Assembly (NCBI GenBank): GCA_023151275.1 | Contig: JAKLJI010000003.1 | Span: 82,357 to 146,356 of the forward strand | Origin: Bacteroidia bacterium | GTDB lineage: Bacteria; Bacteroidota; Bacteroidia; UKL13-3 | Reading direction: 5' to 3' | Length of the DNA stretch: 64,000 nt | Shown: positions 1 through 64,000 of the stretch, in pieces | Numbering within the stretch: the stretch's first letter is position 1 | How the letters are laid out: the number at the start of each line of letters is the position of its first letter | Notes under the pieces: generated by a model | Told to the model about the DNA's origin: nothing | Seen by the model: the letters and a program-made list of their open reading frames with translations, nothing else | Database searches by the model: none | Made by a program: the position numbers and the translations under genes

Positions 1-1
1 T

Positions 2-733
2 CTTGATTTTCCGGTTGCCAATCTCATTCAAGTAAAATTAAACAACAGACTTTACTCCGACCTTTCTTTTGACCAGAAAAAAATACTTGGACAGGAAGAG
101 TTATTTGGTAAGCCAACTGCAGGAAGAGCCATCACCTTGAATGAAAACAAACCGCCAGCCTTTCATGGAAAACCCATTCAGAAGAGTTTTTATTTTGAAT
201 ACGAATCCTTTCCGTATTGCTTCAAATTCACCTATGAATCAGGATTAACTTCCTACCTCAAAAGCCTTCCGGATATTGAAATTTCTTCCGTTTACCTGAA
301 CTACAGTTTGTCTGAAACAGCTGCAAAAAGTTTCAAATCTCAGCTCAGTGAAGCAGTGGCATCTTTACCCAGTTACAAGCGTCTTGACTTCATACTTCAA
401 TTTTCGCAGGAGGCCATTAACTACAGAAGCGACAAAGAAACCATTGGGATTGAAAAATTCTCATTTGCCGAAGAAACCCTTGCAGCAGGATATGGAGATT
501 GCGAAGACAAGTCGATCTTGTTTGGGGTATTGGCCCGCGATATCCTGAACCTGAAAAGTCTTGCACTGATTTACTACGCGCAGGAACACCTGAATGTAGC
601 AGTGGAAAGTGGCGATAAAAGCCAGTTCAGCTTTCAAAACAAGAACTACCTGGTTTGCGAACCTTCCGGAAAAGGCTATAAACCCGGCGATAACGTGTAC
701 GACCTAAGCAAAGCAAGCTTGGTAAGTTGGTAG
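2..733 (+). CDS. Transglutaminase-like cysteine peptidase domain protein, 5'-truncated at window edge
   Basis: The reading frame is open from nt 2, and the track start at 137 is a TTG. A GYGDCEDKSILFGVLARD motif resembles the transglutaminase-like Cys core. Confidence 0.45.
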   Translation, partial: LDFPVANLIQVKLNNRLYSDLSFDQKKILGQEELFGKPTAGRAITLNENKPPAFHGKPIQKSFYFEYESFPYCFKFTYESGLTSYLKSLPDIEISSVYLNYSLSETAAKSFKSQLSEAVASLPSYKRLDFILQFSQEAINYRSDKETIGIEKFSFAEETLAAGYGDCEDKSILFGVLARDILNLKSLALIYYAQEHLNVAVESGDKSQFSFQNKNYLVCEPSGKGYKPGDNVYDLSKASLVSW

Positions 734-790
734 GAGTTCTCGGTTATTTTGGAGGTTTATCCTCAAAGCATTTTAAAACCACAAACAGTT

Positions 791-1492
791 TTACTTAGTT
801 GGCCCTTTGGGCTGCAGTGGCCTGATTTCCAAATTAACGGTATGGAAATTATCGGGCATTTCTAAAGCCTGCACCATGGCAAGTGCCAAATCGGATGGCA
901 TAAGCATATAATCATGCGGTTGAATTCCCGGACTGTTTCTGAAGAAATCGGTTTTGGTTGAACCCGGATACACACAAGTTACTTTGATTTTAAAATCACG
1001 CACTTCCCTAAACAAGCTTTCGCTTAAACCTTTCACAGCCCATTTGGTGGCACAATAGGCGGAAACCTGCGGCATTCCTTCAAGAGCAGCAGTTGAGGCG
1101 ATATTGATAATATGTCCATACTTCTGCTTTTTCATTCCGGGTAAAACCTCGCGGCAGCAGTAAAACATGCCATTCAGATTGGTTTGAGTCATTTCATCCC
1201 ATTGTTCATCCGACATGTTTTCCAGGTATCCAAAATAACCCAGACCGGCATTGTTAACCAGGATATGAATTTCTTCCTGCTGCCCATAAATCTGGGCGAA
1301 TGCCTTTTTTACGGAAGCCACTTGCTTCACATCGGTTTCAATAAATTGGAAAGAAGAATGCACTAAAGCTGGGTTTGAGTTTCTACCCAATCCATACACC
1401 TTACATCCTTTTTCTAACAACTGAGACGCGAGTTCAAATCCAATTCCTTTACTTACACCTGTGATTACAGCAATTTTTCCGGCTAATTCCAT
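791..1492 (-). CDS. Short-chain dehydrogenase/reductase (SDR) family oxidoreductase
   Basis: N-terminal TGVSKGIG Rossmann motif, an NNAG motif and a Y-x3-K catalytic pair (SAYCATKWAV); length 233 aa. Confidence 0.85.
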   Translation of the reverse strand: MELAGKIAVITGVSKGIGFELASQLLEKGCKVYGLGRNSNPALVHSSFQFIETDVKQVASVKKAFAQIYGQQEEIHILVNNAGLGYFGYLENMSDEQWDEMTQTNLNGMFYCCREVLPGMKKQKYGHIINIASTAALEGMPQVSAYCATKWAVKGLSESLFREVRDFKIKVTCVYPGSTKTDFFRNSPGIQPHDYMLMPSDLALAMVQALEMPDNFHTVNLEIRPLQPKGPTK

Positions 1493-1515
1493 GTTGCGAA
1501 TATAGCAGCAGAATA

Positions 1516-2817
1516 TTATTCGCCCTTGAGAATAACAAATTCAACCCGCCTATTCATGGCCCTACCCTGTTCGGTATCATTTGGCGCAATTGGTTTTGAT
1601 TCTCCAAAACCTTGGTAGCTCAAGCGATTGGGAGAAATTCCCTTGGCAATTAACCAGTCCATGACGCGCTTGGCACGATTTGTCGAAAGCTTCTGGTTGT
1701 AAGCGGCAGAGTTTATGCTATCGGTATGCCCCTGAATTCGGATTTGCAAGCCGGAACGTTCCGTTAGCAAAAGAAACAAGCGCTGCAATTCTTCCTCAGA
1801 CTCCGGCTTTAGGCTACTTTTATCCAAATCAAAAAAGATATTTTTCAAAGTAATCAAATCGCCTGTTTTGTACTTTACTATTGGCATTGAATCGCTGCAA
1901 CTGCAAGTTCCATCGAGCAATTCTTCGCTAATGCAAATATCATCAAAATAGGTTCGTACATGAAAGTAATATTGCTTGAGTCTGGCATCTTTCAAAGAAT
2001 CAGTATAGGCCTTGTACCAACGCTGATAAAATCGAATAGTTGTATCACGTGTATATGCATTCACCCGCGTAAAATCCGTTAGAATACGAATTTGTTTTTT
2101 GAGGTCGCGCTTGCTTTTGGGCTCATCAAACTCAATGGTTCTTGAATTGAAACTATCTTTCAGGTACTTTATAAATTCATTCCGCTCTTCCAGAATCTCC
2201 TTTTCTTCCAACTCCCACCTGTCAAACACTTCGTACACTTTATCCTCAAAAAATCGACCTAAATACAAGTATTCACCTGTTCTTTTAGCTGTGAAACGCT
2301 GCTCAACATATTGGAAAAAGGGACGTTCACTTAAGGTATCCAAGTCAATTACCAAATCCGGTACATCTCGTAAACGCAGCCTTCGGTTTAACGCAATACC
2401 CTCGTTGAGGAAGGCAAGATGAACGGTTTTCAGCCACTCGGGCCTATCGTAATCATTGCCTTTGAAATACAACTTCATTTTTAGGCAATAGCGTTTGTCT
2501 TTTTTGATTGGAGCCTTGAGTTTAACATACATGTACTCACTTGCCATGGGTTGAATAAGGCAAAGACCATTGATATGATTGTAGTACTTAGTTCCATTGG
2601 TATCTAACCACATGTCTTCGTAGTGGTAAAATTCACCGGGAGGTTGCACCCAATTTTCGACATACCTATCCGAACCGGCTTCAAAATTTCCATTGGGGAC
2701 CAGATTCTGCGCTTGAAGTTGAAACGCTGCGAGAACCCCAAAAAGAAAGCCCAGCTTAAGAACCCGAATAGTAGAAAAGTGAAAAAGATTAAATTGAAAG
2801 ATGCAAATAAAGCCCAT
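1516..2817 (-). CDS. OmpA-family protein (C-terminal OmpA peptidoglycan-binding domain)
   Basis: C-terminal LQIRIQGHTDS...YNQKLSTNRAKRV...NRRVEFVI is a classic OmpA_C signature, and an N-terminal signal-like hydrophobic segment is present. Confidence 0.8.
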   Translation of the reverse strand: MGFICIFQFNLFHFSTIRVLKLGFLFGVLAAFQLQAQNLVPNGNFEAGSDRYVENWVQPPGEFYHYEDMWLDTNGTKYYNHINGLCLIQPMASEYMYVKLKAPIKKDKRYCLKMKLYFKGNDYDRPEWLKTVHLAFLNEGIALNRRLRLRDVPDLVIDLDTLSERPFFQYVEQRFTAKRTGEYLYLGRFFEDKVYEVFDRWELEEKEILEERNEFIKYLKDSFNSRTIEFDEPKSKRDLKKQIRILTDFTRVNAYTRDTTIRFYQRWYKAYTDSLKDARLKQYYFHVRTYFDDICISEELLDGTCSCSDSMPIVKYKTGDLITLKNIFFDLDKSSLKPESEEELQRLFLLLTERSGLQIRIQGHTDSINSAAYNQKLSTNRAKRVMDWLIAKGISPNRLSYQGFGESKPIAPNDTEQGRAMNRRVEFVILKGE

Positions 2818-2826
2818 GCCAGCTAC

Positions 2827-3954
2827 TTATTTCACCACAATTGTTTTCCGAATTTCTCGTCCATCCGGAATTGAGATAGAAAGCAAATAAACTCCTGCGC
2901 TCAGCTTTCCACTTGGCAGCGGTAAGCGCACAATATCTTCCAGAAAGCGTTCTTGCAAAATCAATTTTCCGGAAGGGCTAAACAGTTTAAAAATGGCTGT
3001 TTTCTCTATGGGTTGACTAAATTCAATATAGCCATCAGCCGGATTTGGAAACACCATGATATCGAAGTTGGAGGCCGGCTCAGAAATTGAATTTACCAAA
3101 CCCGGAAGCGTGAAGCGATACAAAGATGCAGTGGTTAAAGGGGTGCTTTCATCGGTAAAGTAACCTGAATAATTATCCATCAACACAATCCCTTCGCGTT
3201 GAAGAAAAGTAGGGAAAGTGTACGAATAGGCATCGCCTTTGAAGAAGTTCGCAGCTTGGAAATTGCGAAACACCCAACACCTTTCATACCCTGAAAGCAT
3301 TAGTGTTTTCTTATCGGGTGAGAGTGCCGCAGCAGTTACAGAATAATTGGCCCAAGGACCCGGGCCGGTATAAAAACTATCGCGTTTGATGGCTGTATAG
3401 GTTCCGGCCTTTGCGGGCAATTGATACAAATAAGTAAATCCGCTATAGGGGTCGGTTCTATTCTTTGAAAACAGGTAAAGACTATCGTTCATGGCCACCA
3501 TGGCCTCCATGTCGTAATTCATGGTTGCCATTGCAGGTGGAAAAGCCTTTTGGTCGGAATAGGTAAAGTTTATTACAGCCGCATTTACAGTATCTCTAAG
3601 CAAGGTTGAAGGCTTATTGAGGATATAAATTTTCAAATCTTTACGAGCATTGCCATTGTTTCCGAACTCGCCAATGTAAACCTTACCGGAGGCATCCTGG
3701 GTTATTTCTTCCCAATCTATATTGGGAGCATTCAAGCGAATGGTTCTTAAGGTGGTAGACGTTGAGTCAAATTCAATTAACAGGGGCTCATTCCCGCTGT
3801 CGTTATGACTCATAAACCTACCTGGAGCTGTTAACAACAAACCCGAACTTTCTGCCAGGGATGATGGCAGAGCAGTTACTTTAACCGCCTGAACCTGTGC
3901 ATTCACCTGAAAAACGAAAGCCAGCAAAAAGAGGAGTACACTACCAATTTTCAT
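2827..3954 (-). CDS. Secreted T9SS cargo protein (type A C-terminal sorting domain)
   Basis: The C-terminus (VFPNPADGYIEF...GKLI...SGVYLLSI...K) matches the Por/T9SS CTD pattern. A signal peptide MKIGSVLLFLLAFVFQVNAQ at an internal Met suggests the true start is ~3954 rather than the track's 4023. Confidence 0.65.
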   Translation of the reverse strand: MKIGSVLLFLLAFVFQVNAQVQAVKVTALPSSLAESSGLLLTAPGRFMSHNDSGNEPLLIEFDSTSTTLRTIRLNAPNIDWEEITQDASGKVYIGEFGNNGNARKDLKIYILNKPSTLLRDTVNAAVINFTYSDQKAFPPAMATMNYDMEAMVAMNDSLYLFSKNRTDPYSGFTYLYQLPAKAGTYTAIKRDSFYTGPGPWANYSVTAAALSPDKKTLMLSGYERCWVFRNFQAANFFKGDAYSYTFPTFLQREGIVLMDNYSGYFTDESTPLTTASLYRFTLPGLVNSISEPASNFDIMVFPNPADGYIEFSQPIEKTAIFKLFSPSGKLILQERFLEDIVRLPLPSGKLSAGVYLLSISIPDGREIRKTIVVK

Positions 3955-4047
3955 TGCAACAAGATAGGCAATGAACCTGACATACGTGCATAAAAAAAGC
4001 GGTGCATATCGCATGGATTGCACCGCTTTTCATTGGTAAGGTAATTC

Positions 4048-6972
4048 TTAATAACCGAAAATTTCTTCCAGGCTTAGTTCAGTAACTTTACCGTATTTGG
4101 CCAAATCTTTATCGCTGATTTTGGCTTTAGAGCCCATAATGCAATAGGTATATGGCTTTCCTTTCAGGTTAGCTTCATGAAACTTTGTAACATCAGCAAG
4201 CGAAATGTTAGGCAATGCCTCGTAAACCATTTTGTTCACATCGGTTTTCAAGCCTAATTTCTCATTGGCCACATACGAGAAGATGATATCAGCATCGTTG
4301 GTACGCTCAGTTTCAATGCCATTCATCAACGAAGCTTTTGCCGCATCAAACATATTTCCGGCTTGTGGCAATTGGGTAAGCAATTCGTTCATGGCTGCAA
4401 CCGCTTCATTCATTTTATCGGCTTGAGTTCCTACATAAGCCAACACATAATAAGGGTCGTTTTGCTTGGATGGCTGAAGGTACCTTGCATAGGTTGAATA
4501 GGCCAATGCTTTGCTTTCGCGGATGGTTTGGAAAACAATTGAAGACATGCCTGAGCCAAAGTATTCATTGAACATGGAAACCATAGGTGTACGGCTGGCA
4601 TCAAAACCGTTTTGGGAGCGAGAAAGCCACATAATTTCGGCTTGAACCATGTCGTAGTTTACAAAATACACCTGGTTTTCTTTCGTATCCTGACGGGTAA
4701 ATACCGCAGGTTTTGGCATCGCAAGTGTCTTTGCAGGTGTTTTATGCTCTTTCTTCAAAACAGCCTGAAGTCCATCCAGATTCTGTGGTCCGAAATACCA
4801 AATTTTATGCGGGTAGGAAGTAATTGTATGAATGTATTTCGCCAATTCAGCAGCTTGGATGGCCTTCAATTCTGTCGCACTTAATTCATACTTGAATGGA
4901 TTGTTTGAACCATACATCGCATAGCTTTGGAGGGCAGCTCTGAAAATGGTACTCTTGTTTTTCTTTGCATCCTCCCTTGACTTCAAAATGCGATCAACCA
5001 ATTGATTCAAGGCATCCTGGTTAGGTTTAGCATTTGCAAGCAGGTGTTCAAACAAACGCAAAGCAGGAACAAAGTTCTCGTCCAGACCTGAAAGTGTAAC
5101 ATATACCTGTTCATTGCTCACATTCACTTTGAAATCGCAAGCCAGCTTGAAAAACTCCTTACTAATTTGTTCTGATGAATATTTATCTGTTCCCAGGTAC
5201 TCCAATAGGTTAACAGCTAAAGGAAGTTTCTTATCGTGAAACTTACCCATATCAAGCACATAGTACAAGGAGAACAAGGCATTGTCGTTATTTTTTACAT
5301 AATAGATATTCCCGGTGCGGGTCATGTCTTTATCAAAATCCACAAAACGTGGTTTGATTGGGTTTGAAGGCTTTTCAGCCAAGGCTTTCACGAATGGCGA
5401 AACATCTTCCCTATTCACTTCAACCGGTGTGATTTCAGGCTTTTCAATTTTGCTAATGCTCTTATCTTCACCAAGACGCTTGTAAACTACCACATAATCG
5501 TTGGTAAACCATTTATTGACAAAAGCAATAATTTCTTCACGAGTAACGGTAGAGAATTGGTCAAGTTCAGCAGCAGCATCTTTCCAGCTTCTTTCCATGC
5601 AAAATGCATCCAACATGGCATAGGCTCTACCTTCATTGCTCTCGCGCTCTCTGATTTTATAAATTTTCAAGTTAGCAATGATGGCCTTAAGGGTTTCATC
5701 ATCAAACTTTCCTTGCTTCAGCAGTTCAATTTGATCAAGCAATAACTGCTTAACCTCTTCCAACTTTTGGTTCTTCACAGGCTTTCCGCTCAGGAACATG
5801 ATACTGTAATCTTTGTTAATCCAAGAAGAAGAACTGGCACCCAAAACAGCTTGTTTCTTCACCAAGTTCAAATCAATTAAACCAGCCTTTGAATTGGCTA
5901 ACAACATATCTGTCATTTGAAGCAACAAGGCTTCACGCGTGCCCCCACCCGGGAATCTAAAACCAATCATCAGGTTCTCGGCATCCGGACCATAAACATT
6001 GATTTCTTCGGGCTTGCCTGTATTCATTTCGGGTTGAAAGGTGAAAGCCGGCACCGGCTTTGCTTGCATGTAACTGAATTTCTCATCAATTACCTGAATC
6101 ATCCTATCCGGATCAAAATCACCCACCAAAATGATGGCCATATTGTTGGGAACATAATAGGTATTGTAATAATTCCGAATTTTAACCAATGAAGGATTTT
6201 TCAAATGTTCTACCGTACCAATGGTAGTTTGAGTACCATAAGAGTGCTTTTTGAATAAGCCACCAAGCATGGATTCAAATACTTTACGGCTGTCGTTATC
6301 AAGCGAGATATTCTTCTCTTCATAAACCGCTTCTAACTCGGTGTGAAACAAACGCAGGATTGGATTTCTGAAACGTTCAGCTTCCACCCCAATCCATTTT
6401 TCCAAGTTATTTTCAGGCACATCGTTCAAGTAAACGGTTTGTTCCAAAGAAGTAAATGCGTTGGTACCCTGGGTACCCAGCATTTGCATCATTTTGTCGT
6501 ATTCATTAGCAATTGCATACTTTGATGCAACTCCCGAAACGCTGTCGATTTGCTTGTAAATGGCTTTACGCTTGGCCTCATCTGTGGTTTTATTGTAGCG
6601 TTCGTAAAGCGCATCAATTAGGTCCAATTGCTTTTTCTCTTTCTCCCAATCCAGCGAACCAAACTTATCTGTTCCCTTGAAAAGCATGTGCTCCAGGTAA
6701 TGGGCAAGGCCGGTATTATCGGCAGGATCGTTTTTGCTACCAGCTTTGGTTGCAATCAACGTTTGAACCCGAGGTTGTTTTTTATTGACGCTCATCATAA
6801 CGGTGAGGCCATTTTTCAGCACATAGGTTCTAACTTTAAGGGGGTCGTTTTTCACCTGGGTATAGGTGTATTTCCCATCCGGCGAATTCAGGGTTTGATT
6901 TTCAAAAACCTGTTGCGCAAGCGCCATCCAGGAGCAAGCAAGTGCAACAAAAACAAGTAGGGTTTTCTTCAT
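4048..6972 (-). CDS. M16-family (insulinase/pitrilysin-like) zinc peptidase, tandem M16 halves
   Basis: Inverted zinc motif HYLEHMLFKGT (HxxEH) and ~970 aa size. Signal peptide MKKTLLVFVALACSWMALAQ at an internal Met, so start trimmed to 6972. Confidence 0.85.
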   Translation of the reverse strand: MKKTLLVFVALACSWMALAQQVFENQTLNSPDGKYTYTQVKNDPLKVRTYVLKNGLTVMMSVNKKQPRVQTLIATKAGSKNDPADNTGLAHYLEHMLFKGTDKFGSLDWEKEKKQLDLIDALYERYNKTTDEAKRKAIYKQIDSVSGVASKYAIANEYDKMMQMLGTQGTNAFTSLEQTVYLNDVPENNLEKWIGVEAERFRNPILRLFHTELEAVYEEKNISLDNDSRKVFESMLGGLFKKHSYGTQTTIGTVEHLKNPSLVKIRNYYNTYYVPNNMAIILVGDFDPDRMIQVIDEKFSYMQAKPVPAFTFQPEMNTGKPEEINVYGPDAENLMIGFRFPGGGTREALLLQMTDMLLANSKAGLIDLNLVKKQAVLGASSSSWINKDYSIMFLSGKPVKNQKLEEVKQLLLDQIELLKQGKFDDETLKAIIANLKIYKIRERESNEGRAYAMLDAFCMERSWKDAAAELDQFSTVTREEIIAFVNKWFTNDYVVVYKRLGEDKSISKIEKPEITPVEVNREDVSPFVKALAEKPSNPIKPRFVDFDKDMTRTGNIYYVKNNDNALFSLYYVLDMGKFHDKKLPLAVNLLEYLGTDKYSSEQISKEFFKLACDFKVNVSNEQVYVTLSGLDENFVPALRLFEHLLANAKPNQDALNQLVDRILKSREDAKKNKSTIFRAALQSYAMYGSNNPFKYELSATELKAIQAAELAKYIHTITSYPHKIWYFGPQNLDGLQAVLKKEHKTPAKTLAMPKPAVFTRQDTKENQVYFVNYDMVQAEIMWLSRSQNGFDASRTPMVSMFNEYFGSGMSSIVFQTIRESKALAYSTYARYLQPSKQNDPYYVLAYVGTQADKMNEAVAAMNELLTQLPQAGNMFDAAKASLMNGIETERTNDADIIFSYVANEKLGLKTDVNKMVYEALPNISLADVTKFHEANLKGKPYTYCIMGSKAKISDKDLAKYGKVTELSLEEIFGY

Positions 6973-7054
6973 AGTAGGAGAAAAAAAATAAAAGGGGGGC
7001 AAAATGAATAAAAAAAGAGGGATTGCCAAACTGATTTACAGCAAGCTGCGAAAA

Positions 7055-7879
7055 TCAGGATAAACGTAAAGAAGCAAACCTCAAGTTGCCACTCATGTCG
7101 TTTTTGAGAATCAGGTTAGGATGCAATTGCCTCATGGCCTCTTCGCCCGAGGCGGCAATCTCAAAAAACCAGGATTTGCAAGGCAACTCCAGCATTTTGC
7201 GGTAAAACTTCACCGGGTCAGAATCGGGAACAAATAAAGCCATTTCAGGCTCGTACTCCAGCACATTTTTGTGCATTTCCGCTTTTTCCCGTTCTGGAAT
7301 ATAAGGTGGGTTGCTCACAATAACCTGAATGCCCTCCTGCTTAATCCAGCTCGGAATTTCTGGGGAGAACAAATCGGCAAGCTTCCAATCCACTTTCGCA
7401 CCAATTGCTTTTGCATTGGCTTTAGCGGTTTGAAGTGCTTCATTTGATTTTTCGAGACCGAACACCCTCCAGTTGGGCCTGGCTTTGGCCAAACTGATGG
7501 CAATAGCACCAGAACCGGTTCCTACATCCAAAATGCTTAGTTGCTCGCCGGAAGGCAGTTGTTCCAGCACCCAATCCACCAATTCCTCCGTTTCAGGACG
7601 AGGAATAAGAACAGAAGGATTCACCAAAAAAACATGATTTTTAAACCAGGTATATCCCAAAATGTACTGAAGCGGCTCTCCTTCTTTCAAACGCTCAAGG
7701 CAGGAAGTAAGCTTCATTTCCTCTGCCAAATCAATCTCTTTATCAATGATGCCAACATGGGCTCTCTTAATCAGCAGCACCTCTTCAACCAGCAGCAAAA
7801 TCAAATCTTTCGATTCTGAATCGCCATAAAGCGGCTTTAGCAGAGAAATTGCAAAAGGTATAAATTCACTAACACGCAT
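7055..7879 (-). CDS. prmC: Release factor glutamine N5-methyltransferase PrmC/HemK
   Basis: VSNPPYIP (NPPY) motif and SAM-binding DVGTGSGAIAI motif; length 274 aa. Confidence 0.85.
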   Translation of the reverse strand: MRVSEFIPFAISLLKPLYGDSESKDLILLLVEEVLLIKRAHVGIIDKEIDLAEEMKLTSCLERLKEGEPLQYILGYTWFKNHVFLVNPSVLIPRPETEELVDWVLEQLPSGEQLSILDVGTGSGAIAISLAKARPNWRVFGLEKSNEALQTAKANAKAIGAKVDWKLADLFSPEIPSWIKQEGIQVIVSNPPYIPEREKAEMHKNVLEYEPEMALFVPDSDPVKFYRKMLELPCKSWFFEIAASGEEAMRQLHPNLILKNDMSGNLRFASLRLS

Positions 7880-7942
7880 AGCACTTTGTAAGGTTGCGCA
7901 AAATACTACTTTCGCAGTGTGTTAAGCAGAGAAGAACTTTTT

Positions 7943-8974
7943 ATGCAGCATTGCCTTCAACTGGCCCAATTGGGTGCCGGTAAGGTAGCTCCCAATCCTT
8001 TGGTTGGTGCAGTTCTGGTTGTTGATGATAAAATTATTGCAGAAGGATATCATGCCGTTTTTGGTGGTCCACATGCTGAACCCGCAGCTATTAAGCAGGT
8101 TCAAGACAAAGAACTTCTTAAACGAGCGGAGTTGTATGTGAATTTAGAGCCTTGTGCCCATCAGGGAAAAACACCGCCTTGCGCCGATTTGATTATTGAA
8201 TCCGGCATTCCAAAAGTTAATATTGGAATGAAAGACCCCTTTGAGAAAGTGGCAGGAGCCGGCATTCAAAAACTAAAAGATGCCGGGATTGATATAGTTT
8301 GCGGGATTCTTGAAAAGGAAGCAGCCTGGCTTAACCGAAGGTTTTTGCATTGGGTAAATTACCAAGAACCCTATATTATTTTAAAGTGGGCACAAACCAT
8401 GTCGGGCTATTTGGCTCCGGATCCAAAACGCATGAGTTCTGAAGAATTCGCCGTTCAAAGGCATATTACAGGATTGATTGTTCAAAAACTGGTTCATAAA
8501 TGGCGAGGCGAAGAAGCCGCAATTTTGGTTGGAAACGGGACCGTTGCCCTCGACAATCCACACCTGAATACGCGAGCCTGGCCCGGAAAAAATCCGGTGC
8601 GCATGGTTGTTGACCGCAATTTAAAGCTGAATTCCAATTTCGCCATTTTCGACGGCAAGCAGGAAACTTGGATTATCAATTCTCGCAAGGAAGGGATTGA
8701 AAACGGTATTCGTTACATTTCCTTTCCTGAAAACGAAGATTGGATTCCTTACCTAAAAAAAGCCATGTATTCTGCTGGACTGCAAAGCTTGATTGTTGAA
8801 GGGGGAAGGCAGATTTTAACGCATTTCATTAACAATTCCGCTTGGAATGAAGCACAGGTATTTTATACGCCCAAACATTTTGATGGCGGAGTTGCAGCCC
8901 CATTAATTGGAGGAATTTTGCGCGAGGAGTTCAGTCTTGACAACAGTCATTTTAAACGTTACACACCATGGTAA
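7943..8974 (+). CDS. ribD: Bifunctional riboflavin biosynthesis protein RibD (pyrimidine deaminase / reductase)
   Basis: CMP/dCMP-type deaminase zinc motifs HAEPAAI and LEPCAH...PPC, followed by a C-terminal RibD reductase domain. Start placed at MQHCLQLAQLGAG. Confidence 0.85.
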   Translation: MQHCLQLAQLGAGKVAPNPLVGAVLVVDDKIIAEGYHAVFGGPHAEPAAIKQVQDKELLKRAELYVNLEPCAHQGKTPPCADLIIESGIPKVNIGMKDPFEKVAGAGIQKLKDAGIDIVCGILEKEAAWLNRRFLHWVNYQEPYIILKWAQTMSGYLAPDPKRMSSEEFAVQRHITGLIVQKLVHKWRGEEAAILVGNGTVALDNPHLNTRAWPGKNPVRMVVDRNLKLNSNFAIFDGKQETWIINSRKEGIENGIRYISFPENEDWIPYLKKAMYSAGLQSLIVEGGRQILTHFINNSAWNEAQVFYTPKHFDGGVAAPLIGGILREEFSLDNSHFKRYTPW

Positions 8975-9837
8975 TTTTCTTACTCCTCAGCATAGTTTTC
9001 TCAACCCTTACAGTCAGTTTTTTCAAACTGTTTGAACTCAAAGGTGTTAGAACATTCGAAGCCATTGTATTCAATTATTTGAGCTGTGGAATTGTAGGAA
9101 GTATACTTGCCGATAAGACCGTATTCACTCAGTCTGTATGGGCTACAAGTTGGTATCCTTATACCTTGTTTCTTGGATTCTTGTTTATCAGCATCTTTCT
9201 GGCCATTGGAATAACCGCTCAGCGTATGGGCGTATCGGTAAGCATGGTTGCCGCAAAACTATCGGTGATGATACCGGTAATTGTTGCCATTCTGCTCTAC
9301 AAAGAACAACCCGGCATTCTTCAGCTAATTGGCATTGTATTTTCTTTGGTAGCTGTTGTTATAATGAGTACGGGTAATCAAACCGAAAACAACCAATCCA
9401 AACTCTGGTACTTACCTGTTTTAGTTTTTGTGGGAAGTGGCATGATTGATTCATTGCTTCATTTTCTGGAAAAGAAATTTATTCCCGCTTACTCCGCAGA
9501 CACACTTGTAACAACGGTATTTCTGAATGCATTTCTACTGGGGAGTCTTGCTTTGCTAGTAGGCATTTTCAGGGGGAAAGAAAAGCCGGATTTGAAATCA
9601 GCACTCTGGGGAATTGCACTTGGCATCCCGAATTACTTCAGCATGTATTTTCTGGTAAAAACCCTTGAAGTTTCGGGGGCTGGAACTTATGTATTTCCGG
9701 TGAACAATATTGGTATTGTATTGGCAAGTACGCTGAGCTCGATATTGATATTCAAAGAGCACATGAACAACCGCAAATGGTTGGGTTTAGGCCTAGCTAT
9801 TGTTGCGATAATTCTCTTGTCTGTCCATGCTTCCTGA
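8968..9837 (+). CDS. DMT-superfamily (EamA-like) 10-TM transporter
   Basis: 289 aa with about ten hydrophobic helices in two 5-TM halves, typical of EamA/DMT proteins. Overlaps the ribD stop by 7 nt, suggesting co-transcription. Confidence 0.55.
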   Translation: MVIFLLLSIVFSTLTVSFFKLFELKGVRTFEAIVFNYLSCGIVGSILADKTVFTQSVWATSWYPYTLFLGFLFISIFLAIGITAQRMGVSVSMVAAKLSVMIPVIVAILLYKEQPGILQLIGIVFSLVAVVIMSTGNQTENNQSKLWYLPVLVFVGSGMIDSLLHFLEKKFIPAYSADTLVTTVFLNAFLLGSLALLVGIFRGKEKPDLKSALWGIALGIPNYFSMYFLVKTLEVSGAGTYVFPVNNIGIVLASTLSSILIFKEHMNNRKWLGLGLAIVAIILLSVHAS

Positions 9838-9847
9838 TAATTACCAG

Positions 9848-10441
9848 ATGCCGGAAAAAGCGGCAATTTTTGAACTGCGAGAGCGAGCCAGCAGGTTCAT
9901 TGCCTATACCTTCCCCATTCAAACCGAAGAAGAAGGAAAGCAAAAACTGAATGAACTGAAGAAAGAACATTATGCAGCTGTTCACCATTGCTGGGCTTAT
10001 ATTCTTGAACCAGACCGCGCGTTGCAAAAAAGCTCAGACGACCGGGAGCCAGCAGGTTCGGCCGGAAAACCCATTCTGAGAGCTATTTTAGCTAGCGGCT
10101 TAACCAATTGCATGGTGGTTGTGGTTCGCTATTTTGGCGGCAAATTGCTTGGAGTTCCAGGACTCATTGCAGCTTATGGAGGCTCCGCAGAATCATCCAT
10201 TCAACTTGCCGGAACGTGCGAAAGACGCGTTTTTGCTGTGTATCAAATGGAACTTCCTTTTGAGCGACATCATGAAGTAATCAGGCTGTTTAAACAGTTT
10301 AATATTCGTTTTCAACCCCTGGCCTATGACAATTGGCAAGGACTTAACTTTGAATTAAAACCTTCTCTTGAATCAAGCTTTTTAGCTAAATTAGGAGAAT
10401 TGGATTTACCACCCGTTGAATGTATTCGGAATGAAAAATAA
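9848..10441 (+). CDS. yigZ: YigZ/IMPACT (UPF0029) family protein
   Basis: SRFIAY, HHCWAYIL and DDREPAGSAGKPIL match the conserved Impact_N motifs. Confidence 0.7.
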   Translation: MPEKAAIFELRERASRFIAYTFPIQTEEEGKQKLNELKKEHYAAVHHCWAYILEPDRALQKSSDDREPAGSAGKPILRAILASGLTNCMVVVVRYFGGKLLGVPGLIAAYGGSAESSIQLAGTCERRVFAVYQMELPFERHHEVIRLFKQFNIRFQPLAYDNWQGLNFELKPSLESSFLAKLGELDLPPVECIRNEK

Positions 10442-12158
10442 GTTATTCTTTTTCGTGGCACTATTTGCTCAACTCCATTTAGTTGCGCAGGTTTCTCGTA
10501 TGCAAACCAGGTTGCCCGGAACCTCAAATTCTTCTACACTTGGCTTGAAAGAGCAACTCGAAAAGCATTATCTAACTGGTAAAAGCGGATGGAGTTTTGT
10601 ACCCGAAAAGCAAATTATTGATCCTTTGGGGAATACACATATTCGTTTTGTATTGAATTACCTGGGCAAACCAATAATCGACCATGAACTAAAAGCGAGT
10701 TTAAATCCGAAGGGAGAGTGGATACGTTTACAGGTGAATGGAATTTCAAACCTGCCTTCAAGCATTTCGGATGATAGCAAACCAGAAAATTTTGATTCCT
10801 GGAAACGTGTTGATGAAACTTTTATCCCCATCAAAACAAGCAAAGAAAAAAACGAAAAAGGGATTTTAGTTCAAAAGCTCTACTCCCTAAATGGAGAACT
10901 TGTTGAAGAAAGGGTTCTTGACCTCATGAATCGAAAAGACAGCTTGAATAGCACCCGTGTATTCAATCCCGACCCCTTAACTACAGCGCAAAAAACCTAC
11001 GGAGCTGATGGAGGGATTTGGGTGAACAGCAACGGTAACGATTATCCGGAAATTAATGCTGAACGAAAATTGGTTCAGGTTCCTCTTGCTTTTAGGAACG
11101 ATACCTTTTTTGCTGAGCACCAACATGCCATCATTTTGGATCTTGAAACGCCGGTAAATACTCCTTTTACGTCCATCACCCCAAACCCTGAATTCACACG
11201 CTCTCAGAGTGGGTTTCGGGAAATGATGTGCTTGTTCCATATTTATAAATTGCAGGAATACCTGAAGAGCATTGGTCTGGATAGCTTGGCAAATTTCCAG
11301 ATAAAGGTTGACCCTACTGCATTTCAAGGCCAAGACCAAAGCAGGTTTTCATTCGATAATGATGACCCTTCCTTGTATTTTGGGACCGGTGGAGTGCCGG
11401 ATGCAGAAGATGCTGATGTTATTATTCACGAGTACAGCCATGGCATAAATTACAGCATCGCACCCAATTCCACCAACGGATTACAGCGACTTGCTGTTGA
11501 AGAAGCCAATTGCGATTTTATGGCCACGCAATACTCCAAAGCCATTTCCGACTTTAAGTGGAGAGATGTGTTTAACTGGGATGGACACAATGTGTATTGG
11601 GATGGAAGAAACACAAATACATCAAAAAAATACCCGGATGATTTGAGTTCCGATTTTTACAGCAGTGCCGAAATTTGGAGCAGCATGTTAAATGACCTTA
11701 GTTTGGACTTAGGCCGAGAAATAACTACAAAAATCTTACTGGGTTCAATCTATTTTTACACCAATGGGATGAATATGCAAGAAGCCGCAGACCTATTAGT
11801 AATTACAGATAGCCTGTACTATGGAAGAGCCCATTATGAGCCTTTGAAAGCCCGCCTAGCGGAAAGAGGTTTTGATGTTGCATTGGGCTTACATCAGGTT
11901 TCCAACTCTCTTTCCGGAATTCGATTAATAAATAGCTATGGCTTTGCGCAAGCAGAAGCTCCTTTGATTATCGAGAGCAGCAATCCCCAAAATCTTGAAC
12001 TTTCAATACAAGGAATAGAAGGGGAGCTGATTCATCAATTCAAGTTTAATCAGAGCACCCAAGTGTCATCCGACTTGCTTCCTGCGGGAGTTTGGCTACT
12101 TAAGTTGAAGGATGAAAACAATCAAACTGCAAGCTTCAAGGTGATTAAGTTCCGGTAA
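10431..12158 (+). CDS. Secreted zinc metalloprotease (HExxH...ExxxD gluzincin-type) with T9SS C-terminal sorting domain
   Basis: Signal peptide KNKLFFFVALFAQLHLVAQ; HEYSHGI zinc motif with EANCD (ExxxD) about 20 aa downstream; C-terminal PAGVWLLKLKDENNQTASFKVIKF matches the Por CTD. Confidence 0.6.
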   Translation: MKNKLFFFVALFAQLHLVAQVSRMQTRLPGTSNSSTLGLKEQLEKHYLTGKSGWSFVPEKQIIDPLGNTHIRFVLNYLGKPIIDHELKASLNPKGEWIRLQVNGISNLPSSISDDSKPENFDSWKRVDETFIPIKTSKEKNEKGILVQKLYSLNGELVEERVLDLMNRKDSLNSTRVFNPDPLTTAQKTYGADGGIWVNSNGNDYPEINAERKLVQVPLAFRNDTFFAEHQHAIILDLETPVNTPFTSITPNPEFTRSQSGFREMMCLFHIYKLQEYLKSIGLDSLANFQIKVDPTAFQGQDQSRFSFDNDDPSLYFGTGGVPDAEDADVIIHEYSHGINYSIAPNSTNGLQRLAVEEANCDFMATQYSKAISDFKWRDVFNWDGHNVYWDGRNTNTSKKYPDDLSSDFYSSAEIWSSMLNDLSLDLGREITTKILLGSIYFYTNGMNMQEAADLLVITDSLYYGRAHYEPLKARLAERGFDVALGLHQVSNSLSGIRLINSYGFAQAEAPLIIESSNPQNLELSIQGIEGELIHQFKFNQSTQVSSDLLPAGVWLLKLKDENNQTASFKVIKFR

Positions 12159-12206
12159 GAAATTAGATTGGCTCAAGGGAAGAAAATAATCCTTCGATCA
12201 AATGAT

Positions 12207-12240
12207 AAAGGCCACAAGTAGCAATACGAGTGGCCTTTAT
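12207..12240. terminator. Bidirectional rho-independent terminator between convergent genes
   Basis: AAAGGCCAC-loop-GTGGCCTTT 9-bp stem flanked by A/T runs, between the + gene ending at 12158 and the - gene ending at 12290. Confidence 0.5.
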
Positions 12241-12289
12241 TGATATTGAGCAGACTAAAGAAAATCTTTTGGGGAACGCCTGGTATATT

Positions 12290-13408
12290 TTATAACCGAG
12301 GAAGTAGGTTACCACGCAAATCTACATACAAGGGAATTCCTTGCATGATGATTTCGGCAACACCATCCTCAAAAACACCAACAAATTCAAACTGGAAAGG
12401 AACAACCACTTTTCCTGCATGATCAATTGCCCCGTATTTACCCTTAAGTTTCACCGGACATAAACCTTCATTAAAAAAGGCCACCTCTTCAAAATAGGGC
12501 TGATAAATATAATTGCCTTTGTTATCAACAAAAGCCCATTTCCCCAATTCCTGAACCCCGGCGCGGCCCTCAGCATAAGGCCTTACATCATCGTATTTTG
12601 CTGGGATAACCAATTGATTATCGAGGTTGATGAATCCAAATTTACCCTCAATAGAAACCGCTGCGAGTCCATTGCTAAATGCCTTGGCATATTCGTACTG
12701 AGGCTTGATGAGTTCAAAACCTGTGGTATCAATGTATCCAAACTTGCCGGTAAGCTCTACCACTGCAATTCCATCCATGAAATCGCTCATGTTGCTGTAT
12801 TTGGGTTCAACAATCAGTTTACCTGATTTATCGAGTAAACCAAACTTGGTTCCTTGCATGACACGGGTTACCGATTCAAAAAAATCATCCGCATCATCAA
12901 AAATAAAATCGGTTAAGTAAGAACCATCTTTACGAATAAACGTGAATTTATAGCCCAGGTTAGAAATGTCAAACCCAAACTTATTCTGCTTGATATCTAC
13001 CTTTTTTCCTACGCGAGCAAGTCCATTCCGGAAAACACCTGCATCATAAATATCAGCAGGTAAAGAAATTACCACTTTGCCCTTGTTGTTCAGGTAATAC
13101 CGCTTGAATTTGTAATCCATCACCGGAACCAAGCCATCGGAGTACATGCCAATAAACTGGTACGCCCCTGTATCAACCACTCTTTTTTCGTTGATATCAA
13201 TCAAGCAAGGCATGCGGTTAAGCGCAACCGAAGCATAGCCCTCATTAAAATCTCCGGCCAGGTCGTACTTAAAGTCAATAACCATTCGGCCTTCGCCATC
13301 CATGTATCCCCATTTGCCTTTCTTTTGAATGGGGAACAAACGGGACTCAGCTTGCGCAATAAAAGGAAGTACTAGTCCTAAACAGAAAATGAAAACAAAC
13401 TTTTTCAT
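12290..13408 (-). CDS. WG-repeat (KWG) containing secreted protein
   Basis: At least six tandem KWGY/KFGL/KFGY/KFGF/KWAF/KYGA-xD-x-G repeats of ~45 aa, with an N-terminal signal peptide. Confidence 0.75.
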   Translation of the reverse strand: MKKFVFIFCLGLVLPFIAQAESRLFPIQKKGKWGYMDGEGRMVIDFKYDLAGDFNEGYASVALNRMPCLIDINEKRVVDTGAYQFIGMYSDGLVPVMDYKFKRYYLNNKGKVVISLPADIYDAGVFRNGLARVGKKVDIKQNKFGFDISNLGYKFTFIRKDGSYLTDFIFDDADDFFESVTRVMQGTKFGLLDKSGKLIVEPKYSNMSDFMDGIAVVELTGKFGYIDTTGFELIKPQYEYAKAFSNGLAAVSIEGKFGFINLDNQLVIPAKYDDVRPYAEGRAGVQELGKWAFVDNKGNYIYQPYFEEVAFFNEGLCPVKLKGKYGAIDHAGKVVVPFQFEFVGVFEDGVAEIIMQGIPLYVDLRGNLLPRL

Positions 13409-13495
13409 GGGATGCGAAGTTAAGCGTTGGTAGTAGGCCTATTGCTTTTTTTTTACACCAAAAGCAGGCATCGTACAAATTTTGTTACTTCGCAG

Positions 13496-15598
13496 CTGAT
13501 GAACGAATACCTTCGAACACCCATAGAATACCTGAAAGGAGTAGGCCCAACGCGCGCCGAACTTCTTAAAAAGGATTTGGAGGTATTTACCTTTCACGAC
13601 CTTTTGTTTCATTTCCCCTATCGGCATATCGACCGAAGCCGGATTTATACAGTAAAGGAAATAGATGGCAGTCAGAGTTTTCTTCAGCTAAAGGGAACAA
13701 TTTCTAATTTACGGACCTTGACCAGCGGAAAAAGTCAGCGTTTGACGGCAGAATTTTTTGACGGGACAGGGGTATTGGAACTTGTATGGTTTCAGGGCTT
13801 GAAATGGGTTAGGGAAAGCCTTAAACCCAACAAAACCTATCTTATTTTTGGAAAACCAAGTGAGTTCAACGGTAGCTTTAACATGGTCCATCCCTCCTTA
13901 GAAGATCCAGAGGAGTTGCAAGCCAAGAAGTATGCGCATATTATGCCCTTATACAATTGCAGCGAAAAAATGAAGGCAAGAGGATTGGATAGCCGGCAGC
14001 TCATGAAGATGATGCATAGCTTGCTCAATGATCCCCGATTTGAGCTGGAAGAAAATCTGCCCGAAGATATTCGTTCCCGGTACAAATTTCCATCACGAAA
14101 AGAGGCCTTTATTTCAATTCATTTTCCTGCCGACTTTGGGAGTTTGCAGCAAGCAACCCAACGTTTAAAATTTGAAGAACTTTTCTTCATTCAACTGAGG
14201 TTGTTGCGGTATAAAATGAAACGAACACAAGTGGTAAATGGAATCCGTTTGGAGAAAATTGGTGATGCATTTAATACCTTCTATTCAAGCTACCTGCCCT
14301 TTGAACTTACTCAAGCTCAAAAACGGGTTCTGAAGGAAATTCGGGGCGATGTTAAACGCGGCATTCAAATGAATCGTCTGGTGCAAGGTGATGTTGGTAG
14401 TGGCAAAACAGTAGTTGCTTTGATGAGTATGCTTATGGCAATTGACAACTCGTATCAGGCTTGTATGATGGCACCAACTGAGATTCTTGCCCAACAGCAT
14501 TTTAAAACCATTCGCGGACTATTAAAGGACATGCCCGTTGAAACAGCACTATTAACGGGCAATACCAGCGCAAAAGAACGCAAGAAAATACATGCCGAAT
14601 TGGAAAGTGGTCAACTACAAATTCTTGTGGGTACTCATGCCTTGATTGAGGACAAAGTAAAGTTTGCCAATTTGGGCTTGGCCATTGTTGATGAACAACA
14701 TCGTTTTGGGGTTGAACAACGTGCACGACTGTGGCAAAAAAACAAATATCCGCCTCATGTTCTGGTAATGACGGCAACTCCTATTCCTCGCACTTTGGCA
14801 ATGACCCTATACGGCGACCTTGACACCTCGGCCATTGACGAATTGCCTGCCGGAAGAAAACCCATTCAAACCGTTCATCGATTTGACTCAAGCCGCCTGC
14901 AAATGTTTGGTTTTATTAGGCAACAAATTGAGTTGGGCAGACAAGTTTACATTGTTTATCCGTTGATTGAAGAATCGGAAAAGCTAAGCTATAAAAGTTT
15001 GGTTGAAGGGTATGAAAGTATATGTCGCGAGTTTCCTGCACCCAAGTATGCGGTTAGCATGGTACATGGCAAACTGAAGCCGGCAGACAAGGAGTTTGAG
15101 ATGAAACGCTTTGTAAAAGGTGAAACTCAAATCATGGTTGCCACCACCGTTATTGAAGTTGGAGTGAACGTTCCTAATGCAAGTGTAATGGTAATTGAGA
15201 GTGCCGAAAAATTTGGATTATCTCAACTCCATCAATTGCGCGGAAGGGTTGGACGAGGTGCAGACCAATCCTATTGCATTTTAATGAGCGGAAATGAATT
15301 GAGTGCTGATGCACGATTGCGATTAAAAACCATGGTAGAAACCAATGATGGTTTTAAGATAGCAGAAGCAGATTTGAAATTACGTGGACCGGGAGAACTG
15401 GAAGGTAAAGCGCAAAGCGGAGCCCTCGACCTAAAAATTGCAAGCATTTCGGAAGATGCTGGATTGATAGAATTAGCGCGAAATGAGGCTGGAAAAATTT
15501 TAAACAATGACCCAAATCTTGAATTGGATGTGAATAAATCGCTACAACTTTACTTCAACCTATACCAACAAACCGCAAAATGGGGCAGAATATCCTGA
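13496..15598 (+). CDS. recG: ATP-dependent DNA helicase RecG
   Basis: N-terminal TPIEYLKGVGP wedge region, Walker A GDVGSGKT, DEQHRFGV (DEQH), and helicase C motifs QLHQLRGRVGRG. Confidence 0.9.
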   Translation: MMNEYLRTPIEYLKGVGPTRAELLKKDLEVFTFHDLLFHFPYRHIDRSRIYTVKEIDGSQSFLQLKGTISNLRTLTSGKSQRLTAEFFDGTGVLELVWFQGLKWVRESLKPNKTYLIFGKPSEFNGSFNMVHPSLEDPEELQAKKYAHIMPLYNCSEKMKARGLDSRQLMKMMHSLLNDPRFELEENLPEDIRSRYKFPSRKEAFISIHFPADFGSLQQATQRLKFEELFFIQLRLLRYKMKRTQVVNGIRLEKIGDAFNTFYSSYLPFELTQAQKRVLKEIRGDVKRGIQMNRLVQGDVGSGKTVVALMSMLMAIDNSYQACMMAPTEILAQQHFKTIRGLLKDMPVETALLTGNTSAKERKKIHAELESGQLQILVGTHALIEDKVKFANLGLAIVDEQHRFGVEQRARLWQKNKYPPHVLVMTATPIPRTLAMTLYGDLDTSAIDELPAGRKPIQTVHRFDSSRLQMFGFIRQQIELGRQVYIVYPLIEESEKLSYKSLVEGYESICREFPAPKYAVSMVHGKLKPADKEFEMKRFVKGETQIMVATTVIEVGVNVPNASVMVIESAEKFGLSQLHQLRGRVGRGADQSYCILMSGNELSADARLRLKTMVETNDGFKIAEADLKLRGPGELEGKAQSGALDLKIASISEDAGLIELARNEAGKILNNDPNLELDVNKSLQLYFNLYQQTAKWGRIS

Positions 15599-15664
15599 GT
15601 TAATAGCAATTGGCGGAAAAGCAGGCATTTTTAAGCTTCTTGTTAATTTACAAACCATTATGGT

Positions 15665-16201
15665 TTGTATTTTGCCAGCTGTATGCCAACAGCAAAATAC
15701 ATACTTATTCTTTGCATTCCTGACAGTATTGGTTCGGGTATTGAACGCTGTAGGCAGGAGCTAAAAAAGCTTAGTGAACGAGCCAATCAACTTCCTGCAC
15801 ATCTTGAAATTACCCCTGAATTTTCCTGGAATGAAAAGGAAGAGTACTTATTGGTTCACAAAATCAAATCTTGTGTCCAATCTTGTTTTTCGCACTCCAT
15901 TGAATTAGGCGATCCCTATTTAGACAAATCGAACCAGCTTATTGCAATTAGCTACAAGAACGACCCGCAGCTGGAGCAATACAGAAGTTTATTCAAGGAA
16001 TTGTTTACTCAGGAAAAAATGCCTGAGCCATACCCTGGCTTTATTGTTGGCAAACAAATTCGCGAACAGCATTTTATTAAGGCCATGAACAGGGCAAAAG
16101 AAATGGACTGTAGCCTAAGTTTTTGGGGCGATAAATTAAGCTTATACAAAGAAGAAAATGGAACAGAATGGTCTTGCCGTTATGTGTTTGATTTAGATTA
16201 A
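15665..16201 (+). CDS. Hypothetical protein (no recognisable family)
   Basis: Intact 178-aa ORF in an otherwise tightly packed region, ending in a terminator hairpin; no motif recognised. The real start is possibly MPTAKY at 15686. Confidence 0.35.
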   Translation: MYFASCMPTAKYILILCIPDSIGSGIERCRQELKKLSERANQLPAHLEITPEFSWNEKEEYLLVHKIKSCVQSCFSHSIELGDPYLDKSNQLIAISYKNDPQLEQYRSLFKELFTQEKMPEPYPGFIVGKQIREQHFIKAMNRAKEMDCSLSFWGDKLSLYKEENGTEWSCRYVFDLD

Positions 16202-16231
16202 AAAAGCCGGCCCTTTTCAGAACCGGCTTAC
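16201..16231. terminator. Rho-independent terminator, mainly serving minus-strand acs
   Basis: AAGCCGG-loop-CCGGCTT stem. On the minus strand it reads GCCGG...CCGGC followed by TTTTT, directly after the acs stop. Confidence 0.5.
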
Positions 16232-16250
16232 ATTTATTATTACGCCTAAA

Positions 16251-18176
16251 CTATCTAATTTCTTCTGCACCTTGTTTGATTGCATCCACAACTGTTGGGT
16301 CGATCAGTGTTGAAGTGTCGCCCAGATTTGATGTATCACCTTCTGCAATTTTTCGTAGAATACGTCGCATGATTTTTCCTGAACGGGTTTTGGGCAAAGC
16401 CTTAACAACCTGAATGCGGTCGGGTCTGGCAAATGGACCAATAATTCCGGTTACATGGCTCTTCACCTCTGCACATAATTCTTCATAAGAGTGGTGCTCT
16501 CTATCGCAAATAACAAAAGCCCAAATGCCCTGACCTTTGATATCATGCGGATAACCAACCACTGCGCTTTCAATTACATAACCGTGTTCGTTAATAGCAT
16601 CCTCCACCTCACCTGTTCCAATGCGGTGTCCTGAAACATTAATCACATCATCTACCCTACCGGTTATACGGATATAGCCATCTTCATCACGCTTGCAACC
16701 ATCACCTGTGAAATACTTACCCGGGTAGGTACTGAAGTAATTCAGTTTAAATCGTTCGTGGTCACCATACACTGTGCGGGCCATTCCCGGCCAAGGGAAC
16801 TTGATGCACAAATTACCCTCAACACCATTTCCTTCGATTTCAGTACCTTTTTCATCAACAATTGCCAATTGAACTCCCGGCAATGGAAGTGTAGCAAATG
16901 CCGGCTTCAATTTGGTGATACCTGCAAGGGGTGAAATCATAATTCCTCCGGTTTCTGTTTGCCACCAAGTATCAACTATTGGACATTCTCCCCTACCAGC
17001 GTTTTCGTGGTACCAATGCCAGGCCTCTTCGTTGATTGGTTCTCCAACAGAACCTAATACCTTCAGCGAAGAAAGGTCTTTGCCTTCGAAAGGCTCTGTA
17101 CCAAAAACCTCCAACGAACGAATGGCAGTTGGTGCTGTATAGAAGATGGCAACCTTATGCTTTTCGATTAAACTCCAAAAACGTCCCGGATCGGGATAAC
17201 TTGGTATACCCTCAAACATAAGCGTGGTGGCACCATTCAACAATGGACCATACACGATATAACTATGCCCGGTAACCCAACCAATATCAGCGGTACAACA
17301 AAAAACCTCTTTATCCTGGTATTGGAATACATTCTTAAAAGTATAGGCTGAATAAACCATATAACCCGCGGTGGTATGCAATACGCCTTTTGGCTTTCCG
17401 GTTGAACCCGAGGTGTATAAAATAAACAGAGGGTCTTCGCTTTCCATGGATGCAGGTTGATGAACAGCAGAAGCGCCTTCCATCAAGGTATTCCAATCAA
17501 AATCGCGACCAGGCTGCATATTCATGGCAAAGCCTTTGTGGTTGTAAACAATACAACTGCGAATGCCCGGAGATTTCTCCATGGCTTCATCCGCAATTTG
17601 TTTCAAATCTATTTTCTTTTCGCCGCGAATCATACCATCTGCAGTAATCAGCAAACTGCAATCGGCGTCATTGATTCTATCTGCTAAGGATTGTGAAGAA
17701 AAGCCCGCAAATACCACTGAGTGAATGGCTCCAATACGAGCACAGGCAAGCATGGCAACCGCAGCCTCCGGAATCATGGGCATATAAATACAAACCCTAT
17801 CACCTTTCTTTACTCCCTGTTGTTCCAATACGTTTGAGAATTGGTTAACCAGTTTGGAAAGTTCGCGGTATGTTAAATTTCTATACTTATCCTGGGGATT
17901 ATTGGGTTCCCAGATAATGGCAATCTGATCACCACGGTCTTCCAGGTGACGGTCGATGCAATTTTCCGAAATATTCAAGCGAGCTCCACTGAACCAGCTT
18001 ACTTCAGGGGTATTAAAATCCCAGCTTAGCACCTTGTCCCACGGCTTGTGCCACTTAAAAGAATCTGCTATTCCGGCCCAAAAGGCTTCGGGATTAGAAA
18101 CGCTTTCCTGATAAGCAGCCTGGTACTCATCAAAACTCTTTAATTGAGGTAACATAGTGGTAAGGTCTAAGGTCAT
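16251..18176 (-). CDS. acs: Acetyl-CoA synthetase (AMP-forming)
   Basis: AMP-binding signature YTSGSTGKPKGV, ~640 aa, Acs-like N-terminal SFDEYQAAYQESVSNPEAFW and C-terminal KTRSGKIMRR. The track start at 18203 is a GTG; ATG at 18176 preferred. Confidence 0.9.
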   Translation of the reverse strand: MTLDLTTMLPQLKSFDEYQAAYQESVSNPEAFWAGIADSFKWHKPWDKVLSWDFNTPEVSWFSGARLNISENCIDRHLEDRGDQIAIIWEPNNPQDKYRNLTYRELSKLVNQFSNVLEQQGVKKGDRVCIYMPMIPEAAVAMLACARIGAIHSVVFAGFSSQSLADRINDADCSLLITADGMIRGEKKIDLKQIADEAMEKSPGIRSCIVYNHKGFAMNMQPGRDFDWNTLMEGASAVHQPASMESEDPLFILYTSGSTGKPKGVLHTTAGYMVYSAYTFKNVFQYQDKEVFCCTADIGWVTGHSYIVYGPLLNGATTLMFEGIPSYPDPGRFWSLIEKHKVAIFYTAPTAIRSLEVFGTEPFEGKDLSSLKVLGSVGEPINEEAWHWYHENAGRGECPIVDTWWQTETGGIMISPLAGITKLKPAFATLPLPGVQLAIVDEKGTEIEGNGVEGNLCIKFPWPGMARTVYGDHERFKLNYFSTYPGKYFTGDGCKRDEDGYIRITGRVDDVINVSGHRIGTGEVEDAINEHGYVIESAVVGYPHDIKGQGIWAFVICDREHHSYEELCAEVKSHVTGIIGPFARPDRIQVVKALPKTRSGKIMRRILRKIAEGDTSNLGDTSTLIDPTVVDAIKQGAEEIR

Positions 18177-18325
18177 TGTTGATTTGTCAATCAAAGTAAA
18201 CACCTTCCCTTTTGAAATCCATTTGTTTTTATGCTAAATAGCCATAGCTAAGTAAAAATTGAATTAAGCTCACAAATAATTAACTGAAGCATTACGCTTC
18301 AAGCACTCAAACGAAAAACAAAGCT

Positions 18326-18345
18326 TTGACAATTGCAGTTGTCAA
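18326..18345. promoter_or_regulatory. Perfect 7-6-7 palindrome TTGACAA-TTGCAG-TTGTCAA, candidate operator upstream of acs
   Basis: Read directly from the sequence; lies in the 203-nt acs/response-regulator intergenic region, ~150 nt upstream of the acs ATG. Confidence 0.4.
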
Positions 18346-18406
18346 GCAATCAATGGCAATCAAACTGCGAAAATTAGACTTTTAAAAACGAGAAAATGTA
18401 AGCATA

Positions 18407-18781
18407 TCAGGCTTGCAACATATCGTTTACCTTTTGCATGAGGGCTCGGGTTGAATATGGCTTTGTCATGTAATAATCAGCCCCAAACTCCATCCCTTTC
18501 TGAATATCTGCATCTTTTGATTTGGCCGATAAGAATATCACCTTGCAAGCCTTGTGTTCAACTGAATTCTTGATAAAACTGCAAATTTGATACCCATCAA
18601 TATCCGGCATCATGATATCTAAAACGGCCAAAGCCGGATTGTGCTTTTTAACGATCTCCATGGCCTCCGAACCATTTCTGGCAATAAAAACTTCGTATCC
18701 ACTTTTTCTCATCAAAAATTCCAAAGAGAGAAGGATATTAGGTTCATCATCAGCCACGAGTATCTTTTTTGCTCCATTCAT
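18407..18781 (-). CDS. Single-domain response regulator (CheY-like receiver only)
   Basis: ILVADDEPN, phospho-acceptor LDIMMPDIDG and conserved Lys in KVIFLSAKS. The protein is 124 aa with no output domain. Confidence 0.8.
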   Translation of the reverse strand: MNGAKKILVADDEPNILLSLEFLMRKSGYEVFIARNGSEAMEIVKKHNPALAVLDIMMPDIDGYQICSFIKNSVEHKACKVIFLSAKSKDADIQKGMEFGADYYMTKPYSTRALMQKVNDMLQA

Positions 18782-18798
18782 GAATTGGTCCTTTCAGC

Positions 18799-21492
18799 TT
18801 AATCTGTTATGAACAAGGTGATGACAAAGGTAGCACCTTTTCCCGGTTCACTCAAAACCTCAATGGTACCTCCATGCAATTCAACAATCTTTCTGCAAAT
18901 TGCCAGGCCCAAACCACTTCCTTTGGGCTTGCGAATGGTTTGATTTCTGGCTTGAAAAAACTTATCAAATATTAATTCCTGGTACTCCGGCTCTATGCCT
19001 CTTCCGGTGTCTTTCACAGACAAAACAACCTGATCGTCGCGACGCAAGGCACTTACTTGTATCAAACCACCTGTCTCCGTAAACTTAACGGCATTTGAAA
19101 GTAAATTAATGAGCACCTGCATCATTTTATCCTTATCCAAAATCAGGTTGAGTTGCTCGGGGTCCACATCAACCAACAGATTCAGCTTTTTCTCATCGGC
19201 TAAACTTTTGATACTGTTTATTGATTCCTGAATAAGTTCTTTTACATAAACTTCCTCCAGAAGCAGCTTTTGTTTTCCCGAATCGTATTTCTCCAAATCG
19301 AGCACCTGAGATATCAGGCGGGAAAGGCGTTCTGTTTCTTTGTTGATGATTTGAAGGTAGTGTTGTCTATCATCCAATTCAAGCTCAGGATTATCAAACA
19401 AAATCTCCGAAAATGCACGGATTGAAGTAATTGGCGTTCGCAATTCATGGGTAACTGTTGCCAGAAAATCATCCTTCAATTCATCCATTTCCTTCAGCCT
19501 ATGATTGGCAAGTTCTAACTGGCTTTTGGCTCGTTTCAACTCCCGGTTAAGCAACATCAATTGCTGTGATTCTCTGAGAATATCCATCAACTCCGCCAAT
19601 TTTACTTCCTCTTCTTTTACCACCGAAGCCACCATTATCCGCGCGGATGCCGAGCCAATAATTCCGGAAAGCACACGCTCTACATAGGCTACCAATTTGG
19701 GGTCGGCTTTCTCCTGCTCTGAACTTATTTGATTGCGTATTGAAAAATTACGAATGGCGTTCCGACTGCGTTGTTCCCCAAAGAAATTGGCCAAGAGGGA
19801 TTCCATATCAGGGATACTGGCTTGCCCCTTCCAAACCGGAGCGGCATCCATGATTTTTTCATACTTAAAAATATTCACAAAAATCTCGGCCTGATTTTGT
19901 TCTTTATCATCGGCTTTGGTATTGAGAGAAACCAGTACATACAAACCTAAATTGAAAAGCATGCTGAAGAAAAAAGCATGCGTGATTGGGCTGAAACCAG
20001 TAAAACCAAACAGTTGATTTGGCTTGAGCAATTCAATTCCCCATGGACCATATTGAACGAAATCAGATTGAATAATTCCAGATCCCACAAGGAAAGGTAA
20101 AACCAAGGTGTAAAACCAAATGGCGAATCCAGCAATCAAGCCACTTAAAGCACCCTTTTTATTTCCTTTTTTCCAGTACAAGCCACCAATAATGGCAGGT
20201 GCGAGTTGGGCTATGGAAACAAATGAAATCAAGCCCACAGAAACTAGGCTGTAATACTTACTTATGTAGTGATAATAGGCGTAAGCAACTCCCAAAATAA
20301 CCAAAATCCCCAAACGTCTTGAATTGAGCAAGAATCGACTCAAATCAAACAAGGGATTCTTTATTCGATAATCGGAACCTAGAAGCACCGGCATTGCAAT
20401 GTGATTGGAGAACATGGTGCTTAATGCTATGGTATCAACAATTATCATGCTTGTAGCAGCTGCAAAGCCACCAATAAAAACCAATAAGGCAAGTGCCTTT
20501 TGATTCATTTGCATGGGAATATCCAGGATAAAATAATCGCCATTTACACCGTTTCCGGGGAACATCATGCTACCTGAAAGCGCAATGGGCAGAACAAAAA
20601 TGTTTATCAGTAACAAGTACAAAGGAAAGAGCCAAGTGGCGTGTTTAAGGTGGCTTTCATCTGTATTTTCAACTACTGCCAGTTGAAATTGACGGGGCAA
20701 TAAAGTTGCTGCAATTCCTGAAAGCAAGGCAATCCATAACCAATCGCTGTAGCCAAACTGTTGTTGAACTACAAACAAGTTACGCAGTTCAGGAAAAACA
20801 AAGGCCCGGGAAAAGACATCGCCAAAGCCATCAAACAAAATCCAGGTGACATAAACCCCAACCGCAAGAAATGCGAACAATTTGATGATGGATTCAAAAG
20901 CAACCGCCACAACCATTCCGGTATGCTGCTCGTTGCTTTCTACCTTGCGTGTGCTGAAAACAATGGAAAATAATGCCATGCAAAGGGCCACAATTAAACC
21001 GGTATCTCCAATCAAACCGTAGGAACCCGATTTCATTTTAAAATCAGGACTTATGATTAAATCAAAGGAATCGGAAATGGCTTTTAGTTGCAGGCTGATG
21101 TTGGGAATAACACCCAAAAAACAGAGAACTGTAATGATGCTCGCCAAACTTAGGTTTTTTCCATAGCGCGATGAAATGAAGTCGGCGATGGTAGTGATGC
21201 GCTGGGTTTTGCAAATGCGGATAATTTTGCGCAATAAAAATAGCCACAAAGGCGAAATCAAAGTTGGACCAATATAAACGGCGAGAAAGCCCAAACCTTC
21301 CTTACTGGCTTTCCCTACGCTGCCGTAAAATGTCCAAGCCGTGCAGAACACAGCAAGTGAAAGGGCATAAACAACTGGCCCTTGGAAAAAGCTTCGCTTT
21401 TTTTGCTTGCTACCTTCTACCCGATAGGCAATGAAAAACAGCAAAGCCAGATAAATCAACGAAAACAAAACGATTAACCAGGAGCTGAGCAT
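18799..21492 (-). CDS. Sensor histidine kinase with N-terminal sodium:solute symporter (SSS/SLC5) domain (CbrA/CrbS-like, non-hybrid)
   Basis: About 13 TM helices of SSS type over ~520 aa, then a coiled linker, the H-box THELRTPITSIRAFSEIL, and HATPase N/G boxes LLSNAVKF...GSGLGLAICRKIVELHGG. No C-terminal receiver domain. Confidence 0.75.
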   Translation of the reverse strand: MLSSWLIVLFSLIYLALLFFIAYRVEGSKQKKRSFFQGPVVYALSLAVFCTAWTFYGSVGKASKEGLGFLAVYIGPTLISPLWLFLLRKIIRICKTQRITTIADFISSRYGKNLSLASIITVLCFLGVIPNISLQLKAISDSFDLIISPDFKMKSGSYGLIGDTGLIVALCMALFSIVFSTRKVESNEQHTGMVVAVAFESIIKLFAFLAVGVYVTWILFDGFGDVFSRAFVFPELRNLFVVQQQFGYSDWLWIALLSGIAATLLPRQFQLAVVENTDESHLKHATWLFPLYLLLINIFVLPIALSGSMMFPGNGVNGDYFILDIPMQMNQKALALLVFIGGFAAATSMIIVDTIALSTMFSNHIAMPVLLGSDYRIKNPLFDLSRFLLNSRRLGILVILGVAYAYYHYISKYYSLVSVGLISFVSIAQLAPAIIGGLYWKKGNKKGALSGLIAGFAIWFYTLVLPFLVGSGIIQSDFVQYGPWGIELLKPNQLFGFTGFSPITHAFFFSMLFNLGLYVLVSLNTKADDKEQNQAEIFVNIFKYEKIMDAAPVWKGQASIPDMESLLANFFGEQRSRNAIRNFSIRNQISSEQEKADPKLVAYVERVLSGIIGSASARIMVASVVKEEEVKLAELMDILRESQQLMLLNRELKRAKSQLELANHRLKEMDELKDDFLATVTHELRTPITSIRAFSEILFDNPELELDDRQHYLQIINKETERLSRLISQVLDLEKYDSGKQKLLLEEVYVKELIQESINSIKSLADEKKLNLLVDVDPEQLNLILDKDKMMQVLINLLSNAVKFTETGGLIQVSALRRDDQVVLSVKDTGRGIEPEYQELIFDKFFQARNQTIRKPKGSGLGLAICRKIVELHGGTIEVLSEPGKGATFVITLFITD

Positions 21493-21493
21493 G

Positions 21494-21751
21494 CTATTTT
21501 TTATTTACAATTCGGTAGACTAAACCAATAAAAAACACCCATACCGAAAACACATAAATGTAAAGCACAGGTAAGCCTCCCAAGAGTTTGGCTTTATCTG
21601 CAATGCTCAACAAAGGGTAGTTCAGCAAAACGAAAAAAAAGAATGCCAGGAAACTTAATTTGGTTGATTTCATTTTCTGATTCACAGCTCCAAGATACGG
21701 ATTAACCAAAAAAGAATCGAGCTTTTGCTTTGCAAAAGCTCGATTCAACAA
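21494..21751 (-). CDS. Small 2-TM membrane protein, DUF4212-like 'symporter small subunit', translationally coupled to the SSS-kinase
   Basis: 85 aa with two hydrophobic helices; its stop lies 1 nt before the kinase ATG, matching the typical mini-ORF upstream of SSS proteins. Confidence 0.45.
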   Translation of the reverse strand: MLNRAFAKQKLDSFLVNPYLGAVNQKMKSTKLSFLAFFFFVLLNYPLLSIADKAKLLGGLPVLYIYVFSVWVFFIGLVYRIVNKK

Positions 21752-21850
21752 ATTAGAACGTATCTCAAAAAAGAATTTGGCTGCGGAGTCTTTAGTTCAA
21801 CCTATTTCACTTTTAAAAAGTGGAACCAATTCAAACTCCAAGTAGCCGCG

Positions 21851-22129
21851 CTATTCTATTTCTCTATCGTATTCTCCTTTTAAGGAATAATAACCAAAGA
21901 TGATTAACCCAAAGGCGATTGGAAGGAAAATTCCGATAATAATTCCCCATTGCAATTGGATATTCAGCTTAGCCGCTTCTGCTGTTGATCGTGCCAACTC
22001 ATCTACAGCTTGTTCAATGCGTAGATTGGAGGCTGAGATTTTATCAGCGGCTTGAACAAACATAAATATTGCTGCTGCAGGACCTAATAAAATCCAGATA
22101 ATTCCTAATGCTCTGCGTATAGTATTCAT
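21851..22129 (-). CDS. Small membrane protein (2 TM flanking a helical segment), unknown function
   Basis: 92-aa ORF packed between the MFS gene and the DUF4212-like gene on the same strand. Confidence 0.35.
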   Translation of the reverse strand: MNTIRRALGIIWILLGPAAAIFMFVQAADKISASNLRIEQAVDELARSTAEAAKLNIQLQWGIIIGIFLPIAFGLIIFGYYSLKGEYDREIE

Positions 22130-22149
22130 AAGTTTTCTATTTAATCGTT

Positions 22150-23883
22150 TTAATTGTGGATATACTCGTTCTCATCATCCATTACATCTTCATCTATGTG
22201 ATTAGTGAGGTATAAAGTACCAATAACAAGACAAACGGCTGCAATACCAATTGGATACCAAAGTCCGGCCAATGGCGAACCGTTTGGCATAGCAGGAGAT
22301 TTGGTGTACTCAATAATTAAAGTAGAAAGGAATGGAACCAAACCACCAAAAACACCATTGCCAACATGATAAGGCAATGACATTGAGGTGTATCGAATAC
22401 GGGTTGGGAACAATTCAACCAAAAACGCAGCTATTGGACCATAAACCATTGTCACATAAACGATTTGGATGAACACCAGGAAAATCATGGTCCAAAACGT
22501 GTCTTTTCCAACTTTTTTCTCAACTCCAATTGCAGCCTTTTCTCCCTGATAATTCACCAACAAATTCAAGGTATCCACTTTAGCGTTTTGCAGGGCTTCT
22601 GTGGCCTGACTCTTCATCGTATAATAGGTTGGCAAACTTCCACTATCCGCACCTAAAGTAGTGCAAGCAAATACAACCTGAGCCGATTTATCTGTACTTA
22701 GATTAAGAGGTTCTGCAAGGTACAGGGTATCTGTGGTAGTGTATTTAAAAACTGCTCCGTCTGAATAGCTTGTATCTTTTTTGGAAACAATAAACAACTT
22801 CTGATTGCTTTTACTATCGGGAATAGCAGTAACAGAACGTATACCAGACTCTTCCAAAACAAGCTCATTTGACTTCAATGCGGGATTGGTATAATCAATA
22901 AACTTCTGGTAAATGGAACGATAGCTCAAAATTCCCAATAACATGCCTAGCATCATTATCCATTTGCGACCAACTCTGTCGCTCAATGCACCAAAAAGAA
23001 TAAAGAATGGAGTACCTAAAACAATGGCCCAAAGAATGATTGTCCTCGACTGTTCAAAATCAACCTTACAGGTGTTCTCAATGAAGGACTGCGCATAAAA
23101 CTGACCGGTGTACCAAATTACACCCTGTCCCATTACAGCCCCAAACAAGGCCAGTAAAACCATTTTTAAATTGGCTTTGTGGCTAAAACTTTCTTTCAAT
23201 GGATTTTTAGATGTTTTGCCTTCCTTCTTCAATTTTGCAAACAAGGGCGACTCACTCATTTTCATCCGGATATAAATAGACACGATAACCAACAAAATAG
23301 AAACCCAGAAAGGAACGCGCCAACCCCAATTGTTAAACTGGTCGATACCCAATTGATTTCTTGTAAATAAAATTACTCCAAGCGATAAGAAAAGTCCCAG
23401 GGTTGCAGTAGTTTGAATCCAGGAGGTGAAATAGCCACGTCGTTTTGCTGGAGCATGTTCGGCCACATAGGTTGCGGCCCCACCATATTCACCACCCAAG
23501 GCCAAACCTTGCACCAATCTTAAAAAGAGAACAATAAGCGGAGCAGCAACCCCAATTGTTTTATAGCCGGGTACCAAACCAATTGCAAAGGTTGAGCCTC
23601 CCATCAAAACAAGTGTCAACAAGAAAGTGAATTTCCTTCCCAGCAAATCGCCCAAGCGACCAAAAACGAGTGCTCCAAATGGCCGAACAATAAAGCCAGC
23701 TGCAAATATGGCTAGGGTTGACAACAGTGCTGCAGTTCCTTGCTCTTCCGGAAAGAATTGCTTGGAAATTAGGGTTGCCAGACTTCCAAAAATGTAGAAG
23801 TCGTACCATTCAATCAAGGTTCCTACGGAGGAGGCACCGATTACCTGGTAAATGGACGAGGGTTTGTCTTCGTTACTTTTCAT
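22150..23883 (-). CDS. MFS transporter, metabolite:H+ symporter (MHS; ProP/KgtP-like) family with ~110-aa hydrophilic central insertion
   Basis: MHS hallmark GTLIEWYDFYIFGSLA...FFP plus 12 TM; there is an unusually long soluble loop between TM6 and TM7. Confidence 0.7.
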   Translation of the reverse strand: MKSNEDKPSSIYQVIGASSVGTLIEWYDFYIFGSLATLISKQFFPEEQGTAALLSTLAIFAAGFIVRPFGALVFGRLGDLLGRKFTFLLTLVLMGGSTFAIGLVPGYKTIGVAAPLIVLFLRLVQGLALGGEYGGAATYVAEHAPAKRRGYFTSWIQTTATLGLFLSLGVILFTRNQLGIDQFNNWGWRVPFWVSILLVIVSIYIRMKMSESPLFAKLKKEGKTSKNPLKESFSHKANLKMVLLALFGAVMGQGVIWYTGQFYAQSFIENTCKVDFEQSRTIILWAIVLGTPFFILFGALSDRVGRKWIMMLGMLLGILSYRSIYQKFIDYTNPALKSNELVLEESGIRSVTAIPDSKSNQKLFIVSKKDTSYSDGAVFKYTTTDTLYLAEPLNLSTDKSAQVVFACTTLGADSGSLPTYYTMKSQATEALQNAKVDTLNLLVNYQGEKAAIGVEKKVGKDTFWTMIFLVFIQIVYVTMVYGPIAAFLVELFPTRIRYTSMSLPYHVGNGVFGGLVPFLSTLIIEYTKSPAMPNGSPLAGLWYPIGIAAVCLVIGTLYLTNHIDEDVMDDENEYIHN

Positions 23884-23898
23884 ATAGTTAAGTGTTGA

Positions 23899-25329
23899 TT
23901 ATAGGAAAATTTGAAATTGCAGCATCAACTCTCCTTTACGCTCGGAGCTGCGCATGCGGGTAGCTATTTCATAGGTTGGTCTGGAAGAATACTGGAGGGT
24001 AAATTTGGAATGGTGTCCATCCAGAAAAAAGTTTGCACCAATATCGTAATAGCTTCCTGATTCTTTAAGCGCTTCAAACTTTTTTAAGGCAAGCGATGCT
24101 ATTGGCTGAATGCGCATTTTCTTGCTAATGGTTTTTGGCAATAAAAGTCCGGCCTGGGTGTACCATATTGTGCCGGTACCCATCATGGCTCTAGCATTTC
24201 CACCACCTTCAAAAACGCGAGCTGAACTTGGAAGGTCTGTATTGGGTAATCCTTCATTCATGATTCCAATATTGCGGATATAGTTTGGTCCGAAATCATA
24301 AGCATAGAGCACAGAATAGGCTGTAACTGCCATATTTTTCTCCTTATCACCGAAAGGCAAATCGGCAAACACATCAGCTGCAAATAAATTAATTGCATGC
24401 TTTTTCAGTTTACCTGCAGCATCTTTTGATTGTGTAGCATCAGCCTGAGAATAAAAGCCGGCACCCAGATTTAAAATTCTTTTTGTACCTATATAGGTGC
24501 CTGTTCTGAAGGGTAGCAATGCCGATTCCTTCTCCAGGAAATTGTATTCAAAATAGCCTCCAAATCCCGCTTTGGAATTACCATTGTTTTCTACGGCAAC
24601 TTCTCTGGTTTCATTAAAGGCGGCAACAAAACGGGCAGTATCGGCGGCAAGCGTAGTTGCAAATGGTTTATTCACATGCATTTGATAGCGTAGTTTTCCG
24701 GCATACCCTTTTACAAACAGCCCATATTGGCGACCAAATTGGTCGGTATTTTCAATCAAAGGCCAATTAAAAATTGGAGCATCAATCATTAAAAAATTGA
24801 GCGTGCTGGCAGATGTCATGCGTGATAAGCCATGCATATAATGCAAGCCCGCACCAAGAGAAAGTGAGTAGTTATTTTTAGCTTTAGTTTCCGGGTTGAT
24901 TTCCGGAATAATGGCATATTCATTCAAGGCATCGTGAAAAAACAGTTGAGGCTTTTTGCCTTGGCCATATCCTCCGGTTCCTGCAGTACCAGAACCACCA
25001 CCATTTAAAAAGGTCTGGTTGTTAATTCCGACATGAGTAAGAATCATGTACCGAGGAGAAATTTGAGCAATAGCTAAAAAGCGAAGACGGCGACCACCAA
25101 TATCAAAGGTTTTGTCTTCGGAAACACCATTCACTAAAGTTCCCGGATTGTTTTCGATATACCTGGCCCAAATTTGGTTCCAAAAAATAAATCGAATGTA
25201 TTTGCTCTTATCTTCATTGATTCCAATTTTCAAACCGGAACCATAATCAGCTGAGCCCTGAGAGCGGCCGGGGGAGCTGATAAACAGCAAGATTGCTGAT
25301 AATACTAAAAAGGGGTAATGTTTTCTCAT
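23899..25329 (-). CDS. Putative outer-membrane beta-barrel porin
   Basis: Signal peptide, alternating amphipathic strands, Gly-rich loops and a C-terminal aromatic/hydrophobic end ...LMLQFQIFL. Confidence 0.5.
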   Translation of the reverse strand: MRKHYPFLVLSAILLFISSPGRSQGSADYGSGLKIGINEDKSKYIRFIFWNQIWARYIENNPGTLVNGVSEDKTFDIGGRRLRFLAIAQISPRYMILTHVGINNQTFLNGGGSGTAGTGGYGQGKKPQLFFHDALNEYAIIPEINPETKAKNNYSLSLGAGLHYMHGLSRMTSASTLNFLMIDAPIFNWPLIENTDQFGRQYGLFVKGYAGKLRYQMHVNKPFATTLAADTARFVAAFNETREVAVENNGNSKAGFGGYFEYNFLEKESALLPFRTGTYIGTKRILNLGAGFYSQADATQSKDAAGKLKKHAINLFAADVFADLPFGDKEKNMAVTAYSVLYAYDFGPNYIRNIGIMNEGLPNTDLPSSARVFEGGGNARAMMGTGTIWYTQAGLLLPKTISKKMRIQPIASLALKKFEALKESGSYYDIGANFFLDGHHSKFTLQYSSRPTYEIATRMRSSERKGELMLQFQIFL

Positions 25330-25334
25330 ACCGA

Positions 25335-25352
25335 TGGGTTATTCGTTAACCC
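25335..25352. promoter_or_regulatory. Inverted repeat TGGGTTA-N4-TAACCCA immediately upstream of porin start codon
   Basis: Read from the sequence; sits 6 nt upstream of the ATG at 25329, overlapping the RBS region. Confidence 0.25.
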
Positions 25353-25434
25353 AAAGTTTGAGAAAGAAAATTAAGATAAATAAAATCGTGCAGTTGAATG
25401 TTAAATTGATGTATTCATTAACGAAAGTCAAGGA

Positions 25435-25857
25435 CTAATCCCTGAATCGTTCCCATTTTATCATCATAAACTTATCGCCCAATTCTGTAATAACAGAACC
25501 TGCACCCTTTAGATTATCCTTGTTCTTCATATATTCAACAAGCTCTGCATGATTCAGGATTTTGTAGGTTGGATGGTACTGCGAATTTTCAGGCCGCTTC
25601 AACCCATATTGTTTCACCCAGTTCATTACCGAAACATGGCTTGTTCCGAGGAGACGTTCAATTTCCCGATAACTCAATCCTTCAATATAAAGCTGAAGAG
25701 CTTTGGTGACATAATAATTATCGATTCGCTTACCAAGTTTATTTACAGTGAAAAAGTAAGCACAGTTCTTGCATTTGTAACGTTGCCGCTCTTTCAGAAT
25801 TCCACTTTTGATGACGCTGAAACTTTGACATTTTGGACATTTCACATCGGTTGACAT
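25435..25857 (-). CDS. IS1 InsA / IS1595-type Zn-ribbon plus HTH protein, standalone (no adjacent DDE transposase)
   Basis: CPKCQS...RYKCKNC is a transposase-type zinc ribbon, followed by the InsA-like HTH LSYREIERLLGTSHVSVMNWVK and ~50 extra C-terminal residues. No InsB or DDE ORF follows. Confidence 0.5.
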   Translation of the reverse strand: MSTDVKCPKCQSFSVIKSGILKERQRYKCKNCAYFFTVNKLGKRIDNYYVTKALQLYIEGLSYREIERLLGTSHVSVMNWVKQYGLKRPENSQYHPTYKILNHAELVEYMKNKDNLKGAGSVITELGDKFMMIKWERFRD

Positions 25858-25958
25858 AGGAGTTTATATAAACGATATACCAAGTAAGCATAAATATAGC
25901 TAATTAGCAAGAAAAAAAATGCACAGCTTGAGAGACTCAACAAAAGAGAATCAGCTTA

Positions 25959-27131
25959 TTAACGCGAGTCCTTTGTTGAATGCGGATATTGGAGATAGAA
26001 CAAAATGCTAAGGCTCCAACTCAACAAGCCATAGGCTATTCTATCGAGTAAGCGATTGAAAAAGCTCGATGTTTTCAAAAATTCTTCCAGTCTTATCTCT
26101 ATTGCGTCATTTTCTAAAACAGATTGAATGAGTGCATCTGCTTGCCGAACAACTTTTTCGTTTTTACATAACACATTGCATTCAACCGAACCAAAATCAC
26201 TCAAATAATTCAGGTTATACGAACCAACACAAAGCTCAGTATGATCAACAAGCACAAGCTTACCATGTAAAACAGTGGGCTTGTACTCAAAAAGACGAAC
26301 CCCTGCTTTCAGTAAATCGGGATAAAAATGGCGGATTGCTCTTTTCATCAAACCAATATCAGACCTCGCTCCCAGAAGGAGTTTTATTTCCACTCCCCTA
26401 TCCGCAGCTTGTTTCAATTTGCGTTTCAAACCAGCACCCGGAATAAAATAACTGGCTACAATAGTTAGCTCTTTATTTGCCCGAACAATGCTTCTTCTGT
26501 AGTAAAAAGAGATGGCAAGTTTTGAACGAAACCAATTGTTCTCAAGCACTCTAAAATCAGGACTCCCCTGAGCAATAGGATGTGCTGATATCAAGTTTTT
26601 TGGAGGCTTTTTATTCCAAGGATAATACCTTCTTAGGACACGAACCGTATCAAGTACTGCTTGACCATGGTAAATCAAGGCAAAATCAAGCCAAGGCATT
26701 TGTTTGGCATTTCCTTGATAATGGTCAGACCAATTAATTCCGCTGCACGAGGCCCAATTTCTATCTACAACAATCAATTTATGGTGCAAACGCAGACCCA
26801 TTTTAAATTCAACAAGCTGACTTAATGGAGCATACCACGAAAGTTTAATCCCCGCATTTTCAAGATTTCTTATCCAGAATTCAGAAAGGTCTTTTGATCC
26901 GTAGGCATCCAAAAGCAGAAAAACCTGAACACCCCTTTTAGCTGCATTAATTAAGGCATTCATCATTTGAATACCGGTTGCATCTGATTCTAAAATATAC
27001 AACTGCACCAATACTTCCACCTGAGCATTCTCAATTGCAGCCCTCAGGTGTTGAAAGTATTCAGGTCCACCGGTAAAAAATTCAACCGCATTGGCATGCC
27101 TGAACGGAAAGCTGTTGCGGAATCGTTCCAT
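25959..27131 (-). CDS. Phospholipase D-family protein / cardiolipin synthase-like (two HKD motifs)
   Basis: HxK(x)4D motifs HHKLIVVD and HGKLVLVD. Start trimmed to MERFRNSF (27131) so it abuts rather than overlaps the yciH stop. Confidence 0.75.
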   Translation of the reverse strand: MERFRNSFPFRHANAVEFFTGGPEYFQHLRAAIENAQVEVLVQLYILESDATGIQMMNALINAAKRGVQVFLLLDAYGSKDLSEFWIRNLENAGIKLSWYAPLSQLVEFKMGLRLHHKLIVVDRNWASCSGINWSDHYQGNAKQMPWLDFALIYHGQAVLDTVRVLRRYYPWNKKPPKNLISAHPIAQGSPDFRVLENNWFRSKLAISFYYRRSIVRANKELTIVASYFIPGAGLKRKLKQAADRGVEIKLLLGARSDIGLMKRAIRHFYPDLLKAGVRLFEYKPTVLHGKLVLVDHTELCVGSYNLNYLSDFGSVECNVLCKNEKVVRQADALIQSVLENDAIEIRLEEFLKTSSFFNRLLDRIAYGLLSWSLSILFYLQYPHSTKDSR

Positions 27132-27132
27132 A

Positions 27133-27474
27133 TTATCCGCCGGCTTTTTTAACCGAATAGGATTCCTTTTGGAGGTATGCGAGCAATTTATCTCTGAAGT
27201 CGCCTTGAATAAGGATTTCGCCATCCTTGGCACTTCCTCCAACACCACAATGTTTTTTGCATAAGGAGCCAAGCTCTTGCAATGCAGAATCGGGGCCCAC
27301 AAAACCAGTAATTCTTGAAACAAGCTTGCCTCCTCCTTTTCTATCCAGAAAGATTTTCAGCCGTTGTTGGTTGGGAGGCAATAACTCCTGCTCTTCTGCA
27401 TTATTCTCCTGGTATTCAAAAAAGGTATCCGTAGAATAAACTACTCCTTCCCGCTTTTTATTCTTGTTGCTCAT
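27133..27474 (-). CDS. yciH: Translation initiation factor SUI1/YciH family
   Basis: [12 protein letters not shown]...[26 protein letters not shown] matches the SUI1 fold signature. Confidence 0.7.
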
Positions 27475-27688
27475 GATCAAAACAAAAGTACACATCAAAA
27501 CGGAATCCTGCTGTTGAAATATTTAGGAATAAATGCCCTAAACAGCCCAAATAGCTAGCCGGAAAAGGATATTGAGGCGAGCAGAACTTCTAAATTGGGA
27601 AGCTTTCTATTTGTAGCAGTTTAATTTTCTTTACCCCTAAGAAACCTGACAGAAGTCAATACACCAACCGACATTTGATGGTTTTACG

Positions 27689-27704
27689 TGTGATAATTAT
27701 CACA
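27689..27704. promoter_or_regulatory. Perfect CRP-consensus palindrome TGTGATAATTATCACA (TGTGA-N6-TCACA), candidate Crp/Fnr-family site
   Basis: Read from the sequence; located 78 nt upstream of the YceI-like gene start (27782) in a 283-nt divergent intergenic region. Confidence 0.45.
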
Positions 27705-27781
27705 GGGAATATTGAGGTTTATCATAAGCGAATAAGGTCTGTGGGGATAATTTTGACATCGTATTCAAAACCCTAGAAGAC

Positions 27782-28390
27782 ATGAATTACTCAATCAAAT
27801 TTAAAAAGGCAATCAAGGTTCTCGGAGCAGGAATTATGATGATTGCACTCCTTGTATCCGCAATTAATCTCCAGGCTCAAGACAAATACAAAAGCACCGA
27901 TGCTAAAATTACCGTAAACGGAACTTCCAACATCCACGACTGGGTGATGCAAGGAGCCAACGGCAGCGTGAATGCAAGCTTTAGTTCTGAAGGAGGTAAA
28001 CTAAAAAACCTACTTTCATTGGCCTTTACCTTTCCGGTAAAAAATTTAAAATCTGAACATAAGCTAATGGATAAAAACTGCTACAATGCAATGAAAGCAG
28101 ATAAATATCCAAATGTAAGCTTTACCGGAACTTCCGCTGTAATCAAACAAAACGCCAACGGCACATACCAGATAAACTGCAAAGGCAAACTCAAAATTGC
28201 AGATGCTGTAAAAGATGTTGAATTGATTGCTATATGCACAGTTAATCCAGACAATAGCTTATCCATTACCGGAAATTTCAAACTAAAAATGACCGATTAC
28301 AATGTAGAACCCCCAAGCATTATGATGGGTAGTATTGTAACAGGTAACGATGTAAGTATCAACTATACCCTTCATTTAAACAAACAATAA
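27782..28390 (+). CDS. YceI-like family periplasmic protein
   Basis: Signal peptide plus ITVNGTSNIHDWVM, KADKYPNVSFTGTSAV, GKLKIADAVKDVEL and DYNVEPPSIMMGSIVTGNDVSINYTL, which match the YceI-like pattern. Confidence 0.6.
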   Translation: MNYSIKFKKAIKVLGAGIMMIALLVSAINLQAQDKYKSTDAKITVNGTSNIHDWVMQGANGSVNASFSSEGGKLKNLLSLAFTFPVKNLKSEHKLMDKNCYNAMKADKYPNVSFTGTSAVIKQNANGTYQINCKGKLKIADAVKDVELIAICTVNPDNSLSITGNFKLKMTDYNVEPPSIMMGSIVTGNDVSINYTLHLNKQ

Positions 28391-28432
28391 AAAAATTAAC
28401 CAGAATCTAAAATCTAAAACCCCTTTAATTGT

Positions 28433-29839
28433 ATGAAAAATTTAATCTTAAAAAGTGCAGGTCTGACAATGGCCGCCTTTCTGGGACTTTCTTCAGTAAA
28501 TGCCCAGGTCTTTAGCCAATCAGAAATGCAAAACATGCGCTCCTATGGCAAAAAAGGAATGAATGTTTTTGAACCCAAAAAAGAAACTGATACCAAGTTC
28601 GACGGAATTAAAGTTCGTTGGGGCGCTGGCTTTACACAAAGTTTCCAGGCTTTGAGTCATTCAACTGGTCTTAAAGCCGCTACAAATGCAGCAGGAAAAG
28701 ACTCTAATGCTGTTTATGGTTTATCCGCCGGTTTCAATACCGCCATGGCTAACCTGTACACAGATGTTTTACTTGCTGATGGTATTCGTTTGAACTTAAC
28801 AACTTACTTATCTGCTCGTCACCACAACGAAACATGGGTAAAAGGTGGATACATCCAGTTCGACAAATTACCCTTGAATGTTGAGTTCCTTGACAATATC
28901 ATGAAGTACACCACCATTAAAGTAGGTCATATGGAAATCAACTACGGTGATAACCACTTCAGACGTTCAGACGGTGGTCATACCTTGTACAACCCATTTG
29001 TAGAAAACTATATCCTTGATCCATTTACTACTGAAATTGGCGGTGAGATCTACGGTAACTACAAAGGTTTGATGGGTATGATTGGTGTAAGCAATGGTGA
29101 AATCAAAGGTTCTGTTGATGCATTAACTGCAACAGCTACTGACCCAACTGCTAAAAAAACTCCTGCTATCTATGGTAAATTAGCTTATGACAAAACCATG
29201 GACAATGGCTTCAGATACAGACTTGCTGCTTCAGTTTACAGCGACAAAAGCTCACAATCGAACACTTTGATGTGGGGTGACCGCACCGGTTCTAACTACT
29301 TCATGACTATGGAAAGAGCGTTCATTGGTGGTATCACTACTACTCCTAGCGGATATACTGCACAAGCTTGGTCAGGCCGTTTGAACCCTGGTATCAACGA
29401 TGAAATTCTTGCTCAACAATTCAACTTGTTCTTGAAATACAAAGGTGCTGAATTCTTCGGTACTTATGACATGGTTGAAGGCCGCAGAGCAACTGAAGTT
29501 GCAAAACGCTCCTTCAATCAAATGGCTGCTGATGTAATCTACCGCTTTGGAAAAACTGAAAACGTATTTGTTGGTGTTCGTTACAATACTGTTTCAGGTA
29601 ACCTGCCCGCTGCTGAGCAATTGAACAAAATCACCATTAACCGCACTGCAATTGGTGCCGGCTGGTTCGTAACCGATAACATCTTGTTGAAAGGTGAATA
29701 CGTAATGCAAGAGTACAAAGACTTCACTCCAATCTTAGGTGCTGCTAATGCAAACGTAACTGGTCCTGCTACTAAATCTGATATCCGTTACAACGGAAAA
29801 TTCGATGGATTTGTAATCCAGGCAACTGTTGGATTCTAA
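28433..29839 (+). CDS. Putative outer-membrane beta-barrel porin
   Basis: Signal peptide MAAFLGLSSVNAQ, amphipathic beta-strand periodicity, and a C-terminal ...FVIQATVGF ending in Phe. Confidence 0.55.
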   Translation: MKNLILKSAGLTMAAFLGLSSVNAQVFSQSEMQNMRSYGKKGMNVFEPKKETDTKFDGIKVRWGAGFTQSFQALSHSTGLKAATNAAGKDSNAVYGLSAGFNTAMANLYTDVLLADGIRLNLTTYLSARHHNETWVKGGYIQFDKLPLNVEFLDNIMKYTTIKVGHMEINYGDNHFRRSDGGHTLYNPFVENYILDPFTTEIGGEIYGNYKGLMGMIGVSNGEIKGSVDALTATATDPTAKKTPAIYGKLAYDKTMDNGFRYRLAASVYSDKSSQSNTLMWGDRTGSNYFMTMERAFIGGITTTPSGYTAQAWSGRLNPGINDEILAQQFNLFLKYKGAEFFGTYDMVEGRRATEVAKRSFNQMAADVIYRFGKTENVFVGVRYNTVSGNLPAAEQLNKITINRTAIGAGWFVTDNILLKGEYVMQEYKDFTPILGAANANVTGPATKSDIRYNGKFDGFVIQATVGF

Positions 29840-29856
29840 TTGAAAATGCTTAAATT

Positions 29857-29892
29857 AACGAGGCTATATCTCCGGATATAGCCTCGTTTTTT
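29857..29892 (+). terminator. Strong rho-independent terminator after porin gene
   Basis: AACGAGGCTATATC-TCCG-GATATAGCCTCGTT, a 14-bp perfect stem followed by TTTTTT. Confidence 0.7.
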
Positions 29893-29903
29893 ATAAAAAA
29901 CCA

Positions 29904-30533
29904 ATGACACTCATCAAACCCCTATTCGTAATTCCAATTCTTTTTGCTTCACTTGGATGGCATTCCGGTGAAAAACAAAATTATACCCAAGGCAGCAAAT
30001 GGGTTGTTCACGACAATAGCACCCTTTGCATTGATGGAAAATCAAACATCAATAAATTCAACTGTGAGGTTAAAGATTATTGCAGCTACGATACAATAGC
30101 CTTTTTGAGACCTCGTGATGGGAAAGATTATGGCTTCATTCCTATGAAGGGCTCCTTAAAAATCAATATCGAGAAATTCACCTGCCATGATTTAATCATC
30201 ACTCACGATTTTAGGAAAACCCTGAACTATAAAACTTACCCCTATATGAATGTCCAATTTTGCCATATAGAGGACTTTGACCCACACAAAGGCTCACAGG
30301 TACTAAAAGGTAGAATCCGCGTGAACCTGGCAAATAAAAGCAAGGATTACGATGTAGAACTGGTAATGGTTCAGAACGAAACCAAAAAGGTGCTGCATTT
30401 GATTGGAAACAAATCGCTTAAACTTTCTGATTTCGGTCTGAAACCGGTGAGCAAATTAGGAGGTCTAGTTAAGGTTGAAGACGAACTCCGTGTGAATTTC
30501 TTTTTGATTCTGGGCTTGATTGGCCCCTATTAG
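29904..30533 (+). CDS. YceI-like family protein, Cys/His-rich variant
   Basis: The C-terminal half matches YceI-like (YPYMNVQF, GRIRVNLANKSKDYDVEL, SDFGLKPVSKLGGLVKVEDELRVNF). It carries five Cys and several His not present in the upstream paralogue. Confidence 0.5.
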   Translation: MTLIKPLFVIPILFASLGWHSGEKQNYTQGSKWVVHDNSTLCIDGKSNINKFNCEVKDYCSYDTIAFLRPRDGKDYGFIPMKGSLKINIEKFTCHDLIITHDFRKTLNYKTYPYMNVQFCHIEDFDPHKGSQVLKGRIRVNLANKSKDYDVELVMVQNETKKVLHLIGNKSLKLSDFGLKPVSKLGGLVKVEDELRVNFFLILGLIGPY

Positions 30534-32029
30534 TAATTGTTTCTGGCACGTTTTGCCTGGGCGTTTTTCGCGCTGTAGGCAAAATAAATTACCAGACCAA
30601 TCAGCAACCAAACCAGGGCACTTAACAAGGTTGGACCTGGTAAACCAACAATCATTGCGGAACAAACCAAGATACCCAGAATTGGAACCAATGGTACCAA
30701 TGGGGTTTTGAAATTACGCTTTAGATTAGGCTCCTTTACGCGAAGAATCCAAACCGCAATACAAACCAATACAAACGCAAACAAGGTACCAATACTGGTT
30801 AAATCGCCCGCCACAGAGCCGGGAACAAAGGCTGCAAATGCACCTACAAAAACAAATAATATCAGGTTTGATTTATACGGAGTTCTAAATTTGGGATGAA
30901 CATCCGAGAAAACCTTAGGCAATAATCCATCTTTGGCCATGGAATAAAACACACGCGATTGGCCCATCAACATTACCAGGATTACCGATGAAAAGCCTGC
31001 CAAAATTGCGATAGTAATGGAGAATGCCAACCAGCTGTAACCGGGCATGTATTTTGAAATGGCATAAGCCACCGAAGCCTCTTTTCCTTCTTTCACGAAA
31101 TCAGTATAAGGTGCAACGCCAGTTAAAACGTGTGAGAACAAAATGTACAAAATGGTGCAAACAACAAGTGAACCTAAAATACCAATGGGCATATCACGTT
31201 CCGGACGTTTGGCTTCCTGAGCGGCAGTAGAAACCGCATCAAAACCAATAAAGGCAAAGAATACAATTCCAGCCCCGGTAATCACGCCACCAAATCCATG
31301 ATTCCAGAAGGTTGAATAATCGTAGAACTTTCCGTTTGGTTGAAGAGCAGGTGCAGCATCGGCAGGAATAAAGTATGGAGAATGGTTACCCGCATTGATA
31401 AAGCCCCAACCCAAGGCAATGAAAAGCAGGATAATGGCAACTTTAATAAAAACAATTACTGCATTAACAATTGCAGATTCCTGAGTTCCCTTGATAAGCA
31501 ATAGGGAAATCAACAACAAAATAACCAAAGCCGGCGCATTCATTATTCCGTGGGTGATAGAACCATCGGCATTTAAAATAGATTCAAAGGGCGAGTGCGT
31601 CCATTCATAAGGAATAGCCCCTCCCAATAGCTTATTCAAGTATTCACTCCAAGCAATAGAAACGGTGGCTGCACCTAAGGCATATTCAAGCACCAAAGCC
31701 CAACCAATGGTCCAGGCAACAAGTTCGCCCATGGTGGTGTATGCATAAGTATAAGCACTACCCGCAGCAGGAATGATGGATGCAAACTCCGCATAACATA
31801 GTCCTGCAAAAGCGCAACCCACCGCAGCAATAATAAAAGAAACAGTTACAGCAGGACCAGCATGTTCGCCGGCAGCTGCGGCAGTTCTAACAAACAAGCC
31901 TGCTCCAATAATTGCCCCAATACCCAAGGCAATAAGGTTTGCAGCTGTTAAGGTCCGTTTTAGTTGATGTCCGTCTGATGAAGCGGTCAGTAAATCTGTT
32001 AATGATTTCTTGTAAAAATAGTTCGCCAT
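30530..32029 (-). CDS. Amino acid permease (APC superfamily)
   Basis: The N-terminal LKRTLTAANLIALGIGAIIGAGLFV signature and 12-13 TM helices; start placed at MANYFYKK. Confidence 0.85.
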   Translation of the reverse strand: MANYFYKKSLTDLLTASSDGHQLKRTLTAANLIALGIGAIIGAGLFVRTAAAAGEHAGPAVTVSFIIAAVGCAFAGLCYAEFASIIPAAGSAYTYAYTTMGELVAWTIGWALVLEYALGAATVSIAWSEYLNKLLGGAIPYEWTHSPFESILNADGSITHGIMNAPALVILLLISLLLIKGTQESAIVNAVIVFIKVAIILLFIALGWGFINAGNHSPYFIPADAAPALQPNGKFYDYSTFWNHGFGGVITGAGIVFFAFIGFDAVSTAAQEAKRPERDMPIGILGSLVVCTILYILFSHVLTGVAPYTDFVKEGKEASVAYAISKYMPGYSWLAFSITIAILAGFSSVILVMLMGQSRVFYSMAKDGLLPKVFSDVHPKFRTPYKSNLILFVFVGAFAAFVPGSVAGDLTSIGTLFAFVLVCIAVWILRVKEPNLKRNFKTPLVPLVPILGILVCSAMIVGLPGPTLLSALVWLLIGLVIYFAYSAKNAQAKRARNNY

Positions 32030-32465
32030 AAATTGGATTTTCAGGTCCAATATAGGAATTCGCGTGGAGATGTAAAGTATATTTTACTTTTCCTGACTTG
32101 GAAGGCGGAAATGAAGGTAAAAAATGGTTTTTAAGCCGCAAAATTCAAACAAATAACCAAACCAAGTTTTGGGGATTAAGCCGAGGAAAATGAACTCAGG
32201 TAATTAAAGCCGGAATACGCATTTGACCATCTATTACTGCCCAAAATGCCTGTGAAATTGGGCGTAAACTCAGTTTCCCCCACTCACCATTACGGTGCAT
32301 TATGCCTTGCTCGTGAAACTGCCAATTTCTTTGGCCTTTTGGCCCTCATCACGAAGTTCAAATGCGTAATCCGGGTTAAAAAGCTGGGAGCTTGGGGCCG
32401 GAAGTAAAATATCCAAGTAAACTAATCCAATCTGGCCAAAGCAAGGAAGTTCGATGGTTAAAAAC

Positions 32466-32495
32466 AAAAAGGCGACCAAAGAGGCCGCCTTTTTT
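32466..32495. terminator. Bidirectional terminator downstream of atpG
   Basis: AAAAA-GGCGACC-loop-GGCCGCC-TTTTTT hairpin, 20 nt after the atpG stop. Confidence 0.55.
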
Positions 32496-32514
32496 AAAAT
32501 AATGTTCTATAAGA

Positions 32515-33384
32515 TTAGCTACTAAGAGCCGCTGCACCACCAACGATTTCAGAAATCTCCTTGGTAATAGCAGCCTGACGAGCGCGGTTGTATTCAAGCT
32601 TTAGACCTTTCAGGAGTTCACCTGCGTTTTCTGTAGCTTTATCCATCGCAACCATTCGTGCTCCATGTTCTGAAGCCAATGAGTCGAGAAGCGCTTTGTA
32701 CAGTTGAGTCTTTAGAATACGTGGAATCAACTCTTCCAAAATTTCAGCTTTAGAAGGCTCGAAAATGTAGTCGTTTTTCTCTTGTACTTTACCTTGTCCG
32801 CTTTGCTTCACAATAGGAAGGAAAGGCTCGTTGGTAAGGATTTGAGTAGCCGCATTTTTGAACTGGTTGTAAACAATTTCAACCTTATCAAAACTACCTT
32901 TTCTGAATTGTTCCAGGATATAGGTTCCAATTTCAAATGCATGTTCTGCATCTAAATGATGGAAGATTTCCTTGTAATCTGTATTGGTTGGAAGACTCAA
33001 TTTTGCAAAGAATTCGAAGGCCTTCTTGCCGATTGGCATAATGGTTACTTCTTTTCCAGCAAAATCTTCTTTCACCAAGCGGTTAGCCAATTTCAACACA
33101 TTCGCGTTGAAGGAACCGCAAAGACCCCTATCGGATGTTACAACAACCAAAAGTACCCTTTTAACCTCACGTTGGTCGAAATACACTTTCAAAGAATCAT
33201 CATCAATAGAATCGCTGAGATTTGAAAGAATCCCGTTCAACTTTTGCGAATAGGGACGCATTTGAAGAATTGCGTTCTGGGCTCTGCGCAGCTTGGTAGC
33301 CGAAACCAATTTCATGGCTTTGGTAATTTGCTGCGTTGAGTTTACCGACGCAATCCTGATTCTAACTTCTTTTAAATTCGCCAA
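32515..33384 (-). CDS. atpG: F0F1 ATP synthase gamma subunit
   Basis: MANLKEVRIRIASVNSTQQITKAMKLVSATKLRRAQ N-terminus and the conserved C-terminal ITKEISEIVGGAAAL. Confidence 0.9.
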   Translation of the reverse strand: MANLKEVRIRIASVNSTQQITKAMKLVSATKLRRAQNAILQMRPYSQKLNGILSNLSDSIDDDSLKVYFDQREVKRVLLVVVTSDRGLCGSFNANVLKLANRLVKEDFAGKEVTIMPIGKKAFEFFAKLSLPTNTDYKEIFHHLDAEHAFEIGTYILEQFRKGSFDKVEIVYNQFKNAATQILTNEPFLPIVKQSGQGKVQEKNDYIFEPSKAEILEELIPRILKTQLYKALLDSLASEHGARMVAMDKATENAGELLKGLKLEYNRARQAAITKEISEIVGGAAALSS

Positions 33385-33396
33385 GGTTCAAAAAAA

Positions 33397-34977
33397 TTAA
33401 GCGTTGTACTTAGCAGTTAGTTCTTTTGCAACAGCCTCGAGGGTATTGGTCAAATTGTCGTTGAAATTACCTTTCTTCAATTCGTTCAAGGTGTCTTTGT
33501 GTTTTGCTTCCATAAACGAATGGAACTCAGCTTCAAACTCACGCACCTTGTTCAAAGGCACATTAGAAAGTAAACCTTTAGTTCCTAGGTAAATGATTGC
33601 AATCTGCTGTTCAACACGCAAAGGAGAGAACTGACCTTGTTTCAAAATTTCTACGTTACGAGCACCTTTTGAAAGTACTGCTTTGGTAGCAGCATCAAGG
33701 TCTGAACCAAATTTTGAGAACGCTTCCAATTCGCGGTATTGAGCTTGGTCAAGTTTCAAGGTACCTGCTACCTTTTTCATAGACTTAATCTGAGCGTTAC
33801 CACCTACACGGGATACAGAGATACCTACGTTAATCGCAGGACGGATACCCGAGTTGAAGAGGTTAGCTTCCAAGAATATCTGACCGTCTGTAATAGAAAT
33901 TACGTTGGTTGGGATATAAGCAGAAACGTCACCGGCTTGAGTTTCGATGATTGGAAGAGCAGTTAATGAACCACCACCTTTAACCAAATGCTTGATTGAA
34001 TCAGGCAAATCGTTCATTTGTTGAGCGATGCTATCAGTAGCATTGATTTTGGCAGCTCTTTCCAGCAGACGGCTATGCAAGTAGAATACGTCACCTGGGT
34101 AAGCCTCACGTCCTGGAGGACGACGAAGCAACAAGGACACCTCACGGTAAGCTACAGCCTGCTTTGACAAGTCGTCATAAATAACCAAAGCTGGACGACC
34201 GGTATCGCGGAAGAACTCGCCAATTGCAGCACCTGCCATTGGAGCATAGAACTGCATAGGAGCCGGATCTGAAGAAGTTGCAGCAACGATAGTTGTGTAA
34301 GGCATAGCACCACGCTCTTCAAGGGTTTTAACAACCTGAGCAATGGTAGAAGCTTTTTGACCACAAGCTACGTAGATACAATATACAGGATTTCCTGCGT
34401 CGTAGAATTCTTTTTGGTTGATGATGGTATCGATACAAACAGCAGTTTTACCTGTCTGACGGTCACCGATAACCAATTCACGCTGTCCGCGACCAATTGG
34501 AATCATAGCGTCAATCGCTTTGATACCTGTTTGAAGTGGTTCTTTTACCGGTTCACGGTAGATAACCCCAGGAGCTTTGCGCTCGAGTGGCATTTCATAA
34601 AGATCACCGCTAATCGGACCTTTTCCATCAATTGGACGGCCAAGGGTATTGATAACACGACCAACCATACCTTCACCCACTTTAATGGATGCGATACGAC
34701 CTGTACGTTTTACAGTGTCACCCTCTTTAATTTCTTCGGAAGAACCGAGCAATACGGCTCCCACGTTATCTTCTTCAAGGTTCAGAACGATGCCTTCAAC
34801 ACCGTTGGAGAATTGAATCAATTCACCTGACTGAACTTTGGCTAACCCGTAAATACGAGCAATACCATCGCCTACCTGAAGAACTGTACCCACTTCTTCC
34901 AGTTCAGCATCTGATTTAAAGTTGCTTAACTGTTCGCGTATAATGGCTGATACCTCATCTGGTCTGATTTCTACCAT
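33397..34977 (-). CDS. atpA: F0F1 ATP synthase alpha subunit
   Basis: Walker A GDRQTGKT and 526 aa of alpha-subunit signature sequence. Confidence 0.95.
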
Positions 34978-34987
34978 AATGACATTG

Positions 34988-35539
34988 TTATTTTGAAATG
35001 TACGTATTAATTAATTCCTGTTTTGCTTTCCTGAGTTTACCTGAAATGGAAGCATCAAGGAGTTTGCCCTCGATTTGCACCACCAGACCACCGATCAGGC
35101 TCGGATCAACCTTGGTAGAGAGGATTACCTTTTTACCGGTACCCTTCTCAATGAGGCTTTGTATTTCCTGCTGGTTGGAATCACTTAATGAAACAGCGGT
35201 AACAACGCTTGCAGTCGTAATATTGTTCAATGAATTATACTGTTCAATGAAAGCCTGAGCAATATCGTAAGCGAAATACTCACGCTTTTTCCGGATAACA
35301 ATCTCGAAAAAAGTCATTGTAACAGGGTTGAATGCATTGGCAAAAAGTTGCTTAACAACAGCAAGCTTTTTATCGCCATTAACAATCGGACTTTTCATCA
35401 GATTGGCTAATGCAGGATTTTTGTCCAATGCAGTTTTAAATGATGAAATATCACCAAAAACCTGTTCCACAGAGTTTTTCTCTCGGGCCAGGTCTAAGAG
35501 TGATTTTGCATATCGGTTGGATACCCTAGTTTCTGACAT
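34988..35539 (-). CDS. atpH: F0F1 ATP synthase delta subunit (OSCP)
   Basis: N-terminal [13 protein letters not shown], 183 aa, and its position between atpF and atpA. Confidence 0.85.
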
Positions 35540-35540
35540 T

Positions 35541-36035
35541 TTACTTCAGGCTAATGGATTTCAAATTCTCATTAACAAATGCCTCTTGAGCAGAACGGTC
35601 TTCCATTTTCTTGCGAAGAACCTTCTCTGCCAAATCAACTGAAATTTCTGCAACCTGAGTTTTCAATTCATTTAGAGCTTTCAGTTTGGCGGCTTGAATA
35701 GACTCATTGGCACTTGCAACAATCCGACGAGCTTCATCATCAGCAGTTTTCTTTGCCTGAGATATGATTTCTTCTTTCATATCACGCGCCTCTTTCAGGA
35801 GGTTATCGCGCTCTTGGCGGGCCTCATTCAACAATTTTTCGTTGTCTGATTTGAGGGCGTCCATTTGTTTTCTGGCTTCTTCAGCAGCATTCAGGGCGTT
35901 GTTGATTGAATCTTCACGCTCCCTGATTGAATTGAGGATTGGCTTCCAGGCAAATTTAGACAGGATGAACAATACGATACTGAACGTAAGCGTCATCCAG
36001 AAAACCAATCCTAAACCTGGTTTTACTAATTCCAT
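35541..36035 (-). CDS. atpF: F0F1 ATP synthase subunit b
   Basis: Single N-terminal TM helix followed by a long charged coiled coil; operon position. Confidence 0.8.
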   Translation of the reverse strand: MELVKPGLGLVFWMTLTFSIVLFILSKFAWKPILNSIREREDSINNALNAAEEARKQMDALKSDNEKLLNEARQERDNLLKEARDMKEEIISQAKKTADDEARRIVASANESIQAAKLKALNELKTQVAEISVDLAEKVLRKKMEDRSAQEAFVNENLKSISLK

Positions 36036-36124
36036 GTGTTTTTGTTTTTAGTGTTTTTGATTGTAATGCCGTAAAAAGGAAACAGGAAATCCGGCTACTA
36101 CCGGATTTCCCGAATCGTAATGTA

Positions 36125-36421
<297 letters not shown>

Positions 36422-37630
36422 TTAGTGATGTTCTTCGTGGTGATGTTCTTCAACTGCAGATCCAAAGTAAAGTGAGGATAGCAAGGTGAATACGTAGGCT
36501 TGCAAGAATGCAACCAACAATTCAAGGAAACTCATAAAGGTGGTGAATGCAACCGAGAGCACTGATACTCCAAGTCCAAGGTATTGATTCATTGCACCAA
36601 ATATGAATATCAAACTGAAAAATCCAAGAATAATAATGTGACCGGCCGTGATGTTAGCGAACAAACGAATCATCAATACGATAGGCTTGTTTAACATACC
36701 GATGATTTCAATCGGAATTAGCAATATCCAAAGAACTTTAGGCACTCCGGGTGGCATGAAAATATGACCCCAGTAGCTTGAATTTCCATTGATTGAAGTA
36801 ATAACGAAGGTGAACAAGGCCAAAACCAGAGTTACTGCGATGTTACCTGTTACGTTGGCACCTCCCGGGAAGAATGGAACCAAACCCAGTAAGTTATTGA
36901 AGAAAATAAAGAAGAAAATAGTCAACAAATAAGGAAGAAACTTTTCGTATTTAGGTCCGATGGAAGGCTTTGCAACCTCGTCGCGAATGAAAAGAATCAA
37001 GGTTTCGACCAAATTCGCGAATCCTTTAGGAGCTTTGTTTCTGTTTTTTGAATAGTGACCTGCGATTGAAAGCATGATAAAGCAAAGCAGAATTACCGCA
37101 ATCATCATGGCAGCCACGTTTTTGGTAATGGATAAATCAACAAAAGAAGCTTCGTGATTTTCACTGCCATCTGCATTCACAGCTACAATTTGGCCTTTTT
37201 CACCAAGTTTATAGCCTTCGTAAGTGGCATGTCCGTGCTCAAAGCGGCTTGAAGAGAACACTTTTATTCCTGCATCATCTTTAATAATAACAGGAAGCGG
37301 AATAGTAACATGTGTATGTCCTAGGGTTGCAATATGCCAATCGTGAGCGTCGGCAATGTGCTCCATAATTAATTTACCGGCGTCCACTTTTTCCTCTCCA
37401 TGGGCATTTTCTGCATGGTTAGCCTCTTGGTGATTCTCATGATTTTCAGCACCTGCATGCTGAGCATCCATCTCAACTACCATTTCGGTAGCTTCACCCC
37501 CGTGGGCATGGCTAGAATCAGCAGAAGTTTCTTGTCCGTAAACCTTAAGGCTTGCGTATCCTGCGTAAACAGCTACTAAAAATACTGGGATTAAGTACCT
37601 GAAAATCTTGTTCTTGGAGAGCTTCATCAA
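36422..37630 (-). CDS. atpB: F0F1 ATP synthase subunit a with long N-terminal His-rich periplasmic extension and His-rich C-terminal tail
   Basis: The C-terminal half has the subunit-a pattern (NLLGLVPF...R in FANITAGHII). It is preceded by a ~190-aa signal-peptide-bearing domain rich in H-E-N repeats and ends in EEHHHEEHH. Confidence 0.85.
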   Translation of the reverse strand: MMKLSKNKIFRYLIPVFLVAVYAGYASLKVYGQETSADSSHAHGGEATEMVVEMDAQHAGAENHENHQEANHAENAHGEEKVDAGKLIMEHIADAHDWHIATLGHTHVTIPLPVIIKDDAGIKVFSSSRFEHGHATYEGYKLGEKGQIVAVNADGSENHEASFVDLSITKNVAAMMIAVILLCFIMLSIAGHYSKNRNKAPKGFANLVETLILFIRDEVAKPSIGPKYEKFLPYLLTIFFFIFFNNLLGLVPFFPGGANVTGNIAVTLVLALFTFVITSINGNSSYWGHIFMPPGVPKVLWILLIPIEIIGMLNKPIVLMIRLFANITAGHIIILGFFSLIFIFGAMNQYLGLGVSVLSVAFTTFMSFLELLVAFLQAYVFTLLSSLYFGSAVEEHHHEEHH

Positions 37631-38022
37631 ACGTCTTTTTGGGTTGAATCGGGGCGCAAGTTAACCACAAGGAAATAAATTTCAAACGCAGTGAATAAGA
37701 AATAGAATAAAAGATAGGAAATAATGAAGCTCATTTCCTTGGTTTTGGCAAATAATAGGTAGATCAAAAGGGGCCCTAAGCTAAAAACAAATCGGATTCC
37801 AATTGAACTGTAAACCCTGGTAATGAAGGTCTTATTGTCTTTTTTAATGCCAGAAGCAGACACCAAAAAAATGATAACACTTAGTCCGTAATAATAAACA
37901 AGAGAAATCCAGCTTAACCAGCCCAAATTCCATTTTGTTTGAACCTGATTAAAAACCAGCATCGAAATTCCCAGCAGAAGGGCAAGAATTGAAATGCTTT
38001 TTACGAAAGGGTTAGAAAACAT
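37627..38022 (-). CDS. ATP synthase operon-associated 4-TM membrane protein (AtpI/unc-I-like)
   Basis: 131 aa with four hydrophobic helices; its stop overlaps the atpB start (ATGA). Confidence 0.4.
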   Translation of the reverse strand: MFSNPFVKSISILALLLGISMLVFNQVQTKWNLGWLSWISLVYYYGLSVIIFLVSASGIKKDNKTFITRVYSSIGIRFVFSLGPLLIYLLFAKTKEMSFIISYLLFYFLFTAFEIYFLVVNLRPDSTQKDV

Positions 38023-38035
38023 GCCGCAAACCTAA

Positions 38036-38284
38036 TCAATCCTTTAAGAAATCCCGAATGCTAAGATAAACAGACGCAAAAACGGAGAAAATGACAAAGC
38101 CAACCGTAAATCCTGGAAATTTATTGCCCATCCACGAATCCAAATACTTTCCTGCGAGAGTTAGACAGACAATAATAGACAGCATTTGAAATGCCATCCC
38201 TGAATACCGGAGAATTGGATTGTAATTAGCCTTTTGCGGGACTTGGGTCCTCGGCTTGCTTGGTTTCGGCTCCTGTTTTTCCAT
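38036..38284 (-). CDS. AtpZ/AtpI-family small membrane protein (putative ATP synthase protein I)
   Basis: MAFQMLSIIVCLTLAGKYLDSW plus a second TM matches the AtpZ pattern. The start is uncertain: the track ORF begins at 38350 and overlaps the bactofilin 3' end. Confidence 0.4.
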   Translation of the reverse strand: MEKQEPKPSKPRTQVPQKANYNPILRYSGMAFQMLSIIVCLTLAGKYLDSWMGNKFPGFTVGFVIFSVFASVYLSIRDFLKD

Positions 38285-38660
38285 GGTCTTTGAAATTTTC
38301 TTGCGCAGGACCCATTTTGCTTCTGCCATTAAAACTGGCGCCGGCCTCAATAATTAATTTCGCGCACTGCAAATCACCGGTTATTGACGCACTACTTTTA
38401 ATAGCCAATATTTCAGCAACCTGAACATTTCCCAAAACTGTTCCCGAAACATCGCAATTGGTTGCAACCACGTTTCCTTCAACACGCGAAGAGGGACCAA
38501 GAACCAACTTGGCTTTTACGGTAACATTACCCTTCACCTGACCATCTATTCGAATATCACCCTCTGAATTAAGATTTCCTGAGAGCGTAGTTCCCGCATT
38601 TAGAATATTGATTTCCTGCGGATTGAATGAAGTATTCTTATCGCTTTTAAAAATTGCCAT
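38226..38660 (-). CDS. Bactofilin (CcmA/DUF583) cytoskeletal protein
   Basis: Repetitive G-x-V-x-G-N/D-V beta-helix pattern (IRIDGQVKGNVTV...VEGNVVATNCDVSGTVLGNVQV...ITGDLQCAKLIIEAG) with disordered charged termini. Confidence 0.7.
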   Translation of the reverse strand: MAIFKSDKNTSFNPQEINILNAGTTLSGNLNSEGDIRIDGQVKGNVTVKAKLVLGPSSRVEGNVVATNCDVSGTVLGNVQVAEILAIKSSASITGDLQCAKLIIEAGASFNGRSKMGPAQENFKDHGKTGAETKQAEDPSPAKG

Positions 38661-38669
38661 TTCAATTGC

Positions 38670-39551
38670 TTAAAAAGTTAACCAATCCTCCGGGTTAAGG
38701 GCTTTTCCATTTTCCCAGAGCTCAAGGTGCAAATGTGTTCCCGTTGAAGCTTCACCTGTGTTACCCACTATGGCCACCACTTCACCTGTACCAACAAACA
38801 TACCCACTTTTTTTAACAATGTCGAATTATGCTTGTAAATGCTCACCAAATTACCCGGATGCTGTATGGCGATTGTTTTTCCTGCATCGGGTGTCCAATC
38901 TGCAAAAATGATAGTTCCTTCTTTTACTGCCTTTACCGGCTCATTGGGAATTGCAGCAATATCAATGGCAAAATGACCGGCAGCTGGATCAAAAAAATTG
39001 GAAATCAAACCTTTGGATGGATTAATCAAAAATAAACCCGAGGAGGAAGCGCTCCGGTGATTGGGATAATTCGCTTCCAAATTAACAGGCCCTTTACTTT
39101 TCCAATTGCCGCTGCCTGATTCAAAATCCTTTCTAAATGCCAACTCCGATTCGCCCGGTTCAGGTTTTGCAGATGTAGATTTTAGCTGACCCGGAGGAGC
39201 AACTGTGTCCTGCAAACCCTCGCCTCCTTTAATAATATTAAGGAGATTCAGATAATAGGCCTCTTTCGCCTTTAGACTTTGCTCCAGCGAATCGGCTTTG
39301 AACAATAATCTTTTGATATTCCGTTTGGTTTGGGTATCGGTATAGCCGGGAACGTATTCACGTAAAGGAGTGTAAAAAATTAACAGGATAATCAGAATGC
39401 TAAGTGCAACCAACGAACTGCTGAAACCCACGAAAACATTCATGGGGGTTAGCTTGAAGGAGAATTTCTCTTCAAAACTTTCGTCGTTAATCAGAATCAG
39501 CCGGTACTTGTACCGGAGTTTTTGGATGAGTTTTTTTTTCGGCTGGTCCAT
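38670..39551 (-). CDS. M23/LytM-family peptidoglycan endopeptidase
   Basis: C-terminal GNTGEASTGTHLHLELWENGKALNPEDW and upstream HPGNLVSIYKHNS zinc-ligand motifs, with an N-terminal TM anchor. Confidence 0.8.
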   Translation of the reverse strand: MDQPKKKLIQKLRYKYRLILINDESFEEKFSFKLTPMNVFVGFSSSLVALSILIILLIFYTPLREYVPGYTDTQTKRNIKRLLFKADSLEQSLKAKEAYYLNLLNIIKGGEGLQDTVAPPGQLKSTSAKPEPGESELAFRKDFESGSGNWKSKGPVNLEANYPNHRSASSSGLFLINPSKGLISNFFDPAAGHFAIDIAAIPNEPVKAVKEGTIIFADWTPDAGKTIAIQHPGNLVSIYKHNSTLLKKVGMFVGTGEVVAIVGNTGEASTGTHLHLELWENGKALNPEDWLTF

Positions 39552-39625
39552 GTCTTTCCTTATTATGGTAAAGATTGGTTAAACTTGTGACCTAATTTTC
39601 CAAAGGTAATTAAACAACGGAACCC

Positions 39626-42292
39626 TTGCACCAGAAAAAGCATATCTTCCTCCTGTCTGTTTTTGCAGTAAGTCTATTACTGGCCTGTAATCCCACCAAG
39701 GATAAATGGCTTAATCGCAAGTGGCATACGCTTACCGGCCATTACAACATTTATTTTAATGGCGAACAGAAATTATTAGACGCAACTACCCAACTCGAAA
39801 ATGGGCATCCGAATAATTTCAATGAAATACTGAATGTATTCCCAATAGGGACAGAAGAAGCCGCGAAGGGAGTTTCCAATGTTCTGGATGAGGCTAGTAA
39901 AAAATTCTCGGGCACAATAGCACTTCATACCGTTGGTAGCTATACGGATGATGCCTATTATGGAATTGCACGTTGCCATTATTACAAGCGCGATTACTAC
40001 GCAGCCATTGAAGCATTTCAGTACATTCCTATAAAATATAAAAACACCAGCTACAAAAATCTCTGCAATAGCTGGATTGCCCGCTGCTATGTCGGTTTGG
40101 ATAAACTGGGTGAAGCCGAGGCCATTATTGGCTCTATGTTAACGAGCAAAAATTACCGGAAGGATGAAATTGCACATATTTTCGCAACGGCAGCAGATAT
40201 CAATATTCGACTGGGCAAATACAGCTCGGCCATAGAAAACTTAAATACCTGCTTAACAGGAAGCCTAAAAAAAGAAGAGCGCATTCGCTACCACTTTATT
40301 CTGGGGCAGCTCTGCGCCGAATCTGCAAAAAAAGCGCCGGCTATTGGAAACTATACCAAAGTAATCAAACTTATTCCATCCTATGATTTCGACTTCAACG
40401 CCACCATCAACCTGACTCGTTTATACGACTTAAGTAACAAGAAAAACCTGGCCATGGTAAGGCGCAACTTGAAACGGATGGCCAATGATGATAAAAACCT
40501 GGATTACCTTGACCAGATTTATTACGAATTAGGCAGATTGGAAATTGCTGCAAAAAACGAAGCCAATGCTATAAAATACCTCAGGCTATCCTCCGAAAAA
40601 AGCATCAAGAACAAGGCTCAAAAAGCAAAAAGCTTGAAAGAACTGGCGCTACTGTATTTCGCACGAAAAGATTATAAAAACGCACAAGCTTACTACGATT
40701 CAACCTTCATGAATCTAGACCCCAAGGACAAAGATTATGCGGTGATGAAAGCTACCAAGCTGGTATTAAGCGACCTCATTACCAATTTAACGGTGTTTGA
40801 GAAAGAAGATTCCCTCCAGGCCCTAAGCAAACTTAGCAAAGAAGCTCTTGAAAAGAAGGTTGACAATTGGATTGCCGCTGCCAAAATAAAGGCTGAACTT
40901 GAAGCCAAAGAGCGCAAAAAACAAGAACAAATTGCCGCAAGCCAACAAAACAACCAAAGCCTTACGAATGGTCCGGGCGGAGCTCCTCAATTGCCGGGAG
41001 CCGGAAGTGGAGCTTGGTATTTTTACAATACCACATTAATGACGCAAGGCTCTGCCGAGTTTTTTTCTGCCCGGAAATGGGGGAAACGCGAGAATACCGA
41101 TTATTGGCGAATTGCCGCGAAAGAAAAGCCGGCCCCAAATCCGGAAGAACAAGAAGTTGAAAAACAACCCAAAGATTCGAGCAATCAGGCCAAGGCTCCC
41201 AAAAAAATAAAAGAGGAAGCAGCACCCAAAACCTTGGGAGATGCCAACAAAGATGCTTGGTTGAAAGATGTACCCTTTACCAAAGAAAAACTGAAGGTAT
41301 CAAACAACCGCATTCTGGAAGCCTTGAACAATTTGGGTGAGATTTACCATGAAAAGCTAAACAACGAGGATGAAGCCATTCGTTATTTGCTTGAATTGCA
41401 AAAGCGTTTCCCGTTGAATGAATATGAACCCAAGGCCTATTACTTCCTTCACAAAGCCTACCAAAACCTGAAAAACACTAAAAAATCGGATGAGTATAGG
41501 GACCTGCTTTTCAAGGAATATCCTGAACATCCTTATACCCTCATCCTCCAAAAACGCGTTCCGGTAAATACCGAAAATGAAAGTAACAAAGCCTTATTGA
41601 ATGAATATGAAAAACTACTTTCGGCCTATAAAAATGGAAATTACCAGGAAGTAATTGAAGGAAAATCCGCCCTAGACAAAAAATATCCGGGCAACTCCTT
41701 AAAACCAAAATATGAATTCCTTTACACCTTAAGCTTGGGAAAAGCTGGAAAAACTCAAGAATTTACAGCCGGATTAACAACCTTGGTTTCAGCTTATCAA
41801 GGAACGGAGTATGCAGAACAGGCCAGTGCCATGCTAAAGGCCATGGACAAAGACAAACAGAAAAAGGAGATAATAGGAAAAGATTCTGCGCTAAAAGACA
41901 TTGACTTTGACCTGGAAACAGAAACCCCTTTCTATTATGTATTTGCTCTGAAAAATGACAAGGCGGATATGGCCGAAATTCAACGCGCATTTTCAGACCA
42001 CAACGAAGCTTATGCCGCAAATCAAAACCTGCGTGTAAATGCCATGATGAGCAACGAAGGTTATCAACTCATTCTGATTCGTGAATTCAAAAATCTATCA
42101 GAGGCCAATTATTACCTGGAAACATTGAAGGCCATTCAGTTTGCGAAAGAAAAGTTGAAACTGAAAGAAGGCGTCATGGAAACTGTAATCTCGGTAAAGA
42201 ATTTCAGAAACGCGTTAAAAGATAAAAAACTTGAAGCCTATCATGCATTCTACCCAACGCTTGCAAAAAAGGCCGTAAAATTGAATAAATAA
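39626..42292 (+). CDS. TPR-repeat outer-membrane lipoprotein (SprE/PorW-like architecture)
   Basis: Lipobox LLLAC-N, multiple TPR-like A/Y-rich helical repeats across 888 aa, and a Lys/Glu-rich central linker. Confidence 0.5.
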   Translation: MHQKKHIFLLSVFAVSLLLACNPTKDKWLNRKWHTLTGHYNIYFNGEQKLLDATTQLENGHPNNFNEILNVFPIGTEEAAKGVSNVLDEASKKFSGTIALHTVGSYTDDAYYGIARCHYYKRDYYAAIEAFQYIPIKYKNTSYKNLCNSWIARCYVGLDKLGEAEAIIGSMLTSKNYRKDEIAHIFATAADINIRLGKYSSAIENLNTCLTGSLKKEERIRYHFILGQLCAESAKKAPAIGNYTKVIKLIPSYDFDFNATINLTRLYDLSNKKNLAMVRRNLKRMANDDKNLDYLDQIYYELGRLEIAAKNEANAIKYLRLSSEKSIKNKAQKAKSLKELALLYFARKDYKNAQAYYDSTFMNLDPKDKDYAVMKATKLVLSDLITNLTVFEKEDSLQALSKLSKEALEKKVDNWIAAAKIKAELEAKERKKQEQIAASQQNNQSLTNGPGGAPQLPGAGSGAWYFYNTTLMTQGSAEFFSARKWGKRENTDYWRIAAKEKPAPNPEEQEVEKQPKDSSNQAKAPKKIKEEAAPKTLGDANKDAWLKDVPFTKEKLKVSNNRILEALNNLGEIYHEKLNNEDEAIRYLLELQKRFPLNEYEPKAYYFLHKAYQNLKNTKKSDEYRDLLFKEYPEHPYTLILQKRVPVNTENESNKALLNEYEKLLSAYKNGNYQEVIEGKSALDKKYPGNSLKPKYEFLYTLSLGKAGKTQEFTAGLTTLVSAYQGTEYAEQASAMLKAMDKDKQKKEIIGKDSALKDIDFDLETETPFYYVFALKNDKADMAEIQRAFSDHNEAYAANQNLRVNAMMSNEGYQLILIREFKNLSEANYYLETLKAIQFAKEKLKLKEGVMETVISVKNFRNALKDKKLEAYHAFYPTLAKKAVKLNK

Positions 42293-42300
42293 ATCGCTCG

Positions 42301-44508
42301 ATGTTTGATTTGCTTTTTAAAAATCCGTATTGGAAATGGTTGCGCTGGCTTTGGATAGGTGCATTTGCAGGTGTCTTTCTTTTTGCCGGTATATTGTTTG
42401 CCATCGCAAGAGGATGGTTTGGTGAATTACCTCCAATTGAAGAATTGGAGAATCCAAAAACCTACCTGGCAAGTGAAATTTATGCCGAAGAAGGAACACT
42501 TTTAGGAAAATACTACCTGCAAAACCGAAGCAATGCCAATTTTGAAGACCTAAGTCCAAACCTGATTAACGCACTAATTTCCACTGAAGACATTCGCTTC
42601 TACGAACATTCCGGCGTAGATAACAAGCGTTTATTTACCATCATCGTTTACAACCTGATTGGCAAACGGCAAGGAGCAAGTACCATCTCTCAGCAATTGG
42701 CGAAAAACCTGTTTCCTCGTAAGCGTTTCAAATACTTTCACCAGAAAGTCATCACCAAATTGCAGGAATGGATTACTGCAATCCGCATTGAACAACGCTA
42801 TACCAAGGAAGAAATCCTGACCATGTATTTTAATACCGTGGAATTTGGAGGAAACTCCTTTGGTATTCGTTCCGCTGCAAAAACATTTTTTGGAAAATCA
42901 CCCAAAGATTTAACCGCCCCTGAAGGAGCAATGCTGGTAGGCATGCTAAAAGCCATTACCCGCTACAACCCACGTATCAATCCAGCCAACGCTCTTAACC
43001 GGAGAAATACGGTATTGAACCAAATGGCCAAAAACGATGCCATTACCCGGGAAGAATGTGAAACGTTTAAAAAGCAACCCATTGAATTAAACTATCAGGA
43101 AGAGGACCATAACGAAGGTCTTGCTACCTATTTCCGCGAAACCCTGCGTATGGAGCTCCTGGATTGGTGCGAAGAAAACGGTTACAACCTTTACAAAGAC
43201 GGGTTAAAAATATACACTACCATCAACCCAACCATGCAAGCCATGGCCGAAGAAACCGTAGCTGAGCAGTTGAAAGAGCAACAGAAAAAATTCTATGCGC
43301 ATTGGAAAGGCCGCGAACCTTGGGGGCAATTCAAAGAATTGATTACCCTAAGCATGAAAAGGAGCGACCGTTACCGGATTCTGAAAGAAATGGGAAAATC
43401 GGAAAAAGAGATTCTCAACGACTTCAATACTCCTGTTAAGATGCGTGTTTTCAGCTATACGCGTGGTGAAGTAGATACTGTAATGACGCCACTTGATAGC
43501 ATCAAATACTACAAGTATTTTGCCCAATGCGGTATGATGAGCATGGATCCTGTTACCGGACGAATAAAAGCCTGGGTAGGTGGGCACAACTACAAATACT
43601 TCAAATATGATCACGTAAACTCAACTGCAAAACGGCAGGTAGGTTCAACCTTCAAACCGCTGGTTTACACCTTGGCCATCGACAATGGCTACAGCCCCTG
43701 CACCATGGTTCCGAACAAGCCTGTGGTTTTTGAAGATTACAACGATTGGGCACCTCAGAATGCCGATGACAAATACAGCGACCCCGAAATGAGTTTGTTC
43801 AGAGGACTTCAATTTTCGGTGAATAATATCGTGCTGTACCTCATGAAAAACTGTGTTCCGGGCGGACCAAAATCGGTGGTTGAATTGGCTCGTAAACTTG
43901 GAATTACAAGTAATTTGGAACCTTATCCTAGTATTGCACTTGGAACTTCAGACGTTTCCATTTACGAAATGGTAGGCGCATTTTCTGCTTATGCCAACAA
44001 AGGCTTATGGATTAAACCCACCTACCTGTTGCGCATTCAGGATAAAAACGGAAATACCATTTTTGAAAATGTGCCGGAAACCAAAGAAGCCATTAGCGAG
44101 CAAACTGCTTATGTAATGTGCAAAATGATGGAACGTGTAACTGCACATGGAACAGCAGCCAAGGTAAAATACATGTACCAAATTCCGGGTGCGGTTGGAG
44201 GTAAAACAGGAACCACTCAAAACTATTCCGATGGTTGGTTTATTGGCATTACCCCTACCCTGGTTTCAGGTTGTTGGGTAGGTTGGGAAGATAGAGCTAT
44301 TCACTTCCGAACCATGGATTTAGGTTCTGGTTCTGCCATGGCCATGCCCATTTGGGCCAATTACATGAAGAAGGTGGTGAGCAAACCCGGCTTGCTTCGT
44401 ATTGTTAACGAATGGGAAGCTCCGCAAAGTCCATTAACAATTGAAATGGATTGCAACAAGTTTCAAGCCGAGAAGCAAAACTCGGGAAAAGCTGATTTCA
44501 CAGAATAA
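42301..44508 (+). CDS. mrcA: Penicillin-binding protein 1A (bifunctional GT51 transglycosylase / transpeptidase)
   Basis: GT51 motifs EDIRFYEHSGVD and STISQQLAKN; transpeptidase STFKP (SxxK), SVN and KTGTT motifs; N-terminal TM anchor. Confidence 0.9.
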   Translation: MFDLLFKNPYWKWLRWLWIGAFAGVFLFAGILFAIARGWFGELPPIEELENPKTYLASEIYAEEGTLLGKYYLQNRSNANFEDLSPNLINALISTEDIRFYEHSGVDNKRLFTIIVYNLIGKRQGASTISQQLAKNLFPRKRFKYFHQKVITKLQEWITAIRIEQRYTKEEILTMYFNTVEFGGNSFGIRSAAKTFFGKSPKDLTAPEGAMLVGMLKAITRYNPRINPANALNRRNTVLNQMAKNDAITREECETFKKQPIELNYQEEDHNEGLATYFRETLRMELLDWCEENGYNLYKDGLKIYTTINPTMQAMAEETVAEQLKEQQKKFYAHWKGREPWGQFKELITLSMKRSDRYRILKEMGKSEKEILNDFNTPVKMRVFSYTRGEVDTVMTPLDSIKYYKYFAQCGMMSMDPVTGRIKAWVGGHNYKYFKYDHVNSTAKRQVGSTFKPLVYTLAIDNGYSPCTMVPNKPVVFEDYNDWAPQNADDKYSDPEMSLFRGLQFSVNNIVLYLMKNCVPGGPKSVVELARKLGITSNLEPYPSIALGTSDVSIYEMVGAFSAYANKGLWIKPTYLLRIQDKNGNTIFENVPETKEAISEQTAYVMCKMMERVTAHGTAAKVKYMYQIPGAVGGKTGTTQNYSDGWFIGITPTLVSGCWVGWEDRAIHFRTMDLGSGSAMAMPIWANYMKKVVSKPGLLRIVNEWEAPQSPLTIEMDCNKFQAEKQNSGKADFTE

Positions 44509-44524
44509 AACCAGCAATTGATAC

Positions 44525-44564
44525 CAAAAAAGAAGGGCGGTGCAAGCACCGCCCTTCTTTTTTT
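44525..44564. terminator. Bidirectional rho-independent terminator
   Basis: AAAAAA-GAAGGGCGGTG-CAAG-CACCGCCCTTC-TTTTTTT between the convergent mrcA gene and PLP-enzyme gene. Confidence 0.7.
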
Positions 44565-44575
44565 ATTGGCTAATC

Positions 44576-45736
44576 CTAGCCCAAAACCTGCTTCAAATCT
44601 TCCAGCAAATCTTCTACATCTTCAACCCCAACACTTAGGCGAAGCAAATTATCAACCACACCCGCAGCCTCGCGTTCAGCTTTCGGGATGCTGGCGTGGG
44701 TCATGGTGGCCGGATGATTCACCAAACTTTCAACTCCACCTAAACTTTCAGCCAATGTAAATACCTGAAACGAAGAGGCAATTTTGAAGGTCTTTTCCAA
44801 ATCGGCATTCTTCAACACAATGGAAATCATTCCTCCAAATCCACGCATTTGCTTCTTTGCAACTTCATGGTTTGGATGCTCTGTAAAACCGGGCCAATAT
44901 ACCTTTTCAATGGCTGGATGATTCTTCAAAAACTGAGCTACCTGAATTCCATTTTCGCAATGCGCTTTCATGCGCAAATGCAAGGTTTTCAAACCTCTCA
45001 ATACCAAAAAGCTGTCTTGTGGTCCGGGTGTTGCACCGCATGAATTGTGAATAAAGGCCAATCTGTCGTACAATTCCTGGTCGTTTACACAAAGCGCTCC
45101 CATTACCACATCGCTATGTCCGCCAAGGTACTTTGTAACAGAATGCATCACAATATGAGCTCCCAAATCCAATGGATTTTGCAAATAGGGAGAGGCAAAT
45201 GTATTGTCAACGGCAAGAATCAGATTTTTGTCCTTTGCAATCTTTGCGCAGGCTTCAATATCAACAATCTGCATGGTTGGATTGGTTGGTGTTTCAATCC
45301 AAATCAGCTTGGTTTTATCGTTGGTGTAATTGAGAATATTTTCGGGATTTGACAAGTCAATAAAATGAAACTTGATGCCAAAGCCGGCAAAAACCTTGGT
45401 AAACATGCGGTAGGTTCCGCCGTACAAATCGTTTCCTGTAATTACTTCATCACCTGGAGCCAACAATTTCGCAACTGCATCAATGGCTCCCATTCCCGAA
45501 CTAAAGCACAAGGCATGATTGGCATTTTCTAAAGCGGCCAAACATTTTTCAAGCGCGGTACGTGTAGGATTTTTTCCACGCGCATACGCATAACCTTTGT
45601 GTTTGCCCGGGCTTTCCTGCCAATACGTTGAGGTTTGATAAATGGGAGTCATTACCGCTCCTGTTGTTGGATCAGGTTCCTGCCCTGCATGTATGGCTTT
45701 GGTTCCGAATTTCATAATGGTTGAATTTTGCTGCAA
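44576..45736 (-). CDS. Cys/Met-metabolism PLP-dependent enzyme (cystathionine gamma-synthase / gamma-lyase family)
   Basis: The PLP-lysine motif HSVTKYLGGHSDVVMG and an N-terminal TKAIHAG. The start may instead be MKFGTK at 45715. Confidence 0.8.
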   Translation of the reverse strand: MQQNSTIMKFGTKAIHAGQEPDPTTGAVMTPIYQTSTYWQESPGKHKGYAYARGKNPTRTALEKCLAALENANHALCFSSGMGAIDAVAKLLAPGDEVITGNDLYGGTYRMFTKVFAGFGIKFHFIDLSNPENILNYTNDKTKLIWIETPTNPTMQIVDIEACAKIAKDKNLILAVDNTFASPYLQNPLDLGAHIVMHSVTKYLGGHSDVVMGALCVNDQELYDRLAFIHNSCGATPGPQDSFLVLRGLKTLHLRMKAHCENGIQVAQFLKNHPAIEKVYWPGFTEHPNHEVAKKQMRGFGGMISIVLKNADLEKTFKIASSFQVFTLAESLGGVESLVNHPATMTHASIPKAEREAAGVVDNLLRLSVGVEDVEDLLEDLKQVLG

Positions 45737-45826
45737 ACTTACAACCTAAAACCACAGGTGGAAATAAATCTTGAAAAGATTGGGAGATTTGGGTAAAAGG
45801 CTTAATTTTCTCCAAAATTCAGGAAT

Positions 45827-46192
45827 ATGCCTACGCAGTTTATCACTAAAATGAATAAAACCGAGGCTGGATTCCATTTGCTGATGACCCTGAGTCTGGC
45901 TGATGGAAGCATACAGCAGTCGGAAAGTAAAATCATTCTCGATTTTCTCGAAAAAAACTACAGTGAACCCATTGATTTGATTAAGGAACAAGCTTTCCTC
46001 AGAGCTTTGCCCGAAGAAGAACGGCAAAACCATTTTCACGAAACAGCCATTCAGTTTTACAAAATCTCCAGCGCTGAGGATCGCAACAAAATTATCGAAT
46101 TTGCCATGAAGGTGGTAATGGCCGATAAGCGCATGGAAACAGGAGAAAACGCTTACATCAACGAACTTTACGACGCTTGGGACCTGGCCTAA
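45827..46192 (+). CDS. TerB-like (tellurite-resistance TerB / DjlA N-terminal) domain protein
   Basis: Two helical ADG/ADK-containing repeats (LSLADGSIQQSESKII..., VVMADKRMETGENAYI...). Preferred over the longer antisense ORF 45746..46261, which has no recognisable features. Confidence 0.4.
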   Translation: MPTQFITKMNKTEAGFHLLMTLSLADGSIQQSESKIILDFLEKNYSEPIDLIKEQAFLRALPEEERQNHFHETAIQFYKISSAEDRNKIIEFAMKVVMADKRMETGENAYINELYDAWDLA

Positions 46193-46353
46193 ACCAGCCC
46201 ATTCAACACTTAAAAAGGTTATCCAATCGGGTAGCCTTTTTTGGTTTTTGGGCCTTGCCACTTTAAGTAAAATTTCGTTTCAGAAACTCAATGCCGTTCC
46301 AAGTGGCCCGGGTCATTTGCTTGTACTCCGCAGCAAATCCTCAGCGGCTACTT

Positions 46354-46419
46354 CCGCACAAAAAGGGCTTTCTCCGGCAGCCTTTTTGTGCGGGTATCCG
46401 CAAAGGCTTTGCTTTGCGG
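46354..46419. terminator. Tandem GC-rich hairpins (13-bp perfect stem CCGCACAAAAAGG/CCTTTTTGTGCGG, then 8-bp stem CCGCAAAG/CTTTGCGG) between convergent genes
   Basis: Read from the sequence; located in the 264-nt gap between TerB-like (+) and GH57 (-). Confidence 0.45.
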
Positions 46420-46456
46420 GGTACCGCTTCTGCCCCTAAGGCAAAGCCTTCACCCA

Positions 46457-47671
46457 CTATTCAATTCCTGCTTTTTTCAATTTCGGACTCCGTTTCCGCT
46501 TCAATTCCATGCTCAAATCACTCATCGCATTCATGAAATAGATATAAGCATCATAAGGGGAATCGTAAGGACTAAAATACTTGTGTACATCCCCATCAGC
46601 CCAATACTTAGTAGTCATGTAATAAAAATGATCTGATGTAAGCATCTTCTTCCAGGTATCAATAAACAGCTTATCACCGCTTCCATACACCTGTTCTTCG
46701 AGGCTGTAAATTTTCGCAATACTTTCATCTTGCATAGGATTTCCCAACCAAGCAGAAAGATCGCGCTCGGTATCTGCCCAGCTAATGAAATCGTGTGCAT
46801 CGTACACATCTTTTACCGCATAGGTATCCACAGTCTCACCAACAGTTTTAAATCCAAAATCGGGATGTTTCAACACATAGGATGGCAAATAGCGCATAAA
46901 TTCAAAAATGCCACTCTCTGCCCACTGGTGCTCGCCAAAAGTTTCATAATCCATAAACAGGTTTATGGTTTCACCATGGCCGGCTAGTTGATGCACCCAA
47001 TTGGCAAAACGATCTGCTGTTAATGGCCACTCACTCCAATTGCGGTCCGAAAAGCGGAAAGCAATATCATCGCTCATCCTGTAATTCTTCAACAATGATT
47101 TTATACCCGCATTCGGTGCTTTGTACAAATAATTTGGAGAACGATCACCCAATAACCGATCAACCCCTTCGCAAATTATTCCTTTGTATCCCATTCCCTC
47201 CACAAATGCAGCAAGCTCGTTGTTGTATTGCAATTCAGTGTTCCGAAAGACCCGAGGTTCCTGATTGAAGTATTTCTTCATCAATTGCCGGTGCTGATCA
47301 ACCTGCTTTTTAAACTCTTCTTTTGAGAAGATATAGGATAAAGAATGGTAATAAGTTTCACCAATAAATTCAACACAACCGGTATTGGCCAATTCAATAA
47401 ACGACTGAAGCACATCCGGCCTCCATGCTTCAAACTGTTCCATTGCAACTCCGCTAATGGAGTACGAAATGCGAAAATCGCCCTTATGCTTGTCAATCAA
47501 TTCAAGCATTAACCTATTCGTAGGCAGGTAGCATTTATCGGCCACTTTGTTCAGCACCTCCCGGTTTTTTAAATCATCAAAATAATAGTGGTTATGCCCA
47601 ATATCGAAAAAAGAATACGGCCTTAACCGAAAGGGCTGATGAACTTGAAAATAGAAACAAATAGATGGCAT
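46457..47671 (-). CDS. Glycoside hydrolase family 57 (alpha-glucan branching/amylase-type)
   Basis: N-terminal MPSICFYFQVHQPFRLRPY (the GH57 hallmark FHQP), ~400 aa. Start trimmed to an internal Met so it follows the GT4 stop. Confidence 0.75.
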   Translation of the reverse strand: MPSICFYFQVHQPFRLRPYSFFDIGHNHYYFDDLKNREVLNKVADKCYLPTNRLMLELIDKHKGDFRISYSISGVAMEQFEAWRPDVLQSFIELANTGCVEFIGETYYHSLSYIFSKEEFKKQVDQHRQLMKKYFNQEPRVFRNTELQYNNELAAFVEGMGYKGIICEGVDRLLGDRSPNYLYKAPNAGIKSLLKNYRMSDDIAFRFSDRNWSEWPLTADRFANWVHQLAGHGETINLFMDYETFGEHQWAESGIFEFMRYLPSYVLKHPDFGFKTVGETVDTYAVKDVYDAHDFISWADTERDLSAWLGNPMQDESIAKIYSLEEQVYGSGDKLFIDTWKKMLTSDHFYYMTTKYWADGDVHKYFSPYDSPYDAYIYFMNAMSDLSMELKRKRSPKLKKAGIE

Positions 47672-47676
47672 AAATT

Positions 47677-48987
47677 TTAGTTCTGTTGGTTTTCGTAAAA
47701 AATACTTTGGTACACATGCATCACCTGAAGTGCACAATTCTCCCAGGTTATTGATTCAAGGCTATGGAAATTGGCATGCACAACACTCTTTCGCAAGCCT
47801 TCGTAATCCAGGGCGGCAACAATGTATTGGGCAAATTTCTGAACATCCCAAACATCAAACTGCATAGAACCATGAAGCACTTCGGCAACTCCGGATGTTT
47901 TGGAAATTAGTGTAGGAATGCCGTATTGAACTGCCTCAACTGCACTCAAACCAAAGGGTTCACTTACAGAAGGCATACAATAGACATCTGCAATGGCCAG
48001 CAGCTCGTTCAACATCACCTTATTCAAAAAGCCGGTGAAATAAAACTTATCACCTAAACCGTATGACGCAGTTCTTTCAATCATAGGCCGCAACAAATCA
48101 CCGCTACCCGCCATAACAAACTTCACATTCGGGTGATGAGCCAACACCAATTTAGCAGCCTCCACAAAATATTCCGGCCCTTTTTGCATGGTTACACGTC
48201 CGAAAAAGATAACCAGTTTTTCGTCGAATGGCGACTTTTTAACCGTATGTTTTACCGCTTCAATGCCATTGTGTACAGGCATAATCTTTCCGGGCTCAAC
48301 ACCATAATGCCTTTCACAAATGGTGCCGGTATAATGGCTCACAGGTATTATGCGATCGGCCAGATGCATGGCCCTTTTCTCCAGATCGTACACCCAATTT
48401 TTACTGTGTTCTCCTGCCCTATCGTATTCTGTGGAATGCACATGCAACACAAGGGGTTTTCCCGTTTTCAATTTCAATTCCATACCGGGCAAAAAGGTCA
48501 TCCAGTCGTGTGCATGAATCACATCAAACTTCTGTTTTAAGCCATATTGAACCGAGATGCGCGCAAACTCCATCACCTTTTTTATCACATCACCTGCGTA
48601 CAAATCATCAATTTCAAAAGGCTTGATATCTTCATGCATCACCTCATAAAATTTCTGAGAAATGAATTCATTTTCGGGAATTCGGGTATAGGGACCAAAA
48701 CTGGGGCGCTTGCCCTGCGTTGATTCAGTGAATTCAAATTCCGTTTCCTTTTTAAACAACTCACGCAATTGTTCCTGGCTTAAGCTATTTAAACCTACCA
48801 GTTCGATATTGGGGATATTAAAATCGGGAACACTTTTAGGAATTATCATTTTTACATCGGCCAAAGGCGACATGGCCTTGCACAAACCCAAGGTAGCTAC
48901 TCCCAAACCGCCGCTAATTACAGGAGGAAACTCCCAACCAAACATTAATACTCGGGTTCTTGATTTTTTGACAGGCATGGAGGACAA
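47677..48987 (-). CDS. GT4-family glycosyltransferase (glycogen/alpha-glucan synthase-like)
   Basis: N-terminal FGWEFPPVISGGLGVA is glycogen-synthase-like, and a C-terminal GT-B EX7E-type region (SEPFGLSAVEA) is present. Confidence 0.7.
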   Translation of the reverse strand: MSSMPVKKSRTRVLMFGWEFPPVISGGLGVATLGLCKAMSPLADVKMIIPKSVPDFNIPNIELVGLNSLSQEQLRELFKKETEFEFTESTQGKRPSFGPYTRIPENEFISQKFYEVMHEDIKPFEIDDLYAGDVIKKVMEFARISVQYGLKQKFDVIHAHDWMTFLPGMELKLKTGKPLVLHVHSTEYDRAGEHSKNWVYDLEKRAMHLADRIIPVSHYTGTICERHYGVEPGKIMPVHNGIEAVKHTVKKSPFDEKLVIFFGRVTMQKGPEYFVEAAKLVLAHHPNVKFVMAGSGDLLRPMIERTASYGLGDKFYFTGFLNKVMLNELLAIADVYCMPSVSEPFGLSAVEAVQYGIPTLISKTSGVAEVLHGSMQFDVWDVQKFAQYIVAALDYEGLRKSVVHANFHSLESITWENCALQVMHVYQSIFYENQQN

Positions 48988-49066
48988 TATTGAAGGAAAC
49001 TAGCTAATTTGCATGGCTTATTAGCCGCAGGAAGTTAGTTCAATCAAACCCGAATTTCAAGTAAAA

Positions 49067-51463
49067 ATGCAAGCCCAATCTAAATATTCAATCAAATACT
49101 ACCCCGATACCGTTAAAGAATTTAAAAAAGAAGGAAATCATTTTTACTTCTACACCTCCGAAACCATTCTTGAGGTGAAAGTAATGACGGATACAATAAT
49201 CCGTTTTCGGTATGCCGCAGATGGCTTTTTTCAGGATGACTTTTCGTATGCCGTTAGTAAGTTCTTTCAGGAAAAAATCATCTCACTCCATACTCGTGAA
49301 CTAGAAGATTCTTTTGAAATTGAAACGCGTTTCCTGATTTGCAGCATCAACAAATCAAACCTAAGGGTTACCTTATTTGACCAAAACCGCAACCTGATTT
49401 TGGAAGATGACCATGGTTTTCATTGGCAGCATTACTTGCAAAAAGGTGGTAAAATCAATTACTGCAGCAAGAAAATTCAGGCCGATGAAAAATTCTATGG
49501 CATGGGCGATAAACCCACCGAATTCAATATCAGAGGCAAATACTTTGAAAATTACGGACAAGATGTTTATGGTTTCCAAAAAGACCAAGACCCCTTGTAC
49601 AAGAACATTCCTTTTTACATGGGCTTGCACTCGGAAGGGAAACACGGTTATGGAATTTTCTTCGACAATACGTTCCGTACCATTTTCGACTTTGGCAAGG
49701 AGCAGCATGATGTATGCAGCTTTTGGGCCCGAGGCGGCGAAATGAACTATTATTTTATTTATGGTCCTTCACTTGTGGGCGTAGTTGAAAACTATGCAGC
49801 CCTTACCGGAAAGCATGAACTACCACCCATGTGGGCACTGGGCTACCACCAATGCAAATGGAGCTACTACCCGGAAAGCAAAGTGCGTGAAATTGCCGAT
49901 GAGTTTAGAAAGCGAAAAATTCCATGTGATGTTATTTATCTCGACATTGATTACATGGATGGGTTTCGCTGCTTTACCTGGAATAAGGAGCATTTCCCCA
50001 ATCCTTCCAACATGATGAAGGAGCTTTCGGAGCAAGGCTTTAAAACGGTTGTGATTATCGACCCTGGAATAAAAATTGACAAAGACTATTGGGTTTGGAA
50101 AGAAGCCATTCAAAACGACTATTTCTGCAAACGCGCCGATGGCACACTCATGGAAGGTGATGTTTGGCCAGGCAAATGCCATTTCCCCGATTTCACTAAT
50201 CCGGAAGTGCGCAAATGGTGGAGCGGCCTTTTTAAAGAGTTGATTGAAAACGGAGTGCGTGGCGTTTGGAACGACATGAACGAACCTGCTGTTTTTGAAA
50301 TTGGCACCTTCCCGGAAGATGTAAGGCACGATTTTGATGGACATCCCAGCTCGCATCGCAAAGCGCACAATGTTTACGGAATGCAAATGGCGCGTGCAAC
50401 CTATCAAGGCCTCAAAAAATTCCTGATGCCCAATAGGCCGTTTGTAATAACACGTTCCGGATACAGTGGCTTACAACGTTATTCAAGCGTTTGGACAGGC
50501 GACAATACCGCAACCTGGGAACACCTGTGGATTGCCAATGTGCAATGCCAGCGCTTGTCGGTAAGTGGTGTTTCGTTTGCAGGCAGCGATGTGGGTGGTT
50601 TTATTGGAGAACCGGATGGAGAATTGTATACCCGTTGGATTCAATTGGCGGCATTTCATACCTTTTTCCGCACCCACAGTGCAGGTAACGAAACTCAATT
50701 CAACCAAGAACCTTGGAGCTTTGGCAGCAAGTATGAGTTTATTATCAAGAAATTCATTCACCTACGCTACCAATTGCTTCCTTACTTGTACACCGCCTTC
50801 TGGCAGCATAGCACATATGGAACGCCCATCATAAAACCATTGGCCTACATGGATCAACATGATCCTGAAACCCATCACCGCATGGATGAATTTGGCTATG
50901 GCGACCACATGTTGGTAGTTCCGGTGGTTACACCAAACACCAATGAACGTACGGTTTACCTTCCTAAAGGAAGCTGGTATCACCTGTGGAATAATCATGA
51001 ATACAAGGGCGGTAGGGAACATAAAGTAACTTGTCCTATCGACCGAATTCCAATTTTTGTGCGTGCCGGAGCCGTTATTCCGAATTATCCCAAAATGCAA
51101 TATGTGGGTGAAATTGAGATAAGCGAGTTGATTTTGAACGTTTACTATACCAAAGAAAACGAGGTTTTGAGCGTATTGTACGAAGATGCCGGGGACAATT
51201 ACGGTTATCGTGCAGGTTACTACAACAATCACCGCTTTTACGTATCAGGCAATGGCAAAAACCTAATTCTCTCGCATATTCTAGAAGAAGGGAACTTTGA
51301 AACCACTTACAAAAACTTCAAAGTAATCATTCATGGGGTTCCATTTGATTGTCATGAAGTGGTAATTGACGGCAAAATTGTGAAGCTAAGTGAGCGCAAT
51401 TTTGCAGTAGGCACCATAAAACTTAAGGTTGACAAGCATTTTAAGCGTTTGATTTTGCGCTAA
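49067..51463 (+). CDS. Glycoside hydrolase family 31 alpha-glucosidase
   Basis: GH31 catalytic nucleophile motif GVWNDMNEP, the downstream acid/base region RSGYSG...WTGDN, and 798 aa. Confidence 0.85.
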   Translation: MQAQSKYSIKYYPDTVKEFKKEGNHFYFYTSETILEVKVMTDTIIRFRYAADGFFQDDFSYAVSKFFQEKIISLHTRELEDSFEIETRFLICSINKSNLRVTLFDQNRNLILEDDHGFHWQHYLQKGGKINYCSKKIQADEKFYGMGDKPTEFNIRGKYFENYGQDVYGFQKDQDPLYKNIPFYMGLHSEGKHGYGIFFDNTFRTIFDFGKEQHDVCSFWARGGEMNYYFIYGPSLVGVVENYAALTGKHELPPMWALGYHQCKWSYYPESKVREIADEFRKRKIPCDVIYLDIDYMDGFRCFTWNKEHFPNPSNMMKELSEQGFKTVVIIDPGIKIDKDYWVWKEAIQNDYFCKRADGTLMEGDVWPGKCHFPDFTNPEVRKWWSGLFKELIENGVRGVWNDMNEPAVFEIGTFPEDVRHDFDGHPSSHRKAHNVYGMQMARATYQGLKKFLMPNRPFVITRSGYSGLQRYSSVWTGDNTATWEHLWIANVQCQRLSVSGVSFAGSDVGGFIGEPDGELYTRWIQLAAFHTFFRTHSAGNETQFNQEPWSFGSKYEFIIKKFIHLRYQLLPYLYTAFWQHSTYGTPIIKPLAYMDQHDPETHHRMDEFGYGDHMLVVPVVTPNTNERTVYLPKGSWYHLWNNHEYKGGREHKVTCPIDRIPIFVRAGAVIPNYPKMQYVGEIEISELILNVYYTKENEVLSVLYEDAGDNYGYRAGYYNNHRFYVSGNGKNLILSHILEEGNFETTYKNFKVIIHGVPFDCHEVVIDGKIVKLSERNFAVGTIKLKVDKHFKRLILR

Positions 51464-51708
51464 GTAATTTATTCTGAATCTACAGCAGAGTCAAAGAGAT
51501 TACAGGGAAAACTCAGTATTGAGATGGATTTCCTGAACCAAAGAAATCAGTAAATTTCTTGGCTGTATTTTCTTTGAACTCTTTTCCGGATTTGGTTTTA
51601 AACAACCAAAACAGAAAAGCACCAGCAGCTGCTAAAAGAAGAAGGACTCCCTTTTTGTTTGATTTCATGCTGCAAAGATAATTCGACCTTTCCATTTTTT
51701 GGTTTAGC

Positions 51709-52800
51709 ATGATTCTCCATCTTTGTACTATGCTGAGTAAACAATCGAGTTCCCAATCCAAACAAAAATTCGGATTCTATATCCTGGTCGTATTTGGCAT
51801 TTTCTTGTTTGTGATGCTGTATGATTACCTTACTGCATTTCTGGGCGCCTTGATATTCTATATTCTCTTCAGTCCATTAATGAACTACTTGGTTGAAAAA
51901 AGAAAATGGAAAGCTTCGTTGGCATCTATAAGTATTTTGCTCATTACCTTATTGATTGTTGTAATTCCTTCCATTCTGGTGGTGAATATGCTGTACCAAA
52001 AACTGGCCTTGGTTGTTAACGACCCCGATTCATTATTGAATGCCTTTCACACCTTCGACGATAAATTGGCGGGTTACCTGGGCCACGACTTGATAGGACC
52101 GGAACAAATTGAGACCATAAAAAAGAAAGCAGCCGAATTGCTTCCCGGCTTATTGAATCGGCTACTGAGTGTTTTCAGTTCACTGGCTATCATGTATTTT
52201 ATATTGTATTACATGCTGGTTTCCTACAAATCACTATCCCGATTTGGTTATGATTTTCTGCCTTTCAACGAGCGGGTAACCGCAATGTTTATGAAAGAGC
52301 TGTACGACATGACCATATCCAATTCCATTGCAACTCCTTTGCTGGCCATGGCGCAGGGACTGGCAGCAGGACTGGCATTTTACTTTTTAGGAATTCCGGA
52401 CGCAATTTTTTGGGGAAGTTTATGCGGGATTTTTTCGTTTATTCCTGTGGTTGGATCGGCCATCATTTGGTTGCCAGCCGCACTTTATTTATTTGCCATT
52501 GGCAAAAGCACGGAAGGAACAATCCTTACTGGATTCGGGACATTGGTAATTGCCAATATCGACAATGTGTTGCGTATGGCATTGCAAAAGCGATTTGCCG
52601 ATGTTCATCCCATTATCAGCATATTCGGAATTTTGATTGGCTTGAATTTATTTGGCATGCCCGGACTCATATTCGGGCCTTTGCTAATCTCCTATTTTGT
52701 TTTGGGCGTTCAGATTTACAGGAAGAACTATGTAATTCCCAAACCGGAACTTGAAGAAACAACAGCTGAAATTAATTCCCCTGTTGAGCCTTCAGCTTAG
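51709..52800 (+). CDS. AI-2E family transporter (PerM/UPF0118)
   Basis: About eight TM helices and the conserved C-terminal IDNVLRMALQKRFADVHPIISIFGILIGLNLFGMPGLIFGP motif. Confidence 0.65.
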   Translation: MILHLCTMLSKQSSSQSKQKFGFYILVVFGIFLFVMLYDYLTAFLGALIFYILFSPLMNYLVEKRKWKASLASISILLITLLIVVIPSILVVNMLYQKLALVVNDPDSLLNAFHTFDDKLAGYLGHDLIGPEQIETIKKKAAELLPGLLNRLLSVFSSLAIMYFILYYMLVSYKSLSRFGYDFLPFNERVTAMFMKELYDMTISNSIATPLLAMAQGLAAGLAFYFLGIPDAIFWGSLCGIFSFIPVVGSAIIWLPAALYLFAIGKSTEGTILTGFGTLVIANIDNVLRMALQKRFADVHPIISIFGILIGLNLFGMPGLIFGPLLISYFVLGVQIYRKNYVIPKPELEETTAEINSPVEPSA

Positions 52801-53785
52801 CCGCTCTTTCCTTATCGGCTTTTTTTGCAGAACCGCCGAAAACAGAAACATGCACATAGCGAGAAGGATAATCCTGAATATCTTTCAAAAGCGCTTTTAA
52901 TTCCTGGCTTGATTTATTCAGATTATCATACAATTGTGGGTCGTTAAGTAACTTACCGGCTGAACCTTCACCCCTATTCAATTTTTCGGCCAACAAACTC
53001 AATTGCAAGCTGGTTTTGTTCAAGTTTTCAACCATTTGCTTAATAGGAGCCTGAGAAAGAGAATCGCTTAACTGCCTTACATTGTGAATGCTTTTGTCGA
53101 TTTCCACATTGTTATTTCGAATATTGGAAGTAATGGATTCTAAGTTTGCGGATGTCTTCGATAACCTGGCACTTTCGGTGCGAATTAAATCATTCAGGGC
53201 AGCAGTAGCCTGATTGAGGTTGTGCATCGTTCCCGCCAAATCATTAATGCCTGAATTTAACTTCTCCGATCCTCCGGAACCTAAGACCTCATCAATTCTA
53301 CCCAAAACACGGTTCAAGCTAAGGAGAACATTCTCGGTTTTATCCTTTACCGGTTCAATCATTCCTGAAATGGATTCACCAATACCAACCTCTTGGCTTC
53401 CTTTGATGGTATCTCCCTTTTCCACTGGAATTAACAAATCAGGAACAATCAAACTAATGGCTTTTCCTCCCAATAAGTCGGTACTTACAATACGCGCCTC
53501 GGTAGATTTTGAAAGGGCAATATTTTTATCAATAATCAAGGTGGCAATAATACGGTTTGCCGAATCCGTTCTCAGGAAACCCAAGTCTTCAACCTGACCA
53601 ACCTTCAAACCCTTGTAAAAGATTGGCGTTGATTTGTTTACACCCTCAATGGTATTGTAAACTACATAATATGTATTCTGTCCACTAAAAAATTTCTTTC
53701 CACGAAGGAAATTGTATCCAAAATAAAGGGATGTAAATGATACCAGCGTAAACAGGCCAATTTTGGCTTCTCTAGGGATTTTCAA
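52772..53785 (-). CDS. MlaD/MCE-family protein
   Basis: N-terminal TM anchor, then an MCE domain (YYVVYNTIEGVNKSTPIFYKGLKVGQVED...), then a long C-terminal helical region. Confidence 0.7.
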   Translation of the reverse strand: MKIPREAKIGLFTLVSFTSLYFGYNFLRGKKFFSGQNTYYVVYNTIEGVNKSTPIFYKGLKVGQVEDLGFLRTDSANRIIATLIIDKNIALSKSTEARIVSTDLLGGKAISLIVPDLLIPVEKGDTIKGSQEVGIGESISGMIEPVKDKTENVLLSLNRVLGRIDEVLGSGGSEKLNSGINDLAGTMHNLNQATAALNDLIRTESARLSKTSANLESITSNIRNNNVEIDKSIHNVRQLSDSLSQAPIKQMVENLNKTSLQLSLLAEKLNRGEGSAGKLLNDPQLYDNLNKSSQELKALLKDIQDYPSRYVHVSVFGGSAKKADKERAAKLKAQQGN

Positions 53786-53843
53786 AGCAATTGATTTGCA
53801 TCAAAAATAGGGATTTTTTCAATAGCCAAAACCATTGGCCCTT

Positions 53844-54683
53844 TTACTTACTTGAAACGGTATTGCCCTCGTAGGAGTTTTTATAGTCCAAAATGGCTTT
53901 GGCCATACCGGCAGCAAACTCTTCACGACCTTCAGCAGCAGACAGGTAATCGCGGTCTTTCTTGTTGCTTAAAAATCCGGCTTCAACCAAAATAGAAGGC
54001 ATACCTGTTTTCCAGAGCACAACAAACCCGGCTTGTTTTACGCCACGGCTATTCCGATTCAGGTTCTTAGAGATTTCTGTTTCAACACGTGAGGCCAATT
54101 TTATGCTTTGTTCCATGTACGCATTCTGGAACAAGGTAAAATAAATATGCGACTCAGGGGAGCTTGGATCAAATCCGTCGTACTTTTCTTGATAATCAGT
54201 TTCAAGAAGGAGAACATCATTCTCGCGCTTAGCCACTTCCAGATTTTCATTGGCCTTGTGCAGACCCATTGCAAATGTTTCGGTACCGTGAATAGTCGTG
54301 TTTTTATGGCTATTGCAATGCAAGGAGATAAACATGTCGGCATTGGATTTATTGGCAATGTCTGCACGCTCCCAAAGTTCAACAAACTTATCCGACTTGC
54401 GGGTGTAAACAATTTTCACATCAGGCATTAGCGCAGTAATTTTTTCACCCAAGGCCAAAGCCATCTTCAAAGTAATTTCCTTTTCCTTTACTCCGGCATA
54501 TTGACAACCCGGATCATGCCCACCGTGTCCGGCATCAATCACTATGGTTTGAATTTGACGGCGAATTTTTTTGACGTTACTTGGGGGAGCAGCAGCAACA
54601 AAGACCAGAAATAGGAAAATTGGTATGATTTTTTCCCATTTCGAGATGTTTCTTACTTTGTTTAGCTTTGTCGCCTTACTCAT
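53844..54683 (-). CDS. N-acetylmuramoyl-L-alanine amidase (Amidase_3)
   Basis: IVIDAGHGGHDPG...KEKEITLKMAL and ISLHCN motifs; signal peptide at an internal Met, so start placed at MSKATK (54683). Confidence 0.8.
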   Translation of the reverse strand: MSKATKLNKVRNISKWEKIIPIFLFLVFVAAAPPSNVKKIRRQIQTIVIDAGHGGHDPGCQYAGVKEKEITLKMALALGEKITALMPDVKIVYTRKSDKFVELWERADIANKSNADMFISLHCNSHKNTTIHGTETFAMGLHKANENLEVAKRENDVLLLETDYQEKYDGFDPSSPESHIYFTLFQNAYMEQSIKLASRVETEISKNLNRNSRGVKQAGFVVLWKTGMPSILVEAGFLSNKKDRDYLSAAEGREEFAAGMAKAILDYKNSYEGNTVSSK

Positions 54684-54715
54684 TTTATATCCGGATAAAT
54701 CCGTTATTTGTGCCA

Positions 54716-57397
54716 ATGACCAACCGCCGAAATAAGCCAATTGCCTGTTTTTTAATATGGCTTGTTGTTTTTCCGCTTTTTTCGGCTGCCCGCCACTCAT
54801 CATCAAAAATAGGCTATTTGTGTGGAAAATCTGTGAACATTTTTTCCAATAATTTCCTAAACCACTCATACTCATACGATTATTATTCATCCGACAGTTT
54901 GAAAAATGCTTCTGCAGACAGTTTGGCTCTGGATAGTAATTACCTTCCCCGCACCAATGCAGCTATCAAATCAAGGGTCAAGTACAGTGCCAAAGATTCG
55001 ATAGTGTACAATTCCGGAACCAAATCGGCCAGTTTATACAACAGCTCCAAAGTGCTGTATGAGGACATGGATATGCAATCTTTCCGGATTCTTATCAACC
55101 TTGAAAAACATACAGTTAATGCCACTGGAACTTTAGACAGTGCTGGAACACTTAAGGAAACACCTGTTTTTAAACAGGGAGGAAGCGAATACAAAATAGA
55201 AGAAGTAACCTTCAACTACGAAAGCAAACGTGGTTTAATGAAGCAATTCAAAACCAACGAGGGCGAAGGTTTTATTAAAGGTGAAACGGTGAAGCGCGAC
55301 GAAAACAACCAGTTTTTCATCAACCATTCCTATTACACCACATGCAGTGAAGACCATCCGCATTTTTATATCGCAGCAGATAAACTGAAAGTGATTCCCG
55401 GAAAAAAAGTAATTACTGGTCCGGCAAACCTCGTTATTGAAGGCGTTCGCACTCCCCTATTTGTTCCCTTTGGAATATTCCCATTGAAGAGAGGGCAGCA
55501 ATCGGGAATAATTATTCCAGCTTATGGAAATGCAGTAGGCCGTGGTTTTTTCTTGAGGCAGGGAGGTTATTACCTTGGGCTTGGCGAACATATGGACATG
55601 CAATTGCTTGGAGATATTTTTACCAATACCAGCTGGCAATTGGGAACACGGATGAATTACAATTACCGCTATCGGTTTAGCGGTGGATTTAACGCCAACT
55701 ATGCCTTCAACAAGCAAAACAACCCAGAAGACCCCAACTACCAAGAATTCAAAAGTTTTCAATTAACCTGGAACCACCGAGTAAATCCCCAAGCCATGCC
55801 GGGAACTACCTTTGGAGCAGATGTAAACTTGATTGGTAACCAGTTTCTGGCCTACAATTCTTACTCCAACAATGCCTTTAACAACGTAATTAACTCCAGT
55901 GTAAACTTTGGAAAGGTATTCAACAAAGGAAAACAAAGCCTTACTGCCAATGCCCGGGCTTCACAGAACTTACAAACACGTGCGGTAAGTATTACTCTTC
56001 CCGACCTTTCCTTTACCGTTGCATCCTTCCAACCGTTCAAAGCTAAATCGAAACCCGTTGCAGAGACCTGGTACGAGAAAATCTCCATGAACTATACCGG
56101 TTTGTTTCAAAACATCGTCAATACAAAAGACTCCCTTCTATTTAGAAAAAGAAGTGCCGAAGATTGGCAAAAATTCCAGGATACCACCTTTAACAATGGA
56201 ATCAGACATAGCACTGCCATTCAAAACAGCTTTAACTTGTTTAAATACTATACCGTTTCTGTAGGTGCTGATTACAGCGAAAACTGGACTTTCAAAACCC
56301 GGGTAAAAGATTGGGACAGCATAGAAAAACGTGTGGTATCTTCTTTTGAAAGCGGATTCGCTCGCTCATACAGCTATTCAGCCAGGGCAGGTATTAGCAC
56401 ACGTTGGTATGGCATGAAGACCTTCAAAAAAGGCAAATTGGTTGCGATTCGCCATGTCATGAATCCTTATGCCGATTTCTCGTATGCGCCCGATTTTACA
56501 AGCGATAGATTTGGATTTTACCGGACCGTTCAAAGCGATACAACAGGCCTTAGGCAAGATAAATATTCACGCTTTGAAGGAACCTTGTATGGTGGCCCAT
56601 CGGGAGGAAGGCAAGGAAACATCAACTTCTCTTTAGACAACAACCTGGAAATAAAATGGAAAAAAGGCAAAGACACTTCCGAACGGGTTGAAAAGGTTAA
56701 GATACTTGAGAGCTTACGCGCTGGAGCCTCGTACAATATTTTTGCTGATTCGATGAATTTGAGCACCATTGGAACAAGTGCCCGAACCACACTGTTTAAA
56801 AACATTTCTGTAATTGGAAGCGCCAACTTCGACCCCTATGTAACCAATTTAATTGATACCGGAAAAACCTGGTATTACCAGCGTTTGAACCAATTTAGCA
56901 TCAACAGCGGAAAATTTGCTACACTTACCAATGCCAATATTGGAATATCGGCCAACCTTACCCAAGACATGTTTAAAAGTAAGGACCAGCAACGAATTGA
57001 ACGAAGGAAGAAAGAGCTACAAGAAAAAGGATATTCCGAAGTGAATGTGCCATGGTCGATAAACCTGAATTACACCGTTTCTTACGATTATCGCAATAAG
57101 CTAAACCCAGCCAACAGGCAGTTGGTTCAAAACTTAAGTTTCTCGGGCAATATCAATCCAACTAAAAATTGGAGTGTGAATTTCAATTCAGGTTATGACT
57201 TTACCTTGAAGAAAATCTCGCACCTGGGCATTGATTTAAGACGTGATTTACATTGCTGGCAATTCAGTTTTAACTGGACGCCATTGTCGGCATACGGAAC
57301 CAAATACTTTATGTTTAATCTGAACGTGAAATCAAGTGTATTGCAGGATTTAAAGATTCCAAAACGCAGGGATTGGTTTGACGACCGTAGGATTTAA
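54716..57397 (+). CDS. Large outer-membrane protein, putative LptD/OstA-like LPS-assembly protein (Bacteroidota type)
   Basis: Signal peptide; an N-terminal region with an OstA-like beta-jellyroll pattern ([41 protein letters not shown]); ~890 aa, mostly beta-strand-rich. The family assignment is by pattern only. Confidence 0.4.
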
Positions 57398-57444
57398 TCA
57401 GAGAAACAGTAAGTTTGAACTCAAAACTTTCTAATCGAATACGC

Positions 57445-58521
57445 ATGAAATACGTTGCACTTAATGACCTCCACGTTTCTCTTGGAGCCAAAATGATTGA
57501 ATTTGCAGGTTACAATATGCCTGTGCTATACACCAATCTCATACAGGAGCACCTTGCTGTTAGAAACAGCGTAGGCGTATTTGATGTAAGCCACATGGGC
57601 GAATTCTTACTTAAAGGCGAAAAAGCACTAGACTTAATTCAGCTTGTTACTTCAAACGATGCCTCAAAACTTACAGACGGAAAAGTTCAATACAGCTGTT
57701 TGCCAAACGATCAAGGTGGCATTGTAGATGATTTATTGGTTTACAGATACTCGGCAACAGAATACCTCTTAGTAGTAAATGCTTCAAACATTGAAAAAGA
57801 CTGGAACTGGATTAGCAAACACAATAGCTTTGGGGTTGATATGCAAAACCTGAGTGAGGCTTATAGTTTACTTGCGGTTCAGGGTCCGAATGCTATTAAG
57901 GCGCTTCAAAAATTAACTCAAACTGATTTATCAAGCATGGAATATTACAGCTTCACAACCGGAACCATGGCCGGAATTGATGAGGTAATTATTTCAAACA
58001 CCGGTTATACCGGAGCAGGTGGATTTGAATTGTATGTGAAAAACGAAAGCGCCCGTAAATTGTGGGATGCAGTTTTTGAAGCAGGTGCTGAATTCAATAT
58101 TCTTCCAGCTGGACTTGGAGCCAGAGACACACTCCGTCTTGAAAAAGGATTCTGTTTGTATGGCAATGATATCAACGATACAACCTCTCCAATTGAAGCT
58201 GGTTTAGGTTGGATTACCAAGTTCACCAAACCCTTCATTAACCACGAATACCATCAAAAATTAAAAACAGAAGGTGTTGCTAAAAAGCTGGTTGGTTTTG
58301 AATTGATTGATCGTGGAATTCCTCGTCAGCACTACATGATTAAAGACGCTGCGGGTAATACCATTGGAGAAGTAACATCAGGTACTCAATCACCATCCCT
58401 AAACAAAGCCATAGGCATGGGATATGTAAGCACAGCCTTCTCAAAGCCAGACTCCGAGATTTACATTGAGATTCGCGAGAAACTTATCAAAGCAAAAGTG
58501 GTAAAAGTTCCCTTCTTATAA
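57445..58521 (+). CDS. gcvT: Glycine cleavage system T protein (aminomethyltransferase)
   Basis: N-terminal [25 protein letters not shown]...[11 protein letters not shown] and ~360 aa. Confidence 0.9.
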
Positions 58522-58523
58522 GT

Positions 58524-58557
58524 AAAAAATCCCCGGCCAAACCGGGGATTTTTTTTA
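58524..58557. terminator. Bidirectional rho-independent terminator
   Basis: AAAAAATCCCCGG-CCAAA-CCGGGGATTTTTTTT between the convergent gcvT and transporter genes. Confidence 0.7.
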
Positions 58558-60243
58558 TCCCAATGCGTATAAGATTAGCAATTGCGCAACCACAATTCGA
58601 AGGACCGTAACAATGGGGTAAACACTGGCATAAGCCTGCATAGGCAATTCAGACTTGTAATAGGAAATGCTGAAATCCAATGCAGCAGGATCAGTATGCG
58701 AACCTGAAATCAAACCCAGGATAGCCAAGAAATTTAGTTTGAATCCGAACCGTGCCACTAGCACCAAAATAAACACGGGAACAAAGGTGATTAACAAGCC
58801 TATCAAAACCCAGTACCAGCCTTGGTATTGAATAAAGGTTTCAACAAAACTTTCTCCTGCATGAATTCCGATGGAGGCGAAAAACAAACTAATCCCAAAG
58901 TCTTTCATAAAGTGCAATGCACTTTGTTGGAGGTAGGAATATAGGGTTGATATTCCCCCAAAGCGACTAATTAATATCGCCACAAGCAAAGGGCCGGCAG
59001 CCATTCCCAGTTTCACAGGTACGCTTAAACCCGGAGGTAAAAATGGAACAGAACCGATTAAAACACCCAAAATAATTCCCACAAAAATGGATAGAAACTG
59101 CGGCTGCTGCAGTCGCTTCTCGGAGTTACCAAATAGCTTTTGCATACGCTCCAACTCTTTTTCGGGACCTACCACGCGAATTTTATCTCCGTAATGCAAA
59201 ACCAGTTCTGAATCGGCAAGCAACTCAAGACCGGTTCTGAACACCCGCGTTGCTTTTGAATTGTAATGCCCCAAAAAGTTGAGCTGACCTATGGTCTTGT
59301 TGATGACCTCTTTGCGGGTTACAATAAAGGTTTTAGCCGATGTAATTTCATTGGATTCGATAAGGTTATCGGATGATTCGTAGCCCAAAATGAAAATCAT
59401 ACGATCTAAATCCACCGGCAATCCAACCAACATGAGTACATCACGTTCACGAAGTTTGTAATTCATTTCTGGCGACTCAACCACAACGGAACCGGAATGC
59501 TTCAAGCGCGAAACAATAATTTGAAAGGGATATTCCCTGAAAAAATCGCTGAGTGAGGCTCCCACCCATTGCTGATTGGTAACCCTGCACTTTCTAACTT
59601 CCGGAGCCGGATAGCGTTTACGCACCTCCTGGTGGTAATCTTCAATTTCCTTTTCTACTTTGATTCCAAGCAGCTTTCCAGAAAGAATCATCGCCAAAAT
59701 AATCCCAATAATTCCAAAAGGATAGGTGATTGCATACGCATTGGTTGGGTCTTGAAAAACCCTATCCGGAAGTCCCTGAGCGATATCTTTTAAAGCAGCT
59801 TTTGCCGCACCCAATGAAGGGGTATTTGTAACAGCACCGGCCATCATTCCCACCAGCGTATCCATGGAGTAGAACCCACTGGCATAGAACAACCAGGTTA
59901 TTCCAGCTCCTGAAAAGACGGTAATCAACGCAATAAAATTGAACAGCAGTCCATCCTGTTTTAAGCGCGTGAAGAAGGAAGGGCCCACTTGCATACCTAT
60001 TGCGTAAACAAAAAGAATCAACCCAAAATCGCGCATAAACTCTTGGGTTTCGGGATGCAGTTTGTAACCGAAATGACCAAATAAAATACCCGTAAAAACA
60101 ATTCCGGAAATACCCAATGAAACCCCGGCAATCTTTACCTTACCCAATAGGGTTCCGGTAAACATGACAACAAACAACAAAATGAGTGAAGCCGCAACTC
60201 CGGGCTCATTCAAGGGAAATATCAACGAATTCAACCAATCCAT
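58555..60243 (-). CDS. YidE/YbjL (AAE, aspartate:alanine exchanger) family transporter with two central RCK_C/TrkA_C domains
   Basis: Duplicated 5-6-TM halves flanking two soluble TrkA_C-like segments; 562 aa, which is typical of this family. Confidence 0.65.
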   Translation of the reverse strand: MDWLNSLIFPLNEPGVAASLILLFVVMFTGTLLGKVKIAGVSLGISGIVFTGILFGHFGYKLHPETQEFMRDFGLILFVYAIGMQVGPSFFTRLKQDGLLFNFIALITVFSGAGITWLFYASGFYSMDTLVGMMAGAVTNTPSLGAAKAALKDIAQGLPDRVFQDPTNAYAITYPFGIIGIILAMILSGKLLGIKVEKEIEDYHQEVRKRYPAPEVRKCRVTNQQWVGASLSDFFREYPFQIIVSRLKHSGSVVVESPEMNYKLRERDVLMLVGLPVDLDRMIFILGYESSDNLIESNEITSAKTFIVTRKEVINKTIGQLNFLGHYNSKATRVFRTGLELLADSELVLHYGDKIRVVGPEKELERMQKLFGNSEKRLQQPQFLSIFVGIILGVLIGSVPFLPPGLSVPVKLGMAAGPLLVAILISRFGGISTLYSYLQQSALHFMKDFGISLFFASIGIHAGESFVETFIQYQGWYWVLIGLLITFVPVFILVLVARFGFKLNFLAILGLISGSHTDPAALDFSISYYKSELPMQAYASVYPIVTVLRIVVAQLLILYALG

Positions 60244-60542
60244 AAGCAGGCAACCATGAGGCTCAAAGATACCTTTTGAATAAGCGGGTAAAACTAATTT
60301 TTAGCATTATTCTGAGAAAAAAACACATTCCGAGTTGATAGACCAGGCGCTCTAATCAGACGAATCCATCAAAATGACCTTTATTACATACTGACTACCA
60401 AATAATTAAATTTTCCTTTACAAAACTTTTACGCAAACGATTGCAAATCAAATTTTGATTTCTACCTTAGTGTAATCAATACACTAATCCCCGCTCAACA
60501 AGAAAGGTGAATTGATGCAACCAAACCCAAACTGAAGACTCT

Positions 60543-63506
60543 ATGCAAAAAAAACTACTCAGCACACTTCTTATGCTGTTTGTTTTCGGTTCACTTTTCG
60601 CCCAGCAAAAGGTGATTAAAGGAACAGTAAGCGATAGCAAAGATGGAAGTAGGCTCCCAGGTGTTCGTGTAACATTGAAAGGAACCAAAAAAGAAGCTGC
60701 CACCGATGCCAATGGGCAGTTTTCAATTTCGTATCAGGAAGGAGAATCTAACGCCCTTCTTTTCTCTTACATTGGCTACAAAAAAGAAGAAGTAGCTATC
60801 AACGGGCAAAGCAATTTGGAGGTAAAACTCAAAGAATCGAACGTTAGCTTAAATGATGTGGTGGTTATTGGTTACGGTACTGCCAAAAAGAAAGAATTAA
60901 CCGGTGTAAGTGCCCGAATTCAAGCCAAAGAAATCGCAACTTTACCAATGCTTACTGCCACTCAGGCCATTCAAGGAAAAGCTGCCGGCGTTCAAATTAT
61001 TGCTGCCGGTGAGCCCGGTGGAAAACCGAATGTCCGTATTCGTGGAACAGGTTCAATCCTTGGTGGTGTTGATCCATTGTATGTAGTAGATGGTATTCTG
61101 ACAGATGATATCACTAATATCAATAGTTCAGATATCGTATCCATTGATGTCCTTAAGGATGCTGCCGCAACAGCAATTTATGGTGTGCGCGCATCAAACG
61201 GTGTAATTATGATTACCACCAAAAGCGGTACCAAAGGAAAACTTTCGGTTAACTACGATTCTTATTATGGTTTGAAGCAACTGGTGAATAAGGTTGAAAT
61301 GGCTGGTCCTGGACTGTTTGCCAAATACTCAAATGAGGCAGCCGGAACTATGGCCATCAAAGCGGAAGACATTACTGGTTCTACCGACTGGATGGATGAA
61401 ATTACGCGTATTGGTACCATTCAAAGCCATAGCCTTTCTATGAATGGCGGAGGAGAAAAGAATACCTATTTTGTTTCATTGGGCTATTTTAAAGAAGAGG
61501 GCATTTTGAAAGGAAACGATTACCAGCGTATCTCAATCCGTGCAAACAACGACGTAACTATCAGCAATAAATTAAAAGTAGGCCATACCTTAAGCTATGC
61601 CTATAATTTTGGCAACAACAAGCCATTTTCTCTGTTTACGGATGCCTACAATGCAGCACCTATTTACAACGCAAAAAATGCCGACGGCACCTATGGTTCT
61701 ACAACAACCAGCAACGTTGGAAACCCGCTCGCCAAATTGGAATACACCAATGATGTTTCGTGGGGACACCGCTTGCAAGGAACACTTTGGGGCGAATACA
61801 AAGTTTGGAAGAACATTTCGTTTCGCACCAATTTTGGTATGGATGGTGGATTCAATTATGCCCGGAACTATGCACCCGTATTCTTAGTTGACGTAAATCA
61901 ACGCAATGATAGAAGTCAGTTAAGTCTTTACCGTGCCGACAATTACCGCTGGGTTTGGGACAATTACTTCAATTACACAGAAACATTCAAAGGCAAGCAC
62001 GACATCAATATCAGTGTTGGACATACTGCCGAACGTCAGGATGGAAAATGGATGCGTGGCTCTAAAAAGGACATTCCCGCACAAGAACAATATTGGGATT
62101 TTAGCTTTGGAGACCCAACCTCGCATGTATTGCAAAGTGGCAACCAAAACATCTATGGCCGAAGAGAATCCTATTTTGCACGTGCTATCTACACCTTTGC
62201 AGGCAAATACAATATCAATGCAACAGTAAGACGTGATGGAGCCTCCAAGTTTCCGGTGGCAAATCGTTGGGGAACATTCCCTTCCCTTGGTTTAGGTTGG
62301 TTTGTTCACAACGAAGAGTTCATGAGCAATCAGAACTTATTCAACACCCTTAAGCTCCGCGCTAGCTGGGGTAAAATTGGTAACGACAATATCTCGCCCG
62401 GCCAGTTTGTTACACAATTTGGCACAGGACTTTCGGCAGCCTTTGGTCCAAACATTGCCACAGGAGCAATTCCCGACCAGATTGTTGACCCGAACCTGAA
62501 ATGGGAAACTACCACACAATCAAATGTGGGTGTTGAATTCAGTATGTTCAACGGTAAAGTTACCGGTGAAATAGATGCCTACATGAAGGAAACGCAAGGC
62601 GCGCTTTACTTGGTTGCTTTGCCAGGCGTTGCTGGCGATAGAGACAACGTGTACACCACCAATGCAGCAACCATTTCAAACAAAGGACTTGAAATCAGTT
62701 TGGGCTACAATGGAACCTTGAAAAAAGACTTCAATTATACCATTCGTGGTAATATGAGCTTTAACCAAAATCTGGTTACCGATGTAGGCCAAGGAAAAGC
62801 CCTGGATTATGGCAGTTTGGACAATGGTTATACAGCCACACGTGTAATTAACGGACAACCGATTGGTGCTTTCTGGGTATATCAAACCAATGGCATTTTT
62901 CAAAGTGAATCAGAAATAGATGCACATCCCCATTTAGTAGGCACTCAGCCCGGCGACAAGAAAATTGTAGATACCAATGGAGATGGAAAAATCGACAACA
63001 AAGACCGAATCTATGTTGGTTCTTATCAACCCAAATTCTTTTTTGGCTTAAATACCGCTGCCTACTACAAGAATTTTGATTTGAGCATGGTAATCCAGGG
63101 AAATGCCGGAAACAAAGTATTTAATGGAAAGAAAACCGTACGTTATGGTGGAAACTACAACGTAGAATACGATGTGGCCATGGAACGTTGGACACCAACC
63201 AATCCAAGCACTACCAATCCTAGAGCTTACAATGGAGTACCTGTTCCTTCTGATTATTTTGTTGAATCAGGAACCTATATCCGATTGAATACAATTACCT
63301 TGGGCTACACGCTTCCGGAAAAGTTAGTAAAGAAATGGACTATTGCCCGTTTCAGAACCTACCTAAGTGCACAGAACATGTACACTTGGAAAAAATTCAG
63401 CGGTTTCTCGCCTGAATTGCCCGGTGCGCCTTACGAAGCCGGTATTGAAAAAAGTATTTATCCAACCTCAGCTACTTACATGCTGGGCGTAAATGTTACA
63501 TTTTAA
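60543..63506 (+). CDS. susC: SusC/RagA-family TonB-dependent outer-membrane transporter
   Basis: Signal peptide, a carboxypeptidase-regulatory-like N-domain (KGTVSDSKDGSRLPGVRVTLKGT), the TonB-box/plug region (NDVVVIGYGTAKKKELTGVS), and a C-terminal aromatic end ...VNVTF. Confidence 0.9.
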   Translation: MQKKLLSTLLMLFVFGSLFAQQKVIKGTVSDSKDGSRLPGVRVTLKGTKKEAATDANGQFSISYQEGESNALLFSYIGYKKEEVAINGQSNLEVKLKESNVSLNDVVVIGYGTAKKKELTGVSARIQAKEIATLPMLTATQAIQGKAAGVQIIAAGEPGGKPNVRIRGTGSILGGVDPLYVVDGILTDDITNINSSDIVSIDVLKDAAATAIYGVRASNGVIMITTKSGTKGKLSVNYDSYYGLKQLVNKVEMAGPGLFAKYSNEAAGTMAIKAEDITGSTDWMDEITRIGTIQSHSLSMNGGGEKNTYFVSLGYFKEEGILKGNDYQRISIRANNDVTISNKLKVGHTLSYAYNFGNNKPFSLFTDAYNAAPIYNAKNADGTYGSTTTSNVGNPLAKLEYTNDVSWGHRLQGTLWGEYKVWKNISFRTNFGMDGGFNYARNYAPVFLVDVNQRNDRSQLSLYRADNYRWVWDNYFNYTETFKGKHDINISVGHTAERQDGKWMRGSKKDIPAQEQYWDFSFGDPTSHVLQSGNQNIYGRRESYFARAIYTFAGKYNINATVRRDGASKFPVANRWGTFPSLGLGWFVHNEEFMSNQNLFNTLKLRASWGKIGNDNISPGQFVTQFGTGLSAAFGPNIATGAIPDQIVDPNLKWETTTQSNVGVEFSMFNGKVTGEIDAYMKETQGALYLVALPGVAGDRDNVYTTNAATISNKGLEISLGYNGTLKKDFNYTIRGNMSFNQNLVTDVGQGKALDYGSLDNGYTATRVINGQPIGAFWVYQTNGIFQSESEIDAHPHLVGTQPGDKKIVDTNGDGKIDNKDRIYVGSYQPKFFFGLNTAAYYKNFDLSMVIQGNAGNKVFNGKKTVRYGGNYNVEYDVAMERWTPTNPSTTNPRAYNGVPVPSDYFVESGTYIRLNTITLGYTLPEKLVKKWTIARFRTYLSAQNMYTWKKFSGFSPELPGAPYEAGIEKSIYPTSATYMLGVNVTF

Positions 63507-63519
63507 TTCAGTCTGACCA

Positions 63520-64000
63520 ATGTATCCATTCAAACAACTCACAAAAATCAGTTTGATTCTGGGACTGGGAAGCCTGGTCCTGATTAGTTCATGCCGCAAA
63601 AGCTTTTTGGATGAACCCGTAAGAAATCAAACCCCCGAAGACTTTTTCTCGAACCCTGACGCACCTGCGCAATTGGTTACAGCCGTTTACAGCCAACTTT
63701 ACGAATGGCAACAACATTCATTCAGTTGGATAGGTATTACCAGTATTGCGGATGATGATGCCGACAAAGGTTCTGACCCCGGAGATTCCGGAACCGATAA
63801 AGACCAACTGGACAAGTTCACCTTTACATCATCCAGTTTATCCTTCACCGAAATTTGGGAATCCAATTTCAAAGGCATCGCCAGAGCCAATCAGGCCTTG
63901 TATTACCTGCCTCAGTTTAACAACATCAGCGCAGGCGTCAAAAACAGGTATATTGCTGAAGTAAAATTCCTGAGAGCCTATTACTACTGGAACTTAGTTC
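63520..64000 (+). CDS. susD: SusD/RagB-family lipoprotein, 3'-truncated at window edge
   Basis: It begins 14 nt after the susC stop. Lipoprotein signal ...LISSC, then FLDEPVRNQTPEDFFSNPDAPAQLVTAVYSQL, the typical SusD N-terminus. It is not in the ORF track because no stop occurs before the window end. Confidence 0.75.
   Translation, partial: MYPFKQLTKISLILGLGSLVLISSCRKSFLDEPVRNQTPEDFFSNPDAPAQLVTAVYSQLYEWQQHSFSWIGITSIADDDADKGSDPGDSGTDKDQLDKFTFTSSSLSFTEIWESNFKGIARANQALYYLPQFNNISAGVKNRYIAEVKFLRAYYYWNLV

Follow-up and report, generated by a model that had tools for sequence, protein, structure and literature searches.

We believe that the locus described here, which lies within a stretch of 64,000 nucleotides (the window), is best read as a two-layer acetate scavenging locus typical of the Bacteroidota, and we give this reading as a whole a probability of about one half. 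In the first layer a sensor kinase is produced with a translationally coupled two-helix membrane peptide of 59 residues; the anatomy of this layer is observed and its function we infer. The kinase would monitor the availability or flux of a carboxylate and phosphorylate the stand-alone receiver encoded beside it. In the second layer a 140-residue protein, which appears to descend, in an ancient and immobilised form, from the DNA-binding module of an IS1-family transposase, would bind operators derived from terminal inverted repeats (IRs), TATAnnnWWTTAGCA, as its homology and the conservation of the sites suggest. The phosphorylated receiver may then modulate this protein, perhaps through the invariant C-terminal module, which would give the two-component pair its DNA-binding output; this is the least secure step. 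An earlier note on this DNA considered the output route to acs unexplained, but it had overlooked both the 140-residue protein, which is encoded within the region it described and is not a membrane protein, and a conserved operator-like site upstream of acs.

The features of the locus are collected in Table 1. The earlier note proposed a link to acs and an uptake block leading from the outer membrane to the cytoplasm for a small carboxylate, and a comparison of synteny bears this out across the Bacteroidota. Within the stretches fetched, acs is present in 42 of 81 loci, and it is the constant element: the class of transporter beside it changes from locus to locus between MFS, SSF and DUF4212 with SSF. 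The upstream genes on the same strand are likewise as described there, with an MHS-type MFS transporter, a small membrane protein (DUF6814) and a protein with a signal peptide and a weak porin match. Judging by the gene neighbourhood alone, the sensed ligand would be acetate or a short-chain monocarboxylate. Rfam gave no match across positions 15500-27600. A scan for sigma-70 promoters returned 13 matches against 27 expected, which is uninformative; the promoter elements of the Bacteroidota are of another kind.

Table 1. Features of the locus, in coordinates of the window, with the evidence for each.
Feature	Position	Strand	Evidence or remark
Whole block: Zn-ribbon/HTH, porin, MFS, DUF6814, mini-ORF, kinase, receiver, acs	16251-25857	-	All genes on the minus strand
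Terminator 3' of acs	16204-16229		
acs, acetate-CoA ligase	16251..18203	-	TIGR02188 955 bits (cut-off 725); ORF start GTG 18203
Operator-like site ahead of acs, GCTATGGCTATTTAGCATAA (core TATGGCTATTTAGCA)	18229..18248	-	PWM 17.5 bits
Single-domain response regulator, 124 aa	18407..18781	-	Pfam Response_reg E 9e-28
SLC5-(STAC-like)-DHp-CA sensor histidine kinase, 897 aa	18799..21492	-	Pfam, phmmer, AF2 model
Kinase, HATPase_c (approximate)	18814-19137	-	
Kinase, HisKA (approximate)	19276-19476	-	
Kinase, STAC-like four-helix region (approximate)	19621-19815	-	
Kinase, SLC5 (approximate)	19918-21492	-	
Mini-ORF, 59 aa (MKSTK...VNKK), 2-TM peptide	21494..21673	-	HMM family, kinase-adjacent
Intrinsic terminator, 15-bp stem (21714-21746) with T6	21705..21746	-	Closes the porin-MFS-DUF6814 transcription unit
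DUF6814 small membrane protein, 92 aa	21851..22129	-	PF20664 E 4.5e-27
MHS-type MFS metabolite/H+ symporter, 577 aa	22150..23883	-	TIGR00883 361 bits, Sugar_tr, MFS_1
Putative outer-membrane porin, 476 aa, signal peptide	23899..25329	-	Weak match to the ExtI porin in NCBIfam, E 2e-8
140-aa protein with Zn-ribbon, HTH and a conserved C-terminal module, candidate transcription factor	25435..25857	-	Resembles the N-terminus of IS1 transposases; no DDE domain
Two head-to-tail operator-like sites, GATATACCAAGTAAGCATAA and AATATAGCTAATTAGCAAGA	25874..25912	+	PWM 18.0 and 23.2 bits

The kinase was described in the earlier note as a transceptor of the CbrA/CrbS class, and the domain searches agree. 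Pfam matches HisKA (E 1.7e-18) and HATPase_c (E 3.9e-31), phmmer aligns the protein with 10ed_A at E 5e-68 with a homologous SLC5 domain, and the AF2 model (mean pLDDT 79.9) has 13 TM helices. The phospho-acceptor, H682 within THELRTP, is invariant across 60 kinase homologues. It was also right that the kinase has neither a PAS domain nor a fused receiver: Pfam finds no PAS or Response_reg match in a protein that terminates after its CA domain, and residues 632-700 of the model are a single unbroken helix running into the DHp domain, which argues against a PAS domain. Ahead of this helix the model folds residues 563-624 as four helices, and hhalign aligns the same residues with the STAC region of CbrA (represented by an alignment assembled from metagenome loci) as a weak match with P 5.6e-4 and a probability of 30%. 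The two regions have an LSGxxGxSxA motif in common, and an HMMER hmmsearch of the linker profile against the PDB did not retrieve STAC. Given the weak profile match and the predicted helices we call the linker STAC-like. The subfamily is conserved over its full length at 45-72% identity in the Bacteroidota, Chloroflexota, Desulfobacterales, Acidimicrobiia and Proteobacteria. In the literature searched, genetic studies of SLC5/STAC sensor kinases are confined to the Proteobacteria, and no publication on a subfamily with the order SLC5-(STAC-like)-DHp-CA and a bare receiver was found; it is uncharacterised.

The small gene ahead of the kinase had been described as an 85-residue ORF with two TM helices, stopping 1 nt before the kinase ATG, and had been assigned to DUF4212. 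The spacing is correct, with the single base 21493 between stop and start. The start of the ORF is not, we believe. The listed ORF (21494-21751, minus strand) opens with TTG, and its first 26 codons traverse the intrinsic terminator with the 15-bp stem, so the TTG is probably spurious and the product probably begins at ATG 21673. The assignment to DUF4212 has to be given up: neither PF13937 nor TIGR03647 matches the mini-ORF of the window or 20 members of its family, even at E<=10, and genuine DUF4212 genes (E 2.4e-36) are present as separate genes beside SSF transporters in loci that carry a mini-ORF as well (L036, L039, L052, L075). The mini-ORF has no match in Pfam or NCBIfam, and a DUF3311 hit shown by two of the 20 members, at E 0.07, was rejected as too weak. 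On this profile evidence the peptide belongs to a separate and unnamed family of two-TM peptides. An HMM of the family, applied to 81 loci, places a member of about 60 residues right ahead of the kinase in 77 of them, with at least five phyla represented, and nowhere else among 9426 ORFs, so the arrangement is far beyond chance. The junction is usually an overlap of 8 or 4 nt, or else a small gap, and the motifs LLNYPLLS and G[IV]PxLYxYxFxxW are kept across phyla. Because the mini-ORF usually runs into the kinase gene or ends right against it, the peptide is the positional counterpart of CbrX, and by analogy with CbrX on CbrA it probably packs on the SLC5 domain.

The partner of the kinase is a receiver and nothing more, as the earlier note had seen: Response_reg spans all 124 residues from end to end, Pfam finds no second domain, and the active site is complete (D11, D12, D55, S85, K107). 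By ORF clustering its gene family occurs in 49 of the 81 loci, usually directly 3' of the kinase, across phyla. A receiver whose phospho-acceptor pocket is complete and which has no output domain is what one would look for in a phosphorelay, and single-domain receivers such as Spo0F are phosphorelay intermediates. The relay that the earlier note had in mind, with the receiver as an intermediate or phosphate sink and an unlinked DNA-binding regulator as the end point, nevertheless seems unlikely to us. The window encodes no further receiver or kinase, and the gene families that recur in the 81 loci include no Hpt protein or second regulator. Domain scans of the window proteins and selected neighbours found none either; this is weak negative evidence since most neighbouring ORFs lay outside those scans. 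A locus-specific operator and a DNA-binding protein encoded beside it would also suffice for transcriptional control.

That protein is the 140-residue product of the gene that heads the block. Against NF033558, whose cut-off is 100 bits, it scores 76 along positions 1-117 of the 199 in the profile; against NF050000 it scores 37.6 bits. C7, C10, C29 and C32, the zinc ribbon (CPxC...CxxC), are invariant. Its identity with genuine IS1-family transposases is 37-42% (42% with one from Tenacibaculum), yet it ends at residue 140 with no DDE domain, and its last 50 residues form a distinct, near-invariant module. The gene heads 27 of 80 kinase-centred loci, look-ups started from the 140-residue protein return the same kinase block in two of two cases, and in the Bacteroidota it was seen with the kinase block only. 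We believe it is probably the missing DNA-binding part of the two-component pair.

A sceptic might say that such an ORF is a decaying IS1 remnant, a truncated transposase between its left and right repeats with no function for the host, and that the control of acs lies elsewhere. An ORF that aligns with the N-terminal portion of IS1 transposases and has no DDE domain is what this would predict, and in many loci copies of the motif flank the gene in inverted orientation (two upstream of it and one before the porin gene) as the ends of an IS element do. Decay is hard to reconcile with the rest of the data, and we regard this explanation as very improbable. The ORF is intact at 137-142 residues in more than 2200 homologues, the best 120 of which are 68-96% identical. 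Between the window and a related locus (L002) the protein is 96% identical and the DNA only 80%; dS is saturated and dN is 0.04-0.26, and on these substitution rates the gene is under strong purifying selection. Its place in the gene order is the same across four orders, and the window has a single copy. The operator-like site of acs moves with acs, at constant orientation and distance. For the more than 2000 database entries labelled 'transposase' or 'IS1 family transposase', the annotation is probably wrong.

The case for the 140-residue protein as a regulator comes from the motif TATAnnnWWTTAGCA, found twice upstream of its own gene, 19 nt apart, and once upstream of acs. No other site in the window reaches 12 bits. 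Counted within the window alone the motif is not significant (3 against 1.8 expected), and the support comes from the specificity of position across genomes. The motif (at least 12 bits) lies upstream of the 140-residue gene in 25 of 26 related loci, as a tandem pair in 21 of the 26. Twelve loci in which acs has an upstream region of its own have one or more such sites there that face forward with respect to acs, and no reversed ones; in both gene arrangements the distance from the end of the proximal site to the codon equivalent to M17 of acs is 61-104 nt. Loci that carry the 140-residue gene have 61 sites of at least 14 bits in a total of 564 kb, nearly all in three intergenic positions, versus 6 in a total of 891 kb for loci without the gene in range, and five of those six are in Bacteroidota at equivalent places. 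Many relatives have an additional site upstream of the porin operon, which in the window is degenerate (3.2 bits), and the PWM finds no site upstream of the mini-ORF/kinase operon of the window. Read on the other strand the motif, TTGCTAAWTnnnTATA, is the inner part of GGCATTGCTAATTTAATATAG, the IR of a Tenacibaculum IS1-family element, and of a Methylobacter IR; in the locus its copies are internal sites, not IS element ends. It is because a motif matching the inner part of IS1-family IRs stands at both its own gene and acs that the 140-residue protein is the best candidate for the transcriptional output. The tandem sites overlap the promoter region of its gene, so an autoregulation like that of InsA is suggested as well.

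Two other identities for the motif were rejected. A directional promoter does not fit because the motif always faces the same way with respect to acs but the opposite way at the Zn-ribbon/HTH gene, and a sigma-54 element does not fit because the TTGC has no GG at -24. As a separate observation, the reversed copies in the window would, if they were promoters, fire antisense into a PLD-like gene.

The most serious competitor is the idea that the kinase and receiver act post-transcriptionally or on targets other than DNA, such as an enzyme, a transporter, a PAS-exonuclease or a DUF294 nucleotidyltransferase, while the 140-residue protein is an independent local regulator that senses a metabolite through its C-terminal module. 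We think this rather unlikely, but it has points in its favour. Outside the Bacteroidota the mini-ORF, kinase and receiver are accompanied by a 719-residue PAS+RNase_T exonuclease, cNMP/CBS/DUF294 genes, acs and DUF4212 with SSF transporters, and by no DNA-binding regulator. Even among the Bacteroidota there are several loci (L012, L015, L040 and others) with kinase and receiver and no 140-residue gene within 10 kb. Fold comparison adds a hint, as the matches of the 140-residue model are to Lrp/AsnC proteins, which join an HTH to a small ligand-binding alpha/beta domain; these Foldseek matches (E ~0.02, TM ~0.25) are non-significant. Against this idea, the window holds no DUF294 or exonuclease gene, and within the Bacteroidota the 140-residue gene keeps company with the kinase block only, in the 27 loci and both reciprocal look-ups. 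One part of the argument must be granted. The receiver is conserved in Chloroflexota, Desulfobacterales and Proteobacteria loci that lack both the protein and the motif, so its ancestral target cannot be the 140-residue protein.

All three domains of acs (AMP-binding, ACAS_N, AMP-binding_C) are matched, and the earlier identification of the gene holds. Its start is probably ATG 18155 (M17), since the orthologous ORF of L002 opens at the equivalent of M17, and the gap behind the receiver would therefore be about 251 nt rather than the 203 nt first given. A palindrome in this spacer, TTGACAA-N6-TTGTCAA, was dismissed: no other locus conserves it, and it folds no better than shuffled sequence (z +0.8). 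In related loci the DUF6814 gene invariably comes after the MFS gene, and the MFS gene is replaced by an SSF transporter in L004 and probably also in L010 and L078. The TIGR00883 match of the transporter splits into two stretches around an apparent central insertion of about 130-150 residues. The putative porin has no Pfam match, and its gene is syntenic in 23 loci.

A wider claim can be made, that the exaptation of an IS1 module and its IR as an acetate transcription factor and operator is phylum-wide, that the phospho-receiver docks on the transposase-derived C-terminal module of this factor and so gains the DNA-binding output of the transceptor system, and that micro-subunits like CbrX are a general and hitherto unrecognised part of SLC5 sensor kinases across phyla. 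We find this doubtful. What the locus offers is a cheap and concrete route to testing acs control in the Bacteroidota through the 140-residue protein and its IR-like operator.

The nearest known system for the first layer is CbrX-CbrA/CbrB of Pseudomonas, where CbrA is a transceptor kinase of the order SLC5-STAC-PAS-DHp-CA, PDB 10ED (PMC13488458, PMC6591292). Our kinase resembles CbrA in its homologous SLC5 domain and its non-hybrid form, and probably in the STAC-like four-helix linker that follows the SLC5 domain, but it has no PAS domain. Its partner is a bare receiver, whereas CbrB is an NtrC-type sigma-54 activator, and where the Pseudomonas system belongs to histidine use and carbon catabolite control, ours is surrounded by acs and genes of carboxylate uptake. 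As with CbrX, a gene for a two-helix peptide of about 58-59 residues lies immediately upstream and is translationally coupled. The two peptides also agree in a 15-residue spacing from proline to proline, although their sequence similarity is not significant (hhalign probability 13%, P 0.002, weak) and the family profile did not retrieve the CbrX chain from the PDB. CbrX is described only for the Pseudomonadaceae, whereas the mini-peptide family spans at least five phyla. The 2026 structure paper on CbrA poses the role of CbrX as an open question, and a widespread family in the same position provides a comparative handle on it. The mini-peptide also resembles DUF4212 (TIGR03647), which is likewise small, has two TM helices and has its gene directly ahead of one for an SLC5/SSS-type membrane domain, but genuine DUF4212 proteins have an SSF transporter of their own in the same loci.

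CrbS/CrbR of Vibrio, Pseudomonas and Sinorhizobium and RpuS/RpuR are also built on SLC5/STAC kinases (PMC5715377, PMC9100948), and they control genes of carboxylate utilisation, acs and actP in the case of CrbS/R and mctP in that of RpuS/R. A DUF294-type gene (cAMP-binding/CBS/nucleotidyltransferase) is a member of the CrbS/R regulon in P. fluorescens (PMC5715377), and DUF294 genes accompany the present kinase family as well. CrbS is a hybrid with PAS and a C-terminal receiver, and our kinase has neither. CrbR is a LuxR-type DNA-binding regulator (PMC9100948), while the adjacent regulator here is a receiver only.

For the second layer the comparison is with InsA and InsAB' of IS1. The passage of PMC12428005 that cites Ohta 2004 and Zerbib 1990 attributes IR-specific binding to the zinc finger and HTH of InsA. 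The 140-residue protein is like these proteins in its zinc ribbon, its HTH and its level of identity to IS1-family transposases, in a cognate-looking motif that is the inner part of their terminal IRs, and in having sites just upstream of its own gene, as InsA has at the left repeat where it represses itself. It differs in lacking the DDE domain and a frameshifted insB, in being single-copy with synteny fixed across the phylum and purifying selection, in the extra sites before host metabolic genes, and in its distinct C-terminus. If our reading is true, this would be, as far as is known, a rare bacterial co-option of the DNA-binding domain of a transposase and its IR as a regulator and operator pair.

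Every open reading frame described in the earlier note is present on the minus strand of the window, and the note overlooked one more member of the block, a 140-aa zinc-ribbon/HTH protein.

Features of the block and its surroundings in window coordinates
Feature	Position	Strand	Remarks
acs	16251-18203	minus	acetate-CoA ligase, TIGR02188, 955 bits
acs motif site	18229-18248		17.5 bits (PWM)
TTGACAA-N6-TTGTCAA	18326-18345		perfect palindrome in receiver-acs spacer
Receiver, 124 aa	18407-18781	minus	Response_reg alone (Pfam/NCBIfam)
Kinase, 897 aa	18799-21492	minus	HisKA + HATPase_c (Pfam/NCBIfam)
Mini-ORF as 85-aa ORF	21494-21751	minus	stop one base from kinase ATG
Intrinsic terminator	21705-21746	minus	15-bp stem (21714-21746), 7 GC pairs, T6; between DUF6814 gene and mini-ORF
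92-aa protein	21851-22129	minus	DUF6814
MFS transporter, 577 aa	22150-23883	minus	MHS-type metabolite/H+ symporter (Pfam/NCBIfam)
Signal-peptide protein, 476 aa	23899-25329	minus	weak ExtI-porin match only
140-aa ORF	25435-25857	minus	CPxC...CxxC zinc ribbon + HTH
Tandem motif copies	25874-25912		upstream of 140-aa gene
PLD-like gene	25959-27323	minus	two PLDc_2 domains, cardiolipin-synthase-like; directly upstream of block

The usual order in the Bacteroidota is porin, MFS (or SSF transporter), DUF6814, mini-ORF, kinase, receiver and acs. Of the 80 kinase-centred loci, 27 have the 140-aa gene as the first member of the block. Some loci hold a second acs paralogue, and in the related loci L016, L018, L019, L022, L047 and L071 acs is divergent and adjoins the 140-aa gene. 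In the window the terminator divides the block into two or more transcription units. The block is syntenic with acetate genes, and the constancy of acs beside a changing class of transporter indicates that the substrate is acetate or a close monocarboxylate. The MFS protein matches its family profiles in two stretches and has an apparently soluble insertion of ~130-150 aa in its central loop (approximately residues 330-470); its homologues in related loci are 491-578 aa long. The PLD-like gene has no synteny in relatives. Among 164 loci, the palindrome between receiver and acs is found in this organism alone; its RNA folds no better than shuffles do (z +0.8), and it is probably a chance or strain-specific site.

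The 140-aa protein consists of the zinc ribbon, the HTH and a nearly invariant C-terminal module, YHPTYKI...GAGxIITELGDKFMLIKWERF, and its AF2 model has a mean pLDDT of 83.5. It has more than 2200 homologues, all of 137-142 aa. The best 120 of these are 68-96% identical to it, and those named by their source are mostly labelled 'transposase'. The ancestry of the gene does lie with transposases, and genuine plasmid-borne IS1-family transposases are 37-42% identical to the protein, but they carry a DDE domain that it lacks. Between the copies in the window and in L002, the locus with the nearest kinase, the protein is 96% identical and the DNA only 80%; dS is saturated in nearly all pairs while dN is 0.04-0.26, so the gene is under strong purifying selection. 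Look-ups begun from two of the homologues led to the same block both times, and the gene is single-copy in the window. Synteny, these reciprocal look-ups, conservation of size, selection, the missing DDE domain and the single copy are all evidence that this is a host gene and not a mobile element.

Almost every 140-aa gene has the motif TATAnnnWWTTAGCA upstream, usually in a head-to-tail pair spaced by 19 nt. Among the related loci with the gene, 25 of 26 have at least one upstream site of at least 12 bits and 21 of 26 have the tandem pair. When a PWM built from these upstream copies is used for scanning, nearly all further sites fall either upstream of acs or in the interval that separates the 140-aa and porin genes. 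The specificity is evident from the counts at a threshold of 14 bits: 61 sites in 564 kb of loci with the 140-aa gene, against 6 in 891 kb of loci without it in range, of which five lie at equivalent positions in Bacteroidota. Over the whole window three sites and no more reach 12 bits, and its porin site is degenerate (3.2 bits). Where acs has its own upstream region, twelve loci of both gene arrangements have at least one site; all are oriented toward acs, with the proximal one ending 61-104 nt short of the codon equivalent to M17. The two sites upstream of the 140-aa gene are, in many relatives, bridged at their junction by a Bacteroidota -7 box (TAnnTTTG), suggesting that this gene represses itself as InsA of IS1 does. 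Reversed operator copies also point into the 3' end of the PLD-like gene.

The decisive observation on the operator is its match to IS ends. For the left terminal inverted repeat of a Tenacibaculum IS1-family element, GGCATTGCTAATTTAATATAG, which lies about 30 nt before the transposase ATG, the PWM gives 22.2 bits, and for the right one 9.1 bits. In a Methylobacter IS1-family element both ends have GGCATTGTTAATT.A.T.T.G, and the right one scores 17.0 bits. From these matches the operator, read in reverse as TTGCTAAWTnnnTATA, is the inner part of this type of inverted repeat. The zinc finger and HTH of InsA are needed for repeat-specific binding (PMC12428005, citing Ohta 2004 and Zerbib 1990). 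Most simply, the 140-aa gene with its upstream sites would be a domesticated IS1 left end, and repeat-like sites would have been recruited before acs and, in many genomes, before the porin operon.

The earlier note assigned the N-terminal domain of the kinase to the SLC5 family, and both a structure search and a comparison with SLC5 members bear this out. A sequence search among solved structures gave one outstanding match for residues 7-537 (10ed_A, E 5e-68), which is the SLC5-STAC portion of Pseudomonas putida CbrA as solved by cryo-EM (PMC13488458); Pfam SSF gave no match at E<=0.1. The figures for the SLC5 members were SMCT1 (SLC5A8) 29.3, SiaT 28.3, SGLT1 26.8, CHT1 26.7, DUR3 25.1 and vSGLT 24.8, and SMCT1 as the top match is compatible with a monocarboxylate substrate, its margin over the others being small. 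An AF2 model from 60 homologues (mean pLDDT 79.9) has 13 TM helices, short helices, four helices at 560-624 and one continuous helix at 632-700 into the DHp, a predicted arrangement with no room for a PAS domain. A HMMER profile search for STAC retrieved nothing. Using hhalign, the linker profile aligned at residues 563-624 with a CbrA STAC alignment built from metagenome loci (P 5.6e-4), with LSGxxGxSxA common to both, and we consider a STAC domain probable rather than proven.

Full-length relatives of the kinase, of about 900 aa, number in the thousands. A genome scan gave 80 loci with 45-72% identity over the whole length, which going by their record titles lie both in the Bacteroidota (Pontibacter, Spirosoma, Hymenobacter, Algoriphagus, Runella, Flavobacterium, Chitinophagaceae) and outside them (Chloroflexota, Desulfobacterales, Acidimicrobiia, Alpha-, Beta- and Gammaproteobacteria). 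The identical protein lies on a 9.7-kb Logan contig with gene order unchanged, and the nearest genome locus, L002, has 72% kinase identity. Three loci with a Bacteroidota-type block (IS1-like gene, or Bacteroidota-level identity) come from MAGs labelled Vulcanococcus, a cyanobacterium (L002), Proteobacteria (L024) and Roseobacteraceae (L072), and these are probably binning or label errors. In Flavobacterium kingsejongi (CP020919.1, L164:13946-16632) the kinase is called as two genes of 389 and 493 aa, and a frameshift, a sequencing error or decay to a pseudogene could explain the split. The 140-aa gene, mini-ORF, receiver and acs are all intact there, followed by a DDE transposase and a second acs.

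Nearly all loci have a small homologous ORF directly ahead of the kinase gene. In the window the first 26 codons of the 85-aa version traverse the strong terminator, so its TTG start is probably spurious; from the ATG at 21673 the product is 59 aa. The family shares LLN[YF]PLLS and G[IV]PxLYxYxFxxW, and an HMM of 20 members found 79 matches among 9426 six-frame ORFs; in 77 of 81 loci a member adjoins the start of the kinase, and none stands at an unrelated place. The coupling is conserved, with an 8-nt overlap commonest (18 loci), then a 4-nt overlap and gaps of 1-15 nt. The earlier note's identification of this ORF as DUF4212 was mistaken, since it matches no such profile and genuine DUF4212 genes (E 2.4e-36) stand separately before SSF transporters in loci that also hold the mini-ORF. 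No sequence match to the family was found in Pfam, NCBIfam or PDB. The closest analogue is CbrX, a 58-aa protein of two helices with two conserved prolines at the same 15-residue spacing. The cbrX and cbrA genes overlap by 17 nt with translational coupling, and CbrX is described as confined to Pseudomonadaceae (PMC6591292); in the structure the peptide binds TM3/TM8 of the SLC5 domain (PMC13488458). Homology is unproven because hhalign against CbrX sequences recovered from metagenome loci gave only P 0.002 and 13% probability. A Cytophagales locus (L060:8709-9938) has a 409-aa ORF between mini-ORF and kinase, tandem operator sites upstream of the porin gene and no 140-aa gene within the fetched stretch, and may be a rearranged variant.

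How would the signal reach acs? The kinase would sense carboxylate availability or flux and phosphorylate the receiver, whose active site is complete, and the 140-aa protein would bind the motif and control acs. No DNA-binding response regulator was seen at any locus, and the 64 kb contain no second receiver or kinase. One could speculate that the phosphorylated receiver acts via the 140-aa protein. The main objection is that phyla without that protein and motif conserve the receiver as well, so either it has a more general target or it was rewired in the Bacteroidota. In those phyla the mini-ORF, kinase and receiver are found with a 719-aa PAS+RNase_T exonuclease, a cNMP/CBS/DUF294 nucleotidyltransferase, DUF4212+SSF and acs, and the exonuclease and DUF294 genes are the receiver's neighbours. 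Their products might be its ancestral targets. PAS proteins of 700-780 aa with a C-terminal RNase_T-type exonuclease lie near the kinase and receiver in 21 loci, usually directly downstream (these are non-Bacteroidota loci, among them L028, L033, L036, L039, L044, L048, L061, L062, L075 and L077), and the nucleotidyltransferase gene is found in 26. In L002 a 502-aa HTH_3 + Peptidase_M78 (IrrE-like) protein, absent from the window, lies between receiver and acs (L002:13387-14895); it resembles RamB/PrpR-type short-chain acyl-CoA regulators. The P. fluorescens CrbS/R regulon includes a protein of DUF294 architecture, cAMP-binding + CBS + nucleotidyltransferase (PMC5715377).

Our literature search turned up nothing on the Bacteroidota system, DUF6814 or any regulator derived from InsA. 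The kinase subfamily with its micro-subunit should be a moderate surprise to the specialist; the exaptation of a transposase and its inverted repeats would be a real one if confirmed, and it is directly testable. CrbS has a PAS domain, a fused receiver and a LuxR-type partner, and CbrA has a PAS domain and an NtrC-type partner, whereas the system in the window has none of these. It would work like the CrbS/R and RpuS/R class, in which carboxylate utilisation is governed by an SLC5/STAC kinase.

Follow-up and report, generated by a model that had tools for sequence, protein, structure and literature searches.

Comparative sequence analysis identifies a Zn-ribbon and HTH protein of 140 amino acids (aa), encoded in Bacteroidota DNA, as a domesticated IS1 OrfA (InsA-type) whose gene is syntenic, single-copy among the best loci and under purifying selection. 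With inverted repeats (IRs) that appear to be likewise exapted from the element, the protein probably forms a local regulon for uptake and activation of acetate (short-chain carboxylate), a reading in which our confidence is good. In what follows, the window denotes the whole 64-kb stretch of DNA that was analyzed.

Results

An InsA-type protein encoded in the window

A sequence-only reading of the window had placed a 140-aa ORF at 25435-25857. This ORF was confirmed on the minus strand, where it runs from ATG to stop and is separated from the next gene by a gap of 105 nt.

25435-25857, minus strand: gene for a Zn-ribbon and HTH protein, 140 aa, ATG to stop

The CPKC...CKNC zinc ribbon described in that reading is recognized at the N-terminus by NF050000 (IS1/IS1595 Zn domain; 37.6 bits versus a curated NCBIfam cut-off of 28) and by the zinc-ribbon model NF048018 (38.5 bits versus 27), and alignment shows C7, C10, C29 and C32 to be invariant both in the family and in IS OrfAs. 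The InsA-like HTH also held up: several HTH families, together with Zn_ribbon_InsA, match in Pfam just under threshold, and the protein is colinear with IS1 OrfA. It has the four-Cys N-terminal zinc ribbon followed by an HTH that typifies InsA. The IS1 transposase model NF033558 matches with an E-value of 2.8e-21 over model positions 1-117 of 199 only, and the score of 76 bits lies below the 100-bit cut-off. In an AF2 model (pLDDT 79.7), the ribbon occupies residues 15-39, a three-helix HTH residues 47-84, and a small beta-alpha-beta-beta domain residues 94-137. Structural comparison of this C-terminal domain found no relative pointing to mechanism.

Descent from the regulatory product of IS1

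As the sequence-only reading had stated, neither an InsB nor a DDE ORF is present, and tblastn found a single copy of the 140-aa gene in the 64-kb window. The gene carries no frameshift site and has no DDE frame behind it; thus, the locus encodes a DDE transposase neither as an InsAB' product of -1 frameshifting nor as a fused ORF. A genuine IS1 on a Tenacibaculum finnmarkense plasmid illustrates the ancestral arrangement. This 744-bp element has an A-run frameshift site and a frame-0 OrfA of 150 aa with the DDE frame behind it, and the 140-aa protein shares 43% identity with this OrfA (E 2e-28). The nearest relatives outside the family are products of 130-150 aa ending in ...VE(I/V)DE(L/M)HxYIGxKK plus a short tail, along with one full transposase of 219 aa.

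The sequence-only reading counted ~50 C-terminal residues as extra. They are not: OrfAs of this clade are ~145-150 aa and align end to end, and colinearity between the 140-aa protein and IS OrfAs extends through the tail. The C-terminal ~50 residues are therefore ordinary OrfA sequence. The alignment thus identifies the ancestor as the insertion sequence's own InsA-type product, not a broken transposase. The first catalytic-Asp column falls at family position 104, which is variable; the adjacent E105 is invariant. We considered reading 'ITELGD' near the C-terminus as the catalytic 'VEIDEL' with an Asp to Gly change, and rejected it, as position 104 is where the catalytic Asp falls when IS OrfAs are aligned and the tail aligns with the frame-0 tail of OrfA.

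Conservation, synteny and selection

A search of 5.8 billion proteins returned 2238 matches. Among the best 120 of these 2238 homologues, almost all are 137-142 aa long with 68-96% identity, and they span Flavobacteriales, Cytophagales and Chitinophagales, with sources including Flavobacterium, Pontibacter, Microscillaceae, Flexibacteraceae and Chitinophagales. Most of these 120 are annotated as 'transposase' or are unnamed; 'IS1 family transposase' is the name used in databases. Full-text literature searches found no description of the family or of an IS1 OrfA-derived acs regulator.

A scan of one genome per species yielded 589 confirmed stretches, the best 80 of which lie in 80 different assemblies. 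The sequence-only reading had proposed that many copies would mark an insertion sequence and one syntenic copy a domesticated gene; by this count the outcome is domestication. In the window and the best 80 loci, the gene has the same right-hand neighbors, not multiple copies at variable positions. Genuine IS1 relatives, ~745 bp in length, have intact IRs tipped with GGCAT, encode a DDE transposase by way of a frameshift and are multicopy in single samples, exceeding 10 copies in one metagenome.

The most conserved part of the family is its C-terminal 50 residues (YHPTYKIL...GAGxIITELGDKFMLIKWERF). Between the window and Flavobacterium, identity is ~70% for the 140-aa protein versus 33-60% for neighboring genes. 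Synonymous sites are saturated among the homologues, with dN of 0.05-0.25, and the single pair with a computable dS gives a dN/dS of 0.033. Together, synteny, constant length and purifying selection support the earlier proposal of a transposase-derived, domesticated protein as opposed to an IS remnant. A decaying IS1 remnant, meaning a truncated transposase gene with leftover IRs, no host function and adjacency to acs by chance, would agree with the IS1-derived sequence, the IR-like relics that flank the gene and the database name. It is nonetheless very improbable given an intact ORF of constant length that retains its ~70% identity between orders, above that of neighboring genes, a dN/dS of ~0.03 (one pair), a position fixed in the best 80 loci and a C-terminal tail that is the best conserved part of the protein. 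The retention of IR cores with loss of their tips, and the extra copies of these cores at acs promoters (see below), further argue against a remnant.

In every locus with enough flank, an SLC5-type kinase, a receiver and one or two acs genes are linked to the gene on the same strand. In one locus (L079), the kinase and receiver lie upstream of the gene instead. The porin/MFS/DUF6814 block is variable or absent in four loci (L017, L021, L040 and L064), and genes on the far (upstream) side of the 140-aa homologues vary by lineage. The invariable partner is thus the core of kinase, receiver and acs, and not the porin or MFS gene. Two distant short relatives, P0125 (53% identity) and P0143, occur in other contexts, without acs.

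The downstream gene cluster

The gene had been described as lying on the same strand directly upstream of a porin/MFS/SSS-kinase/acs block, and this arrangement was confirmed, with all members on the minus strand.

23899-25329, minus strand: porin-like outer-membrane protein, 476 aa (weak NCBIfam porin_ExtI match, E 2.1e-8)
22150-23883, minus strand: MFS metabolite/H+ symporter, 577 aa (Pfam Sugar_tr, MFS_1)
21851-22129, minus strand: DUF6814 small membrane protein (Pfam PF20664, E 4.5e-27)
21494-21673, minus strand: small hydrophobic (TM) ORF, ~59 aa, stopping 1 nt before the kinase start codon
18799-21492, minus strand: sensor histidine kinase of the SLC5-STAC type, 897 aa, lacking a receiver domain (HisKA, HATPase_c)
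18407-18781, minus strand: receiver-only response regulator, 124 aa (Pfam Response_reg at residues 7-119, no output domain)
16251-18203, minus strand: acs, acetate--CoA ligase (TIGR02188, 954.9 bits versus a cut-off of 724.95)

The porin position is occupied in related loci by a variable but usually present gene of 400-470 aa. The MFS symporter matches TIGR00883 with an E-value of 1.1e-107, under the cut-off for that model, and the true start of acs is probably the ATG at 18176. The sensor kinase bears an N-terminal SLC5-type transporter domain. Pfam gave no SSF match in this domain; a PDB sequence search did recognize it, matching kinase residues 7-469 to 10ED (CbrXA SLC5-STAC, Pseudomonas CbrA) with an E-value of 1.3e-66, which bears out the earlier designation as an SSS-kinase.

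Kinases of related loci are non-hybrid and 882-935 aa long in 64 of 65 cases. The receiver ORF is 119-141 aa in all 71 related loci examined, and the cognate response regulator, there as in the window, has no DNA-binding output domain. With a non-hybrid kinase and a receiver-only regulator in 71 loci, this two-component system thus lacks a means of its own to bind DNA. Within the cluster, only the IS1-derived 140-aa protein is both conserved and of a DNA-binding type.

IR-like sites and genuine IS1 ends

Upstream of the start codon in nearly all 80 loci are tandem TGCWAA-N5-TATA units with a 19-nt period (TGCTAA-N5-TATA-N4-TGCAAA-N5-TATA). The ~100-nt spacer that follows the stop codon in related loci opens with CTATA-N4-5-TT(T/A)ACA-N4-TATATA, and a TTTG-containing -7-like box lies ~47 nt beyond this element at constant spacing; the window has the same geometry. 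Equivalents of the downstream site in relatives are found either after the stop codon or ahead of the porin gene. In Pontibacter, ~800 bp are inserted between the gene and the porin gene, and the site remains with the porin promoter. A loose regular expression for the unit gave 217 matches on both strands of 1.44 Mb, of which only 5 lie outside the gene flanks, acs upstream regions and the gene itself.

These sites resemble the ends of genuine elements. The IRs of the Tenacibaculum IS1 read GGCATTGCTAATTTAATATAG and, after reverse complementing, GGCATTGCTAATTCAATAAAG, and those of related elements in Methylobacter and Methanomethylovorans read GGCATTGTTAATT...; Hymenobacter and Emticicia IS1 copies showed no clear IRs. 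From 80 metagenomic IS copies we obtained 67 distinct IR instances with the consensus GG(C/T)AT-TG(C/T)TAA-N5-TATA(G/T), the core and spacing of which are identical to those of the sites flanking the domesticated gene.

Two independent matrices were built, one from upstream sites only and the other from genuine IS ends only. The upstream-site matrix detected 57 sites upstream of acs in 41 loci, all oriented as the post-stop site. The IS-end matrix (16 nt, GGCAT tip excluded) was scanned over 82 domesticated loci, with the following matches.

<=120 nt upstream of the gene: 97 matches in 76 loci, all IRL
upstream of acs: 55 matches in 38 loci, IRR
post-stop or porin promoter: 18 matches in 17 loci, all IRR
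elsewhere: 49 matches in 39 loci, mixed orientation

The block-shuffled control for this matrix gave 95 matches in total over all sequence. When the GGCAT tip was included, almost nothing passed, with matches upstream of the gene in only 8 loci; thus, the cleavage ends are gone. Genuine ends carry GG(C/T)ATTG(C/T)TAA... on both sides, and complete IRs starting GGnnnTG are not conserved around the domesticated gene.

The corresponding elements in the window are as follows.

25875-25918, minus strand: tandem pair of IRL-like sites upstream of the gene, spaced by 19 nt
25894-25909, gene strand: upstream IRL-like site 1, TGCTAATTAGCTATAT (IS-IR matrix 15.6, upstream-site matrix 23.1)
25875-25890, gene strand: upstream IRL-like site 2, TGCTTACTTGGTATAT (IS-IR matrix 9.2, upstream-site matrix 19.5)
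25399-25414, plus strand: IRR-like site, TGTTAAATTGATGTAT toward the gene and ATACATCAATTTAACA on the gene strand, 21-36 nt past the stop codon (IS-IR matrix 12.9)
25350-25360, minus strand: putative, weak Bacteroidota-type -7-like box CAAACTTTGGG of the downstream operon, only TTTG conserved
18223-18247, minus strand: IR-like site upstream of acs, CTATGGCTATTTAGCATAAAAACAA on the gene strand, oriented as the porin-promoter site

The three top IS-IR matrix matches in the 64-kb window are 25894-25909, 25399-25414 and 18232-18247. Second in rank is the downstream IRR-like site (12.7-12.9), which has diverged and carries a right arm of ACTG, not TATA; third is the acs site (12.7 at 18232-18247). 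The acs site is also the only match to the upstream-site matrix in the window beyond the regulator's own promoter (score 16.2). Where the sequence-only reading saw no evident inverted repeats, degenerate IS1-IR-like sites therefore bracket the gene in inverted orientation. The flanks, which it suggested searching for IS-terminal IRs, carry IRL-like relics upstream and an IRR-like relic downstream, with the core TGYWAA-N5-TATA conserved and the GGCAT tip not. The flanking repeats are too diverged to be seen by eye and become clear only against the 80 related loci and genuine IS1 ends.

The tandem IRL-like sites, which overlap the promoter or leader of the gene itself, probably form an autoregulatory operator, and the downstream IRR-like site is probably an activator site of the porin operon promoter. 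We infer that CAAACTTTGGG is a promoter element of that operon; the position of the TTTG box relative to the IRR-like site is kept in all loci, the Flavobacterium version being TAGAATTTGG.

The inverted IR-like sequences bracketing an OrfA gene could also suggest a non-autonomous element (OrfA plus IRs) that is still mobile, mobilized in trans by full IS1 copies. The GGCAT termini of such an element are not conserved, however, since the tip-inclusive matrix passes in 8 loci; each of the best 80 loci comes from a separate assembly, and the window has a single copy; and right-hand neighbors are the same across orders. We consider continued mobility extremely improbable.

The sites are rich in AT and show partial similarity to TAnnTTTG, the -7 element of Bacteroidota, so that part of their conservation could reflect promoter sequence. 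Taken further, the DNA elements might be promoters or terminators, or the sites of some other, unlinked regulator, and the protein might have another job such as immunity to incoming IS1 through IR binding. Many sites, in antisense, do contain TAnnTTTG-like -7 boxes, and in Flavobacterium a T-run follows the downstream site. The conserved pattern of 16-23 nt (TGYWAA, a fixed N5, TATA and 19-nt tandem spacing) nevertheless far exceeds a -7 box, orientation is fixed, and the pattern is identical to IS1 IR cores. InsA inhibits IS1 transposition, in keeping with an immunity role; such a role would leave the strict linkage to acs unexplained. Overall, we judge this combination of readings improbable. 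The specific possibility that the downstream site is an intrinsic terminator was discarded, as its 5-bp AT stem is too weak and the motif also occurs at acs and at the gene's own promoter.

Discussion

In IS1 itself, the IRs are bound by InsA, which acts as a repressor at its own promoter within IRL. To judge from its homology to InsA and from the co-location of gene and sites, the domesticated OrfA most likely recognizes the sites that derive from the IRs. What is left of the two terminal IRs, their inner parts without the GGCAT tips needed for cleavage, would function as operators today. The tandem pair of IRL-like sites over the gene's own promoter or leader would confer autoregulation, as with InsA at IRL, and it is this overlap that points to autoregulation. 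For the porin-MFS-DUF6814-kinase-receiver operon, the IRR-like site precedes the weak -7 box by ~47 nt, predicted to be an activator-type position, and a second IRR-oriented copy ahead of acs appears to be similarly placed. Sites at such positions suggest that the protein is a dedicated transcription factor of the acetate regulon. The acs gene, a predicted target, is adjacent and carries the shared cis-element upstream. Binding of the protein to the sites is predicted by analogy with InsA at the IS1 IRs; whether a site mediates activation or repression, and the role of acetate as signal, are predictions as well.

How the two-component system might act on this regulon is a more tentative matter. 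Wherever the SLC5-STAC kinase occurs in these loci, its regulator is a bare receiver, and the 140-aa protein is the sole conserved DNA-binding protein in the cluster; for these reasons we propose that the phosphorylated receiver may act through the 140-aa protein, probably via its nearly invariant C-terminal domain. We regard this as a real possibility whose chances fall somewhat short of even.

A serious alternative for the signaling step is a local transcription factor that acts on the IR-like sites with no involvement of the two-component system. It might be a repressor released when a metabolite (acetyl-CoA or acetate) binds the C-terminal domain, and the receiver would then act elsewhere, for instance in a phosphorelay or by modulating the transporter. 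The targets of single-domain receivers are often non-transcriptional, and an HTH joined to a small alpha/beta domain weakly resembles Lrp/AsnC-type ligand sensors (Foldseek E ~0.02, TM 0.25). The Foldseek match is not significant, however; the kinase and receiver would be left without another conserved DNA-binding partner in the locus; and their co-location with the gene is universal, even where gene order is altered (L079). On balance, a factor acting separately from the two-component system seems less likely than not.

Joining the regulon to the output-partner proposal yields a fuller evolutionary scenario, which we offer as speculative and on the doubtful side. A whole IS1 would have been exapted once, early in Bacteroidota, with OrfA and both IRs supplying the missing two-component output. 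Docking of the phospho-receiver on the C-terminal domain would switch the protein from an autorepressor (IRL operator) to an activator (IRR operators of the transporter operon and acs), and solo IR copies would have spread the regulon.

The likeness to InsA extends beyond the protein. Both share the domain order of CxxC...CxxC ribbon, HTH and tail, and the 140-aa gene is likewise bordered by IR-core matches in IRL and IRR orientation, one of them over its own promoter region. In contrast to IS1, the 140-aa gene lacks a frameshift site and DDE frame, its IR tips are lost, it is syntenic and single-copy among the best loci, extra IR-like sites are found at host acs promoters, and the C-terminal tail has been remodeled and is nearly invariant.

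The principle of exapting a transposon DNA-binding module along with its end sequences is already known. Co-option of a transposase DNA-binding module and its ends is a textbook route to regulatory networks in eukaryotes, where transposase-derived factors with binding sites from transposon ends include SETMAR (Hsmar1 TIRs) and FHY3/FAR1. To our knowledge, few bacterial cases of such co-option are documented. The 140-aa family follows the same logic as SETMAR and FHY3/FAR1. Exapted transposon-derived proteins have a bacterial precedent in TnpB/Cas12f regulators (PMC12259090). Unlike in all these cases, it is the regulatory OrfA that was exapted here, not a catalytic transposase or an RNA-guided nuclease; the protein family is another one, and the predicted wiring is to a metabolic two-component locus. 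As far as we can tell, the novelty lies in the family itself, in the retention of relics of both IRs, in solo sites having reached acs and in the proposed link with a two-component system lacking an output. The footprint is unusually legible, comprising the protein, correctly oriented IR relics and solo acs sites, all conserved across Bacteroidota orders. If correct, our model explains how the acetate-switch two-component system of Bacteroidota reaches DNA with a regulator that has no output domain. It would also correct widespread labels, given that thousands of such genes are called 'IS1 family transposase' or 'transposase'.

PorX-SigP of Porphyromonas gingivalis, in which a response regulator without a DNA-binding domain acts via a separate transcription factor, is a Bacteroidota precedent for such a regulator with a separate DNA-binding/sigma partner. 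The output domain of PorX is enzymatic and SigP, the partner, belongs to the ECF sigma factors, whereas the window encodes a bare receiver and its candidate partner is a Zn-ribbon and HTH protein. The SLC5-STAC 'transceptor' kinase is shared with CrbS/CrbR (MxtR/ErdR) of Vibrio and Pseudomonas and with CbrA/CbrB. CrbR and CbrB carry DNA-binding output domains of their own. The window kinase differs from CrbS in being non-hybrid, and its regulator, across 71 loci, is receiver-only. CrbS is described as a hybrid kinase (PMC5715377). The CrbS/CrbR acetate switch is linked genetically to acs, and CrbR activates acs transcription (PMC5436829, PMC5715377). A smaller likeness concerns the ORF that precedes the kinase. 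CbrA is preceded by a small ORF, cbrX, and coupling of cbrX to cbrA has been described (PMC13488458). The small hydrophobic ORF in the window matches no sequence family; its position is kept in related loci, and it is a positional analogue of CbrX.

Genes and sites flanking the regulator

5' of the regulator, the Zn-ribbon-HTH protein read as a domesticated IS1 OrfA, the window carries a pair of genes that is also found 5' of the regulator in L007, the closest relative:

25959-27323, minus strand: PLD-like ORF with two PLDc_2 domains, 5' of the regulator
27133-27498, minus strand: SUI1-family gene

As listed, the PLD-like ORF overlaps the SUI1-family gene by approximately 190 nt, and its true start probably lies farther downstream. 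On the porin side, a perfect small palindrome lies directly 5' of the porin start codon and could form a hairpin in the leader or act as an additional operator:

25336-25352, minus strand: palindrome GGGTTA-ACGAA-TAACCC

The palindrome also overlaps the weak, -7-like TTTGG box.

Three further genes of the window are:

22150-23883, minus strand: MFS symporter, 577 aa
21494-21673, minus strand: hydrophobic ORF of about 59 aa, its stop 1 nt ahead of the kinase start
18799-21492, minus strand: SLC5-STAC-type sensor histidine kinase, its start codon 1 nt past the end of the small ORF

At 577 aa, the symporter is longer than its counterparts in Flavobacterium and Chitinophagales (about 513-518 aa). 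Its Pfam match is split into two stretches, thus indicating an insertion of about 150 residues (approximately residues 330-480) between the two halves. The hydrophobic ORF preceding the kinase matched no family; its arrangement with the kinase resembles that of Pseudomonas cbrX-cbrA, a translationally coupled gene pair (PMC13488458).

Related loci and short relatives

The L001 locus of Flavobacterium kingsejongi (CP020919) may be decaying, with the regulator nonetheless intact:

13946-16632: SLC5 kinase split into two ORFs (389 and 493 aa)
19030-19854: IS with DDE_Tnp_1, between two acs paralogues

Many Flavobacterium loci (L013-L086) encode two acs-like paralogues that are about 40% and about 60% identical to the acs of the window; the second lies 3' of the first and is possibly a propionate or other acyl-CoA ligase. 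An IR-like site, a putative regulator site, is often present 5' of both.

In some species, the codons of the conserved regulator peptide ALQLYIE read TTTACAGTTATATATAG and score high against the operator motif, giving matches within the regulator gene:

L062, 113-128: intragenic operator-motif match
L079, 10141-10156: intragenic operator-motif match

Such matches, though recurrent, probably reflect chance.

Zn-ribbon-HTH relatives of 138-148 aa lacking the catalytic DE motif (P0125, P0143, P0173 and P0227) occur in unrelated contexts, among them:

L173, 6180-6626: P0125
L174, 409-825: P0143

These four proteins may represent further independent domestications of IS1 OrfA.

Follow-up and report, generated by a model that had tools for sequence, protein, structure and literature searches.

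A CRP-like palindrome upstream of two genes for YceI-like proteins, with a porin gene between them, raises the question of which regulator and which signal control these three genes, and what their products might do in the cell envelope. To our knowledge, the physiological role of YceI proteins is still unclear despite many crystal structures, and how aerobic Bacteroidota (Sphingobacteriales, Chitinophagales, Cytophagales) respond to oxygen limitation has hardly been studied. We found no description in the literature of the trio, of YceI with low oxygen, or of FixL or Crp/Fnr in Bacteroidota. We examined the locus in a stretch of 64,000 nucleotides (the window) together with orthologous loci from related species. 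Our main reading, to which we give a probability of roughly 0.6, is that the region comprises an activator-dependent sigma-A promoter followed by a three-gene envelope module that would be activated at low oxygen.

Results

The palindrome TGTGATAATTATCACA at positions 27689..27704, with the core box TGATAATTATCA at 27691-27702, matches the CRP consensus TGTGA-N6-TCACA perfectly, as an earlier note on this DNA had pointed out. It was correctly placed upstream of the first YceI gene, although the gap to the ATG at 27782 is 77 nt and not the 78 nt given there. Taken alone, the palindrome is without statistical weight, because 2.26 matches with at most one mismatch were expected in the window and one was found; its significance comes from its conservation upstream of orthologues and from fixed distances to the promoter. 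A Bacteroidota sigma-A -7 box, TAATTTTG (consensus TAnnTTTG), is located at 27748..27755 on the forward strand and reads TATTTTTG in the orthologous locus L001, and transcription would start near 27760. Since the -7 box occupies -12 to -5 in transcription start site mapping of Flavobacterium (PMC9723704), boxes centred 29, 51, 73, and 95 bp upstream of it correspond to positions -41.5, -63.5, -85.5, and -107.5, respectively. The window holds three such boxes (no strand is assigned to any of them), so that the palindrome, centred 51 bp 5' of the -7 box at about -63.5 from the predicted start, is not the lone operator that had been described. The distal Crp/Fnr-type box TGACAGAAGTCA (27647..27658; centre 95 bp 5' of the -7 box, about -107.5) was an exact TGAYNNNNRTCA match in the motif scan, is unchanged in L001 (87% identity), and shares the 29+22n phase with the other boxes of the window. 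The promoter-proximal box TGAGGTTTATCA (27713..27724; centre 29 bp 5' of the -7 box, about -41.5) agrees at seven of the eight core positions, with one core mismatch, and overlaps the place of the -33 element; L001 carries TGAGGATTGTCA there. A scan of positions 27300-30700 against Rfam found no RNA family.

De novo enumeration of palindromes upstream of the gene-1 orthologues in 68 non-redundant loci identified TGAY-N4-RTCA, the core common to CRP and FNR boxes, as the most enriched pattern. Observed versus expected counts were 18 versus 0.67 for TGAT-N4-ATCA, 15 versus 0.49 for ATGA-N6-TCAT, 13 versus 0.25 for TGAC-N4-GTCA, and 11 versus 0.13 for GTGA-N6-TCAC, while the picture was mixed when the orthologous upstream regions were scanned for the literal CRP consensus. 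Exact motif sites numbered 47 in 38 of the 68 loci and were often paired, 22 or 44 bp apart. Over these 47 sites the base 5' of TGA was A at a frequency of 0.31, G at 0.28, T at 0.24, and C at 0.17. As the G of GTGA varies in this way among orthologues, what is conserved is the FNR/FixK-like core TGAY-N4-RTCA, and the site was not assigned to the CRP operators despite the perfect match in the window. The palindrome is conserved upstream of orthologues; what stands of the CRP-class operator is a conserved Crp/Fnr-family site, and its CRP-specific part does not. The orthologous variants include CGTGACAATTATCACA in L001 and L003-6, AGTGACAATAATCACA in L002, and TTTGATAATTATCACA in L008. Catabolite control by cAMP-CRP through a classical operator, with the trio taking part in uptake that depends on the carbon source, would accommodate the perfect consensus in the window and the cNMP-binding-like domain that all Crp/Fnr-family regulators possess. 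We nevertheless consider it very unlikely, since the CRP-discriminating G before TGA varies in orthologues (T, A, C, or G), and in relatives whose proteins (porin or gene 3) are 87-97% identical the left half is already CGTGAC.

Counting matches to at least seven of the eight core bases in 48 orthologous promoters, a box was centred 29 bp from the first T of TAnnTTTG in 21 (the window included, at 7/8) and 51 bp from it in 33. The 73-bp and 95-bp positions were occupied in 7 and 3 loci, respectively, against a background of 0-2 at other offsets. The RTCA half-site at the 29-bp position is nearly universal, and about 30% of the orthologous promoters with a -7 box have no good 51-bp box. The 22-bp spacing would place the boxes on one face of the helix. 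With a TGA-N6-TCA site near -41.5 from the predicted start, as in FNR/FixK class II promoters, the promoter geometry is by its sequence of the class II FNR type, and we infer that the boxes would mediate activation rather than repression.

Gene 1 (27782..28390, forward strand) encodes a putative exported YceI-family lipocalin-like protein of 202 aa that directly matches Pfam YceI above threshold (PF04264; 43.9 bits, with the cut-off at 23.7; E=4.1e-11; positions 22-148 of the 150-position profile). Its N-terminus is a hydrophobic signal-like segment ending in LQA-QD, an invariant GTSNxHDW motif characterizes its family, and it precedes the porin in nearly all loci. Gene 2 (28433..29839, forward strand) begins 42 nt after gene 1, a spacing already noted, and encodes an outer-membrane porin of 468 aa with a predicted 16-stranded barrel and the C-terminal sequence ...VGF. 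The protein had no match in Pfam or NCBIfam even at E<=10, and more than 6,800 homologues were found, mostly in Bacteroidota. The AF2 model, of moderate confidence (pLDDT 75.9), has 16 strands, and its best structural matches by Foldseek were porins (OmpT, PorB, Omp32, and OprO/OprP; E down to 8e-13, TM on the query 0.46-0.53). A signal peptide, 16 antiparallel strands, a C-terminal aromatic residue, and likeness to solved porins are all present, which bears out the earlier assignment of the middle gene.

Between the porin and gene 3, at 29857..29898 on the forward strand, a hairpin search recovered the 14-bp-stem terminator that had been noticed after the porin. This intrinsic-terminator-like element consists of a GC-containing hairpin at 29857-29888, in which 14 pairs (six being GC) enclose a loop of 4 nt, and of a T-run with the tail TTTTTATAAAA, as in Rho-independent terminators. 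Under a strict definition, equivalent hairpins were found in 24 of 67 porin-to-gene-3 spacers compared to 0 of 66 gene-1-to-porin spacers, and they recur in orthologous spacers though the sequences differ.

Gene 3 (29904..30533, forward strand) encodes a divergent 209-aa paralogue whose own sequence gave no direct match to Pfam or NCBIfam profiles, even at E<=10. Its family, with the motifs GxTNVNxFxC and FDCxNxxMTxDFRKTLK, nevertheless belongs with YceI: 55 of 133 members match Pfam YceI (best E=6.7e-13), alignment of the gene-3 and gene-1 families by hhalign gave a probability of 99.8% (E=1.6e-27, 169 columns), and the top 21 PDB matches of the AF2 model (pLDDT 89.1) were all proteins of the eight-stranded, lipocalin-like YceI fold. 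A word-indexed search returned three relatives of gene 3, and an exhaustive HMMER search returned 1,110 representatives. Both flanking proteins thus fall inside the YceI family, as had been proposed. The five cysteines counted in the gene-3 product are at positions 42, 54, 60, 94, and 120. C54 is present in 130 and C94 in 129 of the 133 sequences, whereas C42, C60, and C120 are lineage-specific (each in at most 3 of 133); H95 occurs in 44, and the other histidines are variable. Two sequences have neither C54 nor C94, the pair having been lost together. That only two of the five cysteines are conserved suggests a disulfide between C54 and C94 rather than the Cys/His metal site that the earlier note had raised. 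A further TGACACTCATCA match, at 29905..29916 with no strand assigned, overlaps the start codon of gene 3; its significance is uncertain, and it may be due to chance, since boxes are found in just 7 of the 69 regions upstream of gene-3 orthologues.

Of 80 species loci from Sphingobacteriales, Chitinophagales, and Cytophagales, 64 carry the full YceI-porin-YceI' order, so that comparative genomics upheld the trio as a conserved arrangement; by sequence, a predicted three-gene envelope module is conserved across non-Bacteroidales Bacteroidota. It could be argued that the boxes are repressor operators or products of chance in front of a constitutive housekeeping porin operon, with the YceI genes being neighbours by descent only. 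A single palindrome in the window is statistically ordinary, and the porin family is very large, with about 55% identity across orders, as for a major porin. However, chance cannot account for the exact 29/51/73/95-bp quantisation over three orders in which the flanks do not align, the combination of a centre at -41.5 and a missing -33 TTTG points to activation, and the gene order is retained in most of the species loci; we therefore regard this explanation as improbable to a high degree.

Over the 80 loci, the motif occurred at 1.29 per kb in intergenic compared to 0.09 per kb in coding DNA. It was found upstream of ldh in 4 of 4 cases, of an unnamed 138-aa gene in 5 of 5, of a gene for a 143-aa coiled protein in 12 of 15, and of usp in 4 of 9, compared to 18% for other genes; the ldh and 138-aa gene promoters reuse the 51-bp geometry. 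The motif was also upstream of pta in 8 of 8 cases, where the divergent promoter region is in common with gene 1. At least one fermentation- or stress-type neighbour (pta, ackA, ldh, adh, usp, acetyl-CoA hydrolase, PPDK, ccoG, or cytochrome b561) was located within 4 kb of the trio in 42 of the 80 loci. The cytochrome b561 gene adjoins the trio in some loci, an arrangement that presumably resembles the yceJ-yceI and bcnA operons.

A fusion regulator with the domains REC+cNMP_binding+HTH_Crp is encoded near the trio in 11 of the 80 loci. The PAS domain of the kinase beside it matches the FixL heme domain (1DP6, E=3e-32; NCBIfam FixL, 2.4e-52), and the Crp part of the regulator scored best against the FixK and Fnr models. 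The pair was not classified as a FixLJ two-component system: the kinase PAS fits FixL, but its partner is not of the FixJ type (REC plus LuxR-type HTH). The recognition helix of the regulator is ETVSR or ETISR, of the FNR type E--SR and not the CRP type RE--GR, and the neighbours are fermentation and stress genes rather than catabolic operons, both of which speak further against cAMP-CRP control.

Neither the FixL-type kinase nor the REC-Crp regulator is encoded in the window, where searches with a FixL-type PAS domain and a Crp-type HTH found no homologue and positions 18407-21492 hold only a generic kinase core and receiver domain. The window likewise has no homologue of usp, pta, ackA, ldh, adh, cytochrome b561, or the 135-aa, 143-aa, or 138-aa proteins. 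The oxygen link for this genome accordingly rests on promoter orthology. A Crp/Fnr-family regulator of the FNR/FixK class presumably acts in this genome, and since only 11 of the 80 loci have a REC-Crp gene next to the trio, the binder could be a separate stand-alone Crp/Fnr protein.

The same array might respond to another signal, namely NO or nitrosative stress (through HcpR-, Dnr-, or NnrR-like regulators), CO, redox state, or stationary-phase or energy starvation, with the trio as a general stress-induced envelope module. Heme-PAS sensors can respond to NO or CO too, starvation is another condition for which usp genes and a dormancy-like gene set are typical, and the window has no Crp/Fnr regulator of its own. 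Against this, hcp, nor, and hmp were not among the recurrent neighbours of the trio in the 80 loci, the kinase PAS matches FixL specifically, and oxygen limitation is the condition with which pta-ackA, ldh, adh, and ccoG are typically associated. Oxygen also controls the nearest precedent, the Burkholderia cenocepacia lxa locus (PMC3721108). We therefore hold another signal to be rather unlikely, and the trio probably belongs to a low-oxygen response.

Discussion

According to our preferred reading, Crp/Fnr-family dimers of the FNR/FixK recognition class are predicted to bind the phased TGAY-N4-RTCA boxes, and the proximal box would replace the missing -33 element in a class II recruitment of RNA polymerase. 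The resulting transcript would encode the exported YceI lipocalin and the 16-stranded porin; the strong hairpin after the porin would halt most transcripts, read-through giving a lower dose of gene 3, whose YceI-fold product is probably stabilised by the C54-C94 disulfide. The signal would most likely be oxygen limitation or the accompanying energy stress.

In its TGA-N6-TCA core, in its proximal box at about -41.5 from the predicted start, in its further upstream boxes on the same helical face, and in the E--SR recognition helix of the candidate regulators, the system resembles the class II promoters of FNR, FixK, and Anr (TTGAT-N4-ATCAA at -41.5). Unlike those promoters, it has a Bacteroidota sigma-A type -7 element (TAnnTTTG) and no fixed base 5' of TGA, arrays of two to four boxes with strict 22-bp spacing are the rule, and, where FNR has its Fe-S cysteine cluster, the candidate regulator instead has a receiver domain. 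A heme-PAS FixL-type kinase beside a FixK-like Crp/Fnr-type regulator is reminiscent of the FixL-FixJ-FixK system of alpha-proteobacteria. In the related loci, though not in the window, the FixJ-like receiver and the FixK-like module form one polypeptide, so that the two-step FixJ/FixK cascade appears collapsed into one. In the obligate aerobe B. cenocepacia, the lxa regulon has TGA-N6-TCA upstream of usp, ackA, pta, adh, and cytochrome b561-type genes and is needed for anoxic persistence (PMC3721108). Core motif and gene set are shared with the system described here, whereas lxa belongs to another phylum, is not reported to include a YceI-porin-YceI trio, and has stand-alone Anr-like CRP-family regulators.

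Gene 1, as a member of Pfam YceI, and gene 3, which has the same fold (TM up to 0.78 on the target), are akin to YceI lipocalins of known structure such as E. coli YceI (1Y0G), T. thermophilus TT1927b (1WUB), B. cenocepacia BcnA/BcnB (5IXH/5IXG), and S. degradans X158 (2X32). Unlike the known YceI proteins, two divergent paralogues here flank a porin, and the gene-3 subfamily has a conserved cysteine pair and lies below the Pfam threshold. The porin shares the 16-strand predicted barrel, the signal peptide, and the C-terminal Phe with the 16-stranded trimeric porins (Omp32, PorB, V. cholerae OmpT, and OprP/OprO), but differs from them in its larger size (468 aa), its long loops, and its lack of Pfam or NCBIfam membership. 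The functions of the trio proteins are judged from their modelled folds; as a working guess, the trio would serve hypoxia-induced remodelling of outer-membrane permeability, coupled to the transport of a hydrophobic ligand (an isoprenoid, quinone, or lipid) through the periplasm.

A broader and more speculative possibility, which we put forward as doubtful, is a phylum-specific low-oxygen regulon in which a FixL-type heme kinase and a FixJ-FixK hybrid act on 22-bp arrays, with the trio as the most widely conserved envelope target and as a dedicated ligand route through outer membrane and periplasm when oxygen runs out. This regulon would concern aerobic soil and freshwater Bacteroidota, the hybrid being a receiver fused to a Crp/Fnr module. 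The ligand envisaged is hydrophobic and redox-active or a lipid, for example a menaquinone or isoprenoid-type shuttle.

Overall, the locus provides a testable regulon signature, TGAY-N4-RTCA at 29+22n bp from TAnnTTTG, together with a FixL-like kinase gene as the candidate sensor, a gene for a REC-Crp/Fnr fusion as the candidate regulator, and a strongly conserved target operon of two YceI paralogues and a porin family absent from Pfam. If true, the oxygen link would connect hypoxic survival with YceI proteins and with a major porin that is so far unclassified, and a low-oxygen regulon with the trio as a ligand route, if it exists, would place the YceI family in a physiological context for the first time.

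The YceI-porin-YceI' trio

The palindrome TGTGATAATTATCACA (27689-27704) was found to end 77 nt before the ATG of gene 1 (27782-28390, + strand), a 202-aa ORF. The porin gene, gene 2 (28433-29839, + strand), is a 468-aa ORF starting 42 nt after gene 1, and between it and gene 3 (29904-30533, + strand), a 209-aa ORF with five Cys, lies a hairpin (29857-29888; 14-bp stem, 4-nt loop) with a T-run. The palindrome, gene order, hairpin and Cys-rich third ORF described in the earlier note are all present in the window sequence. The gene-3 stop and the 3' end of a convergent amino-acid permease gene (30530-32050, - strand) share 4 nt.

Gene 1 is a member of the Pfam YceI family (E=4.1e-11). Gene 3 had no direct match to Pfam or NCBIfam profiles, and a word search retrieved no more than three close relatives; an exhaustive HMMER search yielded a family of 1,110 cluster representatives, and Pfam YceI was matched by 55 of 133 aligned family members. 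BLASTP aligned genes 1 and 3 over the C-terminal 70 residues (8e-6), a profile-profile alignment of the two families gave a probability of 99.8% (E=1.6e-27, 169 columns), and the best 21 PDB matches to the AF2 model of gene 3 (pLDDT 89.1) were of the YceI fold only, including BcnA, P. syringae YceI, X158, TT1927b and E. coli YceI. The profile, BLASTP and model evidence therefore confirms that both flanking genes are YceI-like, as proposed. In the gene-1 family, the counterpart of the gene-3 motif GxTNVNxFxC is an invariant GTSNxHDW. A Cys/His metal site in gene 3 had also been suggested, but C54 (130/133 sequences) and C94 (129/133) are the sole conserved pair among the five Cys, the other three and the histidines being lineage-specific across the 133-sequence alignment, which argues against such a site. 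Both C54 and C94 are missing together in two family members, and the pattern is consistent with an exported protein stabilised by a disulfide. In some genomes a third YceI-like paralogue adjoins the trio (L016:2562-3170, L034:2593-3201, L026:2851-3486), in L016 and L034 downstream of a ccoG-like gene.

Gene 2 showed no Pfam family membership. It has more than 6,800 homologues, mostly from Bacteroidota and annotated as hypothetical or porin, and was modelled as a 16-stranded barrel (pLDDT 75.9) similar to OmpT, PorB, Omp32 and OprO/OprP, bearing out the porin assignment. A second porin-like gene (23899-25329, - strand, 476 aa), unrelated to the trio porin, had no Pfam match and resembled the ExtI selenite/tellurite porin of NCBIfam only weakly (E=2e-8). 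It adjoins genes for a 577-aa MFS transporter, a DUF6814 protein, an 897-aa histidine kinase and a stand-alone receiver protein (genes of this group at 22150-23883, 18799-21492 and 18407-18781, all - strand), and together these genes could form a transport and sensing cluster of their own. A nearby 140-aa ORF (25435-25857, - strand) with an IS1/InsA-type zinc ribbon plus HTH matched the N-terminal part only of the NCBIfam IS1 transposase model (E=2.8e-21), suggesting an IS1-family remnant or else a regulator that has been domesticated; the ORF is kept in three contigs of ~97% identity (L003, L004, L006).

Conservation and probable transcription units of the trio

A porin-alignment scan with one genome per species gave 80 loci from Sphingobacteriales, Chitinophagales, Cytophagales and a few MAGs labelled Chlorobiota. 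In 64 of them all three genes were present on one strand in the order gene 1, porin, gene 3, contig ends accounting for most incomplete trios, and the same arrangement was found on metagenome contigs with 63-97% porin identity. Terminator-like hairpins were absent from the gene-1-to-porin spacer (0/66 loci). In the porin-to-gene-3 spacer they satisfied a strict definition in 24/67 loci and were visible by eye in further ones, their sequences being unrelated between loci. This pattern suggests that gene 1 and the porin form a bicistron, with gene 3 apparently behind an attenuating terminator and probably expressed by read-through. After gene 3, no terminator-type hairpin was found in the window, and one was present in just 4/70 orthologous loci.

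Crp/Fnr-type box arrays upstream of the trio

With at most one mismatch, 2.26 palindromes of the TGTGATAATTATCACA type are expected in the window and one was found; by itself, the palindrome lacks statistical significance. The variants CGTGACAATTATCACA, AGTGACAATAATCACA and TTTGATAATTATCACA occupy the site in relatives that share 63-97% identity with the window in the porin or gene 3. We enumerated every 4-nt inverted repeat with 0-12-nt gaps in 68 non-redundant upstream regions, and the top scorers, GTGA-N6-TCAC (11 observed, 0.13 expected), TGAT-N4-ATCA (18, 0.67), TGAC-N4-GTCA (13, 0.25) and ATGA-N6-TCAT (15, 0.49), reduce to the single motif TGAY-N4-RTCA. The base 5' of TGA separates CRP sites (G) from FNR sites (T). 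Since this position varies among the orthologues, the conserved core is the portion common to the Crp/Fnr family. The window does hold the perfect CRP match reported earlier, but its CRP-defining base is not kept in orthologues, and the perfect match is a lineage-specific accident.

Forty-eight promoters were aligned on the -7 box TAnnTTTG, the Bacteroidota sigma-A element, and boxes were counted at 7 or more of 8 core positions. Box centres lay exactly 51 bp upstream of the -7 box in 33/48 loci, 29 bp upstream in 21, 73 bp in 7 and 95 bp in 3, every other offset occurring in 0-2 loci. The inter-box sequences are unalignable among orthologous promoters, so the phasing is attributed to selection and not shared ancestry. 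In Flavobacterium, TSS mapping places TAnnTTTG at -12 to -5 (PMC9723704), which puts the box centres at -41.5, -63.5, -85.5 and -107.5. The trio promoters lack a -33 TTTG at the proximal-box position. CRP/FNR activators at class II promoters are classically centred at -41.5, and a Crp/Fnr-type regulator would activate from the proximal box. In the window, the -7 box TAATTTTG (27748-27755) is preceded by a proximal box TGAGGTTTATCA (27713-27724; 7/8 core positions), the -63.5 box, which is the palindrome of the earlier note (core 27691-27702), and a -107.5 box TGACAGAAGTCA (27647-27658); all three boxes are conserved in the 87%-identity locus L001.

Exact motif matches numbered 11 in the window (4.0 expected), those outside coding sequence being only in the trio promoter, at the gene-3 start and at 53792. 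The last, TGATTTGCATCA (53792-53803), is intergenic, upstream of an MlaD-domain gene (52772-53785, - strand); on that gene's strand it directly abuts a -7-like box, TATTTTTG, and therefore lies near +1 and not at -41.5, a placement that would suit a repressor or may be due to chance. Two exact matches 18 bp apart (61889-61900 and 61907-61918) within a 987-aa ORF (60543-63506) add to the window-wide excess.

Oxygen limitation as the favoured signal

In the window, the trio neighbours (yciH, cardiolipin synthase, the amino-acid permease, the ATP synthase operon) give no hint of the regulatory signal. In other genomes the neighbours include pta-ackA, ldh, adh, acetyl-CoA hydrolase, PPDK and tandem usp genes, as well as ccoG, cytochrome b561, three unnamed small proteins and kinase-regulator pairs; at least one metabolic or stress neighbour of these kinds lies within 4 kb in 42/80 loci. 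Eleven of the 80 loci encode a REC + cNMP_binding + HTH_Crp fusion regulator, whose recognition helix (ETVSR or ETISR) is of the FNR E--SR type and not the RE--GR of CRP, and whose Crp part scored best to FixK and Fnr models. The kinase next to it contains a PAS domain that matched the heme domain of FixL (E=3e-32), and the fusion appears to unite the roles of FixJ and FixK in one protein. Such kinase-fusion pairs occur in L014, L028, L035-L037, L075, L077 and L081.

Across the 80 loci, box density was 14 times higher in intergenic than in coding DNA. Boxes were found upstream of ldh (4/4), a 138-aa gene (5/5), a 143-aa gene (12/15), pta (8/8, in a promoter region shared with gene 1) and usp (4/9), compared with 18% for other genes; ldh and the 138-aa gene repeat the 51-bp geometry. 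A close precedent is the Burkholderia cenocepacia lxa regulon, in which a TGA-N6-TCA motif likewise precedes usp, ackA, pta and adh genes; this regulon is low-oxygen-induced and is required for anoxic persistence (PMC3721108). Given the neighbourhood, the regulator and kinase, the box distribution and this precedent, oxygen limitation is favoured as the signal.

Four recurrent unnamed trio neighbours had no Pfam or NCBIfam match, and all are missing from the window: a hydrophobic protein of ~135 aa, probably in the membrane, whose gene directly follows gene 3 in 28 loci, a helical protein of ~143 aa in 16, a ~138-aa protein in 6 and a ~197-aa lipoprotein-like protein (examples at L062:5761-6189(-), L031:6368-6964(+), L074:7080-7508(+) and L032:7024-7674(-)).

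Overall, the operator belongs to the known Crp/Fnr kind, of the FNR/FixK class. The strict 22-bp box arrays on a Bacteroidota sigma-A promoter, the single REC-Crp protein, beside a FixL-like kinase, in which FixJ and FixK seem to be merged, and the phylum-wide YceI-porin-YceI' target appear to be new, no description of them having been found in the literature searched. Comparative evidence supports the proposed regulation well, and the physiology of the trio is directly testable.
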